A stretch of DNA of 64,000 nt from Flavobacteriales bacterium (GTDB taxonomy: Bacteria > Bacteroidota > Bacteroidia > NS11-12g > UBA955), in contig CANHRE010000002.1 of NCBI GenBank assembly GCA_947463095.1, positions 42,056-106,055 of the forward strand, read 5' to 3'. Positions 1-64,000 of the stretch are shown here, in pieces. A model generated the notes under the pieces. That model had not been told where the DNA came from, made no database searches, and worked only from the letters and a program-made list of their open reading frames with translations. The position numbers were made by a program, and so were the translations under genes. Within the stretch, counting starts at the first letter, position 1, and each line of letters opens with the position of its first letter.

Positions 1-582
1 TCTGCCCAGGTTTTTCCGGCCTTCATCCAGCCTTGCCTGGAAACTCTTCACCGAAAAACCCGAGGCCTGCACATTCTTTACGCTGCTTTCTGCATCGGCT
101 TGGGCCATCTGGTATTGGGATTCTGCTGTTTCAAAGTCCTGTTGGCTGATTACCCTTTGCTGGTAGAGGCCCTGTTGTCTTTTGAAGATGTTCTCTGCCT
201 GGCGCAAAGCAGCCTGGCTTCGGGTGGCCAGAGCCTGTGCATTGGCAAATGCCGATCTGGCATTGTCAAGGCTTGCCTGAAGTTGATCCACGTTGGTGAG
301 GTACAGCTCGGGATTGATGCGCAGCAGCAATTGTCCCTGCACTACAGAATCGCCTTCGGCCACGTAAAGGTCTATAATCTGACCGCTTACATCAGCGCTG
401 ATTTTCACTTCTGTTTCCGGTTGGATTTTCCCGCTGGCTGACACCAATTCGGTGATGGTTCTGCGGGAGGCTTTTTCGGTGCTTACGCGCAATTCGGATT
501 TCTTTCCTCCAAAAATCCAGGTGAACAGCAGCAGCAATGCCGCAACAATTCCAATGATGATAAAAATTCTTTTTCTGGTCAT
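1..582 (-). CDS. HlyD-family efflux periplasmic adaptor (membrane fusion protein); start at 582, C-terminus runs off the window edge
   Basis: Minus-strand reading from ATG (rc of 580-582) gives MTRKRIFIIIGIVAALLLLF (N-terminal TM anchor) followed by coiled-coil-rich sequence typical of MacA/HlyD adaptors. It is open to position 1 with no stop. It is absent from the ORF track, probably because no stop codon lies in the window. It sits immediately downstream of the TolC-like gene. Confidence 0.7.
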   Translation of the reverse strand, partial: MTRKRIFIIIGIVAALLLLFTWIFGGKKSELRVSTEKASRRTITELVSASGKIQPETEVKISADVSGQIIDLYVAEGDSVVQGQLLLRINPELYLTNVDQLQASLDNARSAFANAQALATRSQAALRQAENIFKRQQGLYQQRVISQQDFETAESQYQMAQADAESSVKNVQASGFSVKSFQARLDEGRKNLGR

Positions 583-588
583 GTGTAC

Positions 589-2016
589 TCAGGGATTCAA
601 ATGAATTGGGGTTCCGCTATAAAAGTCAAGTATCATGCGGCGGAATATCCGCTCGTATTTGCTTTGGATGAGGCTGGATGCTGCCGAAAAACGGGCACTT
701 CGCGCAACCTGCAGCTCTGTGCTGTTGGCTTGTCCCGCCGAAAAGCGTTTTTCTAAATTACTCATGTTCAGGTCCTGGAAATTAAGGGCATCGGCATTGG
801 CAGCATAACGAAGGTAGGCTTGTCGGAATCCGGTATAGGCGTTAACAATGTCTGTATACAGTTGATAGCGAATGGCCGCCTCCTGAATCTGGGCACTTTG
901 CAGCGTCAGCCGTGCCTGTTGTATGCGGATATCAACGCTGCGCTTGCCGAAGATGGACCAGCTGATCTGCATGCCGGCACTTTGTCCCAGGTTTTCGCGG
1001 TATTGTTTTCCGAAGGGAATGGTTTGTAAGGTATAGGCTAAATCTACAGTCTCTACCACTTCGTTGGTGCCGTTGACAAATCCAATGGGTCGTGTTCCGA
1101 TAATGCGCGTGTTGGTGATGCTTTTGGCATTTTCCGAGTACAGGGTGGTCAGGTTTACGCCAGCATTGATGGAGGGATATCTTCCGGCATGAGATCCTTT
1201 CAAATTGTACGTGGCGCTCAACACCTTGTTGTGGGCCGAAGCAATTTCTGGACGGTTTTGCTGAGCAATTTGAAAAATACTGTCAGGGTGATAATCTTCT
1301 GGCTTTTCACTGCCCACCGGAAGGTTTGGTGCTATGACATCAAAATCGGCACCAAATGGCAGCAGCAGCATTGCGCGCAAACCAGCAAGCGACTGTTCGG
1401 CCTGATTTCCTGCAACCACTACGCTTACCTGTTCGGTACTCAATTGAGCCTGAAGGGTGAGCACTTGGGATTCAGCCACCGATCCTGCCATATACATCTT
1501 TTGCATTCGTTCCAATTGCTGGGCTGCACTGTTTCTGTTTTGTTCCGCAGTCAGTAGCAATTCTTTGGCCTGAAGGGCCTGTAGATACAAATTGGCCACT
1601 CTTAAGGAAATGTTATTGTTCACAGCTTTCTCATCGTCTGCTGAAGCGAGGAAGGCATAGCGCATCTGTTGGGTAGCGTAATGTAATTGCCTTCCGGCAA
1701 ACAAAACAGCATTGCTTTGAAGTCCAACGTTATTGCTGTAGATACGTGTTTGCGTAAAAGTGTTGGTAAACCGGTCAATGGAACGACCGTTTTGTAAAAA
1801 TTGTCCGGAGGAAAAACCTAAGTCAGGCCATTGATTCCATTTACTTTGTTCAAAATTGTTTTGCGATTGTTCCCGCGTTATGCTGGCCTGTACTACCTCC
1901 GGATTGTGCTGTAATGCATGATTGATGCACTCCTGCAAGGTCCATGAGGTCTGAGCCGGTAGCGCGTTCCAGCCCATAGGAAGGAGCAGCATGATGGATG
2001 CCAGCGCTTTATTCAT
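589..2016 (-). CDS. TolC-family outer membrane efflux protein
   Basis: 475 aa with signal peptide (MNKALASIMLLLPMGWNALPAQ). The length and two-repeat architecture are typical of outer membrane efflux proteins. It is co-oriented and near-overlapping with the downstream adaptor gene. Confidence 0.8.
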   Translation of the reverse strand: MNKALASIMLLLPMGWNALPAQTSWTLQECINHALQHNPEVVQASITREQSQNNFEQSKWNQWPDLGFSSGQFLQNGRSIDRFTNTFTQTRIYSNNVGLQSNAVLFAGRQLHYATQQMRYAFLASADDEKAVNNNISLRVANLYLQALQAKELLLTAEQNRNSAAQQLERMQKMYMAGSVAESQVLTLQAQLSTEQVSVVVAGNQAEQSLAGLRAMLLLPFGADFDVIAPNLPVGSEKPEDYHPDSIFQIAQQNRPEIASAHNKVLSATYNLKGSHAGRYPSINAGVNLTTLYSENAKSITNTRIIGTRPIGFVNGTNEVVETVDLAYTLQTIPFGKQYRENLGQSAGMQISWSIFGKRSVDIRIQQARLTLQSAQIQEAAIRYQLYTDIVNAYTGFRQAYLRYAANADALNFQDLNMSNLEKRFSAGQANSTELQVARSARFSAASSLIQSKYERIFRRMILDFYSGTPIHLNP

Positions 2017-2157
2017 GGCTCAAAAATACACCACAATGCACCTTGTGCCCTCATGTTACGATAATGATCAAATGATGAATTAGGATAGCCCCTTAGTTTC
2101 TGCCGCTTCTGAGAGGTTCGTGCGGTATATTCTGCAGAGTTTTACATATTTGCGCCC

Positions 2158-3393
2158 ATGGACCGCTTTACAGGGCTGCTTGGTATTTTCTTCATTCTGG
2201 GTTTGGCCTGGTTGATGAGCAACAACAAGAAAAGGGTTGATTATCGATTGGTAATCAGCGGCTTATTGCTGCAACTGGGCTTTGCGCTTTTTGTTCTTAA
2301 AACTTCTTTAGGGGAAACCATTTTCGCTTACCTGGGTAAAGGAATCAATAAGTTGCTGGAATTTTCCGATATGGGTGCTGATTTTGTATTCGGCCCTCTG
2401 GTAAGAACGGAGCTGATGAATTCGGTTTTTGGCCAGGGAACCATCTTCTTCTTTAAAATAATACCTACCATCATTTTCGTGGCGGTATTGGTGAATATTG
2501 CCTACCACATCGGCATTCTTCAGTTCTTCATTCGCTACTTTGCCCGCTTTGTGCACAAGGTGATGAGGGTGAGTGGCAGTGAGGCGCTCAGCAATGTAAG
2601 CAGCGCTTTTGTAGGTCAGGTGGAGGCACAGTTGCTCGTTAAGCCTTATGTGCGGGGCATGACCATGAGCGAATTGTTGTCCAGTATGAGTGGAAGCATG
2701 GCCTGCATCGCGGGAGGGGTGATGGCCTATTATATATCCACCGGTATTGACGCTCGGTTCTTGCTTACAGCCAGTTTAATGTCGGCACCTGCGGCTCTGG
2801 TGATTGCCAAAATAGTCTGGCCTGAAACCGAGGCCTCGGAAACCAAAGGCAAAGTTCAGCTGGAGGTTAAAAAACAACACGACAACTTGTTGGATGCTAT
2901 TGCGCACGGTGCTTCAGACGGCCTGAAAATCGGGCTGAATGTAATTGCCATGCTGATAGGATTTATTGCCTTGATTTATTTGGTAAATTACTTACTCGGT
3001 CTGCTGGGCAATTTGGTACATCAACCTTTGAGTCTGCAATGGATTCTGGGTTGGGTATTTTCCGGTTTTGCCTGGCTGATGGGTGTTCCAGCTTCCGAAA
3101 TCAACCAAGTTGGAAGTTTGATGGGTACCAAATTAGTGGTGAATGAATTTGTAGCCTATAAAGACCTACTTCCCATGATTCATCAGGGAACATTGTCTGC
3201 AAAGAGCATCGCCATTGCCACTTTCGCCTTGTGCGGATTTGCCAACTTCAGCAGCATCGCCATTCAGGTGGGGGGCATCGGGCAAATTGCTCCGGAGCGC
3301 CGATCCGATCTGGCAAAACTTGGTTTTCGGGCCTTGTTATGCGGCACTTTGGCCAATTACCTGAATGCGGCACTTGTGGGTATACTGCTCTGA
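2158..3393 (+). CDS. NupC/NupG-family concentrative nucleoside transporter
   Basis: 411 aa polytopic membrane protein. The N-terminus (MDRFTGLLGIFFILGLAW...) and overall layout match the CNT family. Confidence 0.85.
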   Translation: MDRFTGLLGIFFILGLAWLMSNNKKRVDYRLVISGLLLQLGFALFVLKTSLGETIFAYLGKGINKLLEFSDMGADFVFGPLVRTELMNSVFGQGTIFFFKIIPTIIFVAVLVNIAYHIGILQFFIRYFARFVHKVMRVSGSEALSNVSSAFVGQVEAQLLVKPYVRGMTMSELLSSMSGSMACIAGGVMAYYISTGIDARFLLTASLMSAPAALVIAKIVWPETEASETKGKVQLEVKKQHDNLLDAIAHGASDGLKIGLNVIAMLIGFIALIYLVNYLLGLLGNLVHQPLSLQWILGWVFSGFAWLMGVPASEINQVGSLMGTKLVVNEFVAYKDLLPMIHQGTLSAKSIAIATFALCGFANFSSIAIQVGGIGQIAPERRSDLAKLGFRALLCGTLANYLNAALVGILL

Positions 3394-3426
3394 ACCATTC
3401 TGCGTTTGGCTTGTTAAAAAATGGGT

Positions 3427-3981
3427 ATGAAAATTTACACCCGTAAGGGAGATGACGGCACCACCGGACTGATAGGCGGTGAACGAGTGAAGAAGCACCA
3501 TCTGCGTGTAGAAGCTTATGGAACGGTAGACGAACTGAATTCCCACATAGGGCTGCTGCGTTCATTCAGTGCAGATGAAGGGGTAATGCACGTATTGTCT
3601 GAAATTCAAAATAATCTGTTCACTGCAGGATCCACCCTGGCAACTTCCTCAAATTCCGATTTTGTCATACCTGGTTTAGAAGATTCCGATGTTGACTTAC
3701 TGGAGCGAGCTATTGATCAAATGGACGCTAAGCTCCCAGAATTGAAAAACTTTATCCTTCCAGGGGGGTCAACTGAAGGCGCTCATGCCCACATTGCACG
3801 ATGTGTATGTCGCCGCGCAGAGCGCCTGGTAGTATACCTAAATGAAGAAGATTCAGTGGCAGCGGTAATCATTCAATACCTCAACCGACTGAGCGATTAC
3901 CTGTTTACCTTAGCCCGCTATTTAGACCTCAGCAAAGGCGGAGCCGAGATTACATGGTCTCCCCGCGGTCATAAGAATTAA
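3427..3981 (+). CDS. PduO-type ATP:cob(I)alamin adenosyltransferase
   Basis: MKIYTRKGDDGTTGL... is the hallmark N-terminus of PduO-type adenosyltransferases, and the ~185 aa size fits. The ORF track offers a start two codons upstream (3421). Confidence 0.85.
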   Translation: MKIYTRKGDDGTTGLIGGERVKKHHLRVEAYGTVDELNSHIGLLRSFSADEGVMHVLSEIQNNLFTAGSTLATSSNSDFVIPGLEDSDVDLLERAIDQMDAKLPELKNFILPGGSTEGAHAHIARCVCRRAERLVVYLNEEDSVAAVIIQYLNRLSDYLFTLARYLDLSKGGAEITWSPRGHKN

Positions 3982-4032
3982 AGCAACCAGGGGAAGGTTC
4001 CCTGTCCTCATAACCAGTGGATCAACCCTTCC

Positions 4033-4752
4033 TCAGTATGAGGATGGGTTGGTTTGGCGGTTCATGTTCATTTTCATGTCCTGAGCAAGCATGAAATCAG
4101 GCTTTAGCTCCAGGCAGCGATCAATCATTTTCATAGCCAGGGCGCGTTCGCCGTTCATTAGCACCAGATAGCTTTTCAGATAGGTGAATGCAGCTTCTAC
4201 AGGTATTTGCTGCTGGATGTTGGCTTCTGCTACTTCAATGCGCACATTGCCAGAAGGAATCGGATTAAGCTTCAGCAGGGAAACCACCATAGAGTCGGCC
4301 TTTACAACCCGACCGGTAAGGATGTGGGTAGCTGCAATGTTGTACAGGTAGGTATAATCTTTAGTTCTGGACCACAGTTTCTCAAAACGGGCAATTCCGG
4401 CTGAGTCTCGCTGTTGCTGAATATCCACCTTGGCCTTCAACTCGTTCATGCCAATATCTTCAGGCTTTTGTTTCAGGCTGATGTTTACGTAGTAATCCGC
4501 AGCTTTTGGGTTTTGAGTATAGAAATAGTAGTAGTAAGCCAAACTATCGTTTACCCACGACGCTGAAGAGTCCAATACGGCAATGCGGTGCAGGGCCGTG
4601 ATACAGGTACCCCTGTCACCCACCTTTCGGGCATTTTCAAACACTTTTTGTTCATATCCGGCCTTGCCTTGTTCCTGGCGGTTTTGATTGCAGGAAATGA
4701 AAGTTGCTGCTCCAATGGTAAAGAGCACGAAAGTTTTAATGGATGAATTCAC
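4033..4752 (-). CDS. hypothetical lipoprotein
   Basis: 239 aa with a signal peptide followed by Cys (FISCNQN). No recognisable catalytic motif. Confidence 0.5.
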   Translation of the reverse strand: MNSSIKTFVLFTIGAATFISCNQNRQEQGKAGYEQKVFENARKVGDRGTCITALHRIAVLDSSASWVNDSLAYYYYFYTQNPKAADYYVNISLKQKPEDIGMNELKAKVDIQQQRDSAGIARFEKLWSRTKDYTYLYNIAATHILTGRVVKADSMVVSLLKLNPIPSGNVRIEVAEANIQQQIPVEAAFTYLKSYLVLMNGERALAMKMIDRCLELKPDFMLAQDMKMNMNRQTNPSSY

Positions 4753-4825
4753 TGTTTAAGTATTTTTTTATAGGTTAATTGGTAAATTTGCTTGCTTCAA
4801 ACTTCGGCGAAGATAATCTAGCTGC

Positions 4826-7800
4826 ATGTACAAGTCGGTTCGTATTGTTTTGTTTTTTTTCTCAGGCATGCTGTTTGGAAATCAGTTATATGCCCAATGC
4901 GGAGTGACTATTACTGCCGATAAGAGCCAGGTATGTGTTCCGGGTATTGTTAAGCTGAAGGTAAGCGGCTGCCTCACTTGTTTGGGTTATGATTGGGATG
5001 TGGGCAATGGGTTTGTGCCGGGCAAGGATACTTTTTCGGTGCTTGTGGGTAAGTCTGGATCCTATTCCGTTACCGTTCGTTTGCGATTGCTTGGCGGAGG
5101 AACCTGTACCCAGGTTAGTAAAAACCTGTTTGTGGGGGTAAACACTCCAGCGCCCAAACTTGTTGCCAGTTCGAAAGTGCAGTGCTTCGGTAAAGACAGC
5201 ATTGACCTAAAAGATATCACCATAGGTTCGGCCACCCGGGATTGGTTTGTTGATGGAAAAACATACCGCAAAGGGCCAAAAACTCTGAGGGTGCGATTTA
5301 GTCGGCCCACCGGATATAAAGGTGTTTTTCTGGTTGTTACCGATTCAAATGGCTGTTCGGGGTCCAAGTTTATTGATTCTGCAGTGGGTGTATTTGATTC
5401 CGTTAAAGTAAGTTATCAAGCGGATGTGGTCAAAGGTTGCGTACCCAAGGCTGTGCAGTTTAGCTATAAAATTGATTCTCTAGGCGTTAGGCTGGATTCT
5501 CTGAAATGGAATTTTGGTCGTAAGGGACCTGCGCCCTACAATGGTCGGGCATTCCCTAAGGTAACCTACACCCAGGCTGATAGCCATCGGGTAACATTTA
5601 CCATAGTTACCAAACCCGGTTGTCGCTACAGTTTCCCTGATAGCAATTTACTGAACTTTGGAGACCCCTCCAGCCTTACAGTCAGTTCAGGGTTCAAAAC
5701 ACTTTGTGTAAACGGGAAAACAAGCATCACGGCTAACGGCAGAACTGGCTACCCCATGGAATGGAGCTGGATTCCGCAGGCTTCACAAATTGATTCAGGC
5801 GGTCCCCTTACACGCAGTTTTAGTTTCCCCGATACCGGTTTGTATCAGTTGAAGTTGCGACAGGTTCACCTGGGTTGTGTATCAGAGCGCACCATTCCCA
5901 ACTTGGTGACCGTGCAGGGACCAAAAGTGAGCATCGGGGTAAAAACGCCTTCATACTGCAGTATTCCCGATACGCTGGAAGTAACGAATCTCACCGCAGA
6001 GCCTAAAGGATTTACCACTACCTGGAAATGGACCGTAACAGATGAGTTTGCTGTTACAACAACGACCTCCACCCAAAAAGAACTTGTTTGGTACCCATCT
6101 AAGCAGTCGGATTTTGATGTGAAGCTGGTTGCGGTAAGTACCAATGGATGTCGTGATTCCATGCTGGCCAAGCGCGCGGTACTGTCAGACAGTATTTATG
6201 TGCCGGCACAAATTACACCTTCTACGGTGTGCCCCGGCCAGAAAGTAAACATCACTCCTGACGAAAGCGGCATACGCGCACGTTACGGCTATACCTATAA
6301 GTGGCAGATTACAGACAGGAAAGGAAAGGTACTTGGTACTTCCTCCGGGAAATCTACCAATTTTTCAAGCAAGGATACAGGCAAGTTTACTGTGCGTATG
6401 ATTGTTTTTGATGGAAAGAGCTGTTACGACACACTGCTGTTAAAAGATACCATCAAGGTTTATTATCCGAAAACAACATTGAGCATTGCCGATTCGGTAG
6501 TGTGTCGCAACACATTAGCGGTGTTTTATTCCAGGCAGGTAAATGGTTCTCCAACATCCAGGCAATGGTGGGAAGTGTACAACCTTGATTCCGGTGGCTT
6601 GCGTATTTCTTCAGGCCGCGACAGCGTAAAAATGCAGATGACCCTGAACGGAAGGCATAAACTGCAGTATGTGTATTCGGATACATCCAATGGGGGCTGT
6701 GCATTCAAACTCTGGTATCCCGGACTGCTTTACGTAAATGGTCCGGTCCTTTCCATCACCGCAGATCCTTACGAAGATTGTGCTCCTCTGAAAACTTGGC
6801 TGAAAGGGAAGGTGCTCGCAGATCCAGACTTTGAATCCAAAAAAGCTGTGCCGAAACATAGTTGGAGCGGTTACCTTCAGGGACAGTCCGTGATTGACTC
6901 GCCCTTTCTGTTAACCACCAGGGCTACCGTGTTCAAAGGCAAACAATTTTTTAACCTGAGGTACCGCGGCCGAAGTGGATGCCTGGACTCCTCCATTTAC
7001 ATTACTACCTATGGAGGCATTTCCAGTGGCTTTGTTGTTGGTGGTACAACAAGATGCCCCAGGGATACGTATCCTGTTATTAATAATTCCAGTAAAATAG
7101 CTACCCACTTTAAGTGGATAGGGGCAAGCCAGGGTGTAAAGTTTATCCCGACAGATACTTCCAGAACTCCAAGATTGGTGTTTCCCAAAGCCGGGCTGTA
7201 TCAGCTCGCCCTCATTGTATTTAAAGGGAACGATTGTTCGGATACCTTCAACTACCCCATTGAAATGGACTCCGTTAAAGCCAACTTCTTTACCAAAGAT
7301 ACAGTGGCTTACTGCGCTCCTAAAATGGTGGAACTAAACAATACCAGTTGGCGCGCTGTCAGAAGCTTCTGGACATTTGGGAACGATCCTTCCATCACCA
7401 TTTCACTGAACAATAAAACCGCACAAAAGGTATTTAACCTGAATAACCCCAAAGGAATTGATGTAAAACTGGTGGCCCAGTCCAAATATGGCTGTAGGGA
7501 TTCTATGACCAGGACAAGATACATCAAGGTGGTTGGTCCTGTGGCAGACCTACGCATGCAGAATACAAAAGGCTGCGAACCCTTAAAGGTGTATTTCAAC
7601 AACAACAGTTCATTCTACAGCCGTTATTACCTTGATTACGGCGATGGTATTGTGCGCGATTCCTCAGGTTCCGGTTCCCATACCTACCTGGTCGGAAACA
7701 AGGCGCTGCCTTATCAGGCTTATTATCCGTCCATTGCGCTGTATGATTCCCTGGGCTGTTTCGTATATGCGAGATGCCCTGATTCGGTTGTGGTAATATC

Positions 7801-9709
7801 TGGTTCTGAAGCCTCTTTTACTGTTGATAAAACCCAGATTTGTCTGCCTGAGTTGTCCAGGTTTACCAGTAGATCCCAGTTCTGGAAAAACCTCTATTGG
7901 GATTTTGAAGCAGATGGTGTGGTGGATCAAACCAGTACCGACCCACAGTGGCAGTATGGTCCGGGTTTCTGGCGGCCCCGTTTGATTGCGGAAAACGAAA
8001 ATGGATGTCGCGATACGTATCAACTACCCAAACCAATAAGGGTTTTTGCAGGGCCGGCAGTAAATATTAAAGCATCAGACGACACCGTTTGCTTTGCGTC
8101 GCCGATTTACTTTAGTGCCCAGGTTCAGGGAAGTTCCGGTATTCGAAGTTATCAGTGGGATTTCGGCGATGAAACCTCCCTAACAGATTTCAGTAATAAG
8201 TCCATAGGTCAATGGGCCTATCAAACGGCATATCAGAAATTGGTTAGCCTGAGCGTTACTGATAGCAATAATTGCGCCGCCTCTGCGGTGAAATCTGTGT
8301 ATATCAGAGATACCATTCCTCCTGTTAATCCCGGAATGTCTTTCATCAGTGTGCTGCCTGATAACAGAAGTGTGGGCCTTTACTGGTATTCTTATCGCGA
8401 CAGGGATTTTTATCGCTACCACCTGAACCAGGACAGCGCCGGATATTACCTGTTGTCTTCACTGAAGAACAAGCTGGATACATCCTATATCTTGGTGCGC
8501 GGAGATTCCTTGTCGGCGCAAAGTGTTTGTTATGCAGTTCAGGTTGAAGACAGTTGCAAGATTAAGGGGAGTTATGGTGTGTCGCATTGCACCATCAGGG
8601 CTTCAGTTGGGCGTCCAAACGGGAAACCTTATGCGCTGGAGCTGAAGTGGACACCCTACAAAGGATGGCTTGATCTTCAGTATTACGAAATATATCGCGC
8701 TAAAAATGGCGGTCCATTTTTACTGCACAGGCAAACTAAACCCTGGGAACTGAGCATGTTGGATACCCTGCTTTGTGATGAGCCGTTCTGTTATTATGTA
8801 GTAGGGGTAAGTAAAAGCGGTCTGCGCTCGCGCAGCAATTCCACCTGCGGCAAGCCATGGTATTATGTGCCTTTTTCAGTGGTGCCGATGCAGTTGGCCA
8901 CAGTAGAGCAGTCCAATTATGTTGCGTTGGAGTGGGATCATGGACCGGAGTACTATTCTGGATTGACCTATTTGATTGCCAGGCAGCAGGGGAGTAACTG
9001 GACACCCATTGGCTCTACCAAACAGAATATTTTTTACGATTATGCTGCGCCTGTGAACCGCGAGTCGGTGCGTTACTCCTTAGGGTATAAGGATCACTGC
9101 GGTGCAGTTTCCGCCTGGGGCCCATTTGCTGCCACCATTTTTGCGGGTGGTTTCATGCAGAACGATGCGGCACAAATAACCTGGACGCCCTATGAACAGT
9201 GGCCGGAAGGAATCAGGGAATATCAGGTTCAGCGCAAGGATGTGAACGGCGAATTTCAATCACTGTTAAGTGTACCACCTACTGTGCTAAACTGGAAGGA
9301 TAAACAGGCGCTGAGCGTGAACAACGATACGCTGCGCTACAGAGTTATTGCTATTCGCGCATCCGGAAGGGCGGATACCTCCATCAGCAACCATGTGAAA
9401 CTGGTGCCCAATGCGCGTATGTATGTGCCTAATGCTTTTACACCAAATGGGGATGGTCGAAATGATTTATTTTATGCCATCTCTATGTACATCGTTAAAG
9501 AGCGATTAAATCCGGCGAAGCAATTTCAGATGCGTATCTATTCGCGATGGGGCGAGTTGTTATTTGAAGGAACCAAACCAGACGATGCCTGGGATGGTAC
9601 TTATCAGGGTAAGGCCTGTCCTGACGGGCTCTATGTTTTTCAGATCAGAGGAATAGGTTATGACGGGAAACTATTTGTGTTCCAGGACAACCTTACCCTG
9701 ATGCGCTGA
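4826..9709 (+). CDS. large secreted PKD/Ig-like repeat protein with T9SS type-B C-terminal sorting domain
   Basis: 1627 aa with an N-terminal signal peptide and many ~90-aa beta-sandwich repeats with conserved Cys and Gly. The C-terminus, YVPNAFTPNGDGRNDLFYA...GKACPDGLYVFQIRG, is the gliding-motility-associated C-terminal (type B) domain. Confidence 0.8.
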   Translation: MYKSVRIVLFFFSGMLFGNQLYAQCGVTITADKSQVCVPGIVKLKVSGCLTCLGYDWDVGNGFVPGKDTFSVLVGKSGSYSVTVRLRLLGGGTCTQVSKNLFVGVNTPAPKLVASSKVQCFGKDSIDLKDITIGSATRDWFVDGKTYRKGPKTLRVRFSRPTGYKGVFLVVTDSNGCSGSKFIDSAVGVFDSVKVSYQADVVKGCVPKAVQFSYKIDSLGVRLDSLKWNFGRKGPAPYNGRAFPKVTYTQADSHRVTFTIVTKPGCRYSFPDSNLLNFGDPSSLTVSSGFKTLCVNGKTSITANGRTGYPMEWSWIPQASQIDSGGPLTRSFSFPDTGLYQLKLRQVHLGCVSERTIPNLVTVQGPKVSIGVKTPSYCSIPDTLEVTNLTAEPKGFTTTWKWTVTDEFAVTTTTSTQKELVWYPSKQSDFDVKLVAVSTNGCRDSMLAKRAVLSDSIYVPAQITPSTVCPGQKVNITPDESGIRARYGYTYKWQITDRKGKVLGTSSGKSTNFSSKDTGKFTVRMIVFDGKSCYDTLLLKDTIKVYYPKTTLSIADSVVCRNTLAVFYSRQVNGSPTSRQWWEVYNLDSGGLRISSGRDSVKMQMTLNGRHKLQYVYSDTSNGGCAFKLWYPGLLYVNGPVLSITADPYEDCAPLKTWLKGKVLADPDFESKKAVPKHSWSGYLQGQSVIDSPFLLTTRATVFKGKQFFNLRYRGRSGCLDSSIYITTYGGISSGFVVGGTTRCPRDTYPVINNSSKIATHFKWIGASQGVKFIPTDTSRTPRLVFPKAGLYQLALIVFKGNDCSDTFNYPIEMDSVKANFFTKDTVAYCAPKMVELNNTSWRAVRSFWTFGNDPSITISLNNKTAQKVFNLNNPKGIDVKLVAQSKYGCRDSMTRTRYIKVVGPVADLRMQNTKGCEPLKVYFNNNSSFYSRYYLDYGDGIVRDSSGSGSHTYLVGNKALPYQAYYPSIALYDSLGCFVYARCPDSVVVISGSEASFTVDKTQICLPELSRFTSRSQFWKNLYWDFEADGVVDQTSTDPQWQYGPGFWRPRLIAENENGCRDTYQLPKPIRVFAGPAVNIKASDDTVCFASPIYFSAQVQGSSGIRSYQWDFGDETSLTDFSNKSIGQWAYQTAYQKLVSLSVTDSNNCAASAVKSVYIRDTIPPVNPGMSFISVLPDNRSVGLYWYSYRDRDFYRYHLNQDSAGYYLLSSLKNKLDTSYILVRGDSLSAQSVCYAVQVEDSCKIKGSYGVSHCTIRASVGRPNGKPYALELKWTPYKGWLDLQYYEIYRAKNGGPFLLHRQTKPWELSMLDTLLCDEPFCYYVVGVSKSGLRSRSNSTCGKPWYYVPFSVVPMQLATVEQSNYVALEWDHGPEYYSGLTYLIARQQGSNWTPIGSTKQNIFYDYAAPVNRESVRYSLGYKDHCGAVSAWGPFAATIFAGGFMQNDAAQITWTPYEQWPEGIREYQVQRKDVNGEFQSLLSVPPTVLNWKDKQALSVNNDTLRYRVIAIRASGRADTSISNHVKLVPNARMYVPNAFTPNGDGRNDLFYAISMYIVKERLNPAKQFQMRIYSRWGELLFEGTKPDDAWDGTYQGKACPDGLYVFQIRGIGYDGKLFVFQDNLTLMR

Positions 9710-9733
9710 TTCATTTGCTATTTTTGCCGCCAT

Positions 9734-11053
9734 ATGTTTGAAAATCTGTCGTCCAGATTAGAAGGTGCTTTCAAGAAGCTCAAGGGTCAGGGAAGAATTA
9801 CGGAAATTAATGTAGCCGAAACGGTGAAGGAAATTCGTCGCGCATTGGTTGATGCCGACGTTAATTATAAGGTAGCAAAAGAGTTTACCGACAGGATAAA
9901 AGAAAAAGCGATTGGGCAGAAGGTGCTGCAGGCCGTTTCCCCAGGACAGTTAATGGTGAAGGTGGTTCACGATGAACTCGTAGATTTATTTGGGGGTGAA
10001 AAGAGTGAGCTTCACTTTAGCGGCAATCCGGCCGTAATTCTGATTGCAGGGCTGCAGGGTTCAGGTAAAACAACATTTTCAGCTAAACTGGCCAAGTACC
10101 TCAAAAGCAAAGGTAAAAACCCGATGTTGGCAGCTTGTGATGTATACCGTCCTGCAGCAATGGAACAGTTGAGGCTGCTGGGTGAACAGGCAGAAGTGCC
10201 TGTTTTCCTTCAGGAAGGGAGCAAAAATCCGATTGACATTGCTACCCAGGCGGCCAAATTCGCTAAGAATAACAACCACAGCGTACTCATCGTGGATACA
10301 GCCGGAAGGATGGCCGTTGATGAAACCATGATGCAGGAAGTGGAACAGCTTAAAAAAGCCCTCGGTCCTTCTGAAATCCTTTTTGTTGTGGATGCCATGA
10401 CGGGACAGGATGCGGTGAATACAGCACGTATTTTCAATGAACGACTCGACTTCAGCGGTGTTGTGCTATCAAAGATGGACGGCGACACCCGCGGTGGTGC
10501 GGCCCTATCTATCAAAAGTGTAGTTCAGAAGCCCATCAAGTTCATCAGCCAGGGCGAAAAACTGGACGCACTTGATGCGTTCTATCCGGAGCGCATGGCA
10601 GGAAGGATTTTGGGCATGGGCGATATTGTGTCGTTGGTGGAAAAAGCCCAGAATGCCTTCGATCAGGAAGAAGCAGAACGGCTGCAGAAGAAAATCAGCA
10701 AGAACAATTTTGACTTTGATGATTTCCTGTCCCAGCTGCAGCAAATCAAGAAGATGGGCAATCTGAAAGACATCATGGCCATGCTGCCGGGTGTAGGGAG
10801 TAAAATAAAAGATCTGGACATTGATGATTCTGCATTCAAAGGAATAGAGGCACTGATACAAAGCATGACTCCGGAGGAACGCCGCAATCCTGATTTGCTT
10901 AGCAACAGCAGAAAACAAAGAATAGTGCGGGGCAGCGGACGTAACATCCAGGAACTCAATAAATTACTGACACAGTTTGCCCAGATGAAGCAGATGATGA
11001 AAACGATGAACAAAATGCGTGCTTCCGGCATGCCTTTCAAATTCGGCAGGTGA
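9734..11053 (+). CDS. ffh: signal recognition particle protein Ffh
   Basis: 439 aa with N domain, GTPase G domain (GLQGSGKTT, DTAGR) and methionine-rich M domain at the C-terminus. Confidence 0.95.
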   Translation: MFENLSSRLEGAFKKLKGQGRITEINVAETVKEIRRALVDADVNYKVAKEFTDRIKEKAIGQKVLQAVSPGQLMVKVVHDELVDLFGGEKSELHFSGNPAVILIAGLQGSGKTTFSAKLAKYLKSKGKNPMLAACDVYRPAAMEQLRLLGEQAEVPVFLQEGSKNPIDIATQAAKFAKNNNHSVLIVDTAGRMAVDETMMQEVEQLKKALGPSEILFVVDAMTGQDAVNTARIFNERLDFSGVVLSKMDGDTRGGAALSIKSVVQKPIKFISQGEKLDALDAFYPERMAGRILGMGDIVSLVEKAQNAFDQEEAERLQKKISKNNFDFDDFLSQLQQIKKMGNLKDIMAMLPGVGSKIKDLDIDDSAFKGIEALIQSMTPEERRNPDLLSNSRKQRIVRGSGRNIQELNKLLTQFAQMKQMMKTMNKMRASGMPFKFGR

Positions 11054-11152
11054 TAAATTATTTTTATATCTACCTTTTTTACGGTTTTTTATTGCTCTGT
11101 TTTGGGTAATCAGGTATATTTGGCGTTTGAACATTTGAAAAAACACAGACTC

Positions 11153-14100
11153 ATGAATAAACAACTACGCATCAAAACCACATGGTTACTGGCCTTGCTG
11201 CTCATGGCGGCATCAGGTCTGAGGGCTCAGGTGAATCTGGCGCTCACAGCCACGCCCAACCACTCAGGCGGAGGATTGAACTCCACCGGCTACGGTCCGT
11301 CTAATTACAATGACAAGGTCATCGCAGCCGGTGTATTTGGCTGGGTTGCGACTTCGGGTAATCCAAGCACCACCAGTTGGCATGAATATGCCTGGTCTTC
11401 GCCACAAACCATCCAGCGCATCAGAATTTACAACGATGCAACAACAACCAGAACCTTAACCGGCGGTACCGTGCAGGTTTGGAATGGTTCAGCATTTACC
11501 AACGTAACCACATTTTCTGTTGCCGCGCAGATGACTTTTGACATCACATTGCCCAGCCCTCAGACAACCACCATCATACGCATCACCAACCACGTAACCT
11601 CGGGTTCACAAACATCAAATCCCGCCATTAGGGAAATTGAAGTGTTCGGCCCAAACCGTACTTGGGATGCCGCCGTTACTGCCCTTTCCATGCCCGGCGT
11701 TTGCGGCGGTTCAAGGACCATCACAGCGACGGTAACTAACAGCGGACGTTCCGCATGGGACAGCGTTCGTGTAGGTTATACCGTGAATGGTGCTTTGCAG
11801 TCGAATACCTGGTTGAAGCAAAGAATTACAGCCGGTTCTTCGGCAAACGTGACGTTCACATACAACTTCACCACTTCCGGTAACTATACCATCAGGGCCT
11901 TTACCAGCCGTCCAAATAATATTACTGATTCAAGCGCTGCTAATGATACTTTATCTTTTGCTACTCGATTGTTTACACAGCCCTCGACAGCAAGAGTGAT
12001 TGATCAGGTTCAGTGCGGCTCTGGATTCCCGCTGCATAAAGCGGTCAAACAATCCGGACGAACAATCTGGTTTGACAAATACTACAACATCTTTACCATG
12101 GCTGCGGGTGATTCCGTTTATGGCAAAACTAAGTTGTTCCCGAATGGAACTTCACCCAGAACCTACACTTTTGATGCGATTACCTTGAACGGTATTTCGG
12201 ATACCTTCTCTACCAGTCTGTTAAACACTTGGTCATACACCGGCGGTACCAGTCCTCAGCAAAAGGGTTATTTCTTTGACCTGCGCACCAAAGCGGATAT
12301 GTTGTTTACCGGTTTTGATGCAGTAATTTCTGATGCAACGCAAGCTCAGTATCAGGTTGAAGTTTATTACAGAAATGGAACCTCATCCGGCAATTATGCT
12401 AATTCGTCTGGTTGGGTAAGCTGTGGAAAGACTTCAATTACCAATACGTTCAATGCATTTGGGTCTAAACAGCCTACTGTGCGGATTGACATTAATGACA
12501 TGTTTCTGCTCAGCGGTCAAACCTATGGCTTTTACATGGTTGTGCTGGACGCTGTTCAGTCACTGCGCACTCATTGCGAACAAACCACAATGACCACAGG
12601 AAATAATTATGTTGACCTTGTTCCTGGTGCCTTGTCGGCTGTGGGTTTGTTCTCTACTACATTCGCTACAGGTTTCCGCCCCGAGATTCGCTTGCATATC
12701 GAACCCGGTTGCGCATCTTCATCTGCCGCCACGCAGAAAATTACGGTGAATCCACGCCCAATCGGTGCGGAATCTGTGGCTTCAAAACCCTATAAATCCA
12801 CCCGAATTGGTACTTCCGGTTTCCGCGGAGCTCCTGATGTAGTGGCACACAAAGACACCATCTCCTTTGAGTTGACTCCTCCTACCGGCTACACCAATGC
12901 AGGTCATGGTACAACCTGGAGAATAACCAGTGTTACTGCGCGCACGAACAATGGATATACTGTTCCTGTCGCGAATTATACCACCGCCAACCCCGGTTCT
13001 ACAGCCAATGCCAAAATGTGGTTCCACCCCAGCAGCGGTATGGTAGATAGTCTAGTGAACGTGCGCATTACTTTCCAGGACCTTGGTCCTTATAATTGCG
13101 ACAGCACCGTTGAGCGCTGGATTCGTGTAGCGCCTCGTTCCAAGCCTAATTTCACCTTCACTTCACCCACCTGTGATGGTCAGGATGTAGCTTTTGAAAA
13201 CTTGTCTACCGTATCTTCAGGAGGCATGGATTTCAAATGGTACTTTGGCGATGGCGACAGCAGCGATGCTAAAAACCCGGTAAAACGCTTCAAAGGGTCT
13301 GGTACCTTTAAAGTACGTCTCGTCGTAACCACCATCCCATTCGGCTACGTAAACGATACGACCATCAATGTTGTGGTAACTGAAATTCCCAAGGTGAACT
13401 TCACCAAGAATAACTCTTGCGAAGGTTCAAACACTAATTTTAACAACACCACTACTTATGGTGGATCCGGCACTGTAACCTACAGTTGGGATTTTGGTGA
13501 CGGTAAAGGTAAGAGCATAGTGAAAAGTCCTTCCTACCGCTATACTACACCCGGTGGTTATCCTGTAACCCTTACCGCCACAGTGAATGGTTGTGCTGCC
13601 AGCATCACCAAAAACACCTACCTCTTCCACAGGCCTAAGTCTTCATTCGACCTGCCATCAGGTAAGAACTGTGCCCGTGAAGATGCGACTTTCACCAACA
13701 AATCAACCATTGGTGCCGGTAACGTAGGCAGCTTGTGGGATTTCGGTGATGGTGAATTGGGAACCGTTGTTAATCCATCACACAAGTATGCTACAGATGG
13801 CAGCTTCAGTGTGCGTTTGATTGCCATCAGTGAATTCGGCTGTTCGGATACCATGACCAAAACGCTGGTTATCAAAGAGAAGCCTAAAGCTGCATTTGTA
13901 AATGGCCAGGTTTGTCTGAACAAGCCTGTAAGCTTCAGCAACACTTCACAACATTCAAGCACATTGAACCCTCAGTACCTGTGGCGCTTCAGCGATGGTC
14001 AGACCAGCGCAACAAAAGATGCATCACGTACCTGGACCACACCCGGCCCCAGAAAGATCACCCTGATTCTGACTCCATTCAACAATTGTGTGGATAGTGT

Positions 14101-14875
14101 TAGTGCAACGGTTGAGCCCGGAATTCTGCCGAATGTAAACTTTACCATTGAGAACAATTGTTCAGGTAAAGAAATCAATATTGCCAACTTGTCTGATGCA
14201 CCTCAGGGTGAAATCAGGTACGCATGGGATTTCGGGAATGGTAATATTTCTACCGAACGCGTTCCTAAGCCAGTGTATAATATTGCCACATCACGCACCT
14301 TCAACGTAACTCTGAAAGCTCAGGTGCTCGGTGGATGTCTGGATTCTCTGGTGAAAACTGTAACCATTTTCGAATTGCCTAAGTGTGATTTCACCATTAC
14401 CGATATCTACAAGAACGGTAATCGTGCATTCAGCTTCACCCCAGGTGTAACCAACTACAGCTACTACCGTTGGACTTTCGGTGATGGTGGCAACAGCAAC
14501 TTGCCTGCTTCTGAATATCAGTACACTTACGACGGTCCCTTCACCGTAACCCTTACCGCCAGAAACTCAGCCGGCTGCGAGTGCCAGTCTACACGCATCC
14601 TGAATGTATTGAATCTGGGTGTTGATGATGTTGCTGCCGCAGGAATTCGCGTGTATCCGAACCCTGCCAGCGGTATGCTGAATATCGATCTTCCAGTGAC
14701 CGGTTCCAAGATGAGCGTGAGCCTGCTGGATGCAACCGGACGTTTGGTAATGGCCGATCAACTGTATGCAGCCCAGAACAAACTTCATGTAGACAAATTG
14801 CCTGCAGGTTTGTATCAGGTGATTGTAACAGTTGACGGTGCATCAACCACTACCCGCGTAGTGGTAGGTCGCTGA
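11153..14875 (+). CDS. secreted multi-PKD-domain protein with N-terminal discoidin-like domain and T9SS type-A C-terminal domain
   Basis: Signal peptide MNKQLRIKTTWLLALLLMAASGLRAQ. At least five WDFGDG / W[YT]FGDG PKD signatures. The C-terminal ~75 aa (VYPNPASGMLNIDL...GLYQVIVTVDG...) matches the Por secretion tail. The ORF track start at 11102 is probably too far upstream. Confidence 0.8.
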   Translation: MNKQLRIKTTWLLALLLMAASGLRAQVNLALTATPNHSGGGLNSTGYGPSNYNDKVIAAGVFGWVATSGNPSTTSWHEYAWSSPQTIQRIRIYNDATTTRTLTGGTVQVWNGSAFTNVTTFSVAAQMTFDITLPSPQTTTIIRITNHVTSGSQTSNPAIREIEVFGPNRTWDAAVTALSMPGVCGGSRTITATVTNSGRSAWDSVRVGYTVNGALQSNTWLKQRITAGSSANVTFTYNFTTSGNYTIRAFTSRPNNITDSSAANDTLSFATRLFTQPSTARVIDQVQCGSGFPLHKAVKQSGRTIWFDKYYNIFTMAAGDSVYGKTKLFPNGTSPRTYTFDAITLNGISDTFSTSLLNTWSYTGGTSPQQKGYFFDLRTKADMLFTGFDAVISDATQAQYQVEVYYRNGTSSGNYANSSGWVSCGKTSITNTFNAFGSKQPTVRIDINDMFLLSGQTYGFYMVVLDAVQSLRTHCEQTTMTTGNNYVDLVPGALSAVGLFSTTFATGFRPEIRLHIEPGCASSSAATQKITVNPRPIGAESVASKPYKSTRIGTSGFRGAPDVVAHKDTISFELTPPTGYTNAGHGTTWRITSVTARTNNGYTVPVANYTTANPGSTANAKMWFHPSSGMVDSLVNVRITFQDLGPYNCDSTVERWIRVAPRSKPNFTFTSPTCDGQDVAFENLSTVSSGGMDFKWYFGDGDSSDAKNPVKRFKGSGTFKVRLVVTTIPFGYVNDTTINVVVTEIPKVNFTKNNSCEGSNTNFNNTTTYGGSGTVTYSWDFGDGKGKSIVKSPSYRYTTPGGYPVTLTATVNGCAASITKNTYLFHRPKSSFDLPSGKNCAREDATFTNKSTIGAGNVGSLWDFGDGELGTVVNPSHKYATDGSFSVRLIAISEFGCSDTMTKTLVIKEKPKAAFVNGQVCLNKPVSFSNTSQHSSTLNPQYLWRFSDGQTSATKDASRTWTTPGPRKITLILTPFNNCVDSVSATVEPGILPNVNFTIENNCSGKEINIANLSDAPQGEIRYAWDFGNGNISTERVPKPVYNIATSRTFNVTLKAQVLGGCLDSLVKTVTIFELPKCDFTITDIYKNGNRAFSFTPGVTNYSYYRWTFGDGGNSNLPASEYQYTYDGPFTVTLTARNSAGCECQSTRILNVLNLGVDDVAAAGIRVYPNPASGMLNIDLPVTGSKMSVSLLDATGRLVMADQLYAAQNKLHVDKLPAGLYQVIVTVDGASTTTRVVVGR

Positions 14876-14899
14876 TTGATTCACAATAACAAATCAAAA

Positions 14900-14936
14900 G
14901 GGGCGCATGTATTTGCGCCCCTTTTTGCTTTTTGGG
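14900..14936 (+). terminator. Rho-independent terminator
   Basis: GGGGCGCA / TGCGCCCC 8-bp stem with a 6-nt loop, followed by TTTTTGCTTTTT. It lies 25 bp after the stop of the 11153-14875 gene. Confidence 0.7.
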
Positions 14937-14997
14937 CATTTTATAACCCGGCAACCCTGGCAAGGCATTCAGTATCTTTACCAAGATTTTAATTGTA

Positions 14998-15633
14998 ATG
15001 GAAGAAATACATCAATTGCGCCTGGACTATAAAAAAGGTGTTTTAGAGGCTGAACATTTACCGGATGACCCCATCAGGGCATTTGAATATTGGTTTGAAG
15101 AAGCAAGGCAAGTGTGTCAGGAGCCCAATGCCATGACATTGGCCACGGCTGATGCCCAAGGCAGACCCTCTGCCAGGATGGTTTTGTTGAAGGGTGTGGA
15201 CCAAGGAGGATTTATCTTCTTCACTAATTATTTAAGCAGAAAAGGCCGGCAGATTGATGAAAATCCTCATGCTGCTCTGGTATTTTACTGGGAAGCGCTG
15301 GAACGGCAGGTGAGGGTGGAAGGCAGCCTGAGCCGACTGAAGCCTGAGCTGAATGAAGATTACTTTAAAAGCCGTCCCTATGGAAGCCAGCTTGGATCCT
15401 GGGCAAGCATGCAAAGTCAGGTGATAGCAGACAGGGCAGAAATGGAACAAAGGTTATCAGCATTGGCAGAGGCCTATCCAGAGGGCGCTGTTCCCCGTCC
15501 GCCGCATTGGGGAGGATTTCATCTATTTCCTGTTTCAGTTGAATTTTGGCAGGGGAGGAGCAACAGATTGCACGACCGCCTGTTGTTTGAGCGGGAAGAC
15601 CACCACTGGAAACGTTCCAGATTGGCCCCTTAA
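14998..15633 (+). CDS. pdxH: pyridoxamine 5'-phosphate oxidase
   Basis: 211 aa with PdxH-family motifs (RMVLLKG, GFIFFTNYLSRKGRQ, ALVFYW, C-terminal WGGF...VEFWQG..RLHDR). Confidence 0.9.
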   Translation: MEEIHQLRLDYKKGVLEAEHLPDDPIRAFEYWFEEARQVCQEPNAMTLATADAQGRPSARMVLLKGVDQGGFIFFTNYLSRKGRQIDENPHAALVFYWEALERQVRVEGSLSRLKPELNEDYFKSRPYGSQLGSWASMQSQVIADRAEMEQRLSALAEAYPEGAVPRPPHWGGFHLFPVSVEFWQGRSNRLHDRLLFEREDHHWKRSRLAP

Positions 15634-15700
15634 TGTTTCTGCAGCTGAACTTAGTTTCTGTTTTTAATCAAAGGTTGTACGTTTGTACCCGTAAAGCATT

Positions 15701-16519
15701 ATGAGCAATCAAATCTTAAAAGGAAAAAAAGGAATTATTTTCGGCGCACTTGACGAAAAATCTATTGCCTGGAAAACTGCATTGGCCTGTCATGCAGAAG
15801 GTGCTGTATTTACATTAACCAATGCACCTATTGCCCTGCGCATGGGTGCTATCAATGAATTGTCGGCAGTTTGCAACAATGCAAAGGTTATTCCCGCTGA
15901 CGTTACCAGTGAAGAAGATCTGAATAACCTCATCCAGGAAAGCATGAACGTGCTGGGTGGTAAAATCGATTTTGTACTCCACAGTGTGGGTATGAGCCTT
16001 AATGTGCGAAAGAAGAATCCTTACACCGACCTGAACTATGATTTCATGCATAAAAGCTTTGACATCAGCGCTATTTCTTTTCATCGCCTGATGCAATTGC
16101 TCATGAAACATGATGCCATGAATGAATGGGGCAGTATAGTGGGTCTTAGTTATATCGCTGCACAGCGCGTGTTTCCTGATTACAACGAAATGGCAGAAGC
16201 TAAATCGCTCCTTGAGTCATTTGCAAGAAGCTTCGGCTATCACTTTGGCAAGGCCAAAAAAGTCAGGGTGAATACCATTTCACAATCACCAACCAAAACA
16301 ACGGCCGGCAGCGGTGTTGGTGGCTTTGATGCGTTTTACAATTACGCGGATAAAATGAGCCCATTAGGCAATGCCTCTTCAGAAGCCTGCGCCGAGTATT
16401 GTGTGTCCTTGTTCAGCGATTATACCAGAATGGTTACCATGCAGAACCTCTTCCACGACGGAGGATTCTCCTTTACCGGAATTTCCTCAGATGCCATGGA
16501 GCTTTTTGAGAAGGGGTGA
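15701..16519 (+). CDS. fabI: enoyl-[acyl-carrier-protein] reductase FabI (SDR family)
   Basis: N-terminal LKGKKGIIFG...SIAW Rossmann motif, the FabI-type Y-x6-K (YNEMAEAK) and C-terminal FHDGG-like motif. ~270 aa. Confidence 0.8.
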   Translation: MSNQILKGKKGIIFGALDEKSIAWKTALACHAEGAVFTLTNAPIALRMGAINELSAVCNNAKVIPADVTSEEDLNNLIQESMNVLGGKIDFVLHSVGMSLNVRKKNPYTDLNYDFMHKSFDISAISFHRLMQLLMKHDAMNEWGSIVGLSYIAAQRVFPDYNEMAEAKSLLESFARSFGYHFGKAKKVRVNTISQSPTKTTAGSGVGGFDAFYNYADKMSPLGNASSEACAEYCVSLFSDYTRMVTMQNLFHDGGFSFTGISSDAMELFEKG

Positions 16520-16533
16520 GGGGAAGGAGTTTG

Positions 16534-16627
16534 GAACTATGTCATGGTGCGCTTGTCGAACCATGGAGTTTAGGAGTTGATAACTATGTCATGGTTCACT
16601 TGTCGAACCATGGAGTTTAGGAGTTGA
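16534..16627. repeat. 47-bp direct tandem repeat, 2 copies with 2 mismatches
   Basis: Copy 1 (16534-16580) and copy 2 (16581-16627) are both AACTATGTCATGGT[GC/TC]GC[G/A]CTTGTCGAACCATGGAGTTTAGGAGTTGAT. Confidence 0.8.
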
Positions 16628-16639
16628 TAACGAATTTCT

Positions 16640-16720
16640 TGCTCCCGAATTCTGAAAACCCATGGTTCGACCCCTATAAGTAGGGGCAGTGGTTCGAAGA
16701 CCTCACCATGACAGCATGCT
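16640..16720. repeat. inverted partial copy of the same repeat core plus a hairpin
   Basis: GGTTCGAAGACCTCACCATGACAGCATGC is an imperfect reverse complement of the unit core CTATGTCATGGTGCGCTTGTCGAACC. A CCCCT-ATAAGT-AGGGG stem-loop sits at 16670-16685, and a GGTTCGAC box at 16664. Confidence 0.5.
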
Positions 16721-16830
16721 TGGTTCCCGAGTTGCGAAGCAACTGTTTGCCCCAACTGGATTGCGCAACAAGACACCGTGGGGGTGGTGGAGTTCATCGA
16801 AGGGAGGGACACCATCACAGTGCGCGCAAA

Positions 16831-19800
16831 TCATTCAAACTTCCGCACAAACCGATCTACCATAGAAGGAGCAGCTGTGCGCAGGGTATAATTATCGTTA
16901 CTCACCTTTGGTCCTTCGTTGATGATGCTTTGATTCAGGGCTTCATCGCTAGTCCAGACATAGGTAACGTTCCTCTGGGTGTTCACATATAACCAGGTTC
17001 CGGAGGCAATCTCCATATACAGGAACAGGTTCTCACCACTGCGACGGTGTTCGACCAGCATCTTGGAAGCGAAATTCCTGTTTACGGGTTTACCGTCGAA
17101 GTTGGCCAGGGATAATTCTTCGGTACAAGCCATTCCGCGCTGTTTGCTGTTCCAGCGGAAATCCGCTTTGGTAAAGCAGAACTTCCAGGCGCCTTCATCA
17201 CGGCCTTCCAAAATGCCTGTGCGTTCCATGTTTTTCATCACCGAACGTGCGGTTTTATCATCGGTAATCAGTTCGCCAACCGCTTTTTTTACAAACAGGT
17301 CATTATTGCTAAACGTGCCTTTTCCGGCATCTTCGGCAGTAAGGAGGGCGTAAAGTCGTTCGTTAAAACTCTTGGGAAGCGGGAAATCCAGGAACATGGC
17401 CAGCTCAAAGTTGAAACTGCTGTCGCCTTCAGGAAGGTCTGCGGTACCTGCGCTGATGCACTTGATCACAGAGTTGTCAAATCCGAAATCCATCCGGCCT
17501 TCGGCATGAATGGCATGGGTTTTTTCATTGAACTGGATGAAATTACCCTTCAAACCGCCCTGTAACAGTTTTTCTTTGTTACCTGCGAAGAAGCTGGATT
17601 TCAGATCATCATAATATAGAATGCCGGTGTCACCGGTGATTTCCGGGTCGCTGTAGCGCTTTTTCCAACTGTAAAATAACGGATACACATGGCTGGAATC
17701 GTTTGCAATGTATAAGCCCACATACTGACGTTTATTGTCTTTATCTCTGGGATCATCGGCTTTCAGTATCACCTTTTTAGGGTCAACATAGTCGCTGTAT
17801 CGTATCCAGGCAGAAGGGATGACATTTTTAAAGGTGTGGAGGGGTTTGAAATAGCCGGTAAAAAGCGGATACTTTTCATTGCTGAGCACTTTAATCAGGC
17901 CTTTATAGGCAATCTTGGTATCCAGGGTAAAGTTCTTCGATTCTTCTACCTTGCCCCAGGCTTCCACCTGCTTGTCGCGATTTACCAGAATGCTGTCCAG
18001 GAACAACTCCTGTTTGTAATTCACTTTGTTGATGTACACGTAGTAGCCTTTGGCGCGCATCTTATTGCGGCCGTAAATTTTCGCGTCGCTTCGGTAAATT
18101 TCATGGTATTTATCCTTGCGGTTTGCGGTAATACGGGCACTGTCCACCGGATCCATATCTGCGTCCTTGCGCACGATAACCTTACCATTTTTGAGCACCA
18201 GCCTGGAATCTGCAATGTCTATATGTGGAATGCCTTCTATACGCAGCGCCTCACTGCGCAGGTCATAAATACCCTTTTTCGCTTCAAATCGAAGGCTGTC
18301 CTGGTTCGGATGGGTGCTTACGAACATGGGCGTGATTCCGGCCATAGAAGGTCCGGTTTTAACTTCAATGGCTTTGTTACGGATGTCCCAGCGGTAATCG
18401 CTCATGTTCGTGGCATAACGGTTCCAGGGGAACAGCGTAGGACTTCCCGGGATGTTGTTGGTAAACACACCTTCTCCTTTGTCGAAGTCGAGGGTTCCGC
18501 GTACATGGTCTGTTCTGAAGGCAATCCGTGTGCTGTCAACAGCAAAAATCTGTAGCGCCGATTCCTGTGCGGAAGCTTTGTTGGATCCGAAGGTCATGTC
18601 TTTGCTGGAGTAATTGGCCTCTGACCATTTTAGGATGCCATTGCCCTTCAGCTGCGCCGGAGATTGGGTGATGCTTCCATAAAAGCTATAACCCATTTTA
18701 AACATCCTGATGGGGGCCTCACCGTTGGTGATGGTGAATTTATCCTCGCCGGGCTTCCACTCGGCAGCGGCATTAGCTGCATATACTTCAGGATACTTAG
18801 CATTTTGTGGAAGTTCGTAGCTCTCCACCTGCGCTTTCATCTTGTCGGGAAGGAGCAGAAAGCTGTTCGATTTTGTTTTGCTGCCGCTGTATTCTATGGT
18901 ACCGCTTCCATAAAGCCCTTGTTCACTGAGGGAAATAGCCATATCTCCTTTGCCTTTACCTCGGTACATCGGAAATCCACCGGGTGGGGTATGTGAAATA
19001 AAGCCAAGCGAATAATCCTTTTGGATGCGTGCCTTTTCGCGGAAATCAGGAAAAATTCCATCCGAACGGAAGGTGCCGTCAAAAGCCAGGCCGGAAATGG
19101 TGAAGTTATCCAGACTGTCAATGGTGAAGGGATCTACCTCAAAATAGAATTTTTCTGGTTTATAGGCCCCTCCGTGTATGTAGGATTTTTCATAGGTGAT
19201 GACGCTGCCTTTGTCACTTCTGAAAATAGGATACTCCGCAAAGTTCTGCAATCCGGATTTATTGTTGGGCTTGTCGATGTACAAGGTTCCGTAGATGTTG
19301 CGCAAAACCGATTTAATGGGCACAATGGCTTTACCGCTGCTGTCGGGGAAGTACAGCCGCATGCTGTCAATATTGGTATATAGAATTTGAAATTTGTCGT
19401 AATCAAATTCAAAGTTCTTTCCGAAGAAATCAAAACGACCCGCGCGGATCATGCCGCTGAATTTGAGCCTGCGATTTTCCAGTACGGTAATGATTTGCTC
19501 GGTGGGTAAAGCCACTACGTTTTGAGAATCGCTGAAGTAAAAGCGTTGAACGCCTTCCAGCTTCAATTCATTGGTAAGTAGGTTTAATGTTCCATTCGGC
19601 CTTGCTTCAATCAGTGAGGAAAAGCGAATCACATCATAATCGCGCAGCTTGTAATGGCTTTGGACATAGTTGAACAACTTGGCCCGTATGGTGATCGAAT
19701 CTTCAAAAGGGTTGTACACTATGTAACCACCATCAGCCAGATCAATCAACTGGGCCTCGATATGTTCTTTTGTGTTTTTCAGGTAGGTGGCGTAGTCCTT

Positions 19801-21213
19801 TACAGCAAACTTGGAGCGCTTCTCTTTGGAAAGATTGGTACGGTAGTACTCGGTCATCTTTTCCAGAGGGTTGTAGCGCAGTGCTCCCTGTAGCTTTTCG
19901 TATCTGAATTCTTTAAAAAAACCAGCGGATTCAATTTTGGCGTCCTGATTCTTGTTCACCATGTCGAAGTCCATAAATGGTTCTTCGATGTTCCAGCGCA
20001 GCTGTTGTACATCAATATCCAGCTTGTGGTAATCATCGCTGAAGGGCGCCCGCATCAAACCGGTTACACCCCTCGTTACCAGCAGTTTACCCTCTTTGAA
20101 GTTGAAGTTGAATTGAACTTTTTGATGGTAAATATTCCCTTTGGCACTGTCCGTAATCAACAGGAAGGAACTCTCCAGGCTGGAAGCCGTTCCATTAGCC
20201 ACCTTGAACGATGATGAACGGGCTATAATCTTCTTTTTGCCTTTGAAATAAATGGTGATGACGGATTCTTTCCCCTGGGGATTCACGGTGGTGATTTCTG
20301 CACCGTTAATGGTGAGCCCACCGGTATAGGTAGCCCTGGGCCCCAGCAGGTTTTTTATTTCCAGATCACTTCGGAAGGTACTGAATTTAGGAAAGGAGCT
20401 GGTATTAATCTCGTCAGGATTGCTGGCATAGGAAGCTCGGTCTTCAAAACGACCCAACACCTGCCTACTGAAAAACTTGGGGTATGAAAGCCAGGCAGAA
20501 TCGGCTATATAGCCACTGGTTTGTACATCAGTTTCGTAATGAAACAGTTGAACCTTCATGTTTTCACCCGGCATGGTCCGCTCCCAGCCGGTCATTCCAC
20601 CATTGCCTTTCCAAAGGTTTTTTCCGGGCACATAGGTACCTTCGGTATTCATGATGATCATGCTGTCAAAAAGGGTCCGGCAAATTAGGTCGGTCTTCTT
20701 GAATCGCACTTCAATCTGACCGGTAAACAGGATGTCGAAGTCCATGGACTTGGCATACCAGCGTTTTGCCGGATCGCGGAAAATGGTATTGTCACGGAAC
20801 AGATTATTGGCCAGCTGCAGAAAACTTAGGTATTCGGAGGGGTTTCGCCCCAGCAGGTTGTCCGCAATCTGTTGCCATTGTTGTAAGTTTTTTGCCGGCA
20901 GTTTCCTATATGCAAAGGCATTGAGAGAAGTTAAAACAAGGTTGAAGTAGGGTTTGATGTTCAGACCTCGTTGGATCATGCTGTTGCACAGCTTCGATAT
21001 ATTCTTTTGCTGCACTGCATCAAAGCGCGCACCCCGCCAGTTGTTCAGGAACAATTCCAATTCGGCATCCAGCGGTTTGTCTTCCGCGCTTCTGATGAAT
21101 TGTTCAAACTCCTTAATGAAAATGGCCGGGTCGGGGCTGAAACTTTTTATTTGGCCGCGCAATCCTAATGCGGAAAGGCAGAACATGAAGGCGAGCAGGA
21201 GCGGTCTGAACAT
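16831..21213 (-). CDS. large secreted hypothetical protein (1460 aa)
   Basis: Long uninterrupted ORF with a clear signal peptide (MFRPLLLAFMFCLSALGLRGQ) and no internal repeats or recognisable catalytic motifs. The opposite-strand ORFs inside it are short and low-complexity. Confidence 0.7.
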   Translation of the reverse strand: MFRPLLLAFMFCLSALGLRGQIKSFSPDPAIFIKEFEQFIRSAEDKPLDAELELFLNNWRGARFDAVQQKNISKLCNSMIQRGLNIKPYFNLVLTSLNAFAYRKLPAKNLQQWQQIADNLLGRNPSEYLSFLQLANNLFRDNTIFRDPAKRWYAKSMDFDILFTGQIEVRFKKTDLICRTLFDSMIIMNTEGTYVPGKNLWKGNGGMTGWERTMPGENMKVQLFHYETDVQTSGYIADSAWLSYPKFFSRQVLGRFEDRASYASNPDEINTSSFPKFSTFRSDLEIKNLLGPRATYTGGLTINGAEITTVNPQGKESVITIYFKGKKKIIARSSSFKVANGTASSLESSFLLITDSAKGNIYHQKVQFNFNFKEGKLLVTRGVTGLMRAPFSDDYHKLDIDVQQLRWNIEEPFMDFDMVNKNQDAKIESAGFFKEFRYEKLQGALRYNPLEKMTEYYRTNLSKEKRSKFAVKDYATYLKNTKEHIEAQLIDLADGGYIVYNPFEDSITIRAKLFNYVQSHYKLRDYDVIRFSSLIEARPNGTLNLLTNELKLEGVQRFYFSDSQNVVALPTEQIITVLENRRLKFSGMIRAGRFDFFGKNFEFDYDKFQILYTNIDSMRLYFPDSSGKAIVPIKSVLRNIYGTLYIDKPNNKSGLQNFAEYPIFRSDKGSVITYEKSYIHGGAYKPEKFYFEVDPFTIDSLDNFTISGLAFDGTFRSDGIFPDFREKARIQKDYSLGFISHTPPGGFPMYRGKGKGDMAISLSEQGLYGSGTIEYSGSKTKSNSFLLLPDKMKAQVESYELPQNAKYPEVYAANAAAEWKPGEDKFTITNGEAPIRMFKMGYSFYGSITQSPAQLKGNGILKWSEANYSSKDMTFGSNKASAQESALQIFAVDSTRIAFRTDHVRGTLDFDKGEGVFTNNIPGSPTLFPWNRYATNMSDYRWDIRNKAIEVKTGPSMAGITPMFVSTHPNQDSLRFEAKKGIYDLRSEALRIEGIPHIDIADSRLVLKNGKVIVRKDADMDPVDSARITANRKDKYHEIYRSDAKIYGRNKMRAKGYYVYINKVNYKQELFLDSILVNRDKQVEAWGKVEESKNFTLDTKIAYKGLIKVLSNEKYPLFTGYFKPLHTFKNVIPSAWIRYSDYVDPKKVILKADDPRDKDNKRQYVGLYIANDSSHVYPLFYSWKKRYSDPEITGDTGILYYDDLKSSFFAGNKEKLLQGGLKGNFIQFNEKTHAIHAEGRMDFGFDNSVIKCISAGTADLPEGDSSFNFELAMFLDFPLPKSFNERLYALLTAEDAGKGTFSNNDLFVKKAVGELITDDKTARSVMKNMERTGILEGRDEGAWKFCFTKADFRWNSKQRGMACTEELSLANFDGKPVNRNFASKMLVEHRRSGENLFLYMEIASGTWLYVNTQRNVTYVWTSDEALNQSIINEGPKVSNDNYTLRTAAPSMVDRFVRKFE

Positions 21214-21291
21214 GGTTTAAACTATGGAATAAAGGGTTTTTTACGCTGGGTAAAGTCCCTAAACGCGGATTGTATGTTGAGCAGTATCAGA

Positions 21292-22056
21292 TCAGCGCAG
21301 GGCTTTACAGATTTCGATGAAATCCCTGGCTTTAAGGGCAGCGCCGCCTATCAGACCGCCATCCACATCGTTCATGGCAAACAGTTGCGCAGCGTTATCT
21401 GGTTTAACCGAACCTCCGTAAAGAATGCTCAGAGAATCGGCAATTTCGTCGTTGTAGTAGCTGGCAACCAGCTTGCGTATCAGGTGGTGAATTTCCTGAG
21501 CATCTTCCGGAGAAGCCGTTAATCCTGTTCCAATAGCCCAAACTGGTTCATATGCAATCACCACAGAGCCAAACTCTTTGCGATCCAGTTGAAACAAACC
21601 TTCAGTAATCTGCTTCTCAATAACCTTGAAGTAGGTTTTATCTTCCCTTTCTTTTTGACTTTCGCCCACGCAGAAAATGGGTTTCAAGCCCTGTCGGATG
21701 ACTGATTTGGTTTTCAGCGCCAGCTGCTCATTCGTTTCACCAAAAAACAATCTCCGTTCCGAATGGCCCACCAATACATAGGCCGCACCAGTGCTCTTGA
21801 TCATGCCGGCAGAGATTTCTCCCGTGAAGGCCCCTTGGTCTTCCCAATGGCAATTTTGAGCTCCGGAGGCTATGGCAGACCCTTCCAGCAAACGTGCCAT
21901 TCCCGCCAGACTAATAAAGGGAGGAATCAGAATAACTTGTGTATCACCCCGGAGTTCATCCCGCACCAAACCTCGTATTTCGGTGGTTAATGCCATAGAC
22001 TCCTCAAGGTTCTTATGCATCTTCCAGTTCCCGGCGACAATGTTCTTTCTGCTCAT
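21292..22056 (-). CDS. tpiA: triosephosphate isomerase
   Basis: NIVAGNWKMHK N-terminus, the AYEPVWAIGTG active-site motif and C-terminal GGASLK-like motif. Confidence 0.95.
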   Translation of the reverse strand: MSRKNIVAGNWKMHKNLEESMALTTEIRGLVRDELRGDTQVILIPPFISLAGMARLLEGSAIASGAQNCHWEDQGAFTGEISAGMIKSTGAAYVLVGHSERRLFFGETNEQLALKTKSVIRQGLKPIFCVGESQKEREDKTYFKVIEKQITEGLFQLDRKEFGSVVIAYEPVWAIGTGLTASPEDAQEIHHLIRKLVASYYNDEIADSLSILYGGSVKPDNAAQLFAMNDVDGGLIGGAALKARDFIEICKALR

Positions 22057-22169
22057 GCCGCGAAATTAACATCAAGAAGCCCTGTATTATCCACCATTTT
22101 TCCCTGTGTCAAACAGGGTACTGCACCTAAACCTTGGCCTTCTGCCTGATTATTTTACCTTTGCACCTC

Positions 22170-23264
22170 ATGTCTGAAGCTTCTCTACTCAAAAACACCG
22201 CACTCACCGCTTTGCACCAGGAATTGGGTGCCAAGATGGTGCCATTTGCGGGTTATAACATGCCCGTTTTATACGACAACCTGATTCAGGAGCATCTTGC
22301 GGTGCGCCAGTCTGTGGGCGTGTTCGATGTGAGCCATATGGGGGAGTTTATCATACGGGGGCCTCAGGCCGGCGCACTCATAAACGCGCTCACAACCAAC
22401 GACGTAGGCCAGCTTCTTCCCGGCAAGGTTCAATACAGCTGCATGACCAACGACCAGGGTGGTATTGTAGATGACTTGTTGGTTTACAAGTTCACGGAGA
22501 ACGAATATATGCTGGTGGTTAATGCTTCCAATATCGAGAAAGACTGGAATTGGATCAGCCGGCATAATCAGCATGGTTGCGACCTGTATAATGTGAGTGA
22601 TGAGTGGTCATTGCTTGCCGTTCAGGGGCCAAAGGCTGCGGAAACGGTTCAGAAGCTCACCGCTGTTGATCTTTCAGCCATCCCTTATTATCATTTTGCC
22701 TTTGGAAGCTGTGCTGGCATTTCGGGTGTAGTGATTTCAAATACCGGTTATACCGGAGCAGGTGGGTTTGAGTTGTATGTGAAAAACGAGGATGCCCGCA
22801 AATTGTGGGATGCCTTATTTGATGCAGGCAGTGAATTCGGCATCAAACCAGCCGGCTTGGGTGCACGCGATACCCTCCGCCTGGAAAAAGGATTCTGCCT
22901 TTATGGAAATGACATCAACGATACCACATCTCCTATTGAGGCAGGCCTGGGCTGGATTACCAAATTCAACAAGGAGTTCACCCATTCGGCATACCATAAA
23001 CAATTGAAAGAACAGGGCCCTGCAAAGAAACTGGTTGGTTTTGAAGTGGTGGATAAAGGTATTGCTCGGCAGCATTATATCATTAAGGATGCTCATGGCA
23101 ACGACATCGGGGAGGTTACCAGCGGTACCATGTCACCGTCTCTCAATAAGGCCATTGGCATGGGTTATGTGGGCACAGCCTTCAGCGCACCGGGAAGTGA
23201 AATCTATGTGGATGTGCGGGGGAAATTGCTCCTTGCCAAGGTAGTGAAATTCCCTTTTCTATAA
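22170..23264 (+). CDS. gcvT: glycine cleavage system aminomethyltransferase T protein
   Basis: LKNTALTALHQELGAKMVPFAGYNMPVLY...GVFDVSHMGEF fits GcvT throughout. The ORF track start at 22134 adds 12 hydrophobic residues, so 22170 is the likely start. Confidence 0.9.
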   Translation: MSEASLLKNTALTALHQELGAKMVPFAGYNMPVLYDNLIQEHLAVRQSVGVFDVSHMGEFIIRGPQAGALINALTTNDVGQLLPGKVQYSCMTNDQGGIVDDLLVYKFTENEYMLVVNASNIEKDWNWISRHNQHGCDLYNVSDEWSLLAVQGPKAAETVQKLTAVDLSAIPYYHFAFGSCAGISGVVISNTGYTGAGGFELYVKNEDARKLWDALFDAGSEFGIKPAGLGARDTLRLEKGFCLYGNDINDTTSPIEAGLGWITKFNKEFTHSAYHKQLKEQGPAKKLVGFEVVDKGIARQHYIIKDAHGNDIGEVTSGTMSPSLNKAIGMGYVGTAFSAPGSEIYVDVRGKLLLAKVVKFPFL

Positions 23265-23280
23265 GCCGCAGGCTTAGCGA

Positions 23281-23994
23281 TTAGAACAGCATACTGCACT
23301 CCAGGGAGCAATTGCGTATGGTGCCATTGTTTCCTGTGGCCGGGGTTACATCCGGGATGTTAAAGTTGTTGTTGGTGTTGATGAGTCCCATCCTAAGGCT
23401 TACCATAAATGAGGAGCGTTCACCACCGTATTCCCAGGCGGCCATAGCGCATAAATCGAAAGGTTTCAGCGGTAGATTTTCCCAGCGTTTCCACCAAATC
23501 TGATAATTTTTGGGAAGGCGTTCCGGGCCCACATAGATGGCTGAGCGCATCAGGTAACTCCCCTGGAAACCTAGCAGGATGTTATTGCCCAGGTCTTTAT
23601 TTGATTTTCGTTCCAGGTTAAACTTCCATAGAACCGGAACATCAAGAAAGAGTTCAGATATTTTAGTGTAGTCGGAACTTTGCTGGAAGTTGGAAAAATT
23701 CGCACCGGCAAATCGCGCCGAAATTTCGGTATATACCCAATGGGGTTTGGAACGTGAAAGTTTCTTTTGCAGGAACAATCCACCTGCATAGCCGAACAGT
23801 GGCCGCGGGTTGCTTAATTCTGTGCCCAGCATGCTGTATAAGCCTGCGCCCAGCCGGAGTCCGAAATTCTGACGTCGGAAATCCTCTAACTGTTCCTGAT
23901 CGGCGAGGCCGCCCTCATCGCGGCCCTGAGCCTGAAGGTTGGCGCCTGAACAGCATAACAAGCTAAGCAGGACAAAGGGGAGGTAAGGTTTCAT
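23281..23994 (-). CDS. outer-membrane beta-barrel (porin-family) protein
   Basis: Signal peptide MKPYLPFVLLSLLCCSGANLQAQ with alternating hydrophobic beta-strand pattern and a C-terminal F. The ATG at 23994 is 2 nt after the upstream Hsp70 gene stop, so the two are probably co-transcribed. Confidence 0.55.
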   Translation of the reverse strand: MKPYLPFVLLSLLCCSGANLQAQGRDEGGLADQEQLEDFRRQNFGLRLGAGLYSMLGTELSNPRPLFGYAGGLFLQKKLSRSKPHWVYTEISARFAGANFSNFQQSSDYTKISELFLDVPVLWKFNLERKSNKDLGNNILLGFQGSYLMRSAIYVGPERLPKNYQIWWKRWENLPLKPFDLCAMAAWEYGGERSSFMVSLRMGLINTNNNFNIPDVTPATGNNGTIRNCSLECSMLF

Positions 23995-23996
23995 GG

Positions 23997-25865
23997 TCAA
24001 AGTTTTTTTCCTTTCAGGGCAGCGCCTACAGCTTCATCCATCAGTCGTTCAGCGAAGGGGCGCGTATAATCATTCAAACGTTCCATGGACGCCAGTATTG
24101 CATCTTTGTCTTCTTCGGAACACAGCGTTTCCAATTCTCCGCATAATTCAAGCGTTTTATGATGTTCTTCAGGGGTAAGCAGTTGATGGTTCTTTTCCAG
24201 AAATCGCTTCGCTGTGTAGCACAACTGCCGGGCTTCTGTTTGCGCTTCTATCATCAAGCGCGTTTCTATATCGCTTTTGGCGTTGTTCAGGCTGTCCAGC
24301 AGCATATCTTCAACTGCCTTATCATTGAGGTCTTTTTGGTAATGCACGGAGATTTCCTGAGCAATGCCGCTGCGCAGTTCCCGGGCACCCACCTTTAAAA
24401 TCCCGTCGGCATCAACCAGAAAACGCACCTCTATTTTTGGAAGGCCTGCGGGCATTGCAGGAATTCCTTTTAACTGGAACGAAGCAAGTTTGCGGTTTTG
24501 TGCACACAATTCACGCTCGCCCTGAAAGACGGATATCTCCATATTCACCTGGCCATCAACGGAAGTGGTATATTGCCTGGAGGCACTGGATGGGATGCGG
24601 CTGTTTCTTGGAATGAGTGTGTCCATGAGCCCGCCCAGGGTTTCAATACCAAGGCTCAGGGGTGTTACATCCAGCAACAGAATATCGCGCCGGTTGCCCG
24701 CCAGGATGTCGGCTTCCACGGCGGCACCCAGAGCCACCACTTCGTCGGGGTTCAGGCTGTCGTTCACATGCACTCCGGAAAAGAATTGGCGTACCTTGTC
24801 TTTTACCAGGTTCAGGCGTGTTGAGCCACCTACCAGTACAACTTCATGGATTTGCTCCGTTTTTATACCGGCATCATGCAGCGCCTGTGACGCGATATTG
24901 ATGGTTTTATCAAGAATGGGCGTGCACAGCTGTTCCAAATCGGTGTTGCTTAGGCTCAGTTTCAGTGATACACCATCAAGCTGATCTTCACGCAGGTAGT
25001 GTTTAGCGGTGCCGTCAGACAGCATGATTTTGGCTTCTTCTGCAAACAGCCGCAATTGTTGCATATGTGCCTTTTTCTTCATGTGCTGAGCTGCTTCCGG
25101 CATTAGTTGCAGCCAGAAATCTACGATGGCACGGTCTATATCGTCACCACCAAGCCAGGTGTCCCCTCTGGTAGCCAACACTTCGAAAACGCCGCCTTCA
25201 AGGCGTAAAATAGAAACGTCGAAGGTGCCGCCGCCAAAATCATATACGGCAATCATTCTGTTTTGCGCTGGCGACTGACCCAGCCCGTAGGCCAGACTTG
25301 CGGCAGTGGGTTCATTTAGAATCCGCATCACATCCAGACCAGCCAGTTTTCCGGCCTCCCTGGTAGCCTGTCGCTGAAGGTCATCAAAATAGGCTGGTAC
25401 GGTGATAACTGCTTTGCGAATGGAAGTACCCAATGCTTTTTCTGCCCTCAGCTTTATTTCCGAAAGGATGGCAGCACTAAGCTCTACAGGGCTGTAATAA
25501 GTACCCTGTGATTCGATGCGCACATGTTCACCCTGTTCGTCTTCAACAATTCTGTATCCGAAATAGGCGTTGCGGTCTCGCAGATCCTTATACGAGCGAC
25601 CCAACAGACGTTTTACACTGTAAATGGTGCGTTCCGGTTCGTGAACCAGAAATTCTTTGGCGGCATTCCCCACCAGCATCTGTTCCGTTCCCAGGTAAAC
25701 CACGGAAGGCACAATCACCCCTGAGGCTCCGTCAAGACAAACCGGGTTTCTGTTATCGCCCTTGCACACGGCCACCAGGCTGTTGGTTGTTCCCAGGTCA
25801 ATCCCAATGATCAGGTCATTGGGTACCAGTTCCGCTTTTTTCAGGTCAATGCTGATTTTTGTCAT
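23997..25865 (-). CDS. hscA: Hsp70-family chaperone, HscA-like
   Basis: 622 aa with actin-like ATPase motifs (IGIDLGTTNS, DLGGGTFD, VLVGGSTR) and an HscA-like C-terminal substrate-binding domain. Confidence 0.8.
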   Translation of the reverse strand: MTKISIDLKKAELVPNDLIIGIDLGTTNSLVAVCKGDNRNPVCLDGASGVIVPSVVYLGTEQMLVGNAAKEFLVHEPERTIYSVKRLLGRSYKDLRDRNAYFGYRIVEDEQGEHVRIESQGTYYSPVELSAAILSEIKLRAEKALGTSIRKAVITVPAYFDDLQRQATREAGKLAGLDVMRILNEPTAASLAYGLGQSPAQNRMIAVYDFGGGTFDVSILRLEGGVFEVLATRGDTWLGGDDIDRAIVDFWLQLMPEAAQHMKKKAHMQQLRLFAEEAKIMLSDGTAKHYLREDQLDGVSLKLSLSNTDLEQLCTPILDKTINIASQALHDAGIKTEQIHEVVLVGGSTRLNLVKDKVRQFFSGVHVNDSLNPDEVVALGAAVEADILAGNRRDILLLDVTPLSLGIETLGGLMDTLIPRNSRIPSSASRQYTTSVDGQVNMEISVFQGERELCAQNRKLASFQLKGIPAMPAGLPKIEVRFLVDADGILKVGARELRSGIAQEISVHYQKDLNDKAVEDMLLDSLNNAKSDIETRLMIEAQTEARQLCYTAKRFLEKNHQLLTPEEHHKTLELCGELETLCSEEDKDAILASMERLNDYTRPFAERLMDEAVGAALKGKKL

Positions 25866-26031
25866 GATGCCCGTGCAAAATTACCCCATGTACCTACACA
25901 TCAGGGCGCAAATTGTTTGTGTTTTTCGTTGAATAAATCTTTATCGAAATTCATCTGATGCGAGTCAGAAACTTCCTTTATAGGATGCTTGGTAATCCAG
26001 ATGGGTATAATTTCGCCTCGCTTTTCTCACC

Positions 26032-27321
26032 ATGTTTCGCGTAAAAACAACATTCCTTGCAGTGTGCTGCATGTTTATGTCTGCCACTGCTGCTACAGCT
26101 CAATGGGTCAATGATTCTATCCAGATGGGTACGGGTTACCGCAATGAAGTTTTCTATTCGCTGGGGGGCGGCACCCGAGGCACCACTCCGGTTGTTGACT
26201 GGGAACTTGCCCATACCCAGGTGAAGATGGACAACTGCATCCGCGCCAACCACGTAGCCGGTGTTCGGGTAATTCTATATCCCAAAGGCGCCATCGCCGA
26301 CTGGAATAAATTTGATACGGCCGGCTGGCAGTCATGGCGCATGGTATTCAACAACATCAACAAACGCGAATTGGGCGCATTTAACCAACAGAAAGGTCCG
26401 GGCATGTGGGATTTTAACTGGGGGATTTATAATTCTTCAACACATGAGGTAGTGGGTGATTCTATGTACCTCCTGATTTTAAATGCAAGCAGCCCAACGC
26501 AAATTTTTCGCAAATTTTATCCTGTGAAACAGGATGTGTCCGGAAACCTGCAACTCCGCATTTCGGCCCTTGATGGCACAGGCGATACTACCATGAACGT
26601 GCTCAGTGCTACAGCCGGAACCCGTGCCTATAAATATGTCCATCTTCAGAAGAAAACACAACCGCTGAGAGAACCGGCGGAATCATGGGATGTAGTGTTC
26701 ACCCAGTATTTCGCACCCACCTTTGACCCTATGAGTGGTAAAACCATTCCTTATCCGGTGATGGGGGTTGAAGCCAACCAAGGTGTTCTGGTTGCTGCCA
26801 TCCGTGGCGTGGAACGTAGTGCAATAGATCCGGGTAACTGGAAGAGCCAGGCAGCAGATGACCTGACGGGCATTGGTTCCAATTGGAAATCATTTAACAG
26901 GAGTACGAATAAATTCACCTGTAAAGACAGCCTTTCTTATCTGGTGAAATCAGTTGATGGCCAGTACTGGCTGTTGTATTTCTCCCGCTTTGATGGCAAT
27001 GCCACCGGCAAAATTATATTTCACAAGCAACAAACCAATCTTGCTTCCGTACAGGGTTTTGGCAATACCCTCAAGTTGAGCCTCTATCCTAATCCTGCAA
27101 TTCCCGGACGCGCTGTAGTGCTAGCCACCGATGCCTCCGGGCATCGCGAAGTGAAGCTACAAATCACCGATGCTGCAGGAAGAACTGTGTACACTGCGAA
27201 CCGCACCCTCAAGGGTCTAGAGCAACAGGAACTGCCTACTGTGGGCCTGGGTTCTGGTAGTTATTTCCTCAGTCTTACTGCAGAAGGAAAGAAAGCGGTC
27301 ATTCCATTCCTGATTCCTTAA
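26032..27321 (+). CDS. HmuY-like secreted protein with T9SS type-A C-terminal domain
   Basis: Signal peptide, HmuY-like motifs (EVFYSLGGG...VVDWELAH; ESWDVVFTQY) and a C-terminal ~80 aa Por secretion tail (LSLYPNPAIPGRAVVL...GSYFLSLTAEGKKAV). It is a paralogue of the 29571 gene and lies directly upstream of the TonB-dependent receptor. Confidence 0.6.
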   Translation: MFRVKTTFLAVCCMFMSATAATAQWVNDSIQMGTGYRNEVFYSLGGGTRGTTPVVDWELAHTQVKMDNCIRANHVAGVRVILYPKGAIADWNKFDTAGWQSWRMVFNNINKRELGAFNQQKGPGMWDFNWGIYNSSTHEVVGDSMYLLILNASSPTQIFRKFYPVKQDVSGNLQLRISALDGTGDTTMNVLSATAGTRAYKYVHLQKKTQPLREPAESWDVVFTQYFAPTFDPMSGKTIPYPVMGVEANQGVLVAAIRGVERSAIDPGNWKSQAADDLTGIGSNWKSFNRSTNKFTCKDSLSYLVKSVDGQYWLLYFSRFDGNATGKIIFHKQQTNLASVQGFGNTLKLSLYPNPAIPGRAVVLATDASGHREVKLQITDAAGRTVYTANRTLKGLEQQELPTVGLGSGSYFLSLTAEGKKAVIPFLIP

Positions 27322-27336
27322 AATCCATTAACAGGG

Positions 27337-29592
27337 TTGCTAAGGGCCATCCTCATCACGTGCTTAGTCAGCGTTGCTGCAGTTCTTCCTGCGCAGCAGC
27401 CTGTACAGGTGTGCGATCTGGCCACTGGTCAACCCCTGGAAGGGGCGCAGGTTCATATCAGCGCTTCGGCGGAAAACAGCCGGCAGGCCTACCGCTCCAA
27501 TGCCGGGGGTATGGTGACCATAAACATCGAAAACCGGCAAATACTTCAGGTATATATGCCCGGGTATGCTGATTGGGAGGGGATGGTAACCGGTTCATCC
27601 GATACCTTCAGGGTGCGCTTGCAGCCGCTTGACAGCAGGTTGGATCCGGTTGTCGTTACAGCACTCACAGCGCCTGCTGCGGGGTCGCGTTCGGCCAATA
27701 ACATCAGGGTGATCGGCAGGCCGCAGATGGAACAACTTGCTGCGCAGAACCTCTCGGAATTACTGGCTAACGAGGTAAATTTCAACCTCGGACAGGACGC
27801 CGTGATGGGCACAAGCGCCATCATGCAGGGTATTTCCGGACAGAACATAAAGGTAATGGTGAATGGAGTGCCTGTGCTTGGTCGTTTGAATGGAAACATT
27901 GACGTTTCGCAAATCAACCTGAGCAATGTTGAGCGGGTTGAGATTATCGAAGGACCTATGTCGGCGGTTTACGGAACCGATGCGCTGGGCGGGGTCATCA
28001 ACATCATCACCAGGAATGCCGGCAAACGCGGTACCAATGCGGATGCTCATATTTATGCCGACGGACTTCGCAACTTCAACACGGATCTTACGGTGCAGCA
28101 TCGGGTAAACAGGAAGCTGGCGTTGAGTTTGAATGGTGGTCGTTACTTCTTCGGAGGTATTGATTTTAATCCACAGGATCGGCCATTTGACTGGAAACCA
28201 AAGCTGCGCCAATTTGCCGAAGGAAACCTGTTCTTAAAAACCGGAGCATGGTCGCACCGATTCCAGACACAGATATTCCGGGAGCGTTTGAACGATCGTC
28301 AAGCTGCCGAATACAGCAATACCGGAATCACCGGGTATAACCATATTTACCATACGAACCGCGACGGCATACAATGGCAGGCAAATATTCCCCTGAAACG
28401 GCAGGTAAAATTGGAATTCCTGCAATCATGGCAATTATTCGGAAGGGATAAAGAAGTTATTCGGCGTAACCTGGTAGATGGCACCGAGCGCGACCTGACG
28501 GCATTTCTGGGAGATCAGAGTTTGTTCAGTCATTGGATGTTCCGCGGCTTCGCCGCACAATCCAGACCTTGGGCGAAAATTCAATGGATGGCAGGGTATG
28601 AGGCCAACTTTGAGCAAGGAACCGGGGATAATATTCCTAAGAATTCCCCCGGCATCAGCGATGTTGCACTGTTTGGTGTAGCCGATTACAAGCCTGTAAA
28701 GCGCCTTTTGCTGCGGCCCGGGCTGCGATTGATCTATAACAACCGATTCGGAAGCCCTCTGGGAAATGAAGGTATTCTATCAAAAGTAAAGCTGGCACCG
28801 GTGATTCCTTCGCTTCAATGGAAGTGGGACTTGTCCTCCCACATGTTATTCCGCGGGGCTGTAGCGGCAGGGTATAGGGCGCCGGGTCTGAAAGAACTTA
28901 ACCTGTTGTTTGTGGACAACCAGCATAATGTGCGTGGTAATGAGCAACTGAAGGCTGAGCAGTCCATCAATTATAATATCGGGCTGGATTACCGAAGGCC
29001 ATTGCTGAGGAAACAAGCCTTCCGATTCGACTATGCTATTTTCCAGAATCAGATTCGCAACCGAATCACGCTCGCACTGGTAGATCCCTTAACAAATCTG
29101 TACACCTATATCAACGTGGGCAGCTTCCAAACACAGGGCATGAGCATGAATGCCGGCTTCATGCATCCCCGTTACAGCATGAATGCCGGCTGGTCCACTA
29201 TTGGTATTCGCGATGATTTGGACGGCAGCGGTTTAAAAGGGGACCGCTACTTCTACTTTACACAATTTCGATTGAATCTGGGCTGGACCCCGGCCCGTTC
29301 CGGCTGGAGCGTGAATCTGTTTCAGAAATACAGCGGGAAAACCCGTGGTTACAATGCGGATCGCACAACCTATACCATTCAGGATTTCTGGATCAGCGAT
29401 GTGGTTCTTTCCAAACAATTGTTGCAGCAACAGTTACGTATCAGTTTCGGTTGTCGAAATGCGCTGGGTATAACTTCAATCCAGTCTAACCGGATTTCCG
29501 GTGGCATTCATGCGGTGAATAACGGCGAGCAATTGGTTTCGCCCGGCAGACAGTTTTTTATTCGATTAACATGGCAAGTTCAGGGAAAATAG
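27337..29592 (+). CDS. TonB-dependent outer membrane receptor with N-terminal carboxypeptidase-regulatory-like domain
   Basis: Signal peptide and a CarbopepD_reg-like beta-sandwich (VCDLATGQPLEGAQVHISA...). The plug domain carries the VERVEIIEGPMSAVYGTDALGGVINIITR box. A ~500 aa barrel ends in an aromatic-rich C-terminus. Confidence 0.85.
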   Translation: MLRAILITCLVSVAAVLPAQQPVQVCDLATGQPLEGAQVHISASAENSRQAYRSNAGGMVTINIENRQILQVYMPGYADWEGMVTGSSDTFRVRLQPLDSRLDPVVVTALTAPAAGSRSANNIRVIGRPQMEQLAAQNLSELLANEVNFNLGQDAVMGTSAIMQGISGQNIKVMVNGVPVLGRLNGNIDVSQINLSNVERVEIIEGPMSAVYGTDALGGVINIITRNAGKRGTNADAHIYADGLRNFNTDLTVQHRVNRKLALSLNGGRYFFGGIDFNPQDRPFDWKPKLRQFAEGNLFLKTGAWSHRFQTQIFRERLNDRQAAEYSNTGITGYNHIYHTNRDGIQWQANIPLKRQVKLEFLQSWQLFGRDKEVIRRNLVDGTERDLTAFLGDQSLFSHWMFRGFAAQSRPWAKIQWMAGYEANFEQGTGDNIPKNSPGISDVALFGVADYKPVKRLLLRPGLRLIYNNRFGSPLGNEGILSKVKLAPVIPSLQWKWDLSSHMLFRGAVAAGYRAPGLKELNLLFVDNQHNVRGNEQLKAEQSINYNIGLDYRRPLLRKQAFRFDYAIFQNQIRNRITLALVDPLTNLYTYINVGSFQTQGMSMNAGFMHPRYSMNAGWSTIGIRDDLDGSGLKGDRYFYFTQFRLNLGWTPARSGWSVNLFQKYSGKTRGYNADRTTYTIQDFWISDVVLSKQLLQQQLRISFGCRNALGITSIQSNRISGGIHAVNNGEQLVSPGRQFFIRLTWQVQGK

Positions 29593-30611
29593 CCACGCGG
29601 TTTCCGAACTTTGCCGTTGTGAATCAATGGCTCATTCCGGTAACTATGTTGATCATGCTGGCATCATGTGAGCCCGAAGAAGCGTTGTACCCCGCACCAA
29701 AACAAATCCAGGGAATTCAGACCAAGGTGCTGGACATGGGGGAGGACCGCAACAGGGATGTGTGGGTACAGTTTTCTACCAACAACGCCATATCCACAGA
29801 CGGTTCTGTGTGGGATCTGGGTTTCTCCTGTCTTCCAGGTCGCTGGGATATAGTAATCAACAACGGCAATGATGCCTATGTGTTTCGTGGCGATACCGGC
29901 AGTTTATCGCGTATGTTTACAATTCCCGTTGGCGGATGGAAGTATGATCATCCGGGAGGCAATCCCGATTCCAGCGGCGTAGGTTCTTGGTCGCCCGACG
30001 GAAGCAGTAGTTTTGGCTATTGTTATGTTTTGGACCGAGGCATGAATCAACCTGCCGATGAGCGCTATGTCAAATTCAAGCTGGGCCGAGTGGAAAACGG
30101 AGGTTATATGCTGTCCTACGGAAATCTCGACGACAGCGCACCCCGTCAGGTGAAGATTTCGAGGCTGAGCGGCAAAAACTACGCGTACTTTAGTTTTCTG
30201 CGCGGCGATACCGTACACGCTGAACCGCTAAAACAGGATGGCTGGGATGTGGTTTTTCGGAAGTATAAAACCAATATCATTGAAACAGGAACCGGAATTC
30301 CATACGACTATGTGGCCGTCGGATGCTTGTTGAATCCATTGAACACCCAATGCGTTGAAGTTCCGGACAATACCCCTTTTGAATCGGTAAACAAGACTTT
30401 CGCCGCTTCGTTAATCATGTCAGGCAGGCTGGACGGCATTGGATATGACTGGAAATTATTCGACCGTTTATCTGGAAAATATACGGTGAACTACAAACGC
30501 ATCTTTGTTATACGAACCAACAGGGATGAGTTGTTTAAACTCAGGTTTACAGACTATTACAACGATTTGGGCCAACGGGGCTATCCCAAATTTGAATTCG
30601 AGCGACTTTAA
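29571..30611 (+). CDS. HmuY-like lipoprotein
   Basis: Lipobox MLASC. HmuY-family motifs (VWVQFS, SVWDLGFS...RWDIVIN, DGWDVVFRKY). It overlaps the receptor 3' end by 22 nt. Confidence 0.55.
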   Translation: MASSGKIATRFPNFAVVNQWLIPVTMLIMLASCEPEEALYPAPKQIQGIQTKVLDMGEDRNRDVWVQFSTNNAISTDGSVWDLGFSCLPGRWDIVINNGNDAYVFRGDTGSLSRMFTIPVGGWKYDHPGGNPDSSGVGSWSPDGSSSFGYCYVLDRGMNQPADERYVKFKLGRVENGGYMLSYGNLDDSAPRQVKISRLSGKNYAYFSFLRGDTVHAEPLKQDGWDVVFRKYKTNIIETGTGIPYDYVAVGCLLNPLNTQCVEVPDNTPFESVNKTFAASLIMSGRLDGIGYDWKLFDRLSGKYTVNYKRIFVIRTNRDELFKLRFTDYYNDLGQRGYPKFEFERL

Positions 30612-30630
30612 GTGCAATTTCGCGGTTTGT

Positions 30631-31758
30631 ATGAGAAGCCGTTATTCGTTGATGATTGCCCTTATGTTGCTCATGCCCTCGTGTTTCATGGTGAAGTCGG
30701 GCAAAAGCGCAAAGCAACCGATATTGCCTGAAGCGGCATTGCCGGCAATTGCCGAATATGCCAAAAGGACACCCGCACCCGGAGAGCAACATTTCAAGTC
30801 GCTGTATCAGTTGTCCTTTGGCGGTGATAATGCAGAAGCCTACTGGAGCCCTGATGGCAAACGGCTGACCTTTCAACGTTCTGATGCCTCTCATAACATC
30901 CCCTGTGACAGGATTTTTTCTGCCCCATGGGAGTTGCTTACCGATTCAAACTACCAGCCGGAGCTCATCAGCAACGGGCTGGGTCGTACCACCTGCTCCT
31001 ACTTTATGCCCGACGGCAAACACATCCTGTATGCCAGTACCCATGAAGGCGGACACAGCTGTCCTCCGGTTCCCGGAAGCACGGGCGCCTATGTGTGGCC
31101 TGTGTATTCCAGCTACGACATCTACATAGCCGATTTGAAAGGCAACATCACCCGCCAGCTTACCAAAGAGCCAGGATATGATGCAGAGGCTACTGTGTCA
31201 CCAGATGGTACACATATTGTGTTTACCAGCGACCGCAGTGGCGATCTGGAACTATGGATTATGGACACTGCCGGACAAAATCTGAAGCAGCTTACCAGTG
31301 GCCTGGGATATGATGGAGGTGCATTCTTTTCTCCCGATGGAAAGAAGCTCGTCTTTCGTTCCAGCAGACCTAAAACCGAAGAAGAAATTGCCCGCTACAA
31401 GGAATTGTTGTCTAAAGGTCAGGTGGAACCCACCCGCATGGAACTGTATACCGTAAATACTGACGGCAGTGAACTGCAGCAGATTACCAATTTGGGCAAG
31501 GCCAACTGGGCGCCATTTTTTCATCCCTCCGGCAAGAAAATTATCTTCAGCAGCAACCACAAGAGTGTGCGAGGCTATGACTTCCAGTTATACATGATTC
31601 ATGCCGACGGCAGCGGCCTGGAACAAATCACGTTTGAAAGCATTTTCAATGCCTTCCCCATGTTCTCACCCGATGGAAAATACCTGGTGTTCAGCAGCAA
31701 CCGGAATAATGGAGGCACACGTGCCACCAACATCTTCGTTGCCGAATGGCAGGATTGA
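30631..31758 (+). CDS. PD40/TolB-like beta-propeller repeat protein
   Basis: Signal/lipobox (LMPSCF) and repeated SPDGK / FSPDGK[KY]LVF blades. ATG at 30631 assigned as start from the signal sequence. Confidence 0.7.
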   Translation: MRSRYSLMIALMLLMPSCFMVKSGKSAKQPILPEAALPAIAEYAKRTPAPGEQHFKSLYQLSFGGDNAEAYWSPDGKRLTFQRSDASHNIPCDRIFSAPWELLTDSNYQPELISNGLGRTTCSYFMPDGKHILYASTHEGGHSCPPVPGSTGAYVWPVYSSYDIYIADLKGNITRQLTKEPGYDAEATVSPDGTHIVFTSDRSGDLELWIMDTAGQNLKQLTSGLGYDGGAFFSPDGKKLVFRSSRPKTEEEIARYKELLSKGQVEPTRMELYTVNTDGSELQQITNLGKANWAPFFHPSGKKIIFSSNHKSVRGYDFQLYMIHADGSGLEQITFESIFNAFPMFSPDGKYLVFSSNRNNGGTRATNIFVAEWQD

Positions 31759-31846
31759 GGCATGCGAAAAACAAAGGGCGGTATTGCACCATCAATAAAC
31801 TAATTTTGCGGCTCAGTCACTATGGATTTATCCGACAGTAGGGCAA

Positions 31847-32800
31847 ATGATGAGGGTATACTTCAGAAAACAGAACAAGGTGCTGAAGGTGCCGCGTCTT
31901 TCCGAATTGGAAAAACTGGACGACATCATTTGGATTGATTTACAAAATCCTACGCCCGATGAATTACGGGATGTAGAAGAGCATTTCGAAATTCGATTTC
32001 AGAGCAAACAGGAACAGGCTGAGATTGAGTCGTCTTCCCGCTATTTTGAAACGGAGGAAGAAATCATTGCCAATACCAACTTCCTACAGGTGGACGCCAG
32101 CCAGCAGGCAGGTTTCAGCAGCAACGGCGTGTCATTTATACTCCAGAACGAAACCCTCTTTACCTACAGGGAAGCTGATTTGGCAAATTTTGCAGAATGT
32201 GTTCGGAAGATTAAAGCTTCGGGAAGGGCTTTTGGGTCCGGAAAGAAAATTCTGGTGAGCTTATTTGAAACCGGAATTGATACCGATGCGGACATCATTG
32301 AAGGTATATCACGCAACATTGTGGCCCTGGGCCGTGAATTGAGTTTTTCGGGTAGTACCGACGAGAAGCTCATTCTTCAAATCAATCGACTGCTCGATGA
32401 TACCATGATGCTTCGTCAGAACATCATCGATAAACAGCGCGTAGTTACGGCCATGTTGCGTTCCCGTGACTTTGAGGGCGCTGAGGTGGAGCGACTGCGC
32501 ATCCTGATTAAAGACGTGAATTCGCTGTTGGACCATACCACGTTCAATTCTGAACGGTTGGAGTATTTACAGGATACCTTTCTGGGTCTGATCAATATTG
32601 AACAGAACAAGATCATCAAGATTTTTACTGTAGCCTCGGTGATTTTTATGCCGCCAACACTCATAGCCAGCATCTATGGGATGAATTTTAATGCCTTTCC
32701 CGAACTAAACTGGAGGTATGGATATCCTTTTGCCATCCTGTTGATGTTGTTGTCTTCATTTACCACTTTATACCTGTTCCGTAAGAAAAAGTGGCTTTGA
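31847..32800 (+). CDS. corA: CorA-family magnesium/cobalt transporter
   Basis: C-terminal two-TM domain with the GMNF signature (YGMNFNAFPELNW). ~317 aa. Confidence 0.85.
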   Translation: MMRVYFRKQNKVLKVPRLSELEKLDDIIWIDLQNPTPDELRDVEEHFEIRFQSKQEQAEIESSSRYFETEEEIIANTNFLQVDASQQAGFSSNGVSFILQNETLFTYREADLANFAECVRKIKASGRAFGSGKKILVSLFETGIDTDADIIEGISRNIVALGRELSFSGSTDEKLILQINRLLDDTMMLRQNIIDKQRVVTAMLRSRDFEGAEVERLRILIKDVNSLLDHTTFNSERLEYLQDTFLGLINIEQNKIIKIFTVASVIFMPPTLIASIYGMNFNAFPELNWRYGYPFAILLMLLSSFTTLYLFRKKKWL

Positions 32801-32815
32801 GTTGTTACTCTGAGC

Positions 32816-33301
32816 ATGAAGGCACAGTTTCTTTCTTTTTTATTCTTCTTCGGAATTAACGCCGACTACACTCTTGTTCGCCAAACCTACCTGAAGGCGG
32901 TGAACAGCGAAGCGGATGCCTTACAACTGGAAAAGTTGACGCAGGCTCAGGCCGCTGCCGATGCGGTGATTCAGGCCTATTATGGTTCAGCGCTGGCGCT
33001 GAAAGCCAAGTTTAGCTATAATCCCTACAACAAGGTGGTTTATGTTCGCTCGGGGTCAGCGCAACTAAACGCCGCCGTGAACAAGTTTCCCCAGCATACG
33101 GAGATCCGCTTCCTGCGTTACAGCGTAGAATACAATACGCCATCCATGGTTGGAATTTCCCTGCATCTGGCCGAAGATAAAGCCTTCATATTGTCCCATC
33201 CGCCGATGCGCGCACATGCGCTGTTTCAAAGCATTAAAGGCTTCATGCTGCAAACCTCCGGCCTGAGCGAAGCCGAAAAGAAACAGATTAACGCCTGGTA
33301 A
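32816..33301 (+). CDS. hypothetical protein
   Basis: 161 aa ORF with a hydrophobic N-terminus and no recognisable motifs. Confidence 0.4.
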   Translation: MKAQFLSFLFFFGINADYTLVRQTYLKAVNSEADALQLEKLTQAQAAADAVIQAYYGSALALKAKFSYNPYNKVVYVRSGSAQLNAAVNKFPQHTEIRFLRYSVEYNTPSMVGISLHLAEDKAFILSHPPMRAHALFQSIKGFMLQTSGLSEAEKKQINAW

Positions 33302-33345
33302 AACATCCTGTTATCATTGGTCATCATGCCTAAATTAGGGGTCGT

Positions 33346-33398
33346 GGTTCGACGAGCTCACCATGACGAGCTCACCATGACAAGCGCACCATGACATA
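33346..33398. repeat. second copy of the GGTTCGAC...CACCATGACA repeat family, with internal 14-bp duplication
   Basis: GGTTCGAC-GAGCTCACCATGAC-GAGCTCACCATGAC-AAGCGCACCATGACATA. The flanks reproduce the reverse complement of the 16538-16562 core. Confidence 0.6.
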
Positions 33399-33406
33399 AC
33401 CTGACC

Positions 33407-34567
33407 TCAATCCAGCAAACTCACCATTTCGCGGGTGCTCAGAAAACGTCCGTTTACATTATTGGTGAGTACCACATAGCAGCGGTTATCGTCCAGGCAG
33501 CGCCAGAAATATGTTCTGAATCCCTTCCACCAGCCATTGTGGAATGCCCATTTGCGCATATTGATCCAGGTAATACGCCAGCCCAGGGCATAGTATTGAC
33601 CTTGGTTTGAAGTAGGAACGGCCGGACGATACATTTCTTCCAGTATGGAGCGGTGCAACAGGAAGGGGCTACGCAGGGCCCGGTCAAAGCGGAACATTTC
33701 CCAGGTATTGCTGTACACGCCTTTGTCGCCGCATGTGCCGTTTTGAGGTACATCCTGCACCAGGTAGTGGCTCCGTTCAAAACCCTGAAGGAAATAACCA
33801 CTCAACGGGATGCTGTCAAAGTTGTTGATGTGAGAATACAGCATCCCGCTTGGATCGAATACCCGGTGTTTCACAAAATGGCGGAACGACAAATGGGAAA
33901 CCTTTTCGACGATGGCGCTGAGCAACACAAAATTGGTGTTGCAGTAATTGTAGAAGGCACCCGGACGAGCAAACATGGTAGACGGCAATTTATTGAGCAT
34001 CTGCACCACATCCGTATTGTTCATGTGCCTGTTTTTATCCGGCCAGTATCGGTCGCTGAAGTCGAAATAATCGGGAAGGCCGGAGGTATGGGTGAGCAGT
34101 TGCCTGATGGTAAGATTCTTGCGTTTAAACTCAGGAAGGTGCTGATGCACGCTGTCTTCAAGGCTGATCAATCCGTCCTGATATAACGTCATCACTGCTG
34201 TGCCCGTGATGGTTTTACTCACGCTGGCCAACTGGAACAAATCATCGAGCAGGAGGGTATCACCGGTGCGGAAGTTGGCAAAGCCATGTTTGCCCTGCAA
34301 AAGGCTGTCGTCCTTGAAAAACAGGTAGGTGCCGTTGAACAGGCCCGACTGATGCATTCTTTTGAAGAAGCCTTTGATATTCAGCTGGCTTTCTGGTGAA
34401 AATGAGTGGTATTTGCTTTTGTCAGCGTCGTACCGATGTGCCGTGCCCGGGTCTTCCATAAACAACATGTAGCTGCCCATCATCAGCAGCACCAATACAC
34501 CAGTCACCCAACGCTTCCACATAAATGCAAATTTACCCTTCCCTTCAGGGTTCACAAATCTCAGCAC
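33407..34567 (-). CDS. serine hydrolase, class C beta-lactamase / penicillin-binding-protein family
   Basis: S-x-x-K active-site motif (ASVSKTITG) in the expected N-terminal position. N-terminal membrane anchor. ~386 aa. Confidence 0.8.
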   Translation of the reverse strand: MLRFVNPEGKGKFAFMWKRWVTGVLVLLMMGSYMLFMEDPGTAHRYDADKSKYHSFSPESQLNIKGFFKRMHQSGLFNGTYLFFKDDSLLQGKHGFANFRTGDTLLLDDLFQLASVSKTITGTAVMTLYQDGLISLEDSVHQHLPEFKRKNLTIRQLLTHTSGLPDYFDFSDRYWPDKNRHMNNTDVVQMLNKLPSTMFARPGAFYNYCNTNFVLLSAIVEKVSHLSFRHFVKHRVFDPSGMLYSHINNFDSIPLSGYFLQGFERSHYLVQDVPQNGTCGDKGVYSNTWEMFRFDRALRSPFLLHRSILEEMYRPAVPTSNQGQYYALGWRITWINMRKWAFHNGWWKGFRTYFWRCLDDNRCYVVLTNNVNGRFLSTREMVSLLD

Positions 34568-34720
34568 AGAACAAAACGATTGATTTTGAGATTATTGTGT
34601 GCAGTCAACATCAGAAATAGTTGCGTTAGACCTTTATCCTTACTGTCCGGAATAAACTGAATGCCCCCAATGGCAGGGGCGCTCATGATGAAGTTTATCG
34701 TATTTGTGCTATCCATATTG

Positions 34721-35695
34721 TTATTCCTGCTCGTTTAGCCAGCTTTCAAGGGCCTTAACCCGCTGCCGCAGCAAGTTGAAAAAGCGGTAACGCAGTTTTT
34801 CGGCATAGCCCGTGAGGTTGAGGCTGCGGCGCAACAAAAGGTCGTTCCATTCTGTAGTTTGACGGCAATAATCCTGGTTGGAGGTGCTGAGGTAGTGCAT
34901 GGTGTGGTGGCCGGTATATACGCGTTGATGGCTTCTGGCATAAACCATCAGACTGCCGTTGAAGACGGCGATTTCGCTCCAAAAAAGCTGGAAGTCGTTT
35001 TCACGGTGTTTGTGGCCGGTTCGCGCCTGTTCCTGCAGGTCATCAAGCAGACGGTGCATGTCTGCCGTTACAGCGAGCGCATCAGCAGCACTGGTAAAGT
35101 GACCGGTTTCCATATCGTAGCGGATCTGGCGCAGGGTACTGTCAAGGCTGTATTCTGACCACACTTCGAGCGAAGGAATGCGCATATAAAGTCGGTATAT
35201 TCCGGCTGCGGCTTCGTCGCGCTGGTTTTCTTCTTCTACAGGATTGAAACGGGTTCCGGTATCTGAGGTATAAAGCCTTTCCCAGTGGTAATGCTTGAAG
35301 GCACGCAATTGAGGATAGCCGTACATACGAAAGGGAATAATGTCTTCCTGGGTGTGCACAATCCGCGCTTCCGGGTCGTCGGCCAGTGCTTTGCCCATCT
35401 TAAGTAAGCGTTCCAGATTGGAAGTCCGGCTGTCGTGGCTGTCTGCTGCTGCTTCCACTTCAAACACAATTTGCCCTTTGCCGGATGCTGCCAGTATATC
35501 GAGGCTCAGTCCCAGCGCTGTTGCCAGTTGCATGCCTTCCTGAAGCGTGAATGGTGACTGACCGCGCAGCCGGCGATAAGCCGCATCCAGGCTGATGTTG
35601 AGCACATCCGAAATGGTCTGTGCAGCATTCCTGTTTACCGGGATACCCGCGCGCAACCATTCTTGAATGTCTGGTAGTTCCTGTATTTTGCTCAT
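34721..35695 (-). CDS. helix-turn-helix transcriptional regulator with uncharacterised ~250-aa C-terminal domain
   Basis: N-terminal HTH-like segment (IPVNRNAAQTISDVLNISLDAAYRRLRG). It is divergent from the 35884 gene across a 188-bp AT-rich region. Confidence 0.55.
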   Translation of the reverse strand: MSKIQELPDIQEWLRAGIPVNRNAAQTISDVLNISLDAAYRRLRGQSPFTLQEGMQLATALGLSLDILAASGKGQIVFEVEAAADSHDSRTSNLERLLKMGKALADDPEARIVHTQEDIIPFRMYGYPQLRAFKHYHWERLYTSDTGTRFNPVEEENQRDEAAAGIYRLYMRIPSLEVWSEYSLDSTLRQIRYDMETGHFTSAADALAVTADMHRLLDDLQEQARTGHKHRENDFQLFWSEIAVFNGSLMVYARSHQRVYTGHHTMHYLSTSNQDYCRQTTEWNDLLLRRSLNLTGYAEKLRYRFFNLLRQRVKALESWLNEQE

Positions 35696-35787
35696 ATTGC
35701 AAAAATACTGGATTAATATTATTGAATAATGCGCTTTAATGCTGAAAGTTCTTAAAAAGTAGTGCTAATTGCGTTGAATGAGCCGCG

Positions 35788-35810
35788 TTATCACAAAACG
35801 TTTGTGATTA
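35788..35810. promoter_or_regulatory. palindromic candidate operator TTATCACAAA-ACG-TTTGTGATTA, followed by a third TCACAA half-site
   Basis: TCACAAA/TTTGTGA form a perfect 7-bp inverted repeat with 3-bp spacer in the divergent intergenic region. It lies ~75 bp upstream of the 35884 start. Confidence 0.35.
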
Positions 35811-35883
35811 TCACAATGCATGGTTGTAAGGTCTTGTTCTATGCCAATAATCTCCTCAAATGGCTCACCACTTTTGCTCCATC

Positions 35884-37023
35884 ATGAAACGACACAACAA
35901 AGCCTCTATTTATATGCCCTGTCTGATGGCCATGGTTTGGAGCAGCCTGACAAACACATATGCACAGGTGAAGACACAGAAACCTGTAATTGCCGTGGCC
36001 GGGGTTGAAACCGCCTTAACGGCGAACAACCGCAACATGCTCGCCGACATCGCGCGATTCGAACTGATCCGCATGGATACTTTTCAGGTGCTGGACCACT
36101 ATGACCATGCGCAGCGCAACGGAGCAGAAACCGCCACTGCCTGTTATTCACTGCCATGCCTGAAGAGTTTCGGTGAGGCCAATAAAGCTGATTTGGTCCT
36201 GTTCGGACATGTGAGCGACCTCGGCAAATCCTTCGTTGTGGCTTTCCGGCTGGTGGACGTGAAGAGCGGACAAATCGTCGCTGCTTCAGCGCGCGAGTTC
36301 ATGTATCTGTCTGAAGAAATTCCGAATATGGTGCGGGTTACAGTGCAACACCTCTTTAACAGGGTGCAGAACAAACAGCTGGAAGCCACCTTGCTGACTT
36401 CCAACGAACTGCAGGCCAGTTATGTGCTGAGCCGTATTGATGTATTGAACCTATCTGGTCCGCGCATGGGCTTTGCCTACACGGTTGGTCCGAATGCAGA
36501 TATCCTTCGAGCGCCGGCATCGCAGGGTGGTTTTGGAGGCAGGCCTTTTATGTACCAGTTTGGTTACCAGTTTGAGGTGCGTTATATCAATGAGCGTTCG
36601 GTTCAGGGCTTGTTTGAGGTGATTCCTATGCTCAGCGGACTGGACCAGAACCTGTTCATGCCCAGTTTGGTAGTGATGAACGGTGTGCGTCAGAACCGTG
36701 CGGGTATTGAGTTTGCGGCTGGGCCGGGATTCCATGTGGCACCGATGGCCACCGGTTATTACGATAACGGAGTTTGGAAGTTGGCGGGGGAGTGGACGGG
36801 CGCGCAACCTAACCCGAATCCGTTGGTCAAGCGTCTTGATTCGCGCGGTTTGCCGGTATTCAGCACCCAGCTGGTAATTAGTGCCGGCAAGACCTTCCGC
36901 GCAGGGGGCATGAATTTCCCGCTGAACGTATTTTACGTTCCCGGCACCGGAGGTAATTCCCGCTACGGCATCTCGCTCGGATTTAACTCACGCAGCAAAA
37001 AGACAGGAACTTCGGGAAGATGA
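35884..37023 (+). CDS. secreted protein with CsgG/LpoB-like N-terminal domain and probable beta-barrel C-terminal half
   Basis: Signal peptide (MKRHNKASIYMPCLMAMVWSSLTNTYAQ). ADLVLFGHVSDLGKSFVVAFRLVDVKSGQIVAAS matches the CsgG/LpoB/TolB-N fold signature. C-terminal half is Gly/aromatic-rich. Confidence 0.5.
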   Translation: MKRHNKASIYMPCLMAMVWSSLTNTYAQVKTQKPVIAVAGVETALTANNRNMLADIARFELIRMDTFQVLDHYDHAQRNGAETATACYSLPCLKSFGEANKADLVLFGHVSDLGKSFVVAFRLVDVKSGQIVAASAREFMYLSEEIPNMVRVTVQHLFNRVQNKQLEATLLTSNELQASYVLSRIDVLNLSGPRMGFAYTVGPNADILRAPASQGGFGGRPFMYQFGYQFEVRYINERSVQGLFEVIPMLSGLDQNLFMPSLVVMNGVRQNRAGIEFAAGPGFHVAPMATGYYDNGVWKLAGEWTGAQPNPNPLVKRLDSRGLPVFSTQLVISAGKTFRAGGMNFPLNVFYVPGTGGNSRYGISLGFNSRSKKTGTSGR

Positions 37024-37053
37024 TTGCATGAATAGGATAGAAGTCCTATTTTT
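37023..37053 (+). promoter_or_regulatory. Bacteroidetes-type promoter for the rpsF-rpsR-rplI operon
   Basis: TTG (37023-37025), a 20-nt spacer, then TATTTTTG (37046-37053) matching the -7 consensus TAnnTTTG. It lies ~22 bp before the rpsF ATG. Confidence 0.4.
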
Positions 37054-37075
37054 GCAGCCCTTTTAAAGAGCCACC

Positions 37076-37453
37076 ATGAGCAATATTCAGCAGTACGAGA
37101 CTGTGATCATATTGACACCCGTGCTCTCTGAGCAACAGATGAAAGAAGCTGTTGCAGGCTACAGAGAGTTGATCACAGCAAACGGTGGGGAGATGGTCCA
37201 TGAAGAAAACTGGGGCCTGACCAAATTAGCCTATCCCATCCAAAAGAAAAACACGGGGTTCTATCATCTGTTCGAATTCAGGGCAGATACTTCATTCATC
37301 AAGGTCCTTGACCTGGCGTTCCGCCGCGACGAGCGCGTGCTGCGCTACCTCACGGTTCACCTGGACAAGCACGGTATTGACTACAATGACCGTCGCCGCA
37401 AAGGTGAAATCCGCCGCAAGGAAGAAAAGAACGAGGAGGCACCTGCACAATGA
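37076..37453 (+). CDS. rpsF: 30S ribosomal protein S6
   Basis: Family-typical sequence (YETVIILTP...[13 protein letters not shown]...GFYHLFEF) and an acidic C-terminal tail. Confidence 0.95.
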
Positions 37454-37716
37454 GAAAGAACGATCAAAATTTCATCTTCAACCAGACACCTCAGGTTATT
37501 CAAAAGAAGAAGTACTGCCGCTTTAAAAAGCATGGCATCAAGTACATCGACTACAAAGACCATGAGTTTCTGTTGAAGTTCCTCAACGACCAGGGCAAAA
37601 TCCTGCCCCGCCGCATCACAGGAACTTCTTTGAAGTATCAACGTAAAATGGGAACGGCCATCAAGCGCGCCAGGCATCTGGCCTTGTTGCCCTTCGTAGC
37701 CGATGGTTTGAAATAA
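37450..37716 (+). CDS. rpsR: 30S ribosomal protein S18
   Basis: KYCRFKK...IDYKD...LPRRITGTS...[22 protein letters not shown] overlap with rpsF. Confidence 0.95.
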
Positions 37717-37734
37717 GACAGGGAGGAAATTACC

Positions 37735-38178
37735 ATGGAAATCATCCTGAAGAAATTCGTAAAAGGACTGGGCGAGCGCAACGAAATCGTTACCGTGAAA
37801 CCCGGATATGCCAGGAATTACCTTATTCCTAAAGGCATCGCCGTTGCCGCTACCGAAAGCGAGCGCAAAATGCGCAACGAGGAAGAGCGTCAGCGTGCCT
37901 TCAAAATGGAGAAGATGCAGAAAGATGCTGCTTCAATGGCCGAAAAACTGGCCGGAATCAGCGTTACCATCCGTACCAAAGCCGGTGCCAGCGGTAAAAT
38001 CTTCGGCTCCGTTACCGCACTGCAAATTGCCAATGCCCTGAAAGATCAAGGTTTTGATGTGGACAGAAAGAGTGTTTCTATTTCTGAAGACATCAAAAAT
38101 CTGGGTTCTTACCAGGCCACCATCAACCTCTTTAAAGGTGTCAACGCCGATATCGAGGTTCATGTGGTAGAGGAATAA
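37735..38178 (+). CDS. rplI: 50S ribosomal protein L9
   Basis: MEIILKKFVKGLGERNEIVTVKPGYARNYLIPKGIAV N-domain. Confidence 0.95.
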   Translation: MEIILKKFVKGLGERNEIVTVKPGYARNYLIPKGIAVAATESERKMRNEEERQRAFKMEKMQKDAASMAEKLAGISVTIRTKAGASGKIFGSVTALQIANALKDQGFDVDRKSVSISEDIKNLGSYQATINLFKGVNADIEVHVVEE

Positions 38179-38199
38179 CTAAAACAATAAACCATTTAG

Positions 38200-38228
38200 A
38201 AAAGGTCGCCCCAGGGTGGCCTTTTTTA
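38200..38228 (+). terminator. Rho-independent terminator after rplI
   Basis: AAAAGGTCGCC-CCAG-GGTGGCCTTTTTT. ~11-bp stem with G-U wobble pairs, followed by a T6 run. Confidence 0.65.
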
Positions 38229-38312
38229 TGTATTTTACCTTAGCCACCGGCCAGCTATTATTCACGTTCCTTACTATAGTGAGGCACTAGCTGCCGTATA
38301 TTTGAACCTTTA

Positions 38313-40103
38313 ATGGAGCACATCCGGAATTTTTGCATTATCGCCCATATTGACCATGGTAAAAGTACCCTGGCAGATCGCCTTTTGGAATATACTCATA
38401 CGGTAGACAAGCGTCAACTTCAGGCGCAGGTGCTGGATGATATGGATTTGGAGCGGGAACGGGGAATCACCATAAAAAGCCATGCCATCCAAATGGGCTA
38501 TAAGCTGGAGGGGCAGGATTATATCCTCAACCTGATTGACACACCCGGACACGTAGACTTCAGTTATGAAGTGAGCCGCAGCATAGCAGCCTGCGAAGGC
38601 GCTTTGCTGGTGGTTGATGCCAGTCAGGGAATTGAAGCCCAAACCATCAGCAACCTGTTCATGGCCATAGAACATGGTCTTACCATCATTCCGGTGCTGA
38701 ATAAAATTGATTTACCAAGTGCCATGCCGGAAGAGGTGAGCGACCAGATTGTGGAGCTCCTGGGTTGCAAGCGTGAGGAAATCCTGGCAGCCAGTGGTAA
38801 AACCGGCATGGGAGTGCATGAAATTCTTCGTGCTATAGTGGATCGGGTACCTGCACCAAAAGGAGATCCAAATGCGCCAACTAAAGCGCTGATTTTTGAT
38901 AGTGTGTTTAATCCATTCCGTGGCATCATCGCTTATTATCGAGTGCTGGATGGAAGCATCAGGAAGGGGCAACATGTGCGATTCATGAATACCAACCGCG
39001 ATTATCTTGCGGATGAAGTGGGCATTTTAAAGTTGGAAATGATGCCCCGGAAGGAAGTGAAAGCAGGCGATGTGGGTTACATCATCAGCGGTATTAAAGA
39101 GGCTAAAGAAGTAGAAGTAGGAGATACCATCACCGATCATCTTCACCCTACCGCAGAGGCTATTAAGGGGTTTGAGCACGTGAAACCCATGGTGTTCGCA
39201 GGTATTTACCCCGTAGATACCGAAGATTTTGAAGAGTTGCGCGAGGCCATGCTTAAGTTGCAGTTGAACGATGCCAGCCTGGTGTTTGAACCGGAAAGTT
39301 CCGCAGCATTGGGCTTCGGATTTCGCTGCGGTTTCCTTGGCATGCTGCACATGGAAATTATACAAGAGCGACTGGAACGCGAGTTTAACATGACCGTAAT
39401 CACCACCGTGCCAAACGTAAGCTACATAGCTTACACCAGTAAAGGTGAAGTGGTTATGGTAAATAACCCCAGTGATTTGCCGCCTGTTGAAAAAACCGAT
39501 TACGTAGAAGAACCCTTCATCCAGGCATCGGTGATTACCAAAGGCGAATTTGTGGGCAGCATCATGTCCTTGTGCATGGAAAAGCGGGGCGTCCTGAAAA
39601 ATCAGGTGTACCTTACCTCCGATCGTGTGGAACTTACCTTTGAAATGCCGCTGGCGGAGATTGTATTTGATTTTTACGATAAACTGAAGAGCATCAGCAA
39701 AGGATATGCATCCTTTGATTACTTCCCTATAGGATATCGAGAAAGTACGCTGGTGAAAATGGATATTATGCTCAATGCCAAGCCGGTGGATGCCCTGAGT
39801 GCCATTATACACCGTGATAATGCCTTTGACCTTGGTAAGAAGATTTGTAAGAAACTGAGGGAACTGATTCCCCGTCAACAGTTCGAAATTGCAATACAGG
39901 CAGCAGTAGGCGCCAAAATTATTGCCAGAGAAACCTTATCTGCCCTCAGGAAGGACGTAACGGCCAAGTGTTATGGTGGCGACATCAGCCGTAAGCGGAA
40001 ACTGCTGGAAAAACAGAAAGCAGGTAAAAAGCGGATGCGCCAGGTAGGCAACGTGGAAATTCCGCAGAGCGCCTTTATGGCGGTGCTCAAGTTGGATGAA
40101 TAA
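38313..40103 (+). CDS. lepA: elongation factor 4 (LepA)
   Basis: [20 protein letters not shown]...DTPGHVDF G-domain, 596 aa and the LepA-specific C-terminal domain. Confidence 0.95.
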
Positions 40104-40105
40104 GT

Positions 40106-41083
40106 TTATAGCTCCTCTGTCGAGTCCGTTTCTCCGGCCATTGATGCGCGTTCAATGCTCGAATTGAGTTCGAAGCCCGCAATGATGCCCAGTACATTCA
40201 TGTAGAGCAATACCATTAGCGCCATAATGGCTCCGATGGATCCGTAGATCTTATTGTAGGAGCCGAAGTTGTTTACATATACAGAAAACAAGGCACTTGA
40301 AACCATGCAAAGCAGGGTAGCGGTGATGCTTCCTGCCGAAGCAAAGCGCCATTTTTTAACAGTGGCCGGCCCAAAGCGGTACAAACAGGAAATGACCAGA
40401 AATACGAGTGCGGTCAGGACCAGGTATTCAGTAGAGGAAATAAGAAAGCGCAGGGTACTGCGGTTTACAAACTTGTGTTTGTAAATCCATGTTTGCAGGT
40501 AACCGGCATAAACAATGATGATCACCGCAGCAATCAGCATCAGGGCTATTAATACCGTCAGTCCCATGGCAATGAACCGATTTTGGAACCAGTTTCGCTT
40601 TCTTTTCCTGGGCAGTCTGCGGTTAAAGGTGTTGATGAGGGTATGAAAGCCGTTGCTGGAAAACCAGATGGCCAGCAGGAAGCCAAAGGATAGCAGGCTG
40701 CCGTTTTGATTGGCTATAATGTCGTTGATGGTTGCTGATATTGCCTGGAAGCTGGAGTCGGGCAGAAAGAAGTCCAGTTCCCGTATAAGGCGGTAGCGCA
40801 GGCCGCGCACCGGTATATAGGCAATCAGGGTAAACAGGAACAGCAGGGCAGGGAACAGGGCAAGGAATAGGTTGAACGCGAGCGAGGTTGCCCTAAGGGT
40901 GAATTCTTCGCGAAACAGCGCCTTGAAAAAATGGCGACCTACATCGTAAATGCTGTGACCTTGAAAGCCGCTGATGGTGTAGTGTTTGAGCTTGCGAACA
41001 ATCCAGAAGTCATTCCATCCCTGATCTGCGGGAATGGGGCGGTTTTCACGGCGCGCTTTTTTAGTAACCTTTTTCAGCACCAT
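40106..41083 (-). CDS. YihY/BrkB-family membrane protein
   Basis: 325 aa with multi-TM and YihY-family conserved segments (FLLAIWFSSNGFHTLINTFN). Confidence 0.8.
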   Translation of the reverse strand: MVLKKVTKKARRENRPIPADQGWNDFWIVRKLKHYTISGFQGHSIYDVGRHFFKALFREEFTLRATSLAFNLFLALFPALLFLFTLIAYIPVRGLRYRLIRELDFFLPDSSFQAISATINDIIANQNGSLLSFGFLLAIWFSSNGFHTLINTFNRRLPRKRKRNWFQNRFIAMGLTVLIALMLIAAVIIIVYAGYLQTWIYKHKFVNRSTLRFLISSTEYLVLTALVFLVISCLYRFGPATVKKWRFASAGSITATLLCMVSSALFSVYVNNFGSYNKIYGSIGAIMALMVLLYMNVLGIIAGFELNSSIERASMAGETDSTEEL

Positions 41084-41478
41084 TCAGGAAAATGTTGGTA
41101 AATCCATTCCGGACAAGCGATAGGTTTTCCCTTATCGGCCTGCACAAAAATGAGTTCGGTATTGCCAGTACACACCAGTTGTTCCTGTTCGTTAACACAG
41201 TGGTAATCCACGCGCATTCGGGTAAGCGGCTTTGCTGCAATGCTTAGGTGTATGAAAATCAGGGAATCATAGGTGCTGCCTTTATGGTAGCGGATGTTGA
41301 GTTCGCGCACGGGCATGAGGATGCCATGTTCCTCTATTTCCCGATAGCTGATGCCCCGGCTGCGCAACATCTCGGTGCGGGCCTCATCCAGATACTGCGC
41401 ATATACCCCGTGATAAACCAAACCCATACGGTCTGTTTCGCCATATCGGGCGCGGATGATGTGGGTATAACGTACCAT
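41074..41478 (-). CDS. acyl-CoA thioesterase (4HBT / YbgC-like hotdog fold)
   Basis: RARYGETDRMGLVYHGVYAQYLDEAR is the hotdog thioesterase N-terminal signature. The internal start at 41478 gives the typical ~135 aa. Confidence 0.75.
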   Translation of the reverse strand: MVRYTHIIRARYGETDRMGLVYHGVYAQYLDEARTEMLRSRGISYREIEEHGILMPVRELNIRYHKGSTYDSLIFIHLSIAAKPLTRMRVDYHCVNEQEQLVCTGNTELIFVQADKGKPIACPEWIYQHFPEWC

Positions 41479-41482
41479 TGGT

Positions 41483-42262
41483 TCAATAGCGGAGGATGAA
41501 GTGTTCCTTTTCCTGTTCGGTTCTAAAAAAAACCAGCCCCATGGCAAAAATATCTATACTTACACGCACTTCCTTATGGTTTTTTATGATGTTCCATGCT
41601 CGGAACATGTCTTCATTCCAATGGATGTCATCAAAAATGAACAAGCTTCCTTCATGTGCCTTGTTCAGGGCCATTTGAAAATAGTGCAGCGTGGCTTCCA
41701 GGGTATGGTTTCCATCGGCAAAAAGATAATCCAGTCGTGGAATGTGTTGAAGCAGCGCAGGAAAGGCGGTATCGAAATTCCCCTGGATAATTTTGGCCCT
41801 TTCTTCAAGGCCAGCCTCTCGCAGATTTTCTTTGGCGATGGAAGCCAGGGTGGGATCACCTTCAATGCTGAACAAGGGGTGATGTTCCATGCCGATGCTC
41901 TGGTAGAGGGTAGAAATGCCCGTACAGGAACCCAGTTCAACGGCGTATTCAGGTCTAAAGGCTGCGATGATGCGGTGGAGCAGGCGTCCGTATTTAGCGC
42001 GCTTAGCCGTGCTGGCCGTAATTTCCCTCAGGCTTCTGACGTCTTTTTTTTTACCTGCACCCAGATCGTGCATACGAATTTGAGCGCTGGATTCCAGCAT
42101 CGCTGCCCGAATGAGTTCTATGCGGTGGTAACTGGGATGCAGGGTTCTCTGATCGAGAATTTCCGTAACCAAGCGATATACAAAGGGTGAGTGCACCCCG
42201 TGTTTCCCGCGTGCATGAAGCAGGTATGCTAAAAAATCCGCTACCCGGAATAAATCAGGCAT
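41483..42262 (-). CDS. class I SAM-dependent O-methyltransferase (family 3-like)
   Basis: VELGSCTGISTLY SAM-binding motif I plus downstream motifs. 259 aa. Confidence 0.75.
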   Translation of the reverse strand: MPDLFRVADFLAYLLHARGKHGVHSPFVYRLVTEILDQRTLHPSYHRIELIRAAMLESSAQIRMHDLGAGKKKDVRSLREITASTAKRAKYGRLLHRIIAAFRPEYAVELGSCTGISTLYQSIGMEHHPLFSIEGDPTLASIAKENLREAGLEERAKIIQGNFDTAFPALLQHIPRLDYLFADGNHTLEATLHYFQMALNKAHEGSLFIFDDIHWNEDMFRAWNIIKNHKEVRVSIDIFAMGLVFFRTEQEKEHFILRY

Positions 42263-44099
42263 GCCCCGGCTTCATAGTCCGGATGGTTTTTAACTCTTGT
42301 TCCAGCCTCTTGATCTGCTGCTCCAGCTGTACCTTCTTTTCTTCAAACTGCTTGAGGAAGGTATCGGCACCTTTCGAACGGGAAAAGAAAGCCATATTGT
42401 TTTCCATGGTGGACAGTTCTCCGCGCAGGGCTGTGATCCTGTCGCGGATGCGGCGCTCTTCAAACTTCAGCCTGTTGGCTCCATCGGGGCTGCCGGCCAT
42501 GGATTCAAAATGTTCCTTCATGAGGGACTGTTTTACCTCATCGCGATTTTTACGGAAACGTCCGTAAAGCTCGTCGGAAATCTTCTGGAAGCGTTTTTGT
42601 AAATCCTCTTTTTGGGCTGCGGGTACAAAACCAGTTTGCATCCATTGACCTTGCAAGGTTTTCAGGCGTGCAAACAACTCATCGCTTGTTTCTTCGGCGG
42701 CCAGTGCTTCCAGCGCTTCAACGATGCCGGTCTTTACTTTCAGATTCACTTTTTCTTCCGATTTGCGGGCCTTGAAAGCCTGATTTTTACGGTCGAAAAA
42801 CGCGTCAAAGGCACTGCGGAAGCGTTTCCATACTTCGTCGCTTTTTTGTTCGGGTGTAGGACCTATTTTTTTCCAGGATTCCTGCAGTTTCAACAGTTCC
42901 TCTGTGGTTTTACCCCAGTCGTTGCGGTCGCTAAGCTTTTCGGCCTGCTCGCAAAGGGCCAGTTTTTTCTGCAGATTTTCTTCGCGGTCCGCACCCAACT
43001 TCTTGAAGAAGTTGCGGCGTGCATTGAAGAACTCCTGACGTGTTTCACGAAAGCGATTCCATGCCTCTTCTCCTTCCTGCCTGGGGCCTTGTCCTGTTTT
43101 CTTCCACTCTTCCATCAATGAGTCAACCTCTTCGGCACGCTGTGCCCACTGCTTGCCCGTTTCAGGCCAAACCGCGTTCAGCGCTTCCAGCTTCTCACAC
43201 AACAGAACCTTTAGTTTCAGGTTGTTTTGACGGTCAGCATTGATGGTTTCCATCTGCTCCTTCTTGGAAGCGAGCACCTTGTCGGCAGTCTCTTTAAACC
43301 GACGATAGATTTCATCGCTCACATCCCGCGGCACCGGGCCAACATTGCTCCAGTCTTCACGATATTTGTTGAACAGAATCATGGCATTTTTGATGCTCTT
43401 TTCCTGCAGCAACTCATCCATTTTAATGCATAAGTCAATTTTGGCCGAAAGGTTCACCTCGCGGTCGCGTTGCTTCAGTTCATTTTCAATGCTCAGGTTG
43501 TCGTAGAACTTATCGAGGTAGAAGCGATAGCGTTCATAAAGGTCGTCACGAAATTGCAGTGGTATGGATTTGATAAGCCTCCATTCCTTCTGCAGTTCCT
43601 TGATTTTATCCAGGCTTCCTTTTGTTTCTTCTGCATCAACCAGATCTTTCATTTGTTCAAGGATGGACAACTTCTTCTTGTAATTGGCCATTTTCTCCTC
43701 TTCCGCCCTACGCTTTTCATCGGCTTTCCGCTCACGGAATTGCAATTCGAGCGCATTGAACCGCTGTCGCAAAGAATCGGCCGGAGCCTTGAAATCACGA
43801 GGTTCATTGCCCTCCTCAACCCATTGGCGCAACAAATCCTGACGTTCCTGCTGCAACAGCGTGTCAAAGGCCAGGTGCAATTTCCGGAACACTTCTGTGG
43901 CAAACCGGGTATCGGGTAAATGAAGCGATGCCTCTGCTTTTTCCAGAATGGCTTCTTTTGAAAATTCGGAATAGTCGCTGTGGTCCTGAAACTGTTCTTC
44001 GGCAATGGCCTCTTCCGCCAGTTTCTCGGCTTCTTCCAGATGCTTCACGCCGGCTTTTACCTCGGGATGTTCCTCTTCACGGTTGATGATATCTTCCAT
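42255..44099 (-). CDS. DUF349 domain-containing protein
   Basis: Repeated ~75-aa helical units with W..F..R/E...W...G (e.g. EEAWNRFRETRQEFF, DEVWKRFRSAFDAFF), highly charged. 614 aa. Confidence 0.7.
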   Translation of the reverse strand: MEDIINREEEHPEVKAGVKHLEEAEKLAEEAIAEEQFQDHSDYSEFSKEAILEKAEASLHLPDTRFATEVFRKLHLAFDTLLQQERQDLLRQWVEEGNEPRDFKAPADSLRQRFNALELQFRERKADEKRRAEEEKMANYKKKLSILEQMKDLVDAEETKGSLDKIKELQKEWRLIKSIPLQFRDDLYERYRFYLDKFYDNLSIENELKQRDREVNLSAKIDLCIKMDELLQEKSIKNAMILFNKYREDWSNVGPVPRDVSDEIYRRFKETADKVLASKKEQMETINADRQNNLKLKVLLCEKLEALNAVWPETGKQWAQRAEEVDSLMEEWKKTGQGPRQEGEEAWNRFRETRQEFFNARRNFFKKLGADREENLQKKLALCEQAEKLSDRNDWGKTTEELLKLQESWKKIGPTPEQKSDEVWKRFRSAFDAFFDRKNQAFKARKSEEKVNLKVKTGIVEALEALAAEETSDELFARLKTLQGQWMQTGFVPAAQKEDLQKRFQKISDELYGRFRKNRDEVKQSLMKEHFESMAGSPDGANRLKFEERRIRDRITALRGELSTMENNMAFFSRSKGADTFLKQFEEKKVQLEQQIKRLEQELKTIRTMKPGHA

Positions 44100-44241
44100 G
44101 CCTTATGGTGCTGATGCTATAGGTTGGCAAAGTTAAGTAAAACCGCAATTGCGATGCTTGTTTCCATGGCTTGGATTCAAGGGTTTTTTCATTGTTTTTT
44201 TTCATTGAAACAACATTTGATTTCCTTAGTTCCTTTGTGGC

Positions 44242-45012
44242 ATGAAAGTACTGAGCTACAACGTGAATGGGATTCGTTCCGCACTGAGCAAAGGTCTGGT
44301 TGATTATCTGGCATTTGCCGATGCAGATGTGGTTTGTTTACAGGAAACCAAGGCTGAATCGGCGCAGGTTGATTTGAGCAGCATTGAAGCACTTGGCTAT
44401 AAAAGCTACTGGTTCAGTGCTGCCAAAAAAGGCTACAGCGGTGTAGCCATTCTTTCTCGACTGGAACCGCAATTTGTAGATTATGGCTGTGGTGACCCTG
44501 AATGGGATCGTGAAGGACGCGTTATCCGTGCCGATTTTCCGCAGTTTAGTGTGATGAGTGTTTATTTTCCAAGCGGTTCTTCAGGCGACCACAGGCAGGA
44601 AGCCAAATTCCGCTTTCTGGATTTTTTCCATCCCTATGTGCAGCAAATTCGCCAACAGTACCCCCATTTGCTGGTTTGCGGCGATTACAACATTTGTCAC
44701 AAACCCATTGACATCCATGATCCCAAAAGCAATAAAGACAGCAGCGGCTTCCTTCCGGAAGAGCGCGCCTGGATGGATCAGTTTTTCCAGGATGGATTTA
44801 CTGATACCTACCGCCATTTCTACCCGGAAACGGCTCATCAGTATTCCTGGTGGAGCTTTCGCGCCAATGCCCGCAACAACAACAAGGGGTGGCGTATTGA
44901 CTACATCGCTGCTTCCAAGGCATTGGTTGCGCACCTGAAGGAAGCGGGCATCACCCAGGAAGCCAGACACTCGGACCATTGCCCGGTGTGGGTGGAACTA
45001 AGCCGATCCTGA
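44242..45012 (+). CDS. xth: exodeoxyribonuclease III
   Basis: MKVLSYNVNGIR...VVCLQETK N-terminus and C-terminal SDHCPV motif. Confidence 0.9.
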   Translation: MKVLSYNVNGIRSALSKGLVDYLAFADADVVCLQETKAESAQVDLSSIEALGYKSYWFSAAKKGYSGVAILSRLEPQFVDYGCGDPEWDREGRVIRADFPQFSVMSVYFPSGSSGDHRQEAKFRFLDFFHPYVQQIRQQYPHLLVCGDYNICHKPIDIHDPKSNKDSSGFLPEERAWMDQFFQDGFTDTYRHFYPETAHQYSWWSFRANARNNNKGWRIDYIAASKALVAHLKEAGITQEARHSDHCPVWVELSRS

Positions 45013-45019
45013 CAGCGGT

Positions 45020-47818
45020 TTACTGTTCAGGGAACTTTACGCCCAAGGCCTGCAGAATTTGGAAGCGGGCGCCATTATCTGACATCGCCTGCTGATATAG
45101 TTGGGCCTGTTCTTTTTCTCCGCGCGCCTGGTAAAGCTGCGCACCAAGTCCGTAAAACTCGGGTGCCATCTGGTTCTGAACTATGCCCTTGTTCAATTTT
45201 TCGATGGACATATCCAGCAGGTTCTTCCGCGCCAGAATCAAGGCCTGGTAATAATAGGCAACACCATCTTTCGGCCTGATTTGCTCATAGGTGTTGAAGT
45301 ACTGCAATGCTTCGTCCAGCTTGTTCATTTGCAACTGAATTAACCCGGCAATATTCAATGCAGGTGTGTAATCAGGTGTGATGACAATGGATCTTGTGGC
45401 ATAACGTGTTGCGGAATCCATCATTGCCTGGTTCAAGGCCGTATCCGATTGACCCATCTGGAAATAGCTGTCGGCAATGGCAGTAAGCACTTCGCAGCTG
45501 TTGGGATCTGTTTTTAACGAAGTTTTCAGTTGTTCCAGCGCGACAGGGTAGCTGCGCACTTTGTAGGCCTTCATGCCTTCCAGGTCGGCTTTCCCAAGGC
45601 GCTGTATCACAATCCCCATCGGTTTGCCGTCCACCTCAGGCGAATAAACAGTTCCGGCAGGAGGATAGAAGCCATTCAACAAACGCTCTTTGTCCATGTG
45701 CGCATTGTAAAAGATGGAATAATCCCAGTCCACCTTGCTGCGGTCATCATAGCGGGTATAGCCTACGTGCACATTGGGGTAGTTGCGGAAATAATAACGC
45801 ACATGATCCATTCCATAGGTGAGGATGGTATATTTCTTCTCTGGATTTTTGCTGATTACCTCTTTGATGAGCCATTCGCTGGAAGGCTTCAGGCTGGCCA
45901 GGTAATAATCCATCTCGTATTTACCATAGGCACCCTTTACACCGCCGCTCAATTCGTTGAAATAGATGTATTCCAGGGGGTGATTTCTTGCCACAAAAGA
46001 AGCAGGCAGCAGCAGGAGCAAGCCGGCTGTGGCAGGCACTGCCGTTCCGGCAAATCGGAACGATTTTATGCGCTGTTCCAGGAGGTAGAAACCGTAAACA
46101 CCCAGCACCACCAGAGGTGGGATGGTGAAGAGGATCTGACGCAGTCCGCCGTAAACATTTGATTTCTGGATGTAGATATATAGAATGGGGAAAACGGCGG
46201 CGAAAAGCACAAGGAACACATCAGTGCTGAATTTTTTGGACTGCATCAGCTGCAGCACAAAAAACAGCAACAGGCCAAAAAGGGTAAACAGCGGGGTGGT
46301 GATGAACAGGTATCGGGCAAGGTAGGCAGATGGCAGGAGGTCGCTGTCGTATAATTTTCCTTCATACAACTGGCGAAGGCTGGTGGAATAGTTGCTGAAC
46401 TCGCTCAAAACCTTGAATGGATGCTCCAGCGGACTTTCCAGGGCATAAGGCCACGGCAGTACACCGGCGGCATAACCAAGCACAAGCACCGCCAGAACGG
46501 GCTTTACATGTGCCCACAAGTTGGTCCAGCGAAATTTCAGGAAGTTGTTCAGCCCGATGAGGTTGATGTACTGCAAGCCTGCATACATAACCGTGATGGG
46601 CAGCAGCAAAAGACCGCCAACGCGCACGCTGATGGCAAGTCCGATACCAAGCACCAGGCCAATGGCGTGGCTGATGCGCATCTTCTTATCGCTGAAACAG
46701 CGCATCATGTAATACATAGCCATGATGTAGCCTGCGGCGAAGGGAATGTCCTTAGGATTGTTCAATGATTCGCCCAGCAACCTGGGGGTAAAGAACAGGG
46801 CCAGCATTCCGATGAAGCCATATTTCCAACTGCCGGTAAGCCTCCTGATTATCAATGCGGCAAACAATACAGCCAGAAAACCGAACAAGCTGTTGAAGAA
46901 ATGTCGGGTTTCAAAGATCTGATCTGTACCCAGCCAGCGGATGATCATGGTGGTGAAGGTGTCGAAACTCGACCCGTACAGGTGCATGAATTTATCTTCA
47001 TCTACCAGGGTTGCAAGGCGTTCCGGGGCTTCAGTAGCGGCAGCTCTTGCCAGTCCGATCATTTTTTGTCCCTTGAGGGCATTGGTATCTACATCGATGC
47101 TTCCTCCCAACATATGTTGGTAGTAGTTGGCCGTAAGCTTGGAGTATTCATATTGGGTGAATTCATCACCGGAGATCGCTGCATTGCGGCTCAGCATCGG
47201 CATCAATACCAGCAGGAGCAGAGCAACCGCGGCAAAGGCCAACTGCCATACCGAACCCTCGCGAAGCATCCGAGCGGGACTGTACCACCACAGAGCCGTG
47301 CCCAACTTTGCCTTCAACGATTGGAGCATAGGTGTGCGCAGGGCTGCGGCACCTTCAACGGGTTTGTTTTCGGTGGACAATCCTGCCTTTTCAAGCGCAT
47401 ATAACAGCCGGTACTGGTGTGCTATTTGGGAAATGGCAGCGTCCTTCCACGAGGTTCCACGGAGCAGGAGCCATGGTGTATTCCATTCGGCATCGGAAAA
47501 GCCTGACAACCATTCTGTCGTGGAAAATCGTTCGTTCTCACCACCGCTGATGATGTCGGCATCAAGGGAGCCTGTTGTTTGCAGCCAGGTGTTCAGCTTG
47601 CCGGTTTCCAATTGGTTCACCAGCAGATATTGGTCGGCCTCTGCAGCCTGTAAAGCCATTAAGGCATCCTGAAAGGAACCTCCGCCCCAGTAAACCACTT
47701 CACAGTTTTTTAGGTTTGACGCCACATGTTGTTGCTTGTCGGATGGAACCTGAATGGTAAAGGCAATGGCCGTTTTACGAACCTTAGAAGCAGTGGACAG
47801 AGGTGTTTTCTGTTTCAT
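45020..47818 (-). CDS. GT-C-fold membrane glycosyltransferase (PMT/ArnT/TMTC-like) with N-terminal soluble domain and C-terminal TPR repeats
   Basis: 932 aa. About 190 aa are soluble, then ~11 predicted TM helices. A D-E(F) motif (ISGDEFTQYEY) sits in the first extracytoplasmic loop, as in PMT/ArnT enzymes. The C-terminal ~280 aa hold TPR-like repeats. Confidence 0.6.
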   Translation of the reverse strand: MKQKTPLSTASKVRKTAIAFTIQVPSDKQQHVASNLKNCEVVYWGGGSFQDALMALQAAEADQYLLVNQLETGKLNTWLQTTGSLDADIISGGENERFSTTEWLSGFSDAEWNTPWLLLRGTSWKDAAISQIAHQYRLLYALEKAGLSTENKPVEGAAALRTPMLQSLKAKLGTALWWYSPARMLREGSVWQLAFAAVALLLLVLMPMLSRNAAISGDEFTQYEYSKLTANYYQHMLGGSIDVDTNALKGQKMIGLARAAATEAPERLATLVDEDKFMHLYGSSFDTFTTMIIRWLGTDQIFETRHFFNSLFGFLAVLFAALIIRRLTGSWKYGFIGMLALFFTPRLLGESLNNPKDIPFAAGYIMAMYYMMRCFSDKKMRISHAIGLVLGIGLAISVRVGGLLLLPITVMYAGLQYINLIGLNNFLKFRWTNLWAHVKPVLAVLVLGYAAGVLPWPYALESPLEHPFKVLSEFSNYSTSLRQLYEGKLYDSDLLPSAYLARYLFITTPLFTLFGLLLFFVLQLMQSKKFSTDVFLVLFAAVFPILYIYIQKSNVYGGLRQILFTIPPLVVLGVYGFYLLEQRIKSFRFAGTAVPATAGLLLLLPASFVARNHPLEYIYFNELSGGVKGAYGKYEMDYYLASLKPSSEWLIKEVISKNPEKKYTILTYGMDHVRYYFRNYPNVHVGYTRYDDRSKVDWDYSIFYNAHMDKERLLNGFYPPAGTVYSPEVDGKPMGIVIQRLGKADLEGMKAYKVRSYPVALEQLKTSLKTDPNSCEVLTAIADSYFQMGQSDTALNQAMMDSATRYATRSIVITPDYTPALNIAGLIQLQMNKLDEALQYFNTYEQIRPKDGVAYYYQALILARKNLLDMSIEKLNKGIVQNQMAPEFYGLGAQLYQARGEKEQAQLYQQAMSDNGARFQILQALGVKFPEQ

Positions 47819-47916
47819 ACGCGCCTACAATTATAAAGGTTCGGCTTTAAGCAAGCATTGCTTGGCTAAACTTCCACACACGTTTTCTGTCTCCGCGGTG
47901 TTTATTTGCAAGTACA

Positions 47917-48933
47917 ATGACGGTAAGGCTTGGAATCATCGGGCTGGGTTACTGGGGGCCAAACCTGGTACGGAATTTTGCTCAGGCGGGCGGCGGAAGC
48001 CTTGTGGCTGTTGCTGATCTTGACGAAGGGCGAAGAAACAGGATTGCGGCTCAGTATCCTGCGCTGCAGTGCTATGCTGATGCCGGAGCAGTTATTGATC
48101 ATCCGGAGTTAGATGCCGTTGTGATTGCCACACCCATACACACGCATTACGATTTGGCAAAACGCGCCTTGCTTTCAGGTAAACATGTTTTGGTTGAAAA
48201 ACCTCTGGCTACCTCAGCCTCAGAAGTGCGGGAGCTGATGGATCTGGCCAAAGCCAAAGGCTTGTTGCTCATGGTAGACCACACGTTCCTTTATACAGGT
48301 GCGGTTCAGAAAATCAGGGAGCTGGTGGAACTCGGGGAATTAGGTACACTGAATTATTTCGACAGCACCCGCATCAACCTGGGGTTGTTCAATCCCAACT
48401 GGAGTGTTATCTGGGATCTGGCCGTGCATGACCTCAGCATCTTCTTCTATATCACAGGCGGTAAGAAGCCGAAATCAGTATCAGCGGTAGGCCAGAGCCA
48501 TACGGCTATGGGTATTGAAGACCTGGCATACACAACCCTGTTTTTTGAGGACGGCATGATGGCCCACATTGCTTCCTCCTGGATATCCCCAGTGAAGATA
48601 AGGAAAACGCTGATTGGCGGCACCAGGAAAATGGTGATTTATGATGATGTAGAGCCCACCGAGAAAATTAAGATTTACGACAGCGGCTTTACGGTACGCA
48701 GCCCGGAAGAGATGCACCGCTGGCTTGTAGACTATCGCTTTGGTGATATTTTCATCCCAAAGCTGGAACAAAAAGAAGCGCTGAGCGGCGTTGCGCACGA
48801 TTTCATCCAATGCATCCAAACGGGTGGAACACCACTTTCCAATGCCCATTTGGGTCTTCAGGTGGTTTCTGTGCTTGAAGCTGCCCAGGAAAGCATCAGG
48901 CAAAAAGGAGCTCCGGTAGCCCTTCAGTTTTAA
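47917..48933 (+). CDS. Gfo/Idh/MocA-family NAD-dependent sugar-nucleotide oxidoreductase (WbpB/GnnA-like)
   Basis: RLGIIGLGYWGPNLVRNF Rossmann N-terminus and EKPLA motif. 338 aa. Confidence 0.85.
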   Translation: MTVRLGIIGLGYWGPNLVRNFAQAGGGSLVAVADLDEGRRNRIAAQYPALQCYADAGAVIDHPELDAVVIATPIHTHYDLAKRALLSGKHVLVEKPLATSASEVRELMDLAKAKGLLLMVDHTFLYTGAVQKIRELVELGELGTLNYFDSTRINLGLFNPNWSVIWDLAVHDLSIFFYITGGKKPKSVSAVGQSHTAMGIEDLAYTTLFFEDGMMAHIASSWISPVKIRKTLIGGTRKMVIYDDVEPTEKIKIYDSGFTVRSPEEMHRWLVDYRFGDIFIPKLEQKEALSGVAHDFIQCIQTGGTPLSNAHLGLQVVSVLEAAQESIRQKGAPVALQF

Positions 48934-48980
48934 AAAGGTTCCCTCTTTTTTAAGCGCTTTTTCGGACAATTTGCTTTTTT

Positions 48981-49502
48981 TTGTTGCATAGCATCACCAT
49001 GCCTGAATTAATCAACGTTGATACCCCAACGCAAAAAATCGTGAACGTGGAAGTCGGAGAAGGTGTCCGTATTTTCCACTTTGTAAACCTTTACGGCTGT
49101 AAGTTGGGCGATGGCACCAAGATTGGGCCCTTTACCGAAATTCAGAAAGGGGTGAATATTGGGAAAAACTGCAAAATTTCCAGCCATTCTTTCATATGCG
49201 ATGGGGTAACCATTGAGGATGAAGTGTTCATCGGTCATGGAGTGATGTTTATCAACGATATGTTCCCGCGCAGCACCAACGAAGACGGGAGCGTTAAGTC
49301 GGAGGCAGACTGGAAGCTGGAAACCACTCATATTGAAAAAAGAGCCGCTATTGGTACCAATGCCACCATCCTTGCCGGCGTGCGCATTGGAGCGGGTGCT
49401 CTGGTGGGTGCCGGCAGTGTGGTTACCAAGGACGTAGCACCAATGACGAAAGTGGCGGGTAACCCGGCGCGGGTGATTGGGAAAGTTGGTCCCGATGAGT
49501 AA
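48981..49502 (+). CDS. hexapeptide-repeat (left-handed beta-helix) N-acetyltransferase (WbpD-like)
   Basis: Hexapeptide repeats ([LIV]G..x[LIV]) and C-terminal AGNPARVIG. 173 aa. Confidence 0.8.
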   Translation: MLHSITMPELINVDTPTQKIVNVEVGEGVRIFHFVNLYGCKLGDGTKIGPFTEIQKGVNIGKNCKISSHSFICDGVTIEDEVFIGHGVMFINDMFPRSTNEDGSVKSEADWKLETTHIEKRAAIGTNATILAGVRIGAGALVGAGSVVTKDVAPMTKVAGNPARVIGKVGPDE

Positions 49503-50226
49503 CAAGCCCCGCCAAAGCTGGACTTTGGGCATCATGTGCTACAATGAGTCCGGTAATATTGAACAGGTTGTGCGACATACCTGCAGTACGGCTGCCCTGT
49601 TGGCCGATGATTGGGAGGTCATTGTGGTTGATGATGGCAGCGCAGACGATTCTGTTCCCATCCTGAAGCGCCTGAAAGCACAAGAATTTCCCGATTTACG
49701 CATTGTTGAGCATGGCATAAATCGTGGCATTGGTGCAGCCTTGCGATCTATCTATTTCAATGCCGCCAAAGATGTGGTTGTTGCCCTTCCCGGAGATGGG
49801 CAGTTCGATGCCAATGAACTGCTGGCATATCCCTATGTGGCCATACGCACGGTAATCAGTTATTACCGAGTGGAAAATACTTCCTACAGCGTTTTCAGGA
49901 ATGGCCTGAGCTGGGTGAACAAAACGCTGAACCGCGTATTGCTGGGCATGGAGTTGAGGGATGTGAACTGGATTTTAGTGTTCCGTGCGGCAGACCTGTG
50001 CGACCTGGACCTGCGCATGCAAAGCAGTATTGTAACCAGTGAAATATGCAGCAAACTCAGGTACAAGGGTTGGCGATTCCTGGAAGTTCAGTCGCGTTAC
50101 CTTCCCAGAACGGCAGGTAAAAGCAGGGGCGCTTCACTGCGCACTATTTACCGTGCCGCGAGCGAATTGATCAGGTTGATTGCCGTTTACAGGCTGTTTC
50201 GTCGCCGTATACGCAGCACCAATTGA
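49495..50226 (+). CDS. family 2 glycosyltransferase, Dpm1/ArnC-like polyprenyl-phosphate sugar synthase candidate
   Basis: GIMCYNESGNIEQVV...VIVVDDGSADDS...RGIGAALRS are GT2-A motifs of DPM1/ArnC-type enzymes. ATGAGTAA start/stop overlap with the acetyltransferase. ~243 aa without C-terminal TM helices. Confidence 0.8.
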   Translation: MSNKPRQSWTLGIMCYNESGNIEQVVRHTCSTAALLADDWEVIVVDDGSADDSVPILKRLKAQEFPDLRIVEHGINRGIGAALRSIYFNAAKDVVVALPGDGQFDANELLAYPYVAIRTVISYYRVENTSYSVFRNGLSWVNKTLNRVLLGMELRDVNWILVFRAADLCDLDLRMQSSIVTSEICSKLRYKGWRFLEVQSRYLPRTAGKSRGASLRTIYRAASELIRLIAVYRLFRRRIRSTN

Positions 50227-50282
50227 TACTTCAAAGTGAACGGGCACAGTAGCCCAAAAAATGTTCCGATATTTGTCGCCAG

Positions 50283-51377
50283 ATGAACGTGCCATTTTTT
50301 GACCTTTCGCGTCAATACCAGATGCTCAAGCCTGAAATTCAGGATGCTTTGCAGCGGGTTATGGATCAAACGGCTTTTTCCGGTGGTCCTTTTGTAGATC
50401 GTTTTGAAGAAGAACTGGCCGCCTATACCGGTGTAAATTATGCCGTTGGGCTGAACAGCGGTACATCTGCGCTGCATCTGGCCATGTTGGTCCACGGAAT
50501 TGGACCCGGTGACGAAGTTATCGTTCCTGCCAATACTTTTATTGCCACTGCCTGGGGACCTAGTTACGCCGGGGCAACACCGGTGTTTTGCGACATTGAT
50601 CCATTAACCTGGAATATTGACCCCGAATCGGTGCGCAGTAAAATCAGCAGCCGCACCAAAGCCATTATTGGGGTACACCTCTATGGACAGCCCTGCAATC
50701 TGGACGCATTGCGCAGTATTGCGGATGAGCATGGGCTTGTGCTCATGGAAGATGGAGCTCAAAGCATTGGGGCTACCTATCGAGGACAGAAGACCATGGC
50801 CATCGGCGATATCGCAGCCACCAGCTTCTATCCAGGAAAGAATCTGGGTGCCTATGGAGAAGGTGGAGCCTTGTTTACCAACGACCAGACCGTTGCCGAG
50901 CATGCTAAATCTTTGCGCAGCCACGGATCCAAGCAGCGCTATTTCCACGATGAAATAGGATATAACTACCGCATGGAAGGATTTCAGGCGGCCGTGTTGA
51001 GCGTGAAATTACGCTACATTGATCGCTGGAATGCGCGCCGTCGCGAAGTGGCCGCACTGTATCTTGAGGATGTGAAAAATCCGAAAATCACCTTTCAGTC
51101 CCGCGAGCCAGAATCCACCGGTGTATTTCACCTAATGGTTCTAACCACTGAAAATAGGGAACACCTGCGCGATTATCTGGCAGAACAGGGGATAGGAACG
51201 GCTTTTCATTATCCCCATCCGTGTCACCTGCAGAAAGCATATGCAGACCTGGGATATAAACCGGGCAGCATTCCCAATGCCGAAGCCCAGGCCGCACACT
51301 GTCTGTCCCTGCCCATGTTTCCGGAAATAACCGATGAAGAAGCCATGGCTGTAGTGCATGCCCTGAACGCCTATTAA
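50283..51377 (+). CDS. DegT/DnrJ/EryC1/StrS-family PLP-dependent sugar aminotransferase
   Basis: 364 aa with family-typical layout (GDEVIVPANTFIATA, lysine-containing segment, C-terminal HALNAY). Confidence 0.9.
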   Translation: MNVPFFDLSRQYQMLKPEIQDALQRVMDQTAFSGGPFVDRFEEELAAYTGVNYAVGLNSGTSALHLAMLVHGIGPGDEVIVPANTFIATAWGPSYAGATPVFCDIDPLTWNIDPESVRSKISSRTKAIIGVHLYGQPCNLDALRSIADEHGLVLMEDGAQSIGATYRGQKTMAIGDIAATSFYPGKNLGAYGEGGALFTNDQTVAEHAKSLRSHGSKQRYFHDEIGYNYRMEGFQAAVLSVKLRYIDRWNARRREVAALYLEDVKNPKITFQSREPESTGVFHLMVLTTENREHLRDYLAEQGIGTAFHYPHPCHLQKAYADLGYKPGSIPNAEAQAAHCLSLPMFPEITDEEAMAVVHALNAY

Positions 51378-51480
51378 GTAGCTTGTTCCAAACCTGGAAC
51401 TATCCGTTTGGGGATAATAAATCATGGCATGGGGCAACCTTTTGAAGCATTAAAACGTTTACTTCCGTAGCAACAAGTCC

Positions 51481-53949
51481 ATGAAGCTGATCAGGCTGTT
51501 TTTCTATTTGTTCATACTGGCCTTGCCTGGCACTGTTTCAGCATCGCATGTTGTTGGTGGTGAAATTACCTACAAGCATTTGGGTAATTATAATTACGAA
51601 GTAAAGCTTTACCTGTTCATTGACTGTTTAAACGGGCAGCCGGGCGCAATTGCTGATGATGCCACAGCGCGGATTGCCGCTTTTGACGGGTCCTCAGGTG
51701 CATTGATCAGTTCTCTTTCTAGGGAAATCAACAGAACCGGACCTACCCGGGTTCAGAAGTTAAATTATAAATGTGTGCGCAATACGCCCAATCAATGTGT
51801 GGATATGTATGTGTACACCTACAACATTAATCTTCCCCAGAGAACTGGCGGCTATTTTCTGTCGTTCCAGCGTTGTTGCAGAAACCAGATTATTTCTAAC
51901 ATTTATGATCCGGGTTTCACCGGAGCAAACTATTGGACAAAAATACCGCAGGTTACAGGCGGAGTTGGTTTCAACAGCAGCCCGGTGTTTAAAGAATTGC
52001 CCCCAAACTATTTGTGTACCAATGCCTGGTTAAATTTTGACCACAGCGCTACTGATCCGGATGGTGATTCTCTGGTTTATGAATTTTTTACGCCCTATGT
52101 GGCGGCCGACCGCAATGATCCAAGGCCATCCTTCGGCAACTACGCCCGCCCGCCTTTTGACACCTTGCGCTGGATAGGTGTTTACAATTACAATTATCCC
52201 CTTGACGGCAGTCCTGCATTGAAAATAGACCGCGAAACGGGAAGGCTTACCGGCATTCCTACCCGGGAAGGACAGTTTGTAATTGGAATTAAGGTGAAGG
52301 AATACCGCAAAGGTGTATTGATCGGTGAAACCAAGCGCGATTATCAATTCTACGTGTACCGCTGCATTGTGGATGTGGTTTCAGCATTCTATGCGCCAAA
52401 CTACCAGTGTGGCTATGGGGTGCAGTTCAGCAACCAAAGTCAAGGTGGGACCAGATTCCATTGGGATTTTGGTGTTAAGGGAACCAACAGTGACACGTCG
52501 AACCTGATCAACCCCAATTTTACTTTTCCCGCTGCCGGAGTGTATCAGATTAAACTGCTTGCCTACCGAGCCAACTGTGTGGACAGCAATATGTCCACCA
52601 TCACTATTTACGAGCCCAGGAAGCCCTTCATAGGGAACGATACCCTGATATGCGGGAAATTTAGCTTCACTCTTGCCGCCAAGGAAACCTCCTTTAGCTA
52701 CCAATGGAATACCGGTCAAACCACCAGAAGCATCACCATCAGCAAGGGCGGTGTTTATTGGGTTGATAAAATTGACGGAAAGTGTCGTTGGCGCGACAGC
52801 ATCAACATCACCAACGATGTGAGCAGGGTTCGCATCAGCGGCGATACGACTATTTGTTCGGAGAAGCCCTTTACCGCGATGCTGGATGCTGGCGCCGGCT
52901 ATGTGAAATATACCTGGAACCTAGGAGCTAATACCCAAACCTACACGGCAACTAAAACCGGCATATTCTGGGTGGAAACGGTGAACAAGAATGGCTGTAT
53001 TACACGCGATTCTGCCTTTATTGACCAATACCCGGAATTGAAGCTGAACCTAACAGATACGCTCCTTTGCCCGGGAACAATGGCTATGCGTGATGCGGGA
53101 AACCCGGGAAGTTCCTATGCCTGGTCTGATGGCCAGAGTGGTCAGCAGGCGTTCTTCAGGCAGCCCGGGGCTTATGGGGTTCTGGTGCGCAAGGGTAAAT
53201 GCTCCAACTTCGCATCCTTTAACCTGAACGTGTATCCCGCCGAGCTGGACCTTGGTCCGGATACGGCATTTTGCGGACAGGTGAATAAACTGCTGAAACC
53301 CTTGGGAGGAAGGCAATTTCCATCTTACACCTGGAATGAGGCTGTCAGCAGTCCGACCTATCTGGCCGCTCTGCCTGGACTTTACCTTTTAAAGGTAATC
53401 ACCGCCAATGGATGCATAGAAGAGGATTCTATCAGGCTGGTGCTGAACCCTTTGCCTGTGGTGAATCTTCCGCCCGATACTACCGTTTGCCTTAGTACAG
53501 TGTTAATATTGGACCCCGGTTCATATGTTTCGTACCTATGGAATAATGGCAGCAGAGAAAGAATCCAACGCACTTATGTGAACGGACTGTACAGTGTTCA
53601 GGTTGCCGATATGAATGGGTGCAAGAATTCAGCGGCTACTACGGTAACAAAAAACCCTCAAAAATGGCCATCCGAGTTGTTTGTACCCAATGCCTTTACT
53701 CCTAATGGAGATGGCCTGAACGATGTATTTCCGGCTCACCGGTATCAATCAGAAGGCGGTTTTTATGATTTCAAGGTATTCAACCGCTGGGGAGAAAAGA
53801 TATGGGAAAGCAAAAATCCTTCTGAGAACTGGGATGCCACCATCAAGGGACGCATGGTGCCCGAAGGTGTTTATGTTTACCTTGTGAATTGGGTTGGCTG
53901 CGACAACCAAAGGCGCAGTGCTTCAGGCAATATCAGCGTAATGCGCTGA
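51481..53949 (+). CDS. secreted multi-beta-sandwich repeat protein with T9SS type-B C-terminal domain
   Basis: Signal peptide MKLIRLFFYLFILALPGTVSA. At least five ~85-aa repeats with Y.WN.G..T...G.Y.V.V.D.NGC. C-terminal FVPNAFTPNGDGLNDVF...GVYVYLVNW type-B sorting domain. Confidence 0.8.
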   Translation: MKLIRLFFYLFILALPGTVSASHVVGGEITYKHLGNYNYEVKLYLFIDCLNGQPGAIADDATARIAAFDGSSGALISSLSREINRTGPTRVQKLNYKCVRNTPNQCVDMYVYTYNINLPQRTGGYFLSFQRCCRNQIISNIYDPGFTGANYWTKIPQVTGGVGFNSSPVFKELPPNYLCTNAWLNFDHSATDPDGDSLVYEFFTPYVAADRNDPRPSFGNYARPPFDTLRWIGVYNYNYPLDGSPALKIDRETGRLTGIPTREGQFVIGIKVKEYRKGVLIGETKRDYQFYVYRCIVDVVSAFYAPNYQCGYGVQFSNQSQGGTRFHWDFGVKGTNSDTSNLINPNFTFPAAGVYQIKLLAYRANCVDSNMSTITIYEPRKPFIGNDTLICGKFSFTLAAKETSFSYQWNTGQTTRSITISKGGVYWVDKIDGKCRWRDSINITNDVSRVRISGDTTICSEKPFTAMLDAGAGYVKYTWNLGANTQTYTATKTGIFWVETVNKNGCITRDSAFIDQYPELKLNLTDTLLCPGTMAMRDAGNPGSSYAWSDGQSGQQAFFRQPGAYGVLVRKGKCSNFASFNLNVYPAELDLGPDTAFCGQVNKLLKPLGGRQFPSYTWNEAVSSPTYLAALPGLYLLKVITANGCIEEDSIRLVLNPLPVVNLPPDTTVCLSTVLILDPGSYVSYLWNNGSRERIQRTYVNGLYSVQVADMNGCKNSAATTVTKNPQKWPSELFVPNAFTPNGDGLNDVFPAHRYQSEGGFYDFKVFNRWGEKIWESKNPSENWDATIKGRMVPEGVYVYLVNWVGCDNQRRSASGNISVMR

Positions 53950-54376
53950 GCTTCCTGGCCACAATACGATCAATAGGAAAGGTCAGGTCAGAATCGTCCA
54001 AATGCTCCAGTGACCTCCACTGAAACTTTAATTCGTAAGACTTCCCGCCCCGTATTTCTGTTTTGTTGTTCAGGTGTTCCGGAGCAACCTCATGAACCAA
54101 ATAATACACCGACAGCACCTGCGTTTGCATATCGAAGGCGCTGGGTTGGAAAAAATCGTTGATGTAAAACAAATCAGCATGGCTGAAGGTCGCTTCCAAC
54201 TCTTCTTCAAATTCTCTTTTCAGCGCATCCTGCAATCCTTCACCAAACTCTAACCCCCCTCCCGGAAACTTCACAAATCGGAAGTCTTCGTGCCCTTCTT
54301 CACAAAGCAATACATGTCCGTCACGGATCCAGATTCCGTAAACCCGAATGGTGAAACGGACTGGTAAGGAATGCAT
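53933..54376 (-). CDS. NUDIX hydrolase
   Basis: Nudix box GGGLEFGEGLQDALKREFEEELE. 147 aa. Its 3' end overlaps the convergent upstream gene by 17 nt. Confidence 0.8.
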   Translation of the reverse strand: MHSLPVRFTIRVYGIWIRDGHVLLCEEGHEDFRFVKFPGGGLEFGEGLQDALKREFEEELEATFSHADLFYINDFFQPSAFDMQTQVLSVYYLVHEVAPEHLNNKTEIRGGKSYELKFQWRSLEHLDDSDLTFPIDRIVARKLSALR

Positions 54377-54891
54377 TAATGGTAAAGCGAGCTCATGCGC
54401 TCGTCGGCATGCACGGTGCGCATGTTGTTCACTCTGCGGATGCCATTTTTAAGCAGGCTGCTGTTGAAGTTGATAATCAGACCGAGCTTAAAGTCGCCCA
54501 GCTTCAAAAAACGAAGCAGGCGCTGAACATCCTGGTCGCTGATCTGGTCGCAGGTCATTACTTCAACCACAACTTTTTGGTCCACCAGTAAATCAAGCTG
54601 GTAGCCGTAATCCAGTTGCAGGCCTTTATAGGTAACCGGCATGGACTTGTTCTTTTCAACAGCTAATCCATTAATGCTGAGTTCATATTCCAGGCATTCC
54701 CGGTAAGCCGATTTTTGAAGTCCCGGCCCCAGAGCCTTGTGGATTTCAATGGCATAACCAATAATTCGATGGGCAAGGTCGTTTTCTGGTATATCCGGAT
54801 TCATCATAAGATCGTGATTAGTTAGTGTCATAATGTGATGGTATCTATTAGCCTCAAATTTCATGCAAACATCGCGCTCGTTCAATGACAT
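54376..54891 (-). CDS. GxxExxY-family protein
   Basis: Strong similarity in pattern to the GxxExxY family (GPGL.ES.Y...L..EL...GL.V.....P..YKG..LD.GYR.DLLV...VI.E.K). The true start is probably an internal Met giving ~130-140 aa. Its stop overlaps the NUDIX start (TAATG). Confidence 0.75.
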   Translation of the reverse strand: MSLNERDVCMKFEANRYHHIMTLTNHDLMMNPDIPENDLAHRIIGYAIEIHKALGPGLQKSAYRECLEYELSINGLAVEKNKSMPVTYKGLQLDYGYQLDLLVDQKVVVEVMTCDQISDQDVQRLLRFLKLGDFKLGLIINFNSSLLKNGIRRVNNMRTVHADERMSSLYH

Positions 54892-55176
54892 TCCTCAAGT
54901 GAGAAGCTATTTTCGTGGATATGGAACTGCTTTTAATCAGAAATAGTCTTTTTATCAATGAAGGAATGGAGTTTGAATCCGACCTGCTGTGCGAGCAGGG
55001 AAGAATGGTGCGCACAGCACCGTAAGGTATTTCATGCGATCAGGTGATAACTGTTTACGGAACTGGGAAGGCCGGAGTCAATGATGACCAGGTGCATTTC
55101 AGGGTGCCTGGGCTCAACCATAAGGCCGTCATCGCTGCTGAAAGCGCCGCTGTCGCCGCCTACGGGGTAACCTTAT

Positions 55177-56199
55177 TCATAGAAATGCGCCATCGCCTGA
55201 GGGCTGGCGTGCATAAGGCATAACATCCAGTCCGCAGAAATCCTTTCGCTGATAGGCAAGATAGCCAGCCATAGCAATCATAGCCGCATTATCGGTGCAG
55301 TATTCAAAGGAAGGGATGCAGGTAGGTAAACCGAATTCAGCACCCATTTCAACGAAAGTTTCACGCAACCTGCTGTTGGCAGAAACGCCTCCGCTGAGGG
55401 CAATGGAAGCCGGTTTCAGGTTCACAATAGCCTTGCGGGTTACTTTCAGCAGGTATTGCACCACCTGTTCCTGAAAAGAAGCACAGATGTCCGGCAAATA
55501 TTGCTCGGCAAATCCAGGAACCTGTGCTTTCAGAAAGTAGAGCAACGAAGTTTTCATGCCTGAAAAACTGAATTGGTAGTCTGGTAGTCGGGCGGTAGAG
55601 AATGTATGTGCATCAGGGCGGCCTTCCCTGGACAGCCGGTCAATAAACGGTCCACCGGGATAGGGGAGACCCAGCATTTTTGCGGCCTTATCCAATGCTT
55701 CGCCGGCAGCGTCATCAAGGGTTGAGCCGATAAGTTCCATGTTATGGTGTTCATCAACCCATATCAATTGGGTATGACCGCCACTGACCAGGAGGCACAG
55801 CATAGGTTTCGGAATTGGGTCGTGCTCAATAAAAACAGCCGATACATGTGCATGAAGGTGGTCAATACCAATTAAAGGCTTATTCAGGGCTATGGCCAGG
55901 CCTTTGGCAAAACCGGCACCCACCAGCAGGCTGCCCATCAAACCGGGACCACGGGTAAAAGCTATGGCAGAAAGTTCGTTGGCCGCAAGACCCGCCTGTG
56001 CTAAAGCCTGCTGAACCACCGGAAGGATATTGCTTTGGTGAGCCCTGCCGGCTAATTCGGGTATCACACCGCCGTACATTCGATGCACCTCCTGGCCCGC
56101 TATAATATTGGCGCGGATTTTGCCATCACAGAGCACCGCCGCCGCCGTATCATCGCAACTGCTCTCAATGGCAAGGATGTTCACAGATTCGGCTGGCAT
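55177..56199 (-). CDS. tsaD: tRNA N6-adenosine threonylcarbamoyltransferase
   Basis: [16 protein letters not shown]-terminus, Kae1/YgjD metal-binding His pair region (IDHLHAHV) and [13 protein letters not shown] motif. 340 aa. Confidence 0.9.
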
Positions 56200-56235
56200 A
56201 TGTATTGAAGGATCAAGGGCTAACTTTGAACCGTA

Positions 56236-59200
56236 TTGAAGGCAAAACTAAGGAAAATACTGCTCGCACTGCTGCTGGGTCTGTTGCTGTTTGCCGGACT
56301 GGCCGTGGTATTGCTGCGAAGCAGGCCCGTACAGCAATTTGTTGCAGGTAAAATTGCCGCCTACCTCAGTAAGGAATGGCAGGTGAAGGTTGTTGTTGGG
56401 GGGCTGGAAACTGATTTTTTCCATGCAATCACCCTGGAGCGGATCCTGATCAAGGATAGGAGTCAGGATACCTTGTTTAGCTTTCGTCGCCTGCATGCAC
56501 GCATTGCTTCCATCAACACCGGTGCGCACATTGTCAGACTGAGCCTATTTGAATGTTCCAACGGACTGGTAAATCTGGGGATTCATAAAAATGACAGCGG
56601 GCAGAATATCAATTTCCTGATAGACTACTTTACCCCGAAAAAGAAAGGTACTGGGCCTAAAATTATTTGGGAGCTGCGCGCACAAAATGCGGTGCTGCGC
56701 AATATGGAATACCGGAACTTTGATGACCAGGAGCCGGCAGCAGTTCCTGGCTACTTTGACCCGTACCACCTAACTTTCAGACGCATCAACGCGCAGCTGG
56801 ATACCTTTATGCTTTATGATGATTCGATGCATTTCGGTATTCGAACCTTAAAAGCAAAGGAGCGTTCCGGACTCGTTATCAAAGATTTAAAATCACAGTG
56901 TCGGATTTCATATTACGCGATGGATTTTCTGGGATTTCGTTTATCCACGGCGCGGAGCGAAATTGGCGATACACTGCGATTCAGGTATCAGGGCTATAAA
57001 GCATTTTCCGATTTTAATGAAGCCGTTATCCTGCGTGGAAGATTGAACAACAGCCATTTGGGCCTTGCCGACCTGGGGGTTTTTCAAAGTTCCATGCGCG
57101 AACGTCCGGATGCCATCACCATCGGTACGGAGTTTAAAGGTAAATTGTCCTCGCTGCGGTTTAAGAAGATGGATATACGCTACGGAAGTCGGGGCATCAT
57201 TCAGGGTGGCTGCTCTTTAAATGGCTTGCCAGATTGGAAAAATACCTTCATCGATGCTACAGTTCAAAAATGGGAAACCAATGCAACTGATTTAGGTGTT
57301 TTACTCGGAGGTGTAAGGATACCCAGCAACCTGAATTCATTGGGCGTTTTTCATTTTACAGGCTCATTTACAGGATTCTATAATCAGTTTACAGCAAATG
57401 GGCATATGAGTGGAGCTAGTGGTGATTTGTTTCTGGATGGCCTGTCCATGAATTTCCGTGAAGGTTATAACAAAGCCCACTATGAAGGGAACTTGAGGGT
57501 AGATCAGTTCAACCTCGGTTCATTTTACAGCCTGGAACCATTGATGGGTAAGGTAAATGCGGCTGTGCATTTGCAGGGGAGCGGGCTGAACAAGGATAAT
57601 TTCAATATTCAAATACAGGGGCTTGTTTCGTCGTTTGAACTGAACAGTTCAGTACTTCGCGATGCGAAAGTGGATGGAATGCTCACGCCTTCCAGTTTTT
57701 CGGGTGATGCATCATTAAATGATCCTAAGTTGAGTTTCAACCTGAACGGAGATATTCGTTTTGCAGGTGAGCAGCCTCAATATCGTTTTACGTCTTTCGA
57801 CCTTGTTCATGCGGATTTACACGCCTTGGGTTTTGATTCCGCCTCAAGCATTCTGGCATGTTCGGGTAATTCAGACATCAGCTATAGTGCCGCCTCAGAT
57901 ATAAACGGCGCGGTGGCGCTGAACAACATTCACTGGAACCGCAGTGGTATCGATTATTTCATCCCTTACGCTCAATTCACGGCAGCTCATTCAGGCCCTG
58001 TAAGGGAATGGACCCTGCGCAGTCAGATTGGTGATGCGGGACTTCGTGGCAACTTTCACTCAGGCAATCTGGCCCCTTCCTTCAGCGGATTGTTGCACGA
58101 ACTGCTTCCCGAATTAGTTTCAGCCCCATTAAAAAAAGACACATCGGTAAAGTTCGATTATTACTTTAATCTGAGGAATGGCAAACTACCCGCTTCTTTC
58201 CTGGGTAAGCAAACTACTCTTGGTCCCATGATGCTGAAGGGCGCATATTCGGCGTTGGGAAATGCAGCCGAACTGAACAGCGAACAACCATTCTGGATAA
58301 CACTGAACGGCAACAGCCTGCGGAATATAGAAGTACATTGTTCCAAAAAACCGGCCCTCCCGCTTGAATTCAGCATCCGCTCCGATCGGTTCAGCCATGC
58401 AGGAAATACTTGGTTTCGGAACCTGAATCTGAGAGGAACCATACACCATGGGCATATGCCATTGGCATTGGACCTGCAGGATTCAACAGGAGGCAACAGC
58501 CTTTCGCTGGCCGCGGAGATGGATTTACAGCAAGACTCGATTCCGATATCGTTCCAATATGGGCGGCTCAACTGGTTCGGGTCAAAATGGGTTTTAGATA
58601 CTGTCGCCGGCATCACCTACCGCAAGGGCGATGTGGCAATCCAGAATTTCTTCCTGGGCAGTGATCGCAACTACATAGAAATGAATGGTGTAGCTGGCAT
58701 CAGCGCCGATGATGAATTGCGGGTGTCCTTTGGAAACTTTAATGTTTCAGATATTCAACCTTTCCTGGGGTCTTTTGATGATTCCTTTGCGGCAAGCCTG
58801 AACGGTACGCTCACCATGCGCGGAACTTTATCTGACGATATTTACGCTGAATGCGACATCCTTGCCACCGGAATCAGGTACAATGGGATGGACTATGGTG
58901 ATTTCAGGCTCGAAGCTTCCAGCCTTGACGTGGGCAAGCGCATCTGGCTTGACGGAATGGCAACGAAAGGCATGTTTAAAGGCGCTACCCTGCGCGGAAC
59001 TGCGGCCCGGGCCGGAGAAGATGAGGGGCCCGGCAAGCTCAACCTCGACATCAATATACCCCGGGAAACGTCGTTGCTAGGCCTCCGTCCATTCTTGGAA
59101 GGGGTGGTGGATTTGAAAAAGGGATTTCTGATGGCAAAACTTCGTGTGGAAGGAACCACAGCTCAGCCCATCCTGAAAGGCGATTTTGAAATCAGGGAAC

Positions 59201-60681
59201 TTCAGTTTTCGGTAGATTATACCAAGGTTTCATATGCTATACCCGCGCTGCGCGGTAAGGCAGACCGAAACATCATCAGCGTCATACCTTTCCACATAGT
59301 TGATGAAACAGGCAGGGGCAAAGCCATTGGGCAGGCCAGCATCAAACACGAGTATTTCCGCAATTTTTACATTGATGCCGAAGTTGCAGGCGCCAACAAT
59401 CTGAAAGCCATCAATACCGGACCCAAGGACAATTCACTGTTTTACGGCGTTGGCTATGCTGACGGATCGGCCAAATTTGTGGGCCCCTGGAATAAGCTTG
59501 ACATGGAGTTCAATCTTAAATCGCGAAAGAATACGCTGATTTCCATTCCCATTACAGAAACCAGTTCCACAGGACCGGTATCTTTTGTTTCGTTCCGAAA
59601 AAAAAATGAGCAACAAGATCATGATGATGCAGCCTCAGCAGCTGAAGAGTCCAACAGCATCAACAGCATTACTGTAAACCTGGAAATGACTTCCGATGCG
59701 GAAGTGCGCCTCATTTTCGACGAGAAAATGGGAGACATCATGAAGGGAAACGGAACGGGAGATTTGCGTTTAACGTTGGATGCAGCAGGCAACTTCAACC
59801 TGATGGGCCAATTCACAGTAGCAGGTGGTGAATATTTGTTTACTGCGCTGGACCTAATCAATAAAAAATTCTATGTGAACAAAGGAGGTACCATTACCTG
59901 GAATGGCGACCCTTATGATGCCCTAATCAACATACAGGCAGAATACAGACAAAAAGTATCGCCTGCCGTGCTTATGGCGGGGAGGAATATTTCACAAACG
60001 GTAAGCTATCCAGTAATGGACGTGGTGAGCAAGTTGTCTTTAAAGGGTAAGTTGTTCCAGCCAGACATCCGTTTCGACCTGGAGTTTCCCAATATGCAGA
60101 ATGCAACGAGCGGCACGAACCTCAGTGACCTGAATGCCACGCTGCAGCGCATTCGCAGCGACCAGGATGAGGTAGCCAGGCAGGTGTTTGGTTTGTTGGT
60201 ACTGGGCAACTTCATTCCACCCAGCTTCTCCGCACAGGGCAATACGGCGAGCGCAGGTGCGGAGGCAGCAGGAAGTACCGTTAGTGGTTTGATTTCCAAT
60301 CAGTTGAATAACTGGCTATCCCAGTTTGGCGGTAAGTTCCGGCTAACCCTGAATATGGAATCACTGTCGCAAAGCAGCCAGAATTCCAACCGTGTATCGG
60401 TGAATGTGAAGGTGCCGTTGTTCAACGACCGACTGATGATAGACGGCACTTATGACCCTACCGTGTCCCTGCCGAATGTAAATGTGGAATACAGCATCAC
60501 CCAGGATGGAACCTTCCGGGTGAAAGCATACTCCCGAAATGCCAACCAACTTTATCAGGCACCCGGGTCATCCAGCAACATGAGTACCAACACCATGGGT
60601 TTAGGCCTTTTTTATCGCCGTGAATTTGAACGCTGGGTATTTAGCCGCAAGGCGAAAGCAGAATTTGGGGCACCAAAATGA
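56236..60681 (+). CDS. TamB-like translocation and assembly module protein (DUF490 family)
   Basis: 1481 aa with a single N-terminal TM anchor (ILLALLLGLLLFAGLAVVLL), a long beta-rich body and a DUF490-like C-terminus (LGLFYRREFERW). Divergent from tsaD. Confidence 0.8.
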   Translation: MKAKLRKILLALLLGLLLFAGLAVVLLRSRPVQQFVAGKIAAYLSKEWQVKVVVGGLETDFFHAITLERILIKDRSQDTLFSFRRLHARIASINTGAHIVRLSLFECSNGLVNLGIHKNDSGQNINFLIDYFTPKKKGTGPKIIWELRAQNAVLRNMEYRNFDDQEPAAVPGYFDPYHLTFRRINAQLDTFMLYDDSMHFGIRTLKAKERSGLVIKDLKSQCRISYYAMDFLGFRLSTARSEIGDTLRFRYQGYKAFSDFNEAVILRGRLNNSHLGLADLGVFQSSMRERPDAITIGTEFKGKLSSLRFKKMDIRYGSRGIIQGGCSLNGLPDWKNTFIDATVQKWETNATDLGVLLGGVRIPSNLNSLGVFHFTGSFTGFYNQFTANGHMSGASGDLFLDGLSMNFREGYNKAHYEGNLRVDQFNLGSFYSLEPLMGKVNAAVHLQGSGLNKDNFNIQIQGLVSSFELNSSVLRDAKVDGMLTPSSFSGDASLNDPKLSFNLNGDIRFAGEQPQYRFTSFDLVHADLHALGFDSASSILACSGNSDISYSAASDINGAVALNNIHWNRSGIDYFIPYAQFTAAHSGPVREWTLRSQIGDAGLRGNFHSGNLAPSFSGLLHELLPELVSAPLKKDTSVKFDYYFNLRNGKLPASFLGKQTTLGPMMLKGAYSALGNAAELNSEQPFWITLNGNSLRNIEVHCSKKPALPLEFSIRSDRFSHAGNTWFRNLNLRGTIHHGHMPLALDLQDSTGGNSLSLAAEMDLQQDSIPISFQYGRLNWFGSKWVLDTVAGITYRKGDVAIQNFFLGSDRNYIEMNGVAGISADDELRVSFGNFNVSDIQPFLGSFDDSFAASLNGTLTMRGTLSDDIYAECDILATGIRYNGMDYGDFRLEASSLDVGKRIWLDGMATKGMFKGATLRGTAARAGEDEGPGKLNLDINIPRETSLLGLRPFLEGVVDLKKGFLMAKLRVEGTTAQPILKGDFEIRELQFSVDYTKVSYAIPALRGKADRNIISVIPFHIVDETGRGKAIGQASIKHEYFRNFYIDAEVAGANNLKAINTGPKDNSLFYGVGYADGSAKFVGPWNKLDMEFNLKSRKNTLISIPITETSSTGPVSFVSFRKKNEQQDHDDAASAAEESNSINSITVNLEMTSDAEVRLIFDEKMGDIMKGNGTGDLRLTLDAAGNFNLMGQFTVAGGEYLFTALDLINKKFYVNKGGTITWNGDPYDALINIQAEYRQKVSPAVLMAGRNISQTVSYPVMDVVSKLSLKGKLFQPDIRFDLEFPNMQNATSGTNLSDLNATLQRIRSDQDEVARQVFGLLVLGNFIPPSFSAQGNTASAGAEAAGSTVSGLISNQLNNWLSQFGGKFRLTLNMESLSQSSQNSNRVSVNVKVPLFNDRLMIDGTYDPTVSLPNVNVEYSITQDGTFRVKAYSRNANQLYQAPGSSSNMSTNTMGLGLFYRREFERWVFSRKAKAEFGAPK

Positions 60682-60755
60682 TGTTTTCTATGGTGTTTCA
60701 TGAGGTATAGTCAAGCGACGGAATTCCATGTGTATGTCCTTATTTTTGAAAAAGA

Positions 60756-62033
60756 ATGTTCCGCCTGCTGATTAATGTAGTCAACGAAAGTCTGGCCATG
60801 GCCTGGACGGTTTTCATTACCAACAAGTTGCGGTCATTTCTGTCGGTACTGGGTATAACCATCGGTATTTACTGCATCATTCTGGTTTATACGCTGGTGC
60901 ACAGCCTGGAGCGCAACATCAAGGACAGCTTCGCCTCCATTGGCTCCGATATCGTATTTGTGCAGAAATGGCCTTGGGACAATATGGGATTTGATTATCC
61001 GTGGTGGAAATACCTTTCACGCCCAGTGGTTACGTATCAAGAGTTAGAGTACCTGCGCAGCCATCCCCCAGAAAGCCTTGGTTCGGCAGCTTTTGCCTTT
61101 TCCATACAGGGGAAGCTGGTTGAGCGAGGTCCGTACAAGGCCGATGGCGTTGATGTTTTCTGCGTGTCACATGATTATCAGCTGGTTCAAAAGATAGATC
61201 TGGTGGAGGGACGATACTTTACCCAACAGGAAAGCGATGCAGGCCGTCCGGTGGTGCTCCTTGGTGCCACCATTGCAGAGCGTCTTTTCCCGGAAGGGAA
61301 TGCCACAGGGAAATCTGTCCAGGTGATGAAGCAGCACTGCATGGTATTGGGCGTGCTGCGCAAAGAAGGACAAAGCGTCATCAACACCAGCTTTGACCAG
61401 CGCATCATCATTCCTTTGAACTTAGCGCGGTCTTTTGCTAATCTGAGAAATGAATCCGGGAATCCACAGATTTTACTCAGGGCCAAAGAACAGGGCGGTA
61501 TTGATGAGCTGATTTGGGAAACCGGTGCGGCCATGAGGGCTGTGCGCCGTATCAGACCCCATGAGGAGGAAAACTTTGCGGTGAACAAAATGAGCATGAT
61601 AACAGACAACATCACCTCACTGTTTTCCAAGTTGAATGCGGCCGGTACTATTATCGGTATGTTCGCTCTGTTGGTGGGCTGCTTTGGCGTTGCCAACATC
61701 ATGTTTGTGAGCGTAAAGGAACGCACGCAGCAAATTGGCATTCAGAAAGCACTGGGTGCCAGAAACTATTTCATCCTTTCGCAGTTCTTGAGCGAAGCGG
61801 TAATTCTGTGCGTATTTGGTGGGCTGCTTGGGTTAGGCTTGGTCTATTTAACCACCATGCTCGGTAATTATGTGTTGCACAGCTTTATGGAAAGCGCCTT
61901 GCAGCTTGGTTTGAACGGGTCCGATGCCATGACTGGAATCTTTGTTTCGGTAGCCATTGGGTTGCTTGCGGGAATCCTACCGGCTTTACAGGCTGCCAGA
62001 ATGAACCCTGTTGACGCCATTCGCTCGCGCTGA
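60756..62033 (+). CDS. ABC transporter permease, FtsX/MacB-like
   Basis: N-terminal TM followed by a large periplasmic domain, then a C-terminal 3-TM FtsX domain (GIQKALGARNYFILSQF...). No adjacent ATPase gene in the window. Confidence 0.8.
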   Translation: MFRLLINVVNESLAMAWTVFITNKLRSFLSVLGITIGIYCIILVYTLVHSLERNIKDSFASIGSDIVFVQKWPWDNMGFDYPWWKYLSRPVVTYQELEYLRSHPPESLGSAAFAFSIQGKLVERGPYKADGVDVFCVSHDYQLVQKIDLVEGRYFTQQESDAGRPVVLLGATIAERLFPEGNATGKSVQVMKQHCMVLGVLRKEGQSVINTSFDQRIIIPLNLARSFANLRNESGNPQILLRAKEQGGIDELIWETGAAMRAVRRIRPHEEENFAVNKMSMITDNITSLFSKLNAAGTIIGMFALLVGCFGVANIMFVSVKERTQQIGIQKALGARNYFILSQFLSEAVILCVFGGLLGLGLVYLTTMLGNYVLHSFMESALQLGLNGSDAMTGIFVSVAIGLLAGILPALQAARMNPVDAIRSR

Positions 62034-62034
62034 A

Positions 62035-64000
62035 TCAGTTCAGCCTTACTTGCAGACGCAGGTTGATCATCCGCCCGGTGAGGAATTCCGGCACCCCATA
62101 AATGTTGGCGCTGAAATCCTTAACCCACAGATAGCTGATCACATTATCGATGCCCAGCATGTTGAAGATTTCCAGGGAAACCCAACTGCTTTGCACCATA
62201 TCCCATAACTTTCCCTTGGGTTTATGCTGATCATCAACCAGAATTTTGGTAAAGCCGATATCTACCCTTCGGTAGGGCGGAATCCGGTAAATGTCTTTAT
62301 AGCGGAGGTCTCCGCCAAGGTAATAAGGCATCCCTGTACCGAAAATAAGGTTCAGGTTCATGCGATAGCGCTTGTTGCCGGGCAACTCATCCTGAAAAAC
62401 GATGGCGGCATTCACCCTTTTGTCTGTAGGCCGGCGCAGCCAACTGCTGTTCACCATGTTACCGCTGCTGTTCTTGTAGGTAATGCGCTCCCTGCTTTGA
62501 AGCACGCTCAGGGTAAACCATGATTCCAGCCCCGGGATAAACTCGCCGTTGATGCGGTTGTCCAGACCCCAAGAATATCCTTTGCTGCTGTTTACGGCGT
62601 AATAGCGGATGCGGATGTTGTCAAACAAATAGGGAACCTGATTTTGCAGTTGTTTGTAATAGGCCTCGCTCAACCATTTGAACTTGCGGCCCCACATGGA
62701 AAAAGTGCGTTCCATTCCTGCCACGGCATGAATGCTCTTCTGCGCTTTTAAACGGGTATTCAGGGTTCCGTCAAATCGGCGCATTTCCCGGTAAAATGCA
62801 GGTTGATTGTAGATGCCACCGGCAAGATAAAGCCGTACAACAGGTTTGCGCAGAGAATCGGGAAGCGCTGCATTGTAAGCCCGGTTGGGTTCGGTGCTCA
62901 ATTGAATCCTCGGACTGTGAATCCATTGTTGGTTTAAACTCCAGTACTGACTCCTTGTGCCAATGGTTACGCGTGTATTGGCGGCTTTGTGCAGGAGGAG
63001 GCTACTTTGAATATGACCGGAAGCCCTCCAGGATGAAAGTGCTGCTTTGCCACTAACAAATCCATCCATAATTACGCTGTCGCGCCCAAAGCCAAAGGGT
63101 GGGATGTTATACTCCGCAGAATCATTGTACAGCCATTCATGGATTTTATCGCTGATTTGTTCCTGCTGGATTCTGGCACCCCAATGAAGACTCACTTTCT
63201 TACTTCCGGCATTCCAACTGCCCAGTTGGGAAAGGTTCATAACCCTGGTATTGAGTCGGTTTCTGCCATGGTCAATGAAGCTGCCGGCGCCGAGGTTTCG
63301 AATGGGCTTCCCGTAGGTTTCCGAAGAGGGGTCCTTGTCGAGCAGTCCCAGGCTGTAAGCGCCAAAAACATCAAAAACTTCCTGTTCGCGCGTAGCAAAT
63401 GCAGAACCTATCAATTTCAACTCCGTGCTTCTGCGCGGTTTCCAAACCAGCGAAAGCGCTGACATGGCGCTGTTGTACCCGCTAAATTCCTGACCACCCA
63501 TGGCCACATACAAGTTGAAGGCATTTTGGGCGGTACCAAAGGATGTTTCCCTACTTTGAGGGTTCAGGCGATAGCGGTTTTCCGCCATGTTGCCGAGCCA
63601 TTCCAGGCGCAACCGCGTGTTGAGGCGGTATGCAATCAGCCATTGAGCATCGTAGAAATTGGTAACGTAGCGGCCACTCACGTCCAGCGTATTCAATACC
63701 AAGGTGTTGGAACGCCAGCGCACACTGCCAATGCCGCTCAGCCTGCGGTTGGCTGAAAGTTGTTCCAAGGCTAAGGAAGCGCCGAGGAGGCCCACATCGA
63801 GGGTGCTTTCAAAACGAGTAGGCTTGCGGTATTCCACATCCAAAACGCTGCTTTGCTTGTCGCCGTAGCGCGCTTCAAACCCGCCTGCGCTGAACTTCAG
63901 GTTTTTCACCAGCAGAGGGTTGATAAAACTCAGTCCTTCCTGCTGTCCGCTGTGGATCAATTGCGGACGGTAAATCTCAACGTCGTTCACATACACCAGG
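62035..64000 (-). CDS. TonB-dependent receptor-like outer membrane protein; N-terminus lies beyond the window end
   Basis: A plug-like box (FSAGGFEARYGDKQSSVLDV) sits near the window edge, followed by a >600-aa beta-rich body. The ORF is open at 64000 with no credible start in the window. Confidence 0.65.
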   Translation of the reverse strand, partial: LVYVNDVEIYRPQLIHSGQQEGLSFINPLLVKNLKFSAGGFEARYGDKQSSVLDVEYRKPTRFESTLDVGLLGASLALEQLSANRRLSGIGSVRWRSNTLVLNTLDVSGRYVTNFYDAQWLIAYRLNTRLRLEWLGNMAENRYRLNPQSRETSFGTAQNAFNLYVAMGGQEFSGYNSAMSALSLVWKPRRSTELKLIGSAFATREQEVFDVFGAYSLGLLDKDPSSETYGKPIRNLGAGSFIDHGRNRLNTRVMNLSQLGSWNAGSKKVSLHWGARIQQEQISDKIHEWLYNDSAEYNIPPFGFGRDSVIMDGFVSGKAALSSWRASGHIQSSLLLHKAANTRVTIGTRSQYWSLNQQWIHSPRIQLSTEPNRAYNAALPDSLRKPVVRLYLAGGIYNQPAFYREMRRFDGTLNTRLKAQKSIHAVAGMERTFSMWGRKFKWLSEAYYKQLQNQVPYLFDNIRIRYYAVNSSKGYSWGLDNRINGEFIPGLESWFTLSVLQSRERITYKNSSGNMVNSSWLRRPTDKRVNAAIVFQDELPGNKRYRMNLNLIFGTGMPYYLGGDLRYKDIYRIPPYRRVDIGFTKILVDDQHKPKGKLWDMVQSSWVSLEIFNMLGIDNVISYLWVKDFSANIYGVPEFLTGRMINLRLQVRLN

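Follow-up and report, generated by a model that had tools for sequence, protein, structure and literature searches.

A conserved three-gene locus of uncultured Bacteroidota in which two HmuY-like paralogues with different predicted export routes flank a TonB-dependent receptor

Here, we show that three genes, encoding an HmuY-like protein with a T9SS sorting domain, a TonB-dependent receptor, and a paralogous HmuY-family lipoprotein, form a conserved core that is common across uncultured freshwater, groundwater and bioreactor Bacteroidota. In the 64-kb stretch of DNA analysed (the window), these are followed by a gene for a PD40 beta-propeller, which is a clade-specific addition outside the conserved core. 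The locus probably serves to scavenge haem or a porphyrin. We lean slightly towards an outer-membrane capture and import module, in which the two HmuY-like binders would relay a haem- or porphyrin-like ligand to the receptor. To our knowledge, work on HmuY-type hemophores has been confined almost entirely to anaerobes that live on hosts and to pathogens of fish.

An ORF check returned four tightly packed ORFs, all on the + strand, at the coordinates given by the initial annotation. Successive genes are separated by a 15-nt gap, a 22-nt overlap (between the receptor stop and the start of the lipoprotein paralogue) and a 19-nt gap. The features of the locus are as follows:

25866..26031, + strand: promoter region, intergenic, common to the divergent hscA
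26032..27321, + strand: HmuY-like paralogue with predicted T9SS export, 429 aa (Por_Secre_tail, Foldseek, hhalign)
about residues 24-340 of this protein, + strand: apparent two-part HmuY-like body (profile alignment to the lipoprotein family)
residues 351-429 of this protein, nt 27082-27318, + strand: type-A T9SS C-terminal sorting domain (PF18962, TIGR04183, predicted fold)
27337..29592, + strand: TonB-dependent receptor, 751 aa (Pfam Plug and TonB_dep_Rec_b-barrel)
29571..30611, + strand: HmuY-family surface lipoprotein (predicted), 346 aa (Pfam HmuY, lipobox LASC)
30631..31758, + strand: PD40 (TolB-like) beta-propeller lipoprotein, 375 aa (six PD40 stretches; the ORF opens at 30505)

Conservation of the core is seen in a sample of 84 related loci from species-level genomes, all 80 genome loci being from MAGs. 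The receptor comes after the T9SS paralogue in 75 of the 77 testable loci and is itself succeeded by the lipoprotein paralogue in 65 of 68; the triad is kept down to 28% identity (L087, L089, L090). Upstream, hscA is divergent in 47 of 68 loci, and a flavodoxin gene is found in three relatives. The PD40 gene, presented by the initial annotation as a member of the locus, is indeed present here but follows the triad in only 41 of 66 loci and is missing from the other 25. An M28+PA+PDZ peptidase lies downstream of the triad in five loci (L059, L062, L064, L070, L089), and Peripla_BP_2 and FecCD are encoded about 6 kb upstream in four (L001, L002, L004, L005). Within the 64-kb window itself, we find no periplasmic/ABC transporter, HmuS-type chelatase or haem oxygenase; genes for HmuS (a CobN-like chelatase) and HmuTUV are absent from both the window and the annotated related loci.

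The secretion tail of the upstream protein, noted in the initial annotation, is recognized by two models, PF18962 (Por_Secre_tail; 31 bits, cut-off 27) and TIGR04183 (30.5 bits, cut-off 23), whose matches span residues 351-424 of 429, at the extreme C-terminus. In the AF2 model of this protein (pLDDT 83), the predicted C-terminal domain (CTD) superposes on the T9SS CTD of mirolase with a TM score of 0.76 and an rmsd of 2.3 A (Foldseek). The CTD occurs in 25 of 27 homologues according to precomputed Pfam assignments, the other two including one 247-aa partial sequence, and a T9SS tail is present in 55 of 64 sampled relatives. HmuY-domain proteins with a T9SS tail therefore have precedents, and the architecture is common. 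Three other CTD proteins are encoded in the window, one of type A (11102-14875) and two of type B (4826-9709 and 51481-53949); T9SS machinery genes are absent from it. At the other end of the protein, a Sec signal peptide ending in AQ can be read directly from the sequence (MFRVKTTFLAVCCMFMSATAATAQ, then W). Gln24 is shared by all 28 sequences compared, in keeping with the rule that in Bacteroidota a Gln directly follows the signal-peptide cleavage site.

How firmly the two flanking proteins can be tied to HmuY differs. An HMM search, as advised by the initial annotation, places the downstream protein in the HmuY family PF14064 (50.4 bits, cut-off 27) but gives no match at E <= 0.1 for the upstream one. 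The relationship of the upstream protein to HmuY is therefore indirect, running through its paralogue, through its wider family (46 of 64 members match PF14064) and through Foldseek, where its model finds PinO and BVU_2192 with probabilities of 0.99 and 0.98. For the lipoprotein (AF2 model, pLDDT 88), all of the top 10 PDB matches are HmuY-family haem or porphyrin binders (Foldseek probability 0.98-1.0), BfrB is the closest match by sequence (E 4.9e-9), and the predicted fold is all-beta and of the HmuY type. The HmuY-like fold assumed at the outset is thus recovered for both models, and we consider it supported by profile and structure comparison that both proteins belong to the HmuY superfamily.

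The flanking proteins are also, as judged by alignment, full-length paralogues whose similarity is far beyond chance. BLASTP aligns their C-terminal halves (E 9e-7), and hhalign aligns the two families over 291 columns with a probability of 99.9% (E 3.3e-35). Taken with the ORFs and domains, this confirms the described arrangement of two HmuY-type paralogues around a 751-aa receptor, followed by PD40, on one strand. Each protein seems to be built of two HmuY-like halves that have diverged. In the lipoprotein family, the N and C halves are matched by hhalign at 92% (E 6e-7); in the T9SS family the corresponding value is 8% only, and the two-domain reading of the T9SS protein derives from aligning its whole length with the lipoprotein family.

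The lipobox ascribed to the downstream paralogue is confirmed as well. It reads LASC, with Cys33 invariant in 53 homologues, and is followed by EPEE. Nearly all of the 67 lipoprotein orthologues carry a lipobox and then C-[EF]-K-[DEP]-[DE], giving a family consensus of C-x-K-[DE]-[DE]. This consensus matches the Bacteroidota lipoprotein export signal reportedly defined by Lauber et al. in 2016; the lipoprotein paralogue carries this surface-export motif and may well be displayed at the cell surface. The two paralogues accordingly differ in predicted export route, as the initial annotation had it: one has a type-A CTD for T9SS, the other a lipobox with a surface-export motif.

One could ask whether the T9SS paralogue works with the receptor at all. 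It might act on its own at the surface, for instance as an adhesin or as a scavenger that keeps a resource from competitors, do no shuttling, and lie next to the receptor solely because of shared regulation. Its narrow clade does have residues of its own in the N-domain, namely invariant His61, His74, Arg71 and Asn73 and a near-invariant Cys69, a set that neither the lipoprotein paralogue nor the wider T9SS family shares, position 61 being Phe in the latter. However, the gene is next to the receptor in nearly every locus, with the order always the same, across families and down to 28% identity. This pattern speaks for a partnership, be it physical or functional, and we regard an independent role as quite improbable.

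The receptor consists of an N-terminal carboxypeptidase-regulatory-like extension (a weak CarboxypepD_reg match), a plug and a 22-strand-type barrel. It reaches no threshold among the NCBIfam equivalogs: scores are 96 bits for TonB-B12, 93 for the siderophore model and 88 for the hemin model, far below cut-off and over the plug only. As for the BtuB type, TIGR01779 gives 96 bits against a cut-off of 600, and NF007926 gives 88 against 836. When a profile of 17 orthologues is used, the solved relatives rank as CirA (144 bits), XusA (132), BtuB (117), PfeA (104), PhuR (83) and ShuA (67). This supports assignment to the metal-chelate/corrinoid type, with CirA, XusA, BtuB and PfeA/FepA as the closest solved relatives, rather than to the SusC-like glycan importers. 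Boxes resembling FRAP and NxxL occur in many TonB-dependent receptors. In the barrel of the window receptor, YRAP is followed after 13 residues by His530 and, after 4 more, by NEQL; P516, H530, N535 and L538 are invariant among the 17 orthologues, as is the FRAP-His-NxxL signature as a whole. The FRAP/His/NxxL signature has been described for haem and haemoglobin receptors (PMC9331221).

The PD40 protein contains six repeats (173.6 bits, Pfam). Its true start is probably Met43 of the ORF, at 30631, giving 375 aa; orthologues are 347-371 aa long. Its lipobox-like LLMPSC is followed by basic residues, and lipobox-bearing orthologues are K/R-rich after the Cys and have no acidic export motif. Since the surface-export motif is absent, this lipoprotein is probably periplasmic. 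It is not TolB proper, as its score against the TolB equivalog TIGR02800 (145 bits) falls below the cut-off of 343, and tol-pal genes are not found adjacent to it. We also considered and rejected a role as a surface lid like BtuG or XusB, given the lack of an acidic export motif and its absence from a third of loci.

These features bear on corrinoid (vitamin B12) uptake, a reading that would assign BtuG/BtuH-like roles around a BtuB-like receptor to the propeller and the HmuY-like proteins. TonB-B12 is the best NCBIfam match of the receptor, BtuB is among its top PDB matches, the nearby propeller lipoprotein gene recalls BtuG, and a PduO-type adenosyltransferase, which the initial annotation took as a hint of corrinoid handling, is confirmed within the window at 3421-3981. 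However, PduO lies 22 kb away behind unrelated genes, with no btuF/CD genes near the locus; the TonB-B12 score is no better than those of the siderophore and hemin models; and the propeller is neither marked for the surface nor constant. Rfam models detect neither a cobalamin nor any other riboswitch, whether across the window at gathering score or within 25500-32000 at E <= 1. HmuY is mentioned nowhere in the BtuH paper (0 occurrences). On balance, corrinoid uptake is very improbable, and the early hint from PduO loses its force.

Upstream of the locus, a -7-box-like Bacteroidota element, TAATTTCG, lies at 26008-26015 and a palindrome, TGATGCGAGTCA, at 25956-25967. TAnnTTTG is the Bacteroidota promoter (-7-box) consensus. 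When the upstream regions of nine close relatives are aligned, TAATTT[CT]G/TAAATTCG is kept about 20-35 nt before the ATG, and a TGAYnnnnGTCA palindrome is conserved in the same alignment. Of 81 related loci, about 50 have TAnnTTTG no more than 45 nt from the start codon, and about 16 have the palindrome. Counts from a sigma-70 promoter and terminator scan equal shuffle expectation. The Fur box sought upstream of 26032 did not emerge: the best match to GATAATGATAATCATTATC has 11 of 19 positions and is reached by 295 of 500 shuffles, although the Fur sites of Bacteroidota may follow another pattern. Related loci match the same consensus at 9-14 of 19.

What ligand would such a module carry? A haem or porphyrin is favoured by the PDB matches of the lipoprotein, by the Flavobacterium precedents described below, by the FRAP-His-NxxL signature of the receptor and by the iron-related neighbours hscA and flavodoxin. 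On the other side, the haem or tetrapyrrole ligand envisaged by the initial annotation finds no echo in the residues that coordinate haem in HmuY. In hhalign alignments of HmuY (sequence verified against 3h8t) with the C-terminal halves, His134 falls in a gap and His166 at a variable Arg/Phe position, and no His or Met column is conserved in either the lipoprotein family or the wide T9SS family; neither the His134/His166 pair nor the Met/Met or His/Met pairs of homologues are present. These axial ligands are not strictly family-defining, as BfrB binds without iron coordination (PMC12106395). Further observations count against haem: the receptor profile scores CirA, XusA, BtuB and PfeA above PhuR and ShuA, FRAP/NxxL-like boxes are not confined to haem receptors, the Fur box search was negative, the 64-kb window has no HmuS-type chelatase, haem oxygenase or periplasmic/ABC transporter, and deletion of hmuY in Flavobacterium columnare gives no growth phenotype under iron limitation in vitro (PMC9618737).

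It is possible, if somewhat doubtful, that the same architecture and relay serve a non-porphyrin ligand, with the HmuY fold re-used as a general surface binder. Candidates are a ferric chelate (for instance a xenosiderophore of the catecholate type), some other metal complex, or a small nutrient of an unrelated kind. The kinship of the receptor with CirA, XusA (a xenosiderophore receptor, 9gbc) and PfeA/FepA would suit this, as would the lack of conserved haem axial ligands and the presence, in different clades, of peptidase-type genes downstream (PD40 propeller; M28+PA+PDZ peptidase). Moreover, one member of the HmuY family, BfrC, binds neither haem nor PPIX (PMC12106395). However, all experimentally shown ligands of PF14064 proteins are haem or porphyrin (PMC9331221, PMC12106395), an invariant His lies between FRAP and NxxL in the receptor, and siderophore biosynthesis or esterase genes are not linked to the locus. 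Another reading, which we think unlikely, is a widespread and so far unrecognised two-stage relay of environmental Bacteroidota: the T9SS-released two-domain protein would collect a ligand other than classical haem, perhaps a metal-free porphyrin or a freshwater tetrapyrrole from chlorophyll or haem breakdown, and bring it to the paralogous lipoprotein, acting as a surface lid on a CirA/XusA-like receptor, with an invariant His61/His74/Cys69 site conferring on the narrow clade a ligand specificity of its own.

Under the haem/porphyrin model that we prefer, the two-domain HmuY-like protein would cross the inner membrane via Sec and be exported by T9SS through its type-A CTD, to be released or tethered at the surface. 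There it may bind a small ligand that is hydrophobic or carries a metal, with haem or a related porphyrin as the likeliest candidate, and hand this ligand to the paralogous surface lipoprotein docked at the TonB-dependent receptor, which would import it with TonB energy. The PD40 propeller lipoprotein, probably facing the periplasm, would have been added downstream in this lineage.

Secreted or surface binders that feed a TonB-dependent receptor are well known, and the principle of the locus is not new; a T9SS-secreted HmuY has already been reported. The present locus is of interest as a case in which the HmuY fold is duplicated within a fixed three-gene module, its copies apparently routed through T9SS and through lipoprotein surface export. 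If the relay is true, it would tie T9SS to TonB-dependent micronutrient uptake, beyond polysaccharide use, and would offer a testable model for free-living Bacteroidota competing over haem or porphyrin-bound iron.

Like HmuY-HmuR of Porphyromonas gingivalis (hmuYRSTUV), the locus sets an HmuY-family all-beta binder beside a TonB-dependent receptor, one partner being a (predicted) surface lipoprotein, and the YRAP...His...N-x-x-L arrangement reported for HmuR resembles that of the window receptor. However, HmuY is single, with a mature length of about 190 aa, whereas the window encodes two binders of about 320 aa with two apparent HmuY-like halves each, one of them a predicted T9SS export; the haem ligands His134/His166 are not conserved, and the hmuSTUV genes are missing. 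In Porphyromonas, HmuY is indeed a lipoprotein rather than T9SS cargo, but this does not extend more widely, as F. columnare HmuY (C6N29_01035), which joins an HmuY superfamily domain to a Por_Secre_tail, is reported to be T9SS-secreted (PMC9618737). By description, it has the same domain pair and export route as the upstream protein; in its case, that paper describes neither a flanking receptor or lipoprotein paralogue nor haem binding. HfpY of F. psychrophilum binds haem 1:1, is induced by iron limitation, and works with the receptor HfpR (PMC9331221). This pair likewise joins a receptor to an HmuY-family hemophore, in a member of the Bacteroidota that does not belong to the oral and gut anaerobes, whereas its operon (receptor-DoxX-HfpY) has a single binder, with no T9SS-tailed paralogue described. 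Finally, the lids of the Bacteroides BtuB-BtuG and XusA-XusB systems are beta-propellers, not HmuY-like, and the only propeller here, PD40, is without a surface-export motif and lies outside the core. In both of those systems, nevertheless, a surface lipoprotein captures the ligand and passes it to a small TonB-dependent receptor, much as proposed for this module, and XusA is among the closest solved relatives of the window receptor.

The locus at 26032-31758 is a real and strongly conserved module, in which four ORFs follow one another on the + strand. ORFs and Pfam/NCBIfam domains agree with the same-strand layout described in the initial annotation:

26032-27321, + strand: T9SS paralogue, the upstream HmuY-like protein with a type-A C-terminal sorting domain (CTD), 429 aa; PF18962, 31 bits against 27; TIGR04183, 30.5 against 23
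27337-29592, + strand: TonB-dependent receptor, 751 aa; Plug and TonB-dependent barrel domains (Pfam)
29571-30611, + strand: lipoprotein paralogue, 346 aa; HmuY PF14064, 50.4 bits against 27
30505-31758, + strand: ORF of the PD40 protein; six PD40 repeats

The first two genes are separated by 15 nt, and the lipoprotein paralogue gene overlaps that of the receptor by 22 nt. The receptor carries a weak carboxypeptidase-regulatory-like extension at its N-terminus (Pfam/NCBIfam). The PD40 protein likely starts at Met43 (30631), 19 nt past the previous stop, which gives 375 aa versus 347-371 aa in its orthologues; it resembles TolB but scores 145 bits, far short of the 343 that the TolB equivalog model requires. 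The likely start codon is covered by a 7-bp stem-loop and the T-rich tail after it (30622-30642, + strand); this may be due to chance, since terminator-like matches in the region occur at shuffle expectation.

By sequence comparison, the two proteins flanking the receptor are paralogues. BLASTP aligns only their C-terminal halves (25% identity, E 9e-7), and profiles of the T9SS family (28 homologues) and the lipoprotein family (53 homologues) align over 291 columns (probability 99.9%, E 3.3e-35). When the profiles are split, N half matches N half at 97% and C half matches C half at 99.7%. Within the lipoprotein family, the N and C halves match each other (92%, E 6e-7); the same comparison within the T9SS family gives 8%. 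Both proteins contain two copies of the HmuY hallmark (…Y/F-S-L/F … W-D-h-h-F …), as EVFYSL…WELAH and KYVHL…WDVVF in the T9SS paralogue and as VWVQFS…WDLGF and YAYFSF…WDVVF in the lipoprotein paralogue. Each paralogue probably holds two HmuY-like halves. AlphaFold models of the T9SS and lipoprotein paralogues are confident, with pLDDT values of 83 and 88, respectively. The ten best Foldseek matches of the lipoprotein model in the PDB are all HmuY-family structures (BVU_2192, PinO, Tfo, BF2707, BfrB and HmuY; probability 0.98-1.0), and the body of the T9SS paralogue matches PinO (0.99) and BVU_2192 (0.98). These alignments run over ~320 columns onto ~185-residue targets with an rmsd of 15-20 A, consistent with a two-domain query. 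The HmuY-like fold first proposed from motifs is thus borne out by structure prediction and, for the lipoprotein paralogue, by its score above the PF14064 cut-off.

The paralogues differ in export route. The signal peptide of the T9SS paralogue ends …ATAAQ, with Gln24 invariant in the homologue alignment. Of the 27 homologues closest to this protein, 25 have the CTD; a 247-aa partial sequence accounts for one of the exceptions. Both tail models score above threshold, and the predicted CTD resembles that of mirolase (Foldseek TM 0.76), in keeping with the secretion tail originally described. Three other large proteins in the window carry CTDs:

4826-9709, + strand: PKD-repeat protein, type B CHU_C sorting domain
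11102-14875, + strand: PKD-repeat protein, type A Por_Secre_tail sorting domain
51481-53949, + strand: PKD-repeat protein, type B CHU_C sorting domain

These indicate that the organism uses T9SS, with several cargoes. For the lipoprotein paralogue, the lipobox noted earlier is upheld by a Cys invariant across the family. E-K-[DEP]-E or F-K-[DE]-[DE] follows this Cys in nearly all of 67 orthologues, the window copy having C-E-P-E-E. Export of Bacteroidota lipoproteins is reportedly signalled by K-[DE]-[DE] past the lipidated Cys; from the match to this motif, the protein is predicted to be surface-exposed, like HmuY. In the PD40 protein, basic residues come after a lipobox-like LLMPSC, and its orthologues have a K/R-rich stretch at the same place, or no lipobox; the protein is therefore probably periplasmic.

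The T9SS-tailed form is widespread. At E <= 1e-3, an exhaustive search with a T9SS-family profile stripped of the CTD gave 2035 cluster representatives, of which 723 reached E <= 1e-30; the best 150 are mostly 400-450 aa long. In a Pfam scan of 64 representatives (56 of the longer class and eight of ~330 aa), 55 had Por_Secre_tail, one had type-B CHU_C and 46 matched HmuY. All three distant members looked up belong to the same triad of T9SS paralogue, receptor and lipoprotein paralogue. In Flavobacterium columnare, an HmuY-domain protein with Por_Secre_tail is reported to be secreted by T9SS (PMC9618737). The initial statement that HmuY does not travel by T9SS is correct for Porphyromonas but cannot be generalised.

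Scanning a single genome for each species yielded 80 loci, all from uncultured Bacteroidota MAGs (lakes, rivers, groundwater, digesters), including Lentimicrobiaceae and Chitinophagaceae bins. ORFs were labelled by profiles in these and in six loci from an exact-protein look-up, with counts taken over 84 loci. Of 77 testable loci, 75 have the receptor gene immediately after that of the T9SS paralogue, and in 65 of 68 loci the lipoprotein paralogue comes behind the receptor. The PD40 gene comes next in 41/66 loci; this gene and a divergent Hsp70 gene upstream occur only in the nearer clade. The conserved core is a three-gene module, to which PD40 is accessory. Genes neighbouring the module in the window are:

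23281-24000, - strand: OMP_b-brl_2 protein, 239 aa, after the HscA-type gene
23997-25865, - strand: HscA-type Hsp70 (Fe-S assembly chaperone model NF003520, 665 bits, cut-off 620), divergent from the locus
31847-32800, + strand: CorA (TIGR00383, 240 bits, cut-off 200), after PD40
32816-33301, + strand: 161-aa protein, no family match, after CorA

The HscA-type and OMP_b-brl_2 pair is kept upstream of the triad in 47/68 loci; neither hscB nor iscU lies beside the HscA-type gene, which is unusual for HscA. CorA and the 161-aa gene also follow PD40 in the closest relatives (L003, L008, L009, L011-L013), and RecO takes their position in more distant ones; the arrangement appears to reflect lineage synteny and not membership of the system. 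A 1459-aa ORF (16831-21213, - strand) matches nothing in Pfam at E <= 1e-5; its orthologue in L003, 1475 aa long and in the equivalent position, likewise has no Pfam hit.

In the distant clade, other genes accompany the triad:

L059:12844-14685, L062:6532-8322, L064:12601-14442, L070:12491-14278, L089:10544-11752: M28+PA+PDZ peptidase, downstream, in lineages without PD40
L057:7397-7765, L059:7347-7712, L063:7416-7763, L084:7485-7847 and 13 more loci: ~120-aa single-pass membrane protein, directly upstream of the T9SS paralogue, same strand

The peptidase, and a flavodoxin upstream of the triad in L059, L062 and L064, hint at proteolytic ligand release and an iron-limitation context. The ~120-aa protein (17 loci in Lentimicrobiaceae and Bacteroidales relatives, not in the window) has no Pfam match. 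Its I-N-F-H-Q-H-H-I-x-G motif is invariant and it has L-R-A-P-P at the C-terminus; in those lineages the protein may add a fourth, histidine-rich component to the system.

The region before the T9SS paralogue gene has a Bacteroidota -7-type element, TAATTTCG, at 26008-26015, which is kept in close relatives; TAnnTTTG occurs in ~50/81 loci. A palindrome, TGAYnnnnGTCA, at 25956-25967 between hscA and the T9SS paralogue is likewise kept in close relatives. It is found in ~16/81 loci, far above the ~0.5 expected by chance, and often reads TGACAAATGTCA, in several clades:

L003, L012, L013 (-65); L008-L011 (-83); L027, L033, L037 (-102); L051, L053, L055 (-63); L081: palindrome

This is a candidate operator; alternatively, it could act on the divergent hscA gene. 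No Fur box was found upstream of 26032, where the initial annotation had suggested looking, and no riboswitch in the window or the locus.

By family precedent, haem or porphyrin would be the most likely ligand, a reading we give about an even chance. In a profile alignment with an HmuY reference (100% identical to 3h8t), His134 falls in a gap and His166 at a variable Arg/Phe position; conserved columns in the lipoprotein and wide T9SS family alignments include several Tyr but no His or Met. Ligation in the HmuY family can be bis-His, bis-Met or His-Met; BfrB contacts the porphyrin side groups and does not coordinate the iron, and neither haem nor PPIX is bound by BfrC (PMC12106395). Given such varied ligation, porphyrin binding is compatible with the absence of conserved His and Met. 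Among PDB sequences, BfrB is the one that the lipoprotein family matches best (E 4.9e-9). The narrow clade of the window's T9SS paralogue has invariant His61, Arg71, Asn73 and His74 and near-invariant Cys69 (W-E-L-A-H-T…D-N-C-I-R-A-N-H); in the wider T9SS family, position 61 is Phe.

The receptor stays below every curated NCBIfam equivalog threshold. The receptor profile scores highest against CirA (144 bits), XusA (132), BtuB (117) and PfeA/FepA (104), with PhuR (83) and ShuA (67) lower, a ranking that places the receptor among metal-chelate and corrinoid receptors rather than with non-metal TBDR families, and that does not single out haem. The motif [FY]RAP-13-His530-4-N-x-x-L is invariant in 17 orthologues, down to 27% identity; HmuR has YRAP-10-His434-5-NPDL. 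The FRAP/His/NxxL arrangement has been described for haem and haemoglobin receptors (PMC9331221), and is only supportive of haem because many receptors have similar boxes that lack the His. A corrinoid ligand, suggested at first from a nearby PduO gene, is unlikely: PduO is real, but lies 22 kb away behind nucleoside transporter, SRP54, large T9SS cargo, triose-phosphate isomerase and GcvT genes, and there is no riboswitch. The 64-kb window holds no chelatase, haem oxygenase or ABC transporter. The haem/tetrapyrrole capture system first envisaged is partly supported, by the HmuY family, the receptor type and the FRAP/His/NxxL motif, but not by conserved haem ligands, a Fur box or a chelatase.

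A relay between the paralogues is proposed, for a putative ligand. The parts are all of known kinds, namely an HmuY-type binder, a TonB-dependent receptor, a T9SS cargo and a surface lipoprotein. In the literature searched, we found no description of their combination, in which two paralogues, probably tandem-domain and of differing export routes, bracket the receptor.

Follow-up and report, generated by a model that had tools for sequence, protein, structure and literature searches.

A widespread, uncharacterised membrane glycosyltransferase family that probably serves an amino-sugar glycosylation module

The window analysed here is a 64,000-nucleotide stretch of DNA from an uncultured Flavobacteriales bacterium (GCA_947463095.1, contig CANHRE010000002.1), in which the gene for a 932-residue GT-C/TPR protein lies divergently from four sugar genes, followed by a gene for a type IX secretion system (T9SS) cargo protein. 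The features, in window positions, are:

45020..47818, minus strand: GT-C/TPR membrane protein, 932 aa, with four domains (predicted dead GT2 relic, 11-TM core, periplasmic alpha/beta domain, TPR)
47360..47779, minus strand: residues 14-153, cytoplasmic alpha/beta domain, a degenerate GT2 (GT-A) relic, predicted to be catalytically dead
45983..47251, minus strand: residues 190-612, membrane core of about 11 helices, N-in, C-out
47162..47173, minus strand: acidic motif S216-G217-D218-E219 in the first extracytoplasmic loop
45599..45970, minus strand: residues 617-740, conserved periplasmic alpha/beta domain (YxYFNE..GG..GAYGxYEMDYY, DWDY)
45047..45589, minus strand: residues 744-924, C-terminal TPR solenoid, predicted periplasmic
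47819..47916, no strand: divergent intergenic region of 98 bp that separates the GT-C gene from the sugar operon
47846-47870: imperfect inverted repeat within this intergenic region
47917..48933, plus strand: Gfo/Idh/MocA oxidoreductase (OX), probable nucleotide-sugar 3-dehydrogenase, GnnA-like (Pfam GFO_IDH_MocA, 1.3e-26)
48981/48999-49502, plus strand: hexapeptide acetyltransferase (ACT), left-handed beta-helix, 3-amino-sugar type (Pfam Hexapep, 4.3e-26)
49477/49495-50226, plus strand: monotopic GT2 of 243 aa, probable polyprenyl-phosphate sugar synthase (Pfam Glycos_transf_2, 1.2e-15)
49789..49809, plus strand: P99-G-D101-G-Q103-F-D105 in the GT2, a variant of the DxDxQ metal-binding motif
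50283..51377, plus strand: DegT-family PLP aminotransferase (AT), sugar C-3 type (Pfam DegT_DnrJ_EryC1, 2.6e-122)
51481..53949, plus strand: T9SS type-B-CTD surface protein, 822 aa, an associated gene and candidate acceptor

The coordinates and divergent arrangement of the five open reading frames agree with an earlier, sequence-only reading of this DNA, and the overlap ATGAGTAA that it described between the ACT and GT2 genes is genuine. This overlap is 8 nt long, with the GT2 ATG at 49495-49497 and the ACT TAA at 49500-49502 in the context ...GATGAGTAA.... A sigma-70 scan of the 98-bp intergenic region gave nothing above chance, as expected for Bacteroidota. The prospect that the sugar genes are part of a larger O-antigen locus was not borne out, as the module is flanked by housekeeping genes (LepA, BrkB, thioesterase, DUF349, EEP, NUDIX, PDDEXK, TsaD and TamB), and no other glycosyltransferase, Wzx, Wzy or LPS genes were found in the flanks. 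Within the module, there is no initiating phosphoglycosyltransferase, Wzx, further glycosyltransferase or flippase candidate.

In silico, the modelled 932-residue protein has the fold, motif and topology of a GT-C enzyme, and its structural neighbours include ArnT, together with Pmt4 and Pmt2, which match as well as ArnT, and likewise STT3, AglB and PglB. The Asp-Glu motif that had been proposed for its first loop was recovered directly after the first TM helix (residues 190-210), but the first 190 or so residues form a cytoplasmic alpha/beta domain rather than membrane, and the first loop therefore begins at about residue 211. S216, G217, D218 and E219 do not vary across 30 homologues with identities as low as 30%, and the same holds for R305/H306, N353, N354, K356, D357 and P359 (NNPKDIPF), and R399. 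In the periplasmic domain, for which the AF2 model has strands and helices at residues 643-739, the invariant residues are Y617, N621, G625, E635, D637, Y638, Y639, W698, D699 and Y700, and Pfam TPR matches bear out the repeats reported at the C-terminus. The similarity to PMT and PMT_2 that was sought by HMM search of 45020-47818 is present but below threshold (21.0 bits against a cut-off of 22.7 and 22.0 against 26.1, respectively, both over residues 304-423), and the DUF2723, DUF1736 and ArnT models gave no match. In action this GT-C would resemble the enzymes of these families, but it lies outside their membership.

Alignment of the N-terminal domain shows the GT2 motifs DDGS and DAD replaced by GGG and NQL. 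Profile comparison by hhalign connects the N-domains of the window clade to those of distant homologues (80.6%, E 1.3e-5), and these in turn to bona fide fused GT2 domains (97.8%, E 1e-12), pointing to a catalytically dead GT2 relic at the N-terminus. Some relatives carry a live GT2 fused at the N-terminus (at least six Saprospiraceae loci, with Pfam GT2 above cut-off in five of eight long GT-C representatives), while others have a separate GT2 gene nearby, of about 242 aa and at most 6 kb from the GT-C gene in 25 of 83 loci. The dead domain is probably a remnant of an ancestral GT2-GT-C fusion and, speculatively, could hold the GT2, which has no TM segment, against the membrane. Both the fusion and a stand-alone cassette (L087) are present in Saprospiraceae, which means that the GT2 of the cassette need not always feed a GT-C of the window type. 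The GT-C family, to which databases give no other name than "TPR protein", runs to about 960 representatives (50% identity) and no fewer than 572 species hits; no Bacteroides, Porphyromonas or Prevotella is named among the matches listed. In five loci of the family, genes for a UbiA-like protein and a methyltransferase lie upstream.

The separate GT2, read as soluble from its sequence, has no TM segment; the model has just one long amphipathic helix at the C-terminus (residues 215-242). Its motif is GDGQ instead of DxDxQ, and 21 family members show no variation at D101, G102, Q103 and F104, nor at N17, E18, D47, S49, D51, N76/G78/G80, D156/N158/W159 and S182/E183. The enzyme falls far under every NCBIfam equivalog cut-off. 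Its nearest neighbours are DPMS and ArnC by fold and ArnC and PpgS by sequence, and the top two by fold, both polyprenyl-phosphate synthases, align over 223-226 of 243 residues. This GT2 is probably a polyprenyl-phosphate sugar synthase.

The nearest relatives of OX are UDP-GlcNAc 3-dehydrogenases; its best NCBIfam match is the archaeal enzyme (1e-43, full length, 150 bits against a cut-off of 450), and it matches GnnA (PDB 7bvj) at 1.3e-19. As WbpB/WlbA is absent from the best 60 of 66 matches at E <= 1e-8, the UDP-GlcNAc (GnnA/archaeal) branch fits OX better than the uronic-acid branch. The nearest relatives of ACT are 3-N-acetyltransferases (WlbB, QdtC, FdtD), with 7s3u, FdtD-like 4mzu, WlbB 3mqg and QdtC 3fs8 as its best PDB matches, and it matches the NeuD/PglB/VioB family at 5.9e-23. 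The AT matches QdtB (8.2e-99), DesV (2.6e-96) and WbpE (5.5e-79), all of which are C-3 aminotransferases. That the proposed diacetamido sugar bears an acetamido group at C-2 would follow solely from the weak similarity of OX to UDP-GlcNAc 3-dehydrogenases; OX could alternatively act on UDP-Glc, leading to Glc3NAc, or on the lipid-linked sugar.

Synteny in related genomes upheld the association, as these gene families accompany a GT-C of the window family in three gene orders: GT-C divergent from OX-ACT-GT2-AT in the window, GT2-OX-ACT-AT-GT-C with all five genes in L092, and OX-AT-GT2-MTase-GT-C, lacking the acetyltransferase, in L086. OX adjoins the GT-C gene in 13 loci (67-88% identity), and GT2+OX pairs are also present in the unrelated clusters L090 and L091. 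In GCA_044224315.1, the set is divided into OX+GT-C and ACT/GT2-AT-cargo.

The 822-aa cargo protein consists of an N-domain of no known type, PKD, Ig-like repeats and CHU_C (3.4e-18; TIGR04131 47 bits, cut-off 35), and contains ten D[ST][AILVMT] sites, where shuffled sequences have 2.0 +/- 1.3. Its orthologues adjoin the cassette in L007, L088, L089 and L093, and in L081 one lies directly after a distant GT-C. Because downstream synteny is common to the window, L007, L088, L089 and L093, these adjacencies are not independent, and only that in L081 clearly is. In Cytophaga hutchinsonii, T9SS cargo is glycosylated in the periplasm by a transferase yet to be named (PMC11611037).

Taken together, and with a probability of roughly 0.6, we read the locus as a self-contained module for extracytoplasmic glycosylation via a lipid-linked monosaccharide, in support of the sequence-only interpretation, which withstood each of the refutation tests named with it; a search of the available literature found no paper on such a system in Bacteroidota. 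Together, the five genes probably serve to synthesise a rare 3-acetamido sugar, transfer it to a lipid carrier in the membrane and join it to an extracytoplasmic target. By family similarity, OX would oxidise a UDP-hexose (most likely UDP-GlcNAc) at C-3, the DegT enzyme would transaminate this position and the hexapeptide enzyme would N-acetylate the new amine, giving a UDP-3-acetamido-3-deoxy sugar, most likely UDP-GlcNAc3NAc. The DPMS/ArnC-like GT2, judged by fold and sequence, would then transfer the sugar to polyprenyl phosphate at the inner membrane face. After flipping, a step matched to no module gene, the PMT/ArnT-like GT-C would transfer the sugar in the periplasm via its loop-1 Asp-Glu, with its periplasmic alpha/beta and TPR domains choosing the acceptor. 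This acceptor would most likely be a protein, since the characterised TPR-bearing GT-C enzymes considered (TMTC, TMEM260, TfpW) all modify proteins, and the T9SS type-B cargo protein, given its recurrent linkage, is the first candidate. Counted against this explanation were the lack of a flippase candidate, GDGQ in the GT2, the cut-off shortfall, the alternative OX substrates, the GT2+OX pairs in unrelated clusters, the missing acetyltransferase in L086, the shared synteny behind most cargo adjacencies, the presence of a cargo orthologue near only two of 83 GT-C-centred loci, and the occurrence of both fusion and cassette in Saprospiraceae.

It is possible, though unlikely, that the mechanism holds with a different acceptor, namely lipid A, LPS core or another glycan (ArnT-, Gtr- or GT136-like), and that the TPRs make protein-protein contacts instead of selecting a protein substrate. 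Characterised bacterial GT2+GT-C pairs mostly decorate glycolipids or polysaccharides (PMC11127046), and a cargo orthologue lies near only two of 83 GT-C-centred loci (L007 and L081). However, ArnT, Gtr and GT136 lack TPR domains (GT136 has a CBM instead), whereas TMTC, TMEM260 and TfpW, the TPR-bearing GT-C enzymes considered, act on proteins; the matches to Pmt4 and Pmt2 are no worse than that to ArnT, and the flanks are devoid of LPS genes.

Somewhat less probable is that OX and AT are housekeeping GnnA/GnnB making UDP-GlcNAc3N for GlcN3N lipid A, with GT-C proximity reflecting lineage synteny and no functional tie. In its favour, Capnocytophaga canimorsus, also of the Flavobacteriales, has gnnA/gnnB and GlcN3N-GlcN lipid A (PMC3342949), OX matches GnnA, OX and AT show higher identity (64-68%) than GT2 and GT-C (46-47%) in GCA_044224315.1, and in 11 loci of one clade OX alone lies next to the GT-C gene. 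Against this, a 3-N-acetyltransferase-type enzyme and a GT2 with translationally coupled overlap stand between OX and AT, N-3 acetylation would block LpxA acylation, and in both L092 and L086 a single strand carries OX, AT, GT2 and GT-C, separated by short gaps. The two readings are also compatible, as UDP-GlcNAc3N could be a shared branch point. Least probable is that the GT2 is an ordinary Leloir transferase adding the amino sugar to an Und-PP-linked O-glycan or O-antigen unit and the GT-C uses another donor or is an oligosaccharyltransferase or polymerase: GDGQ, the STT3, AglB and PglB neighbours and the still-to-be-identified OTase of Bacteroidota general O-glycosylation (PMC12871550) would fit, but the synthase-like GT2 neighbours, the module's lack of an initiating phosphoglycosyltransferase, Wzx or further glycosyltransferase, the repeated fusion or adjacency of the GT-C family to Dpm1-like GT2s, and the absence from the matches listed of Bacteroides, Porphyromonas and Prevotella, where general O-glycosylation occurs, speak against it.

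Among known systems, WbpB/WbpE/WbpD (WlbA/C/B), GnnA/GnnB and the archaeal route share the proposed chemistry of dehydrogenase, C-3 aminotransferase and 3-N-acetyltransferase, except that GnnA/GnnB lacks the last step. The PDB matches of the window enzymes include WbpE, WlbB and GnnA, and none of the equivalog cut-offs is attained; the products of the known systems enter Und-PP-linked O-units or lipid A rather than a polyprenyl-P monosaccharide. In the Arn pathway, ArnC is the Und-P-L-Ara4FN synthase and ArnT a GT-C of GT83. The amine of ArnA/B/C/T is at C-4 and formylated, whereas that of the window would be at C-3, made via a Gfo/Idh/MocA 3-dehydrogenase and N-acetylated; ArnC has two TM helices and the window GT2 none; the window GT-C has a dead GT2 domain and TPRs and no ArnT HMM match; and there are no ArnD or ArnE/F equivalents. 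Lipid A, the acceptor of ArnT, is an unlikely acceptor here. Dpm1/PMT, TMTC1-4 and TMEM260 carry out eukaryotic protein O-mannosylation. Their donor sugar is mannose, while an acetamido sugar is predicted for the bacterial, periplasmic window system, whose GT-C has no MIR domain, matches neither DUF1736 nor DUF2723 and remains below the PMT and PMT_2 cut-offs. In GtrA/GtrB/GtrX, GacI/GacL, CsbB/YfhO, PpgS/Rv3779, FlmF2/FlmK and LgmA/B/C, a GtrB-type GT2 supplies GlcNAc, GalNAc or Glc as a polyprenyl-P-monosaccharide to a GT-C acting outside the cytoplasm, and all decorate glycolipids or polysaccharides. PpgS, which is likewise not known to have TM helices, aligns with the window GT2 at full length, but the window has no GtrA-like flippase gene, its sugar would first be tailored by three dedicated enzymes and its GT-C architecture differs. 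The polyprenyl-phosphoribose synthase, MATE and GT136 systems share the concept of a lipid-linked monosaccharide donor and a GT-C with a C-terminal acceptor-binding domain, using a UbiA-type synthase and a CBM where the window has a GT2 and TPRs (Kelly et al., 2024; PMC11127046). TfpW, the Pseudomonas aeruginosa pilin D-Araf glycosyltransferase, uses decaprenyl-P-arabinofuranose from a UbiA-type route and has neither a GT2 partner nor a dead GT2 domain. In architecture, it is like the window GT-C in combining a cytoplasmic N-terminus and 11 predicted TM helices with an acidic loop motif and, on the periplasmic side, a C-terminal TPR domain, and tfpW adjoins the gene of its own protein substrate.

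In the window, the GT-C/TPR protein and its neighbours are arranged as follows.

45020-47818, minus strand: GT-C/TPR protein of 932 aa (open reading frame)
47917-48933, plus strand: Gfo/Idh/MocA oxidoreductase, OX (Pfam)
48999 (ATG) to 49502, plus strand: hexapeptide acetyltransferase, ACT (Pfam)
49495-50226, plus strand: GT2 of 243 aa, here the cassette GT2 (Pfam)
50283-51377, plus strand: DegT aminotransferase, AT (Pfam)
51481-53949, plus strand: cargo, a surface protein of 822 aa with PKD and T9SS type-B C-terminal domains (Pfam, NCBIfam)

The four co-oriented sugar genes and the divergent 932-aa reading frame described in the sequence-only reading are all present, separated by 98 bp, and the four families were confirmed by Pfam. 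The overlap claimed there between the ACT and GT2 genes is also real and consists of ATGAGTAA, with the GT2 ATG at 49495 and the ACT TAA at 49500-49502. The flanking genes encode LepA, BrkB, a thioesterase, a methyltransferase, DUF349 and EEP on one side, and NUDIX, PDDEXK_3, TsaD and TamB on the other. As all of these are housekeeping genes, the module is not part of a larger O-antigen locus, a possibility that the earlier reading had raised against itself. The 98-bp divergent intergenic region contains an imperfect inverted repeat (47846-47870, TTTAAGCAAGCA / TGCTTGGCTAAA, 83% complementary), which could be an operator. A scan for sigma-70 promoters and terminators gave no excess over shuffled sequences. 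A gene of the endonuclease/exonuclease/phosphatase family (44242-45012) is convergent with the GT-C gene, whose stop codon lies 7 bp away, and keeps this place in the related locus L007 (77% identity).

In the 932-aa protein, Pfam sequence models detected TPRs and sub-threshold PMT and PMT_2 matches, and nothing else. A confident AlphaFold2 model built from 30 homologues (pLDDT 88.2, pTM 0.86) shows a multi-span membrane module with the GT-C fold, organized as follows.

Residues 14-153: N-terminal alpha/beta domain (AlphaFold2 model)
Residues 190-612: about 11 TM helices (AlphaFold2 model)
Residues about 617-740: second alpha/beta domain (AlphaFold2 model)
Residues 744-924: TPR solenoid (Pfam and AlphaFold2 model)

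The C-terminal TPR repeats and the acidic D-E motif of the first extracytoplasmic loop, both predicted from sequence, are thus in place: D218 and E219, within SGDE and directly after TM1 (residues 190-210), are invariant in the 30 homologues. Judging from the helix count (11), the positive charges in alternate short loops and GT-C homology, the N-terminal domain would be cytoplasmic, and the second alpha/beta and TPR domains periplasmic. The large periplasmic loop comprises only about 56 residues (454-509, AlphaFold2). The window protein falls below the Pfam cut-offs for PMT (PF02366, 21.0 vs 22.7) and PMT_2 (PF13231, 22.0 vs 26.1) and has no Pfam match to a MIR (beta-trefoil) domain, ruling out membership in PMT/GT39. 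Neither DUF1736 nor DUF2723 was matched in Pfam at E <= 0.01, ruling out TMTC and TMEM260, respectively. The NCBIfam matches are TPR models only, with no ArnT family among them, ruling out ArnT/GT83, which the protein resembles at fold level only. Some relatives do pass Pfam thresholds (PMT 28.8 in P0460; PMT_2 31.5 in P0471 and 29.8 in P0399), and public sources name about 300 homologues "tetratricopeptide repeat protein" or "hypothetical".

The TPR-bearing GT-C enzymes TMTC and TMEM260 are established to modify proteins (PMC10214176), and TfpW, also considered here, is likewise a characterized TPR-bearing GT-C acting on protein. A candidate protein acceptor lies next to the sugar genes. The C-terminal domain of the cargo scores above the cut-offs of both TIGR04131 (47.1 vs 35 bits) and CHU_C (66 vs 27 bits), while its N-terminal approximately 300 residues matched no family in Pfam, NCBIfam or PDB. 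Full-length cargo orthologues with 38-70% identity adjoin the cassette in L007, L088, L089 and L093; these four loci have downstream genes in common with the window, thus they are not independent observations of the link. An independent case of GT-C/cargo adjacency is found in L081, a distant Flavobacteriales MAG with other flanks, where 76 bp separate the gene of a 737-aa GT-C (32% identity) from the cargo orthologue that follows it. The cargo also carries ten D[ST][AILVMT] sites, where 2.0 +/- 1.3 would be expected, and is likely to be a periplasmic glycoprotein; since this is the sequon of the general Bacteroidota O-glycosylation system, the site count bears on that point only. The ten sites are regular in the repeats, with GxDTxxC opening a repeat and NGCxxxDS closing it. 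An acceptor that is instead a glycolipid or glycan appears unlikely.

Two tandem cargo paralogues in L089 have only the N-terminal approximately 410 residues and the CTD in common. In the window itself, further very large reading frames resembling the cargo lie at 4826-9709 and 11102-14875; the end of a 1627-aa frame (9371-9706) matches the type-B CTD, and PKD-like segments occur at 7079-7306 and 14183-14485, so that several T9SS surface proteins are encoded there.

The sugar-tailoring enzymes point to the C-3 position. AT is nearest to the C-3 aminotransferases QdtB (8e-99), DesV (3e-96) and WbpE (6e-79), and ACT to 3-N-acetyltransferases of nucleotide-linked 3-amino sugars (7s3u, FdtD-like 4mzu, WlbB 3mqg and QdtC), both assignments being family-level similarity only. 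Among named families, OX matches archaeal UDP-GlcNAc 3-dehydrogenase best (150 bits, cut-off 450; NCBIfam); GnnA (7bvj) matches at 1.3e-19, and WbpB/WlbA is absent among the 60 best of its 66 matches. Together, these family matches give good support to a 3-acetamido-3-deoxy sugar as the predicted product. Of the UDP-2,3-diacetamido route proposed earlier, the C-3 aminotransferase and 3-N-acetyltransferase families stand; the 2-acetamido group would come from UDP-GlcNAc, the more likely starting substrate. Capnocytophaga has GlcN3N lipid A (PMC3342949) of the kind that would result if OX and AT simply were, or doubled as, GnnA and GnnB; this is a rather improbable account of the two enzymes, and one that would be compatible with the 3-acetamido route through a shared branch point.

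The cassette GT2 has a GT-A catalytic domain nearest to polyprenyl-phosphate glycosyltransferases of the DPMS/GtrB/ArnC type. In PDB, its sequence matches three ArnC entries best (residues 10-216), and PpgS aligns with it over the full length. The earlier Dpm1/ArnC-like assignment is supported for the catalytic domain but not for equivalog identity, as all NCBIfam scores are far under the equivalog cut-offs (ArnC, 41 vs 529 bits; PpgS, 33 vs 370 bits). The family keeps YNE, VDDGS and NxGIG, and an invariant P-G-D101-G-Q103-F-D stands where DxDxQ is expected, the first Asp being replaced by Gly and the second Asp and Gln retained. No TM helix was found in the enzyme, only a long C-terminal amphipathic helix.

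Further evidence on the donor comes from the GT-C family at large. In six Saprospiraceae loci, the GT-C homologue (1009-1052 aa) opens with a complete Dpm1-like GT2 domain carrying YNE, VDDGS, LDADM and DTQCGF, and Pfam GT2 is above cut-off in five of eight long family representatives. In 25 of 83 loci, the GT-C gene has a separate Dpm1-like GT2 gene (product of about 242 aa) no more than 6 kb away. In profile-profile comparisons, the fused domains align with the N-domains of distant unfused homologues (97.8%, E 1e-12, 233 columns), and these in turn with the N-domain of the window clade (80.6%, E 1.3e-5). In the window protein, GGG replaces DDGS and NQL replaces DAD in the alignment, by which its N-terminal domain is a dead GT2 with the scaffold kept and the catalytic residues lost. 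Live fusion, gene split and dead relic make the GT2-GT-C pair a clear Rosetta-stone link between the synthase of the donor and the transferase, and are strong evidence that the family partners a polyprenyl-phosphate sugar synthase. The "L004-type" Dpm1-like GT2 that accompanies most family members was sought and is absent from the window; the cassette GT2 belongs to another GT2 subfamily, sharing 29% identity with the fused domain (E 1e-12). We infer from the Dpm1-like GT2s, whether fused or adjacent, and from the cassette GT2 that GT-C takes a polyprenyl-phosphate-linked sugar donor. It is very unlikely that the cassette GT2 is a conventional Leloir enzyme beside a GT-C using some other donor.

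The GT-C family occurs in at least 572 species-level genomes, labelled Bacteroidota save for a few MAGs (e.g., "uncultured Rhizobium sp."), and a phmmer search with the GT-C core returned 960 representatives (50% identity) at E <= 1e-30. Hosts include Flavobacteriales, Saprospiraceae, Chitinophagales, Cytophagales, Odoribacteraceae and Marinilabiliales. The full window arrangement is limited to the close relatives L006 and L007. Elsewhere, the module families recur with GT-C in other orders: GT2-OX-ACT-AT-GT-C on one strand in L092, where GT-C has 749 aa (30% identity to the window protein, hhalign probability 100%), and OX-AT-GT2-methyltransferase-GT-C in L086, where GT-C has 702 aa and no N-domain. 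In GCA_044224315.1, the set is split: one contig carries OX and GT-C, a second one ACT/GT2-AT-cargo. The occurrence of the set in three gene orders and one split form favors a functional unit over adjacency that was simply inherited.

A Prevotellaceae MAG (L063, 636-8309) has at least two tandem GT-C/TPR paralogues, the second with 25% identity to the window protein across 674 aa. In L048 (8014-9925) and four other loci (clusters c22 and c23), a UbiA-type prenyltransferase-like membrane protein and a SAM methyltransferase precede the GT-C homologue, which suggests that some members may use a polyprenyl-phosphoribose-type donor, by analogy with GT136 three-component systems. Distant cassette-GT2 homologues (38-47% identity) are paired with a Gfo/Idh/MocA oxidoreductase in L090 (7382-14688) and L091 (5627-13390); these clusters are of quite another make-up and encode a carbamoyltransferase, CN-hydrolase, UbiA, methyltransferase, radical-SAM/SPASM and large unannotated membrane proteins, and the 723-, 605- and 661-aa proteins beside the pairs were rejected as GT-C relatives (hhalign probability <1%). 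A small RDD-family membrane protein is encoded between OX and GT-C in L001 (7271-7852), and in L094 a gene of the RDD family (15652-16098) is located some 6 kb away from the GT2/ACT pair. A role as flippase is conceivable for this protein, which the window module lacks.

The best-supported reading of the module as a whole, with a probability of about 0.6, has four steps. OX, AT and ACT would make a UDP-3-acetamido sugar, which the cassette GT2 would transfer to polyprenyl phosphate; the lipid-linked sugar would then be flipped across the membrane, and GT-C would transfer the sugar in the periplasm, probably onto protein. A more specific version is tentative and, taken jointly, doubtful: GT-C/TPR may be a bacterial counterpart of TMTC/TMEM260, a domain-specific protein O-glycosyltransferase whose targets would be T9SS type-B surface adhesins. 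While still in the periplasm and not yet exported, these would receive one unusual 3-acetamido sugar, supplied by a polyprenyl-phosphate donor. The TM-less GT2 synthase would dock on the dead GT2 domain at the N-terminus, so that it and the transferase form one donor-channelling complex.

Protein-glycosylation transferases of Bacteroidota are still unidentified (PMC12871550; PMC11611037), both those that glycosylate T9SS cargo in the periplasm (PMC11611037) and the OTase of the general O-glycosylation system (PMC12871550). If true, the more specific version would identify a transferase for the periplasmic T9SS-cargo glycosylation that is so far unexplained. The taxonomic spread of the GT-C family does not support a role as the O-oligosaccharyltransferase still missing for the general system. 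Among Bacteroidales, only Odoribacteraceae, Butyricimonas, Marinifilaceae and Paludibacteraceae are named as members, and no Bacteroides, Porphyromonas, Prevotella or Tannerella isolates were among the matches of a motif-based scan with sparse naming, which could miss distant homologues.

The four-step model gives a concrete, testable function to a large family labelled only "tetratricopeptide repeat protein" in databases, predicts a lipid-linked donor undescribed so far (polyprenyl-P-GlcNAc3NAc or a close analogue), and puts forward an enzyme and a substrate as candidates in periplasmic T9SS cargo glycosylation. In agreement with the sequence-only reading, the literature searched gave no description of a GT2 + GT-C/TPR + 3-acetamido-sugar system in Bacteroidota. 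The logic is the same as in the ArnC/ArnT, Dpm1/PMT and Gtr-type three-component systems, thus the kind of system is not itself new. What is new in comparison is the predicted donor sugar, a GT-C subfamily with a dead or live GT2 N-domain and a TPR tail, the breadth of this subfamily in Bacteroidota, where it is wholly unannotated, and the link of the module to a T9SS surface protein.
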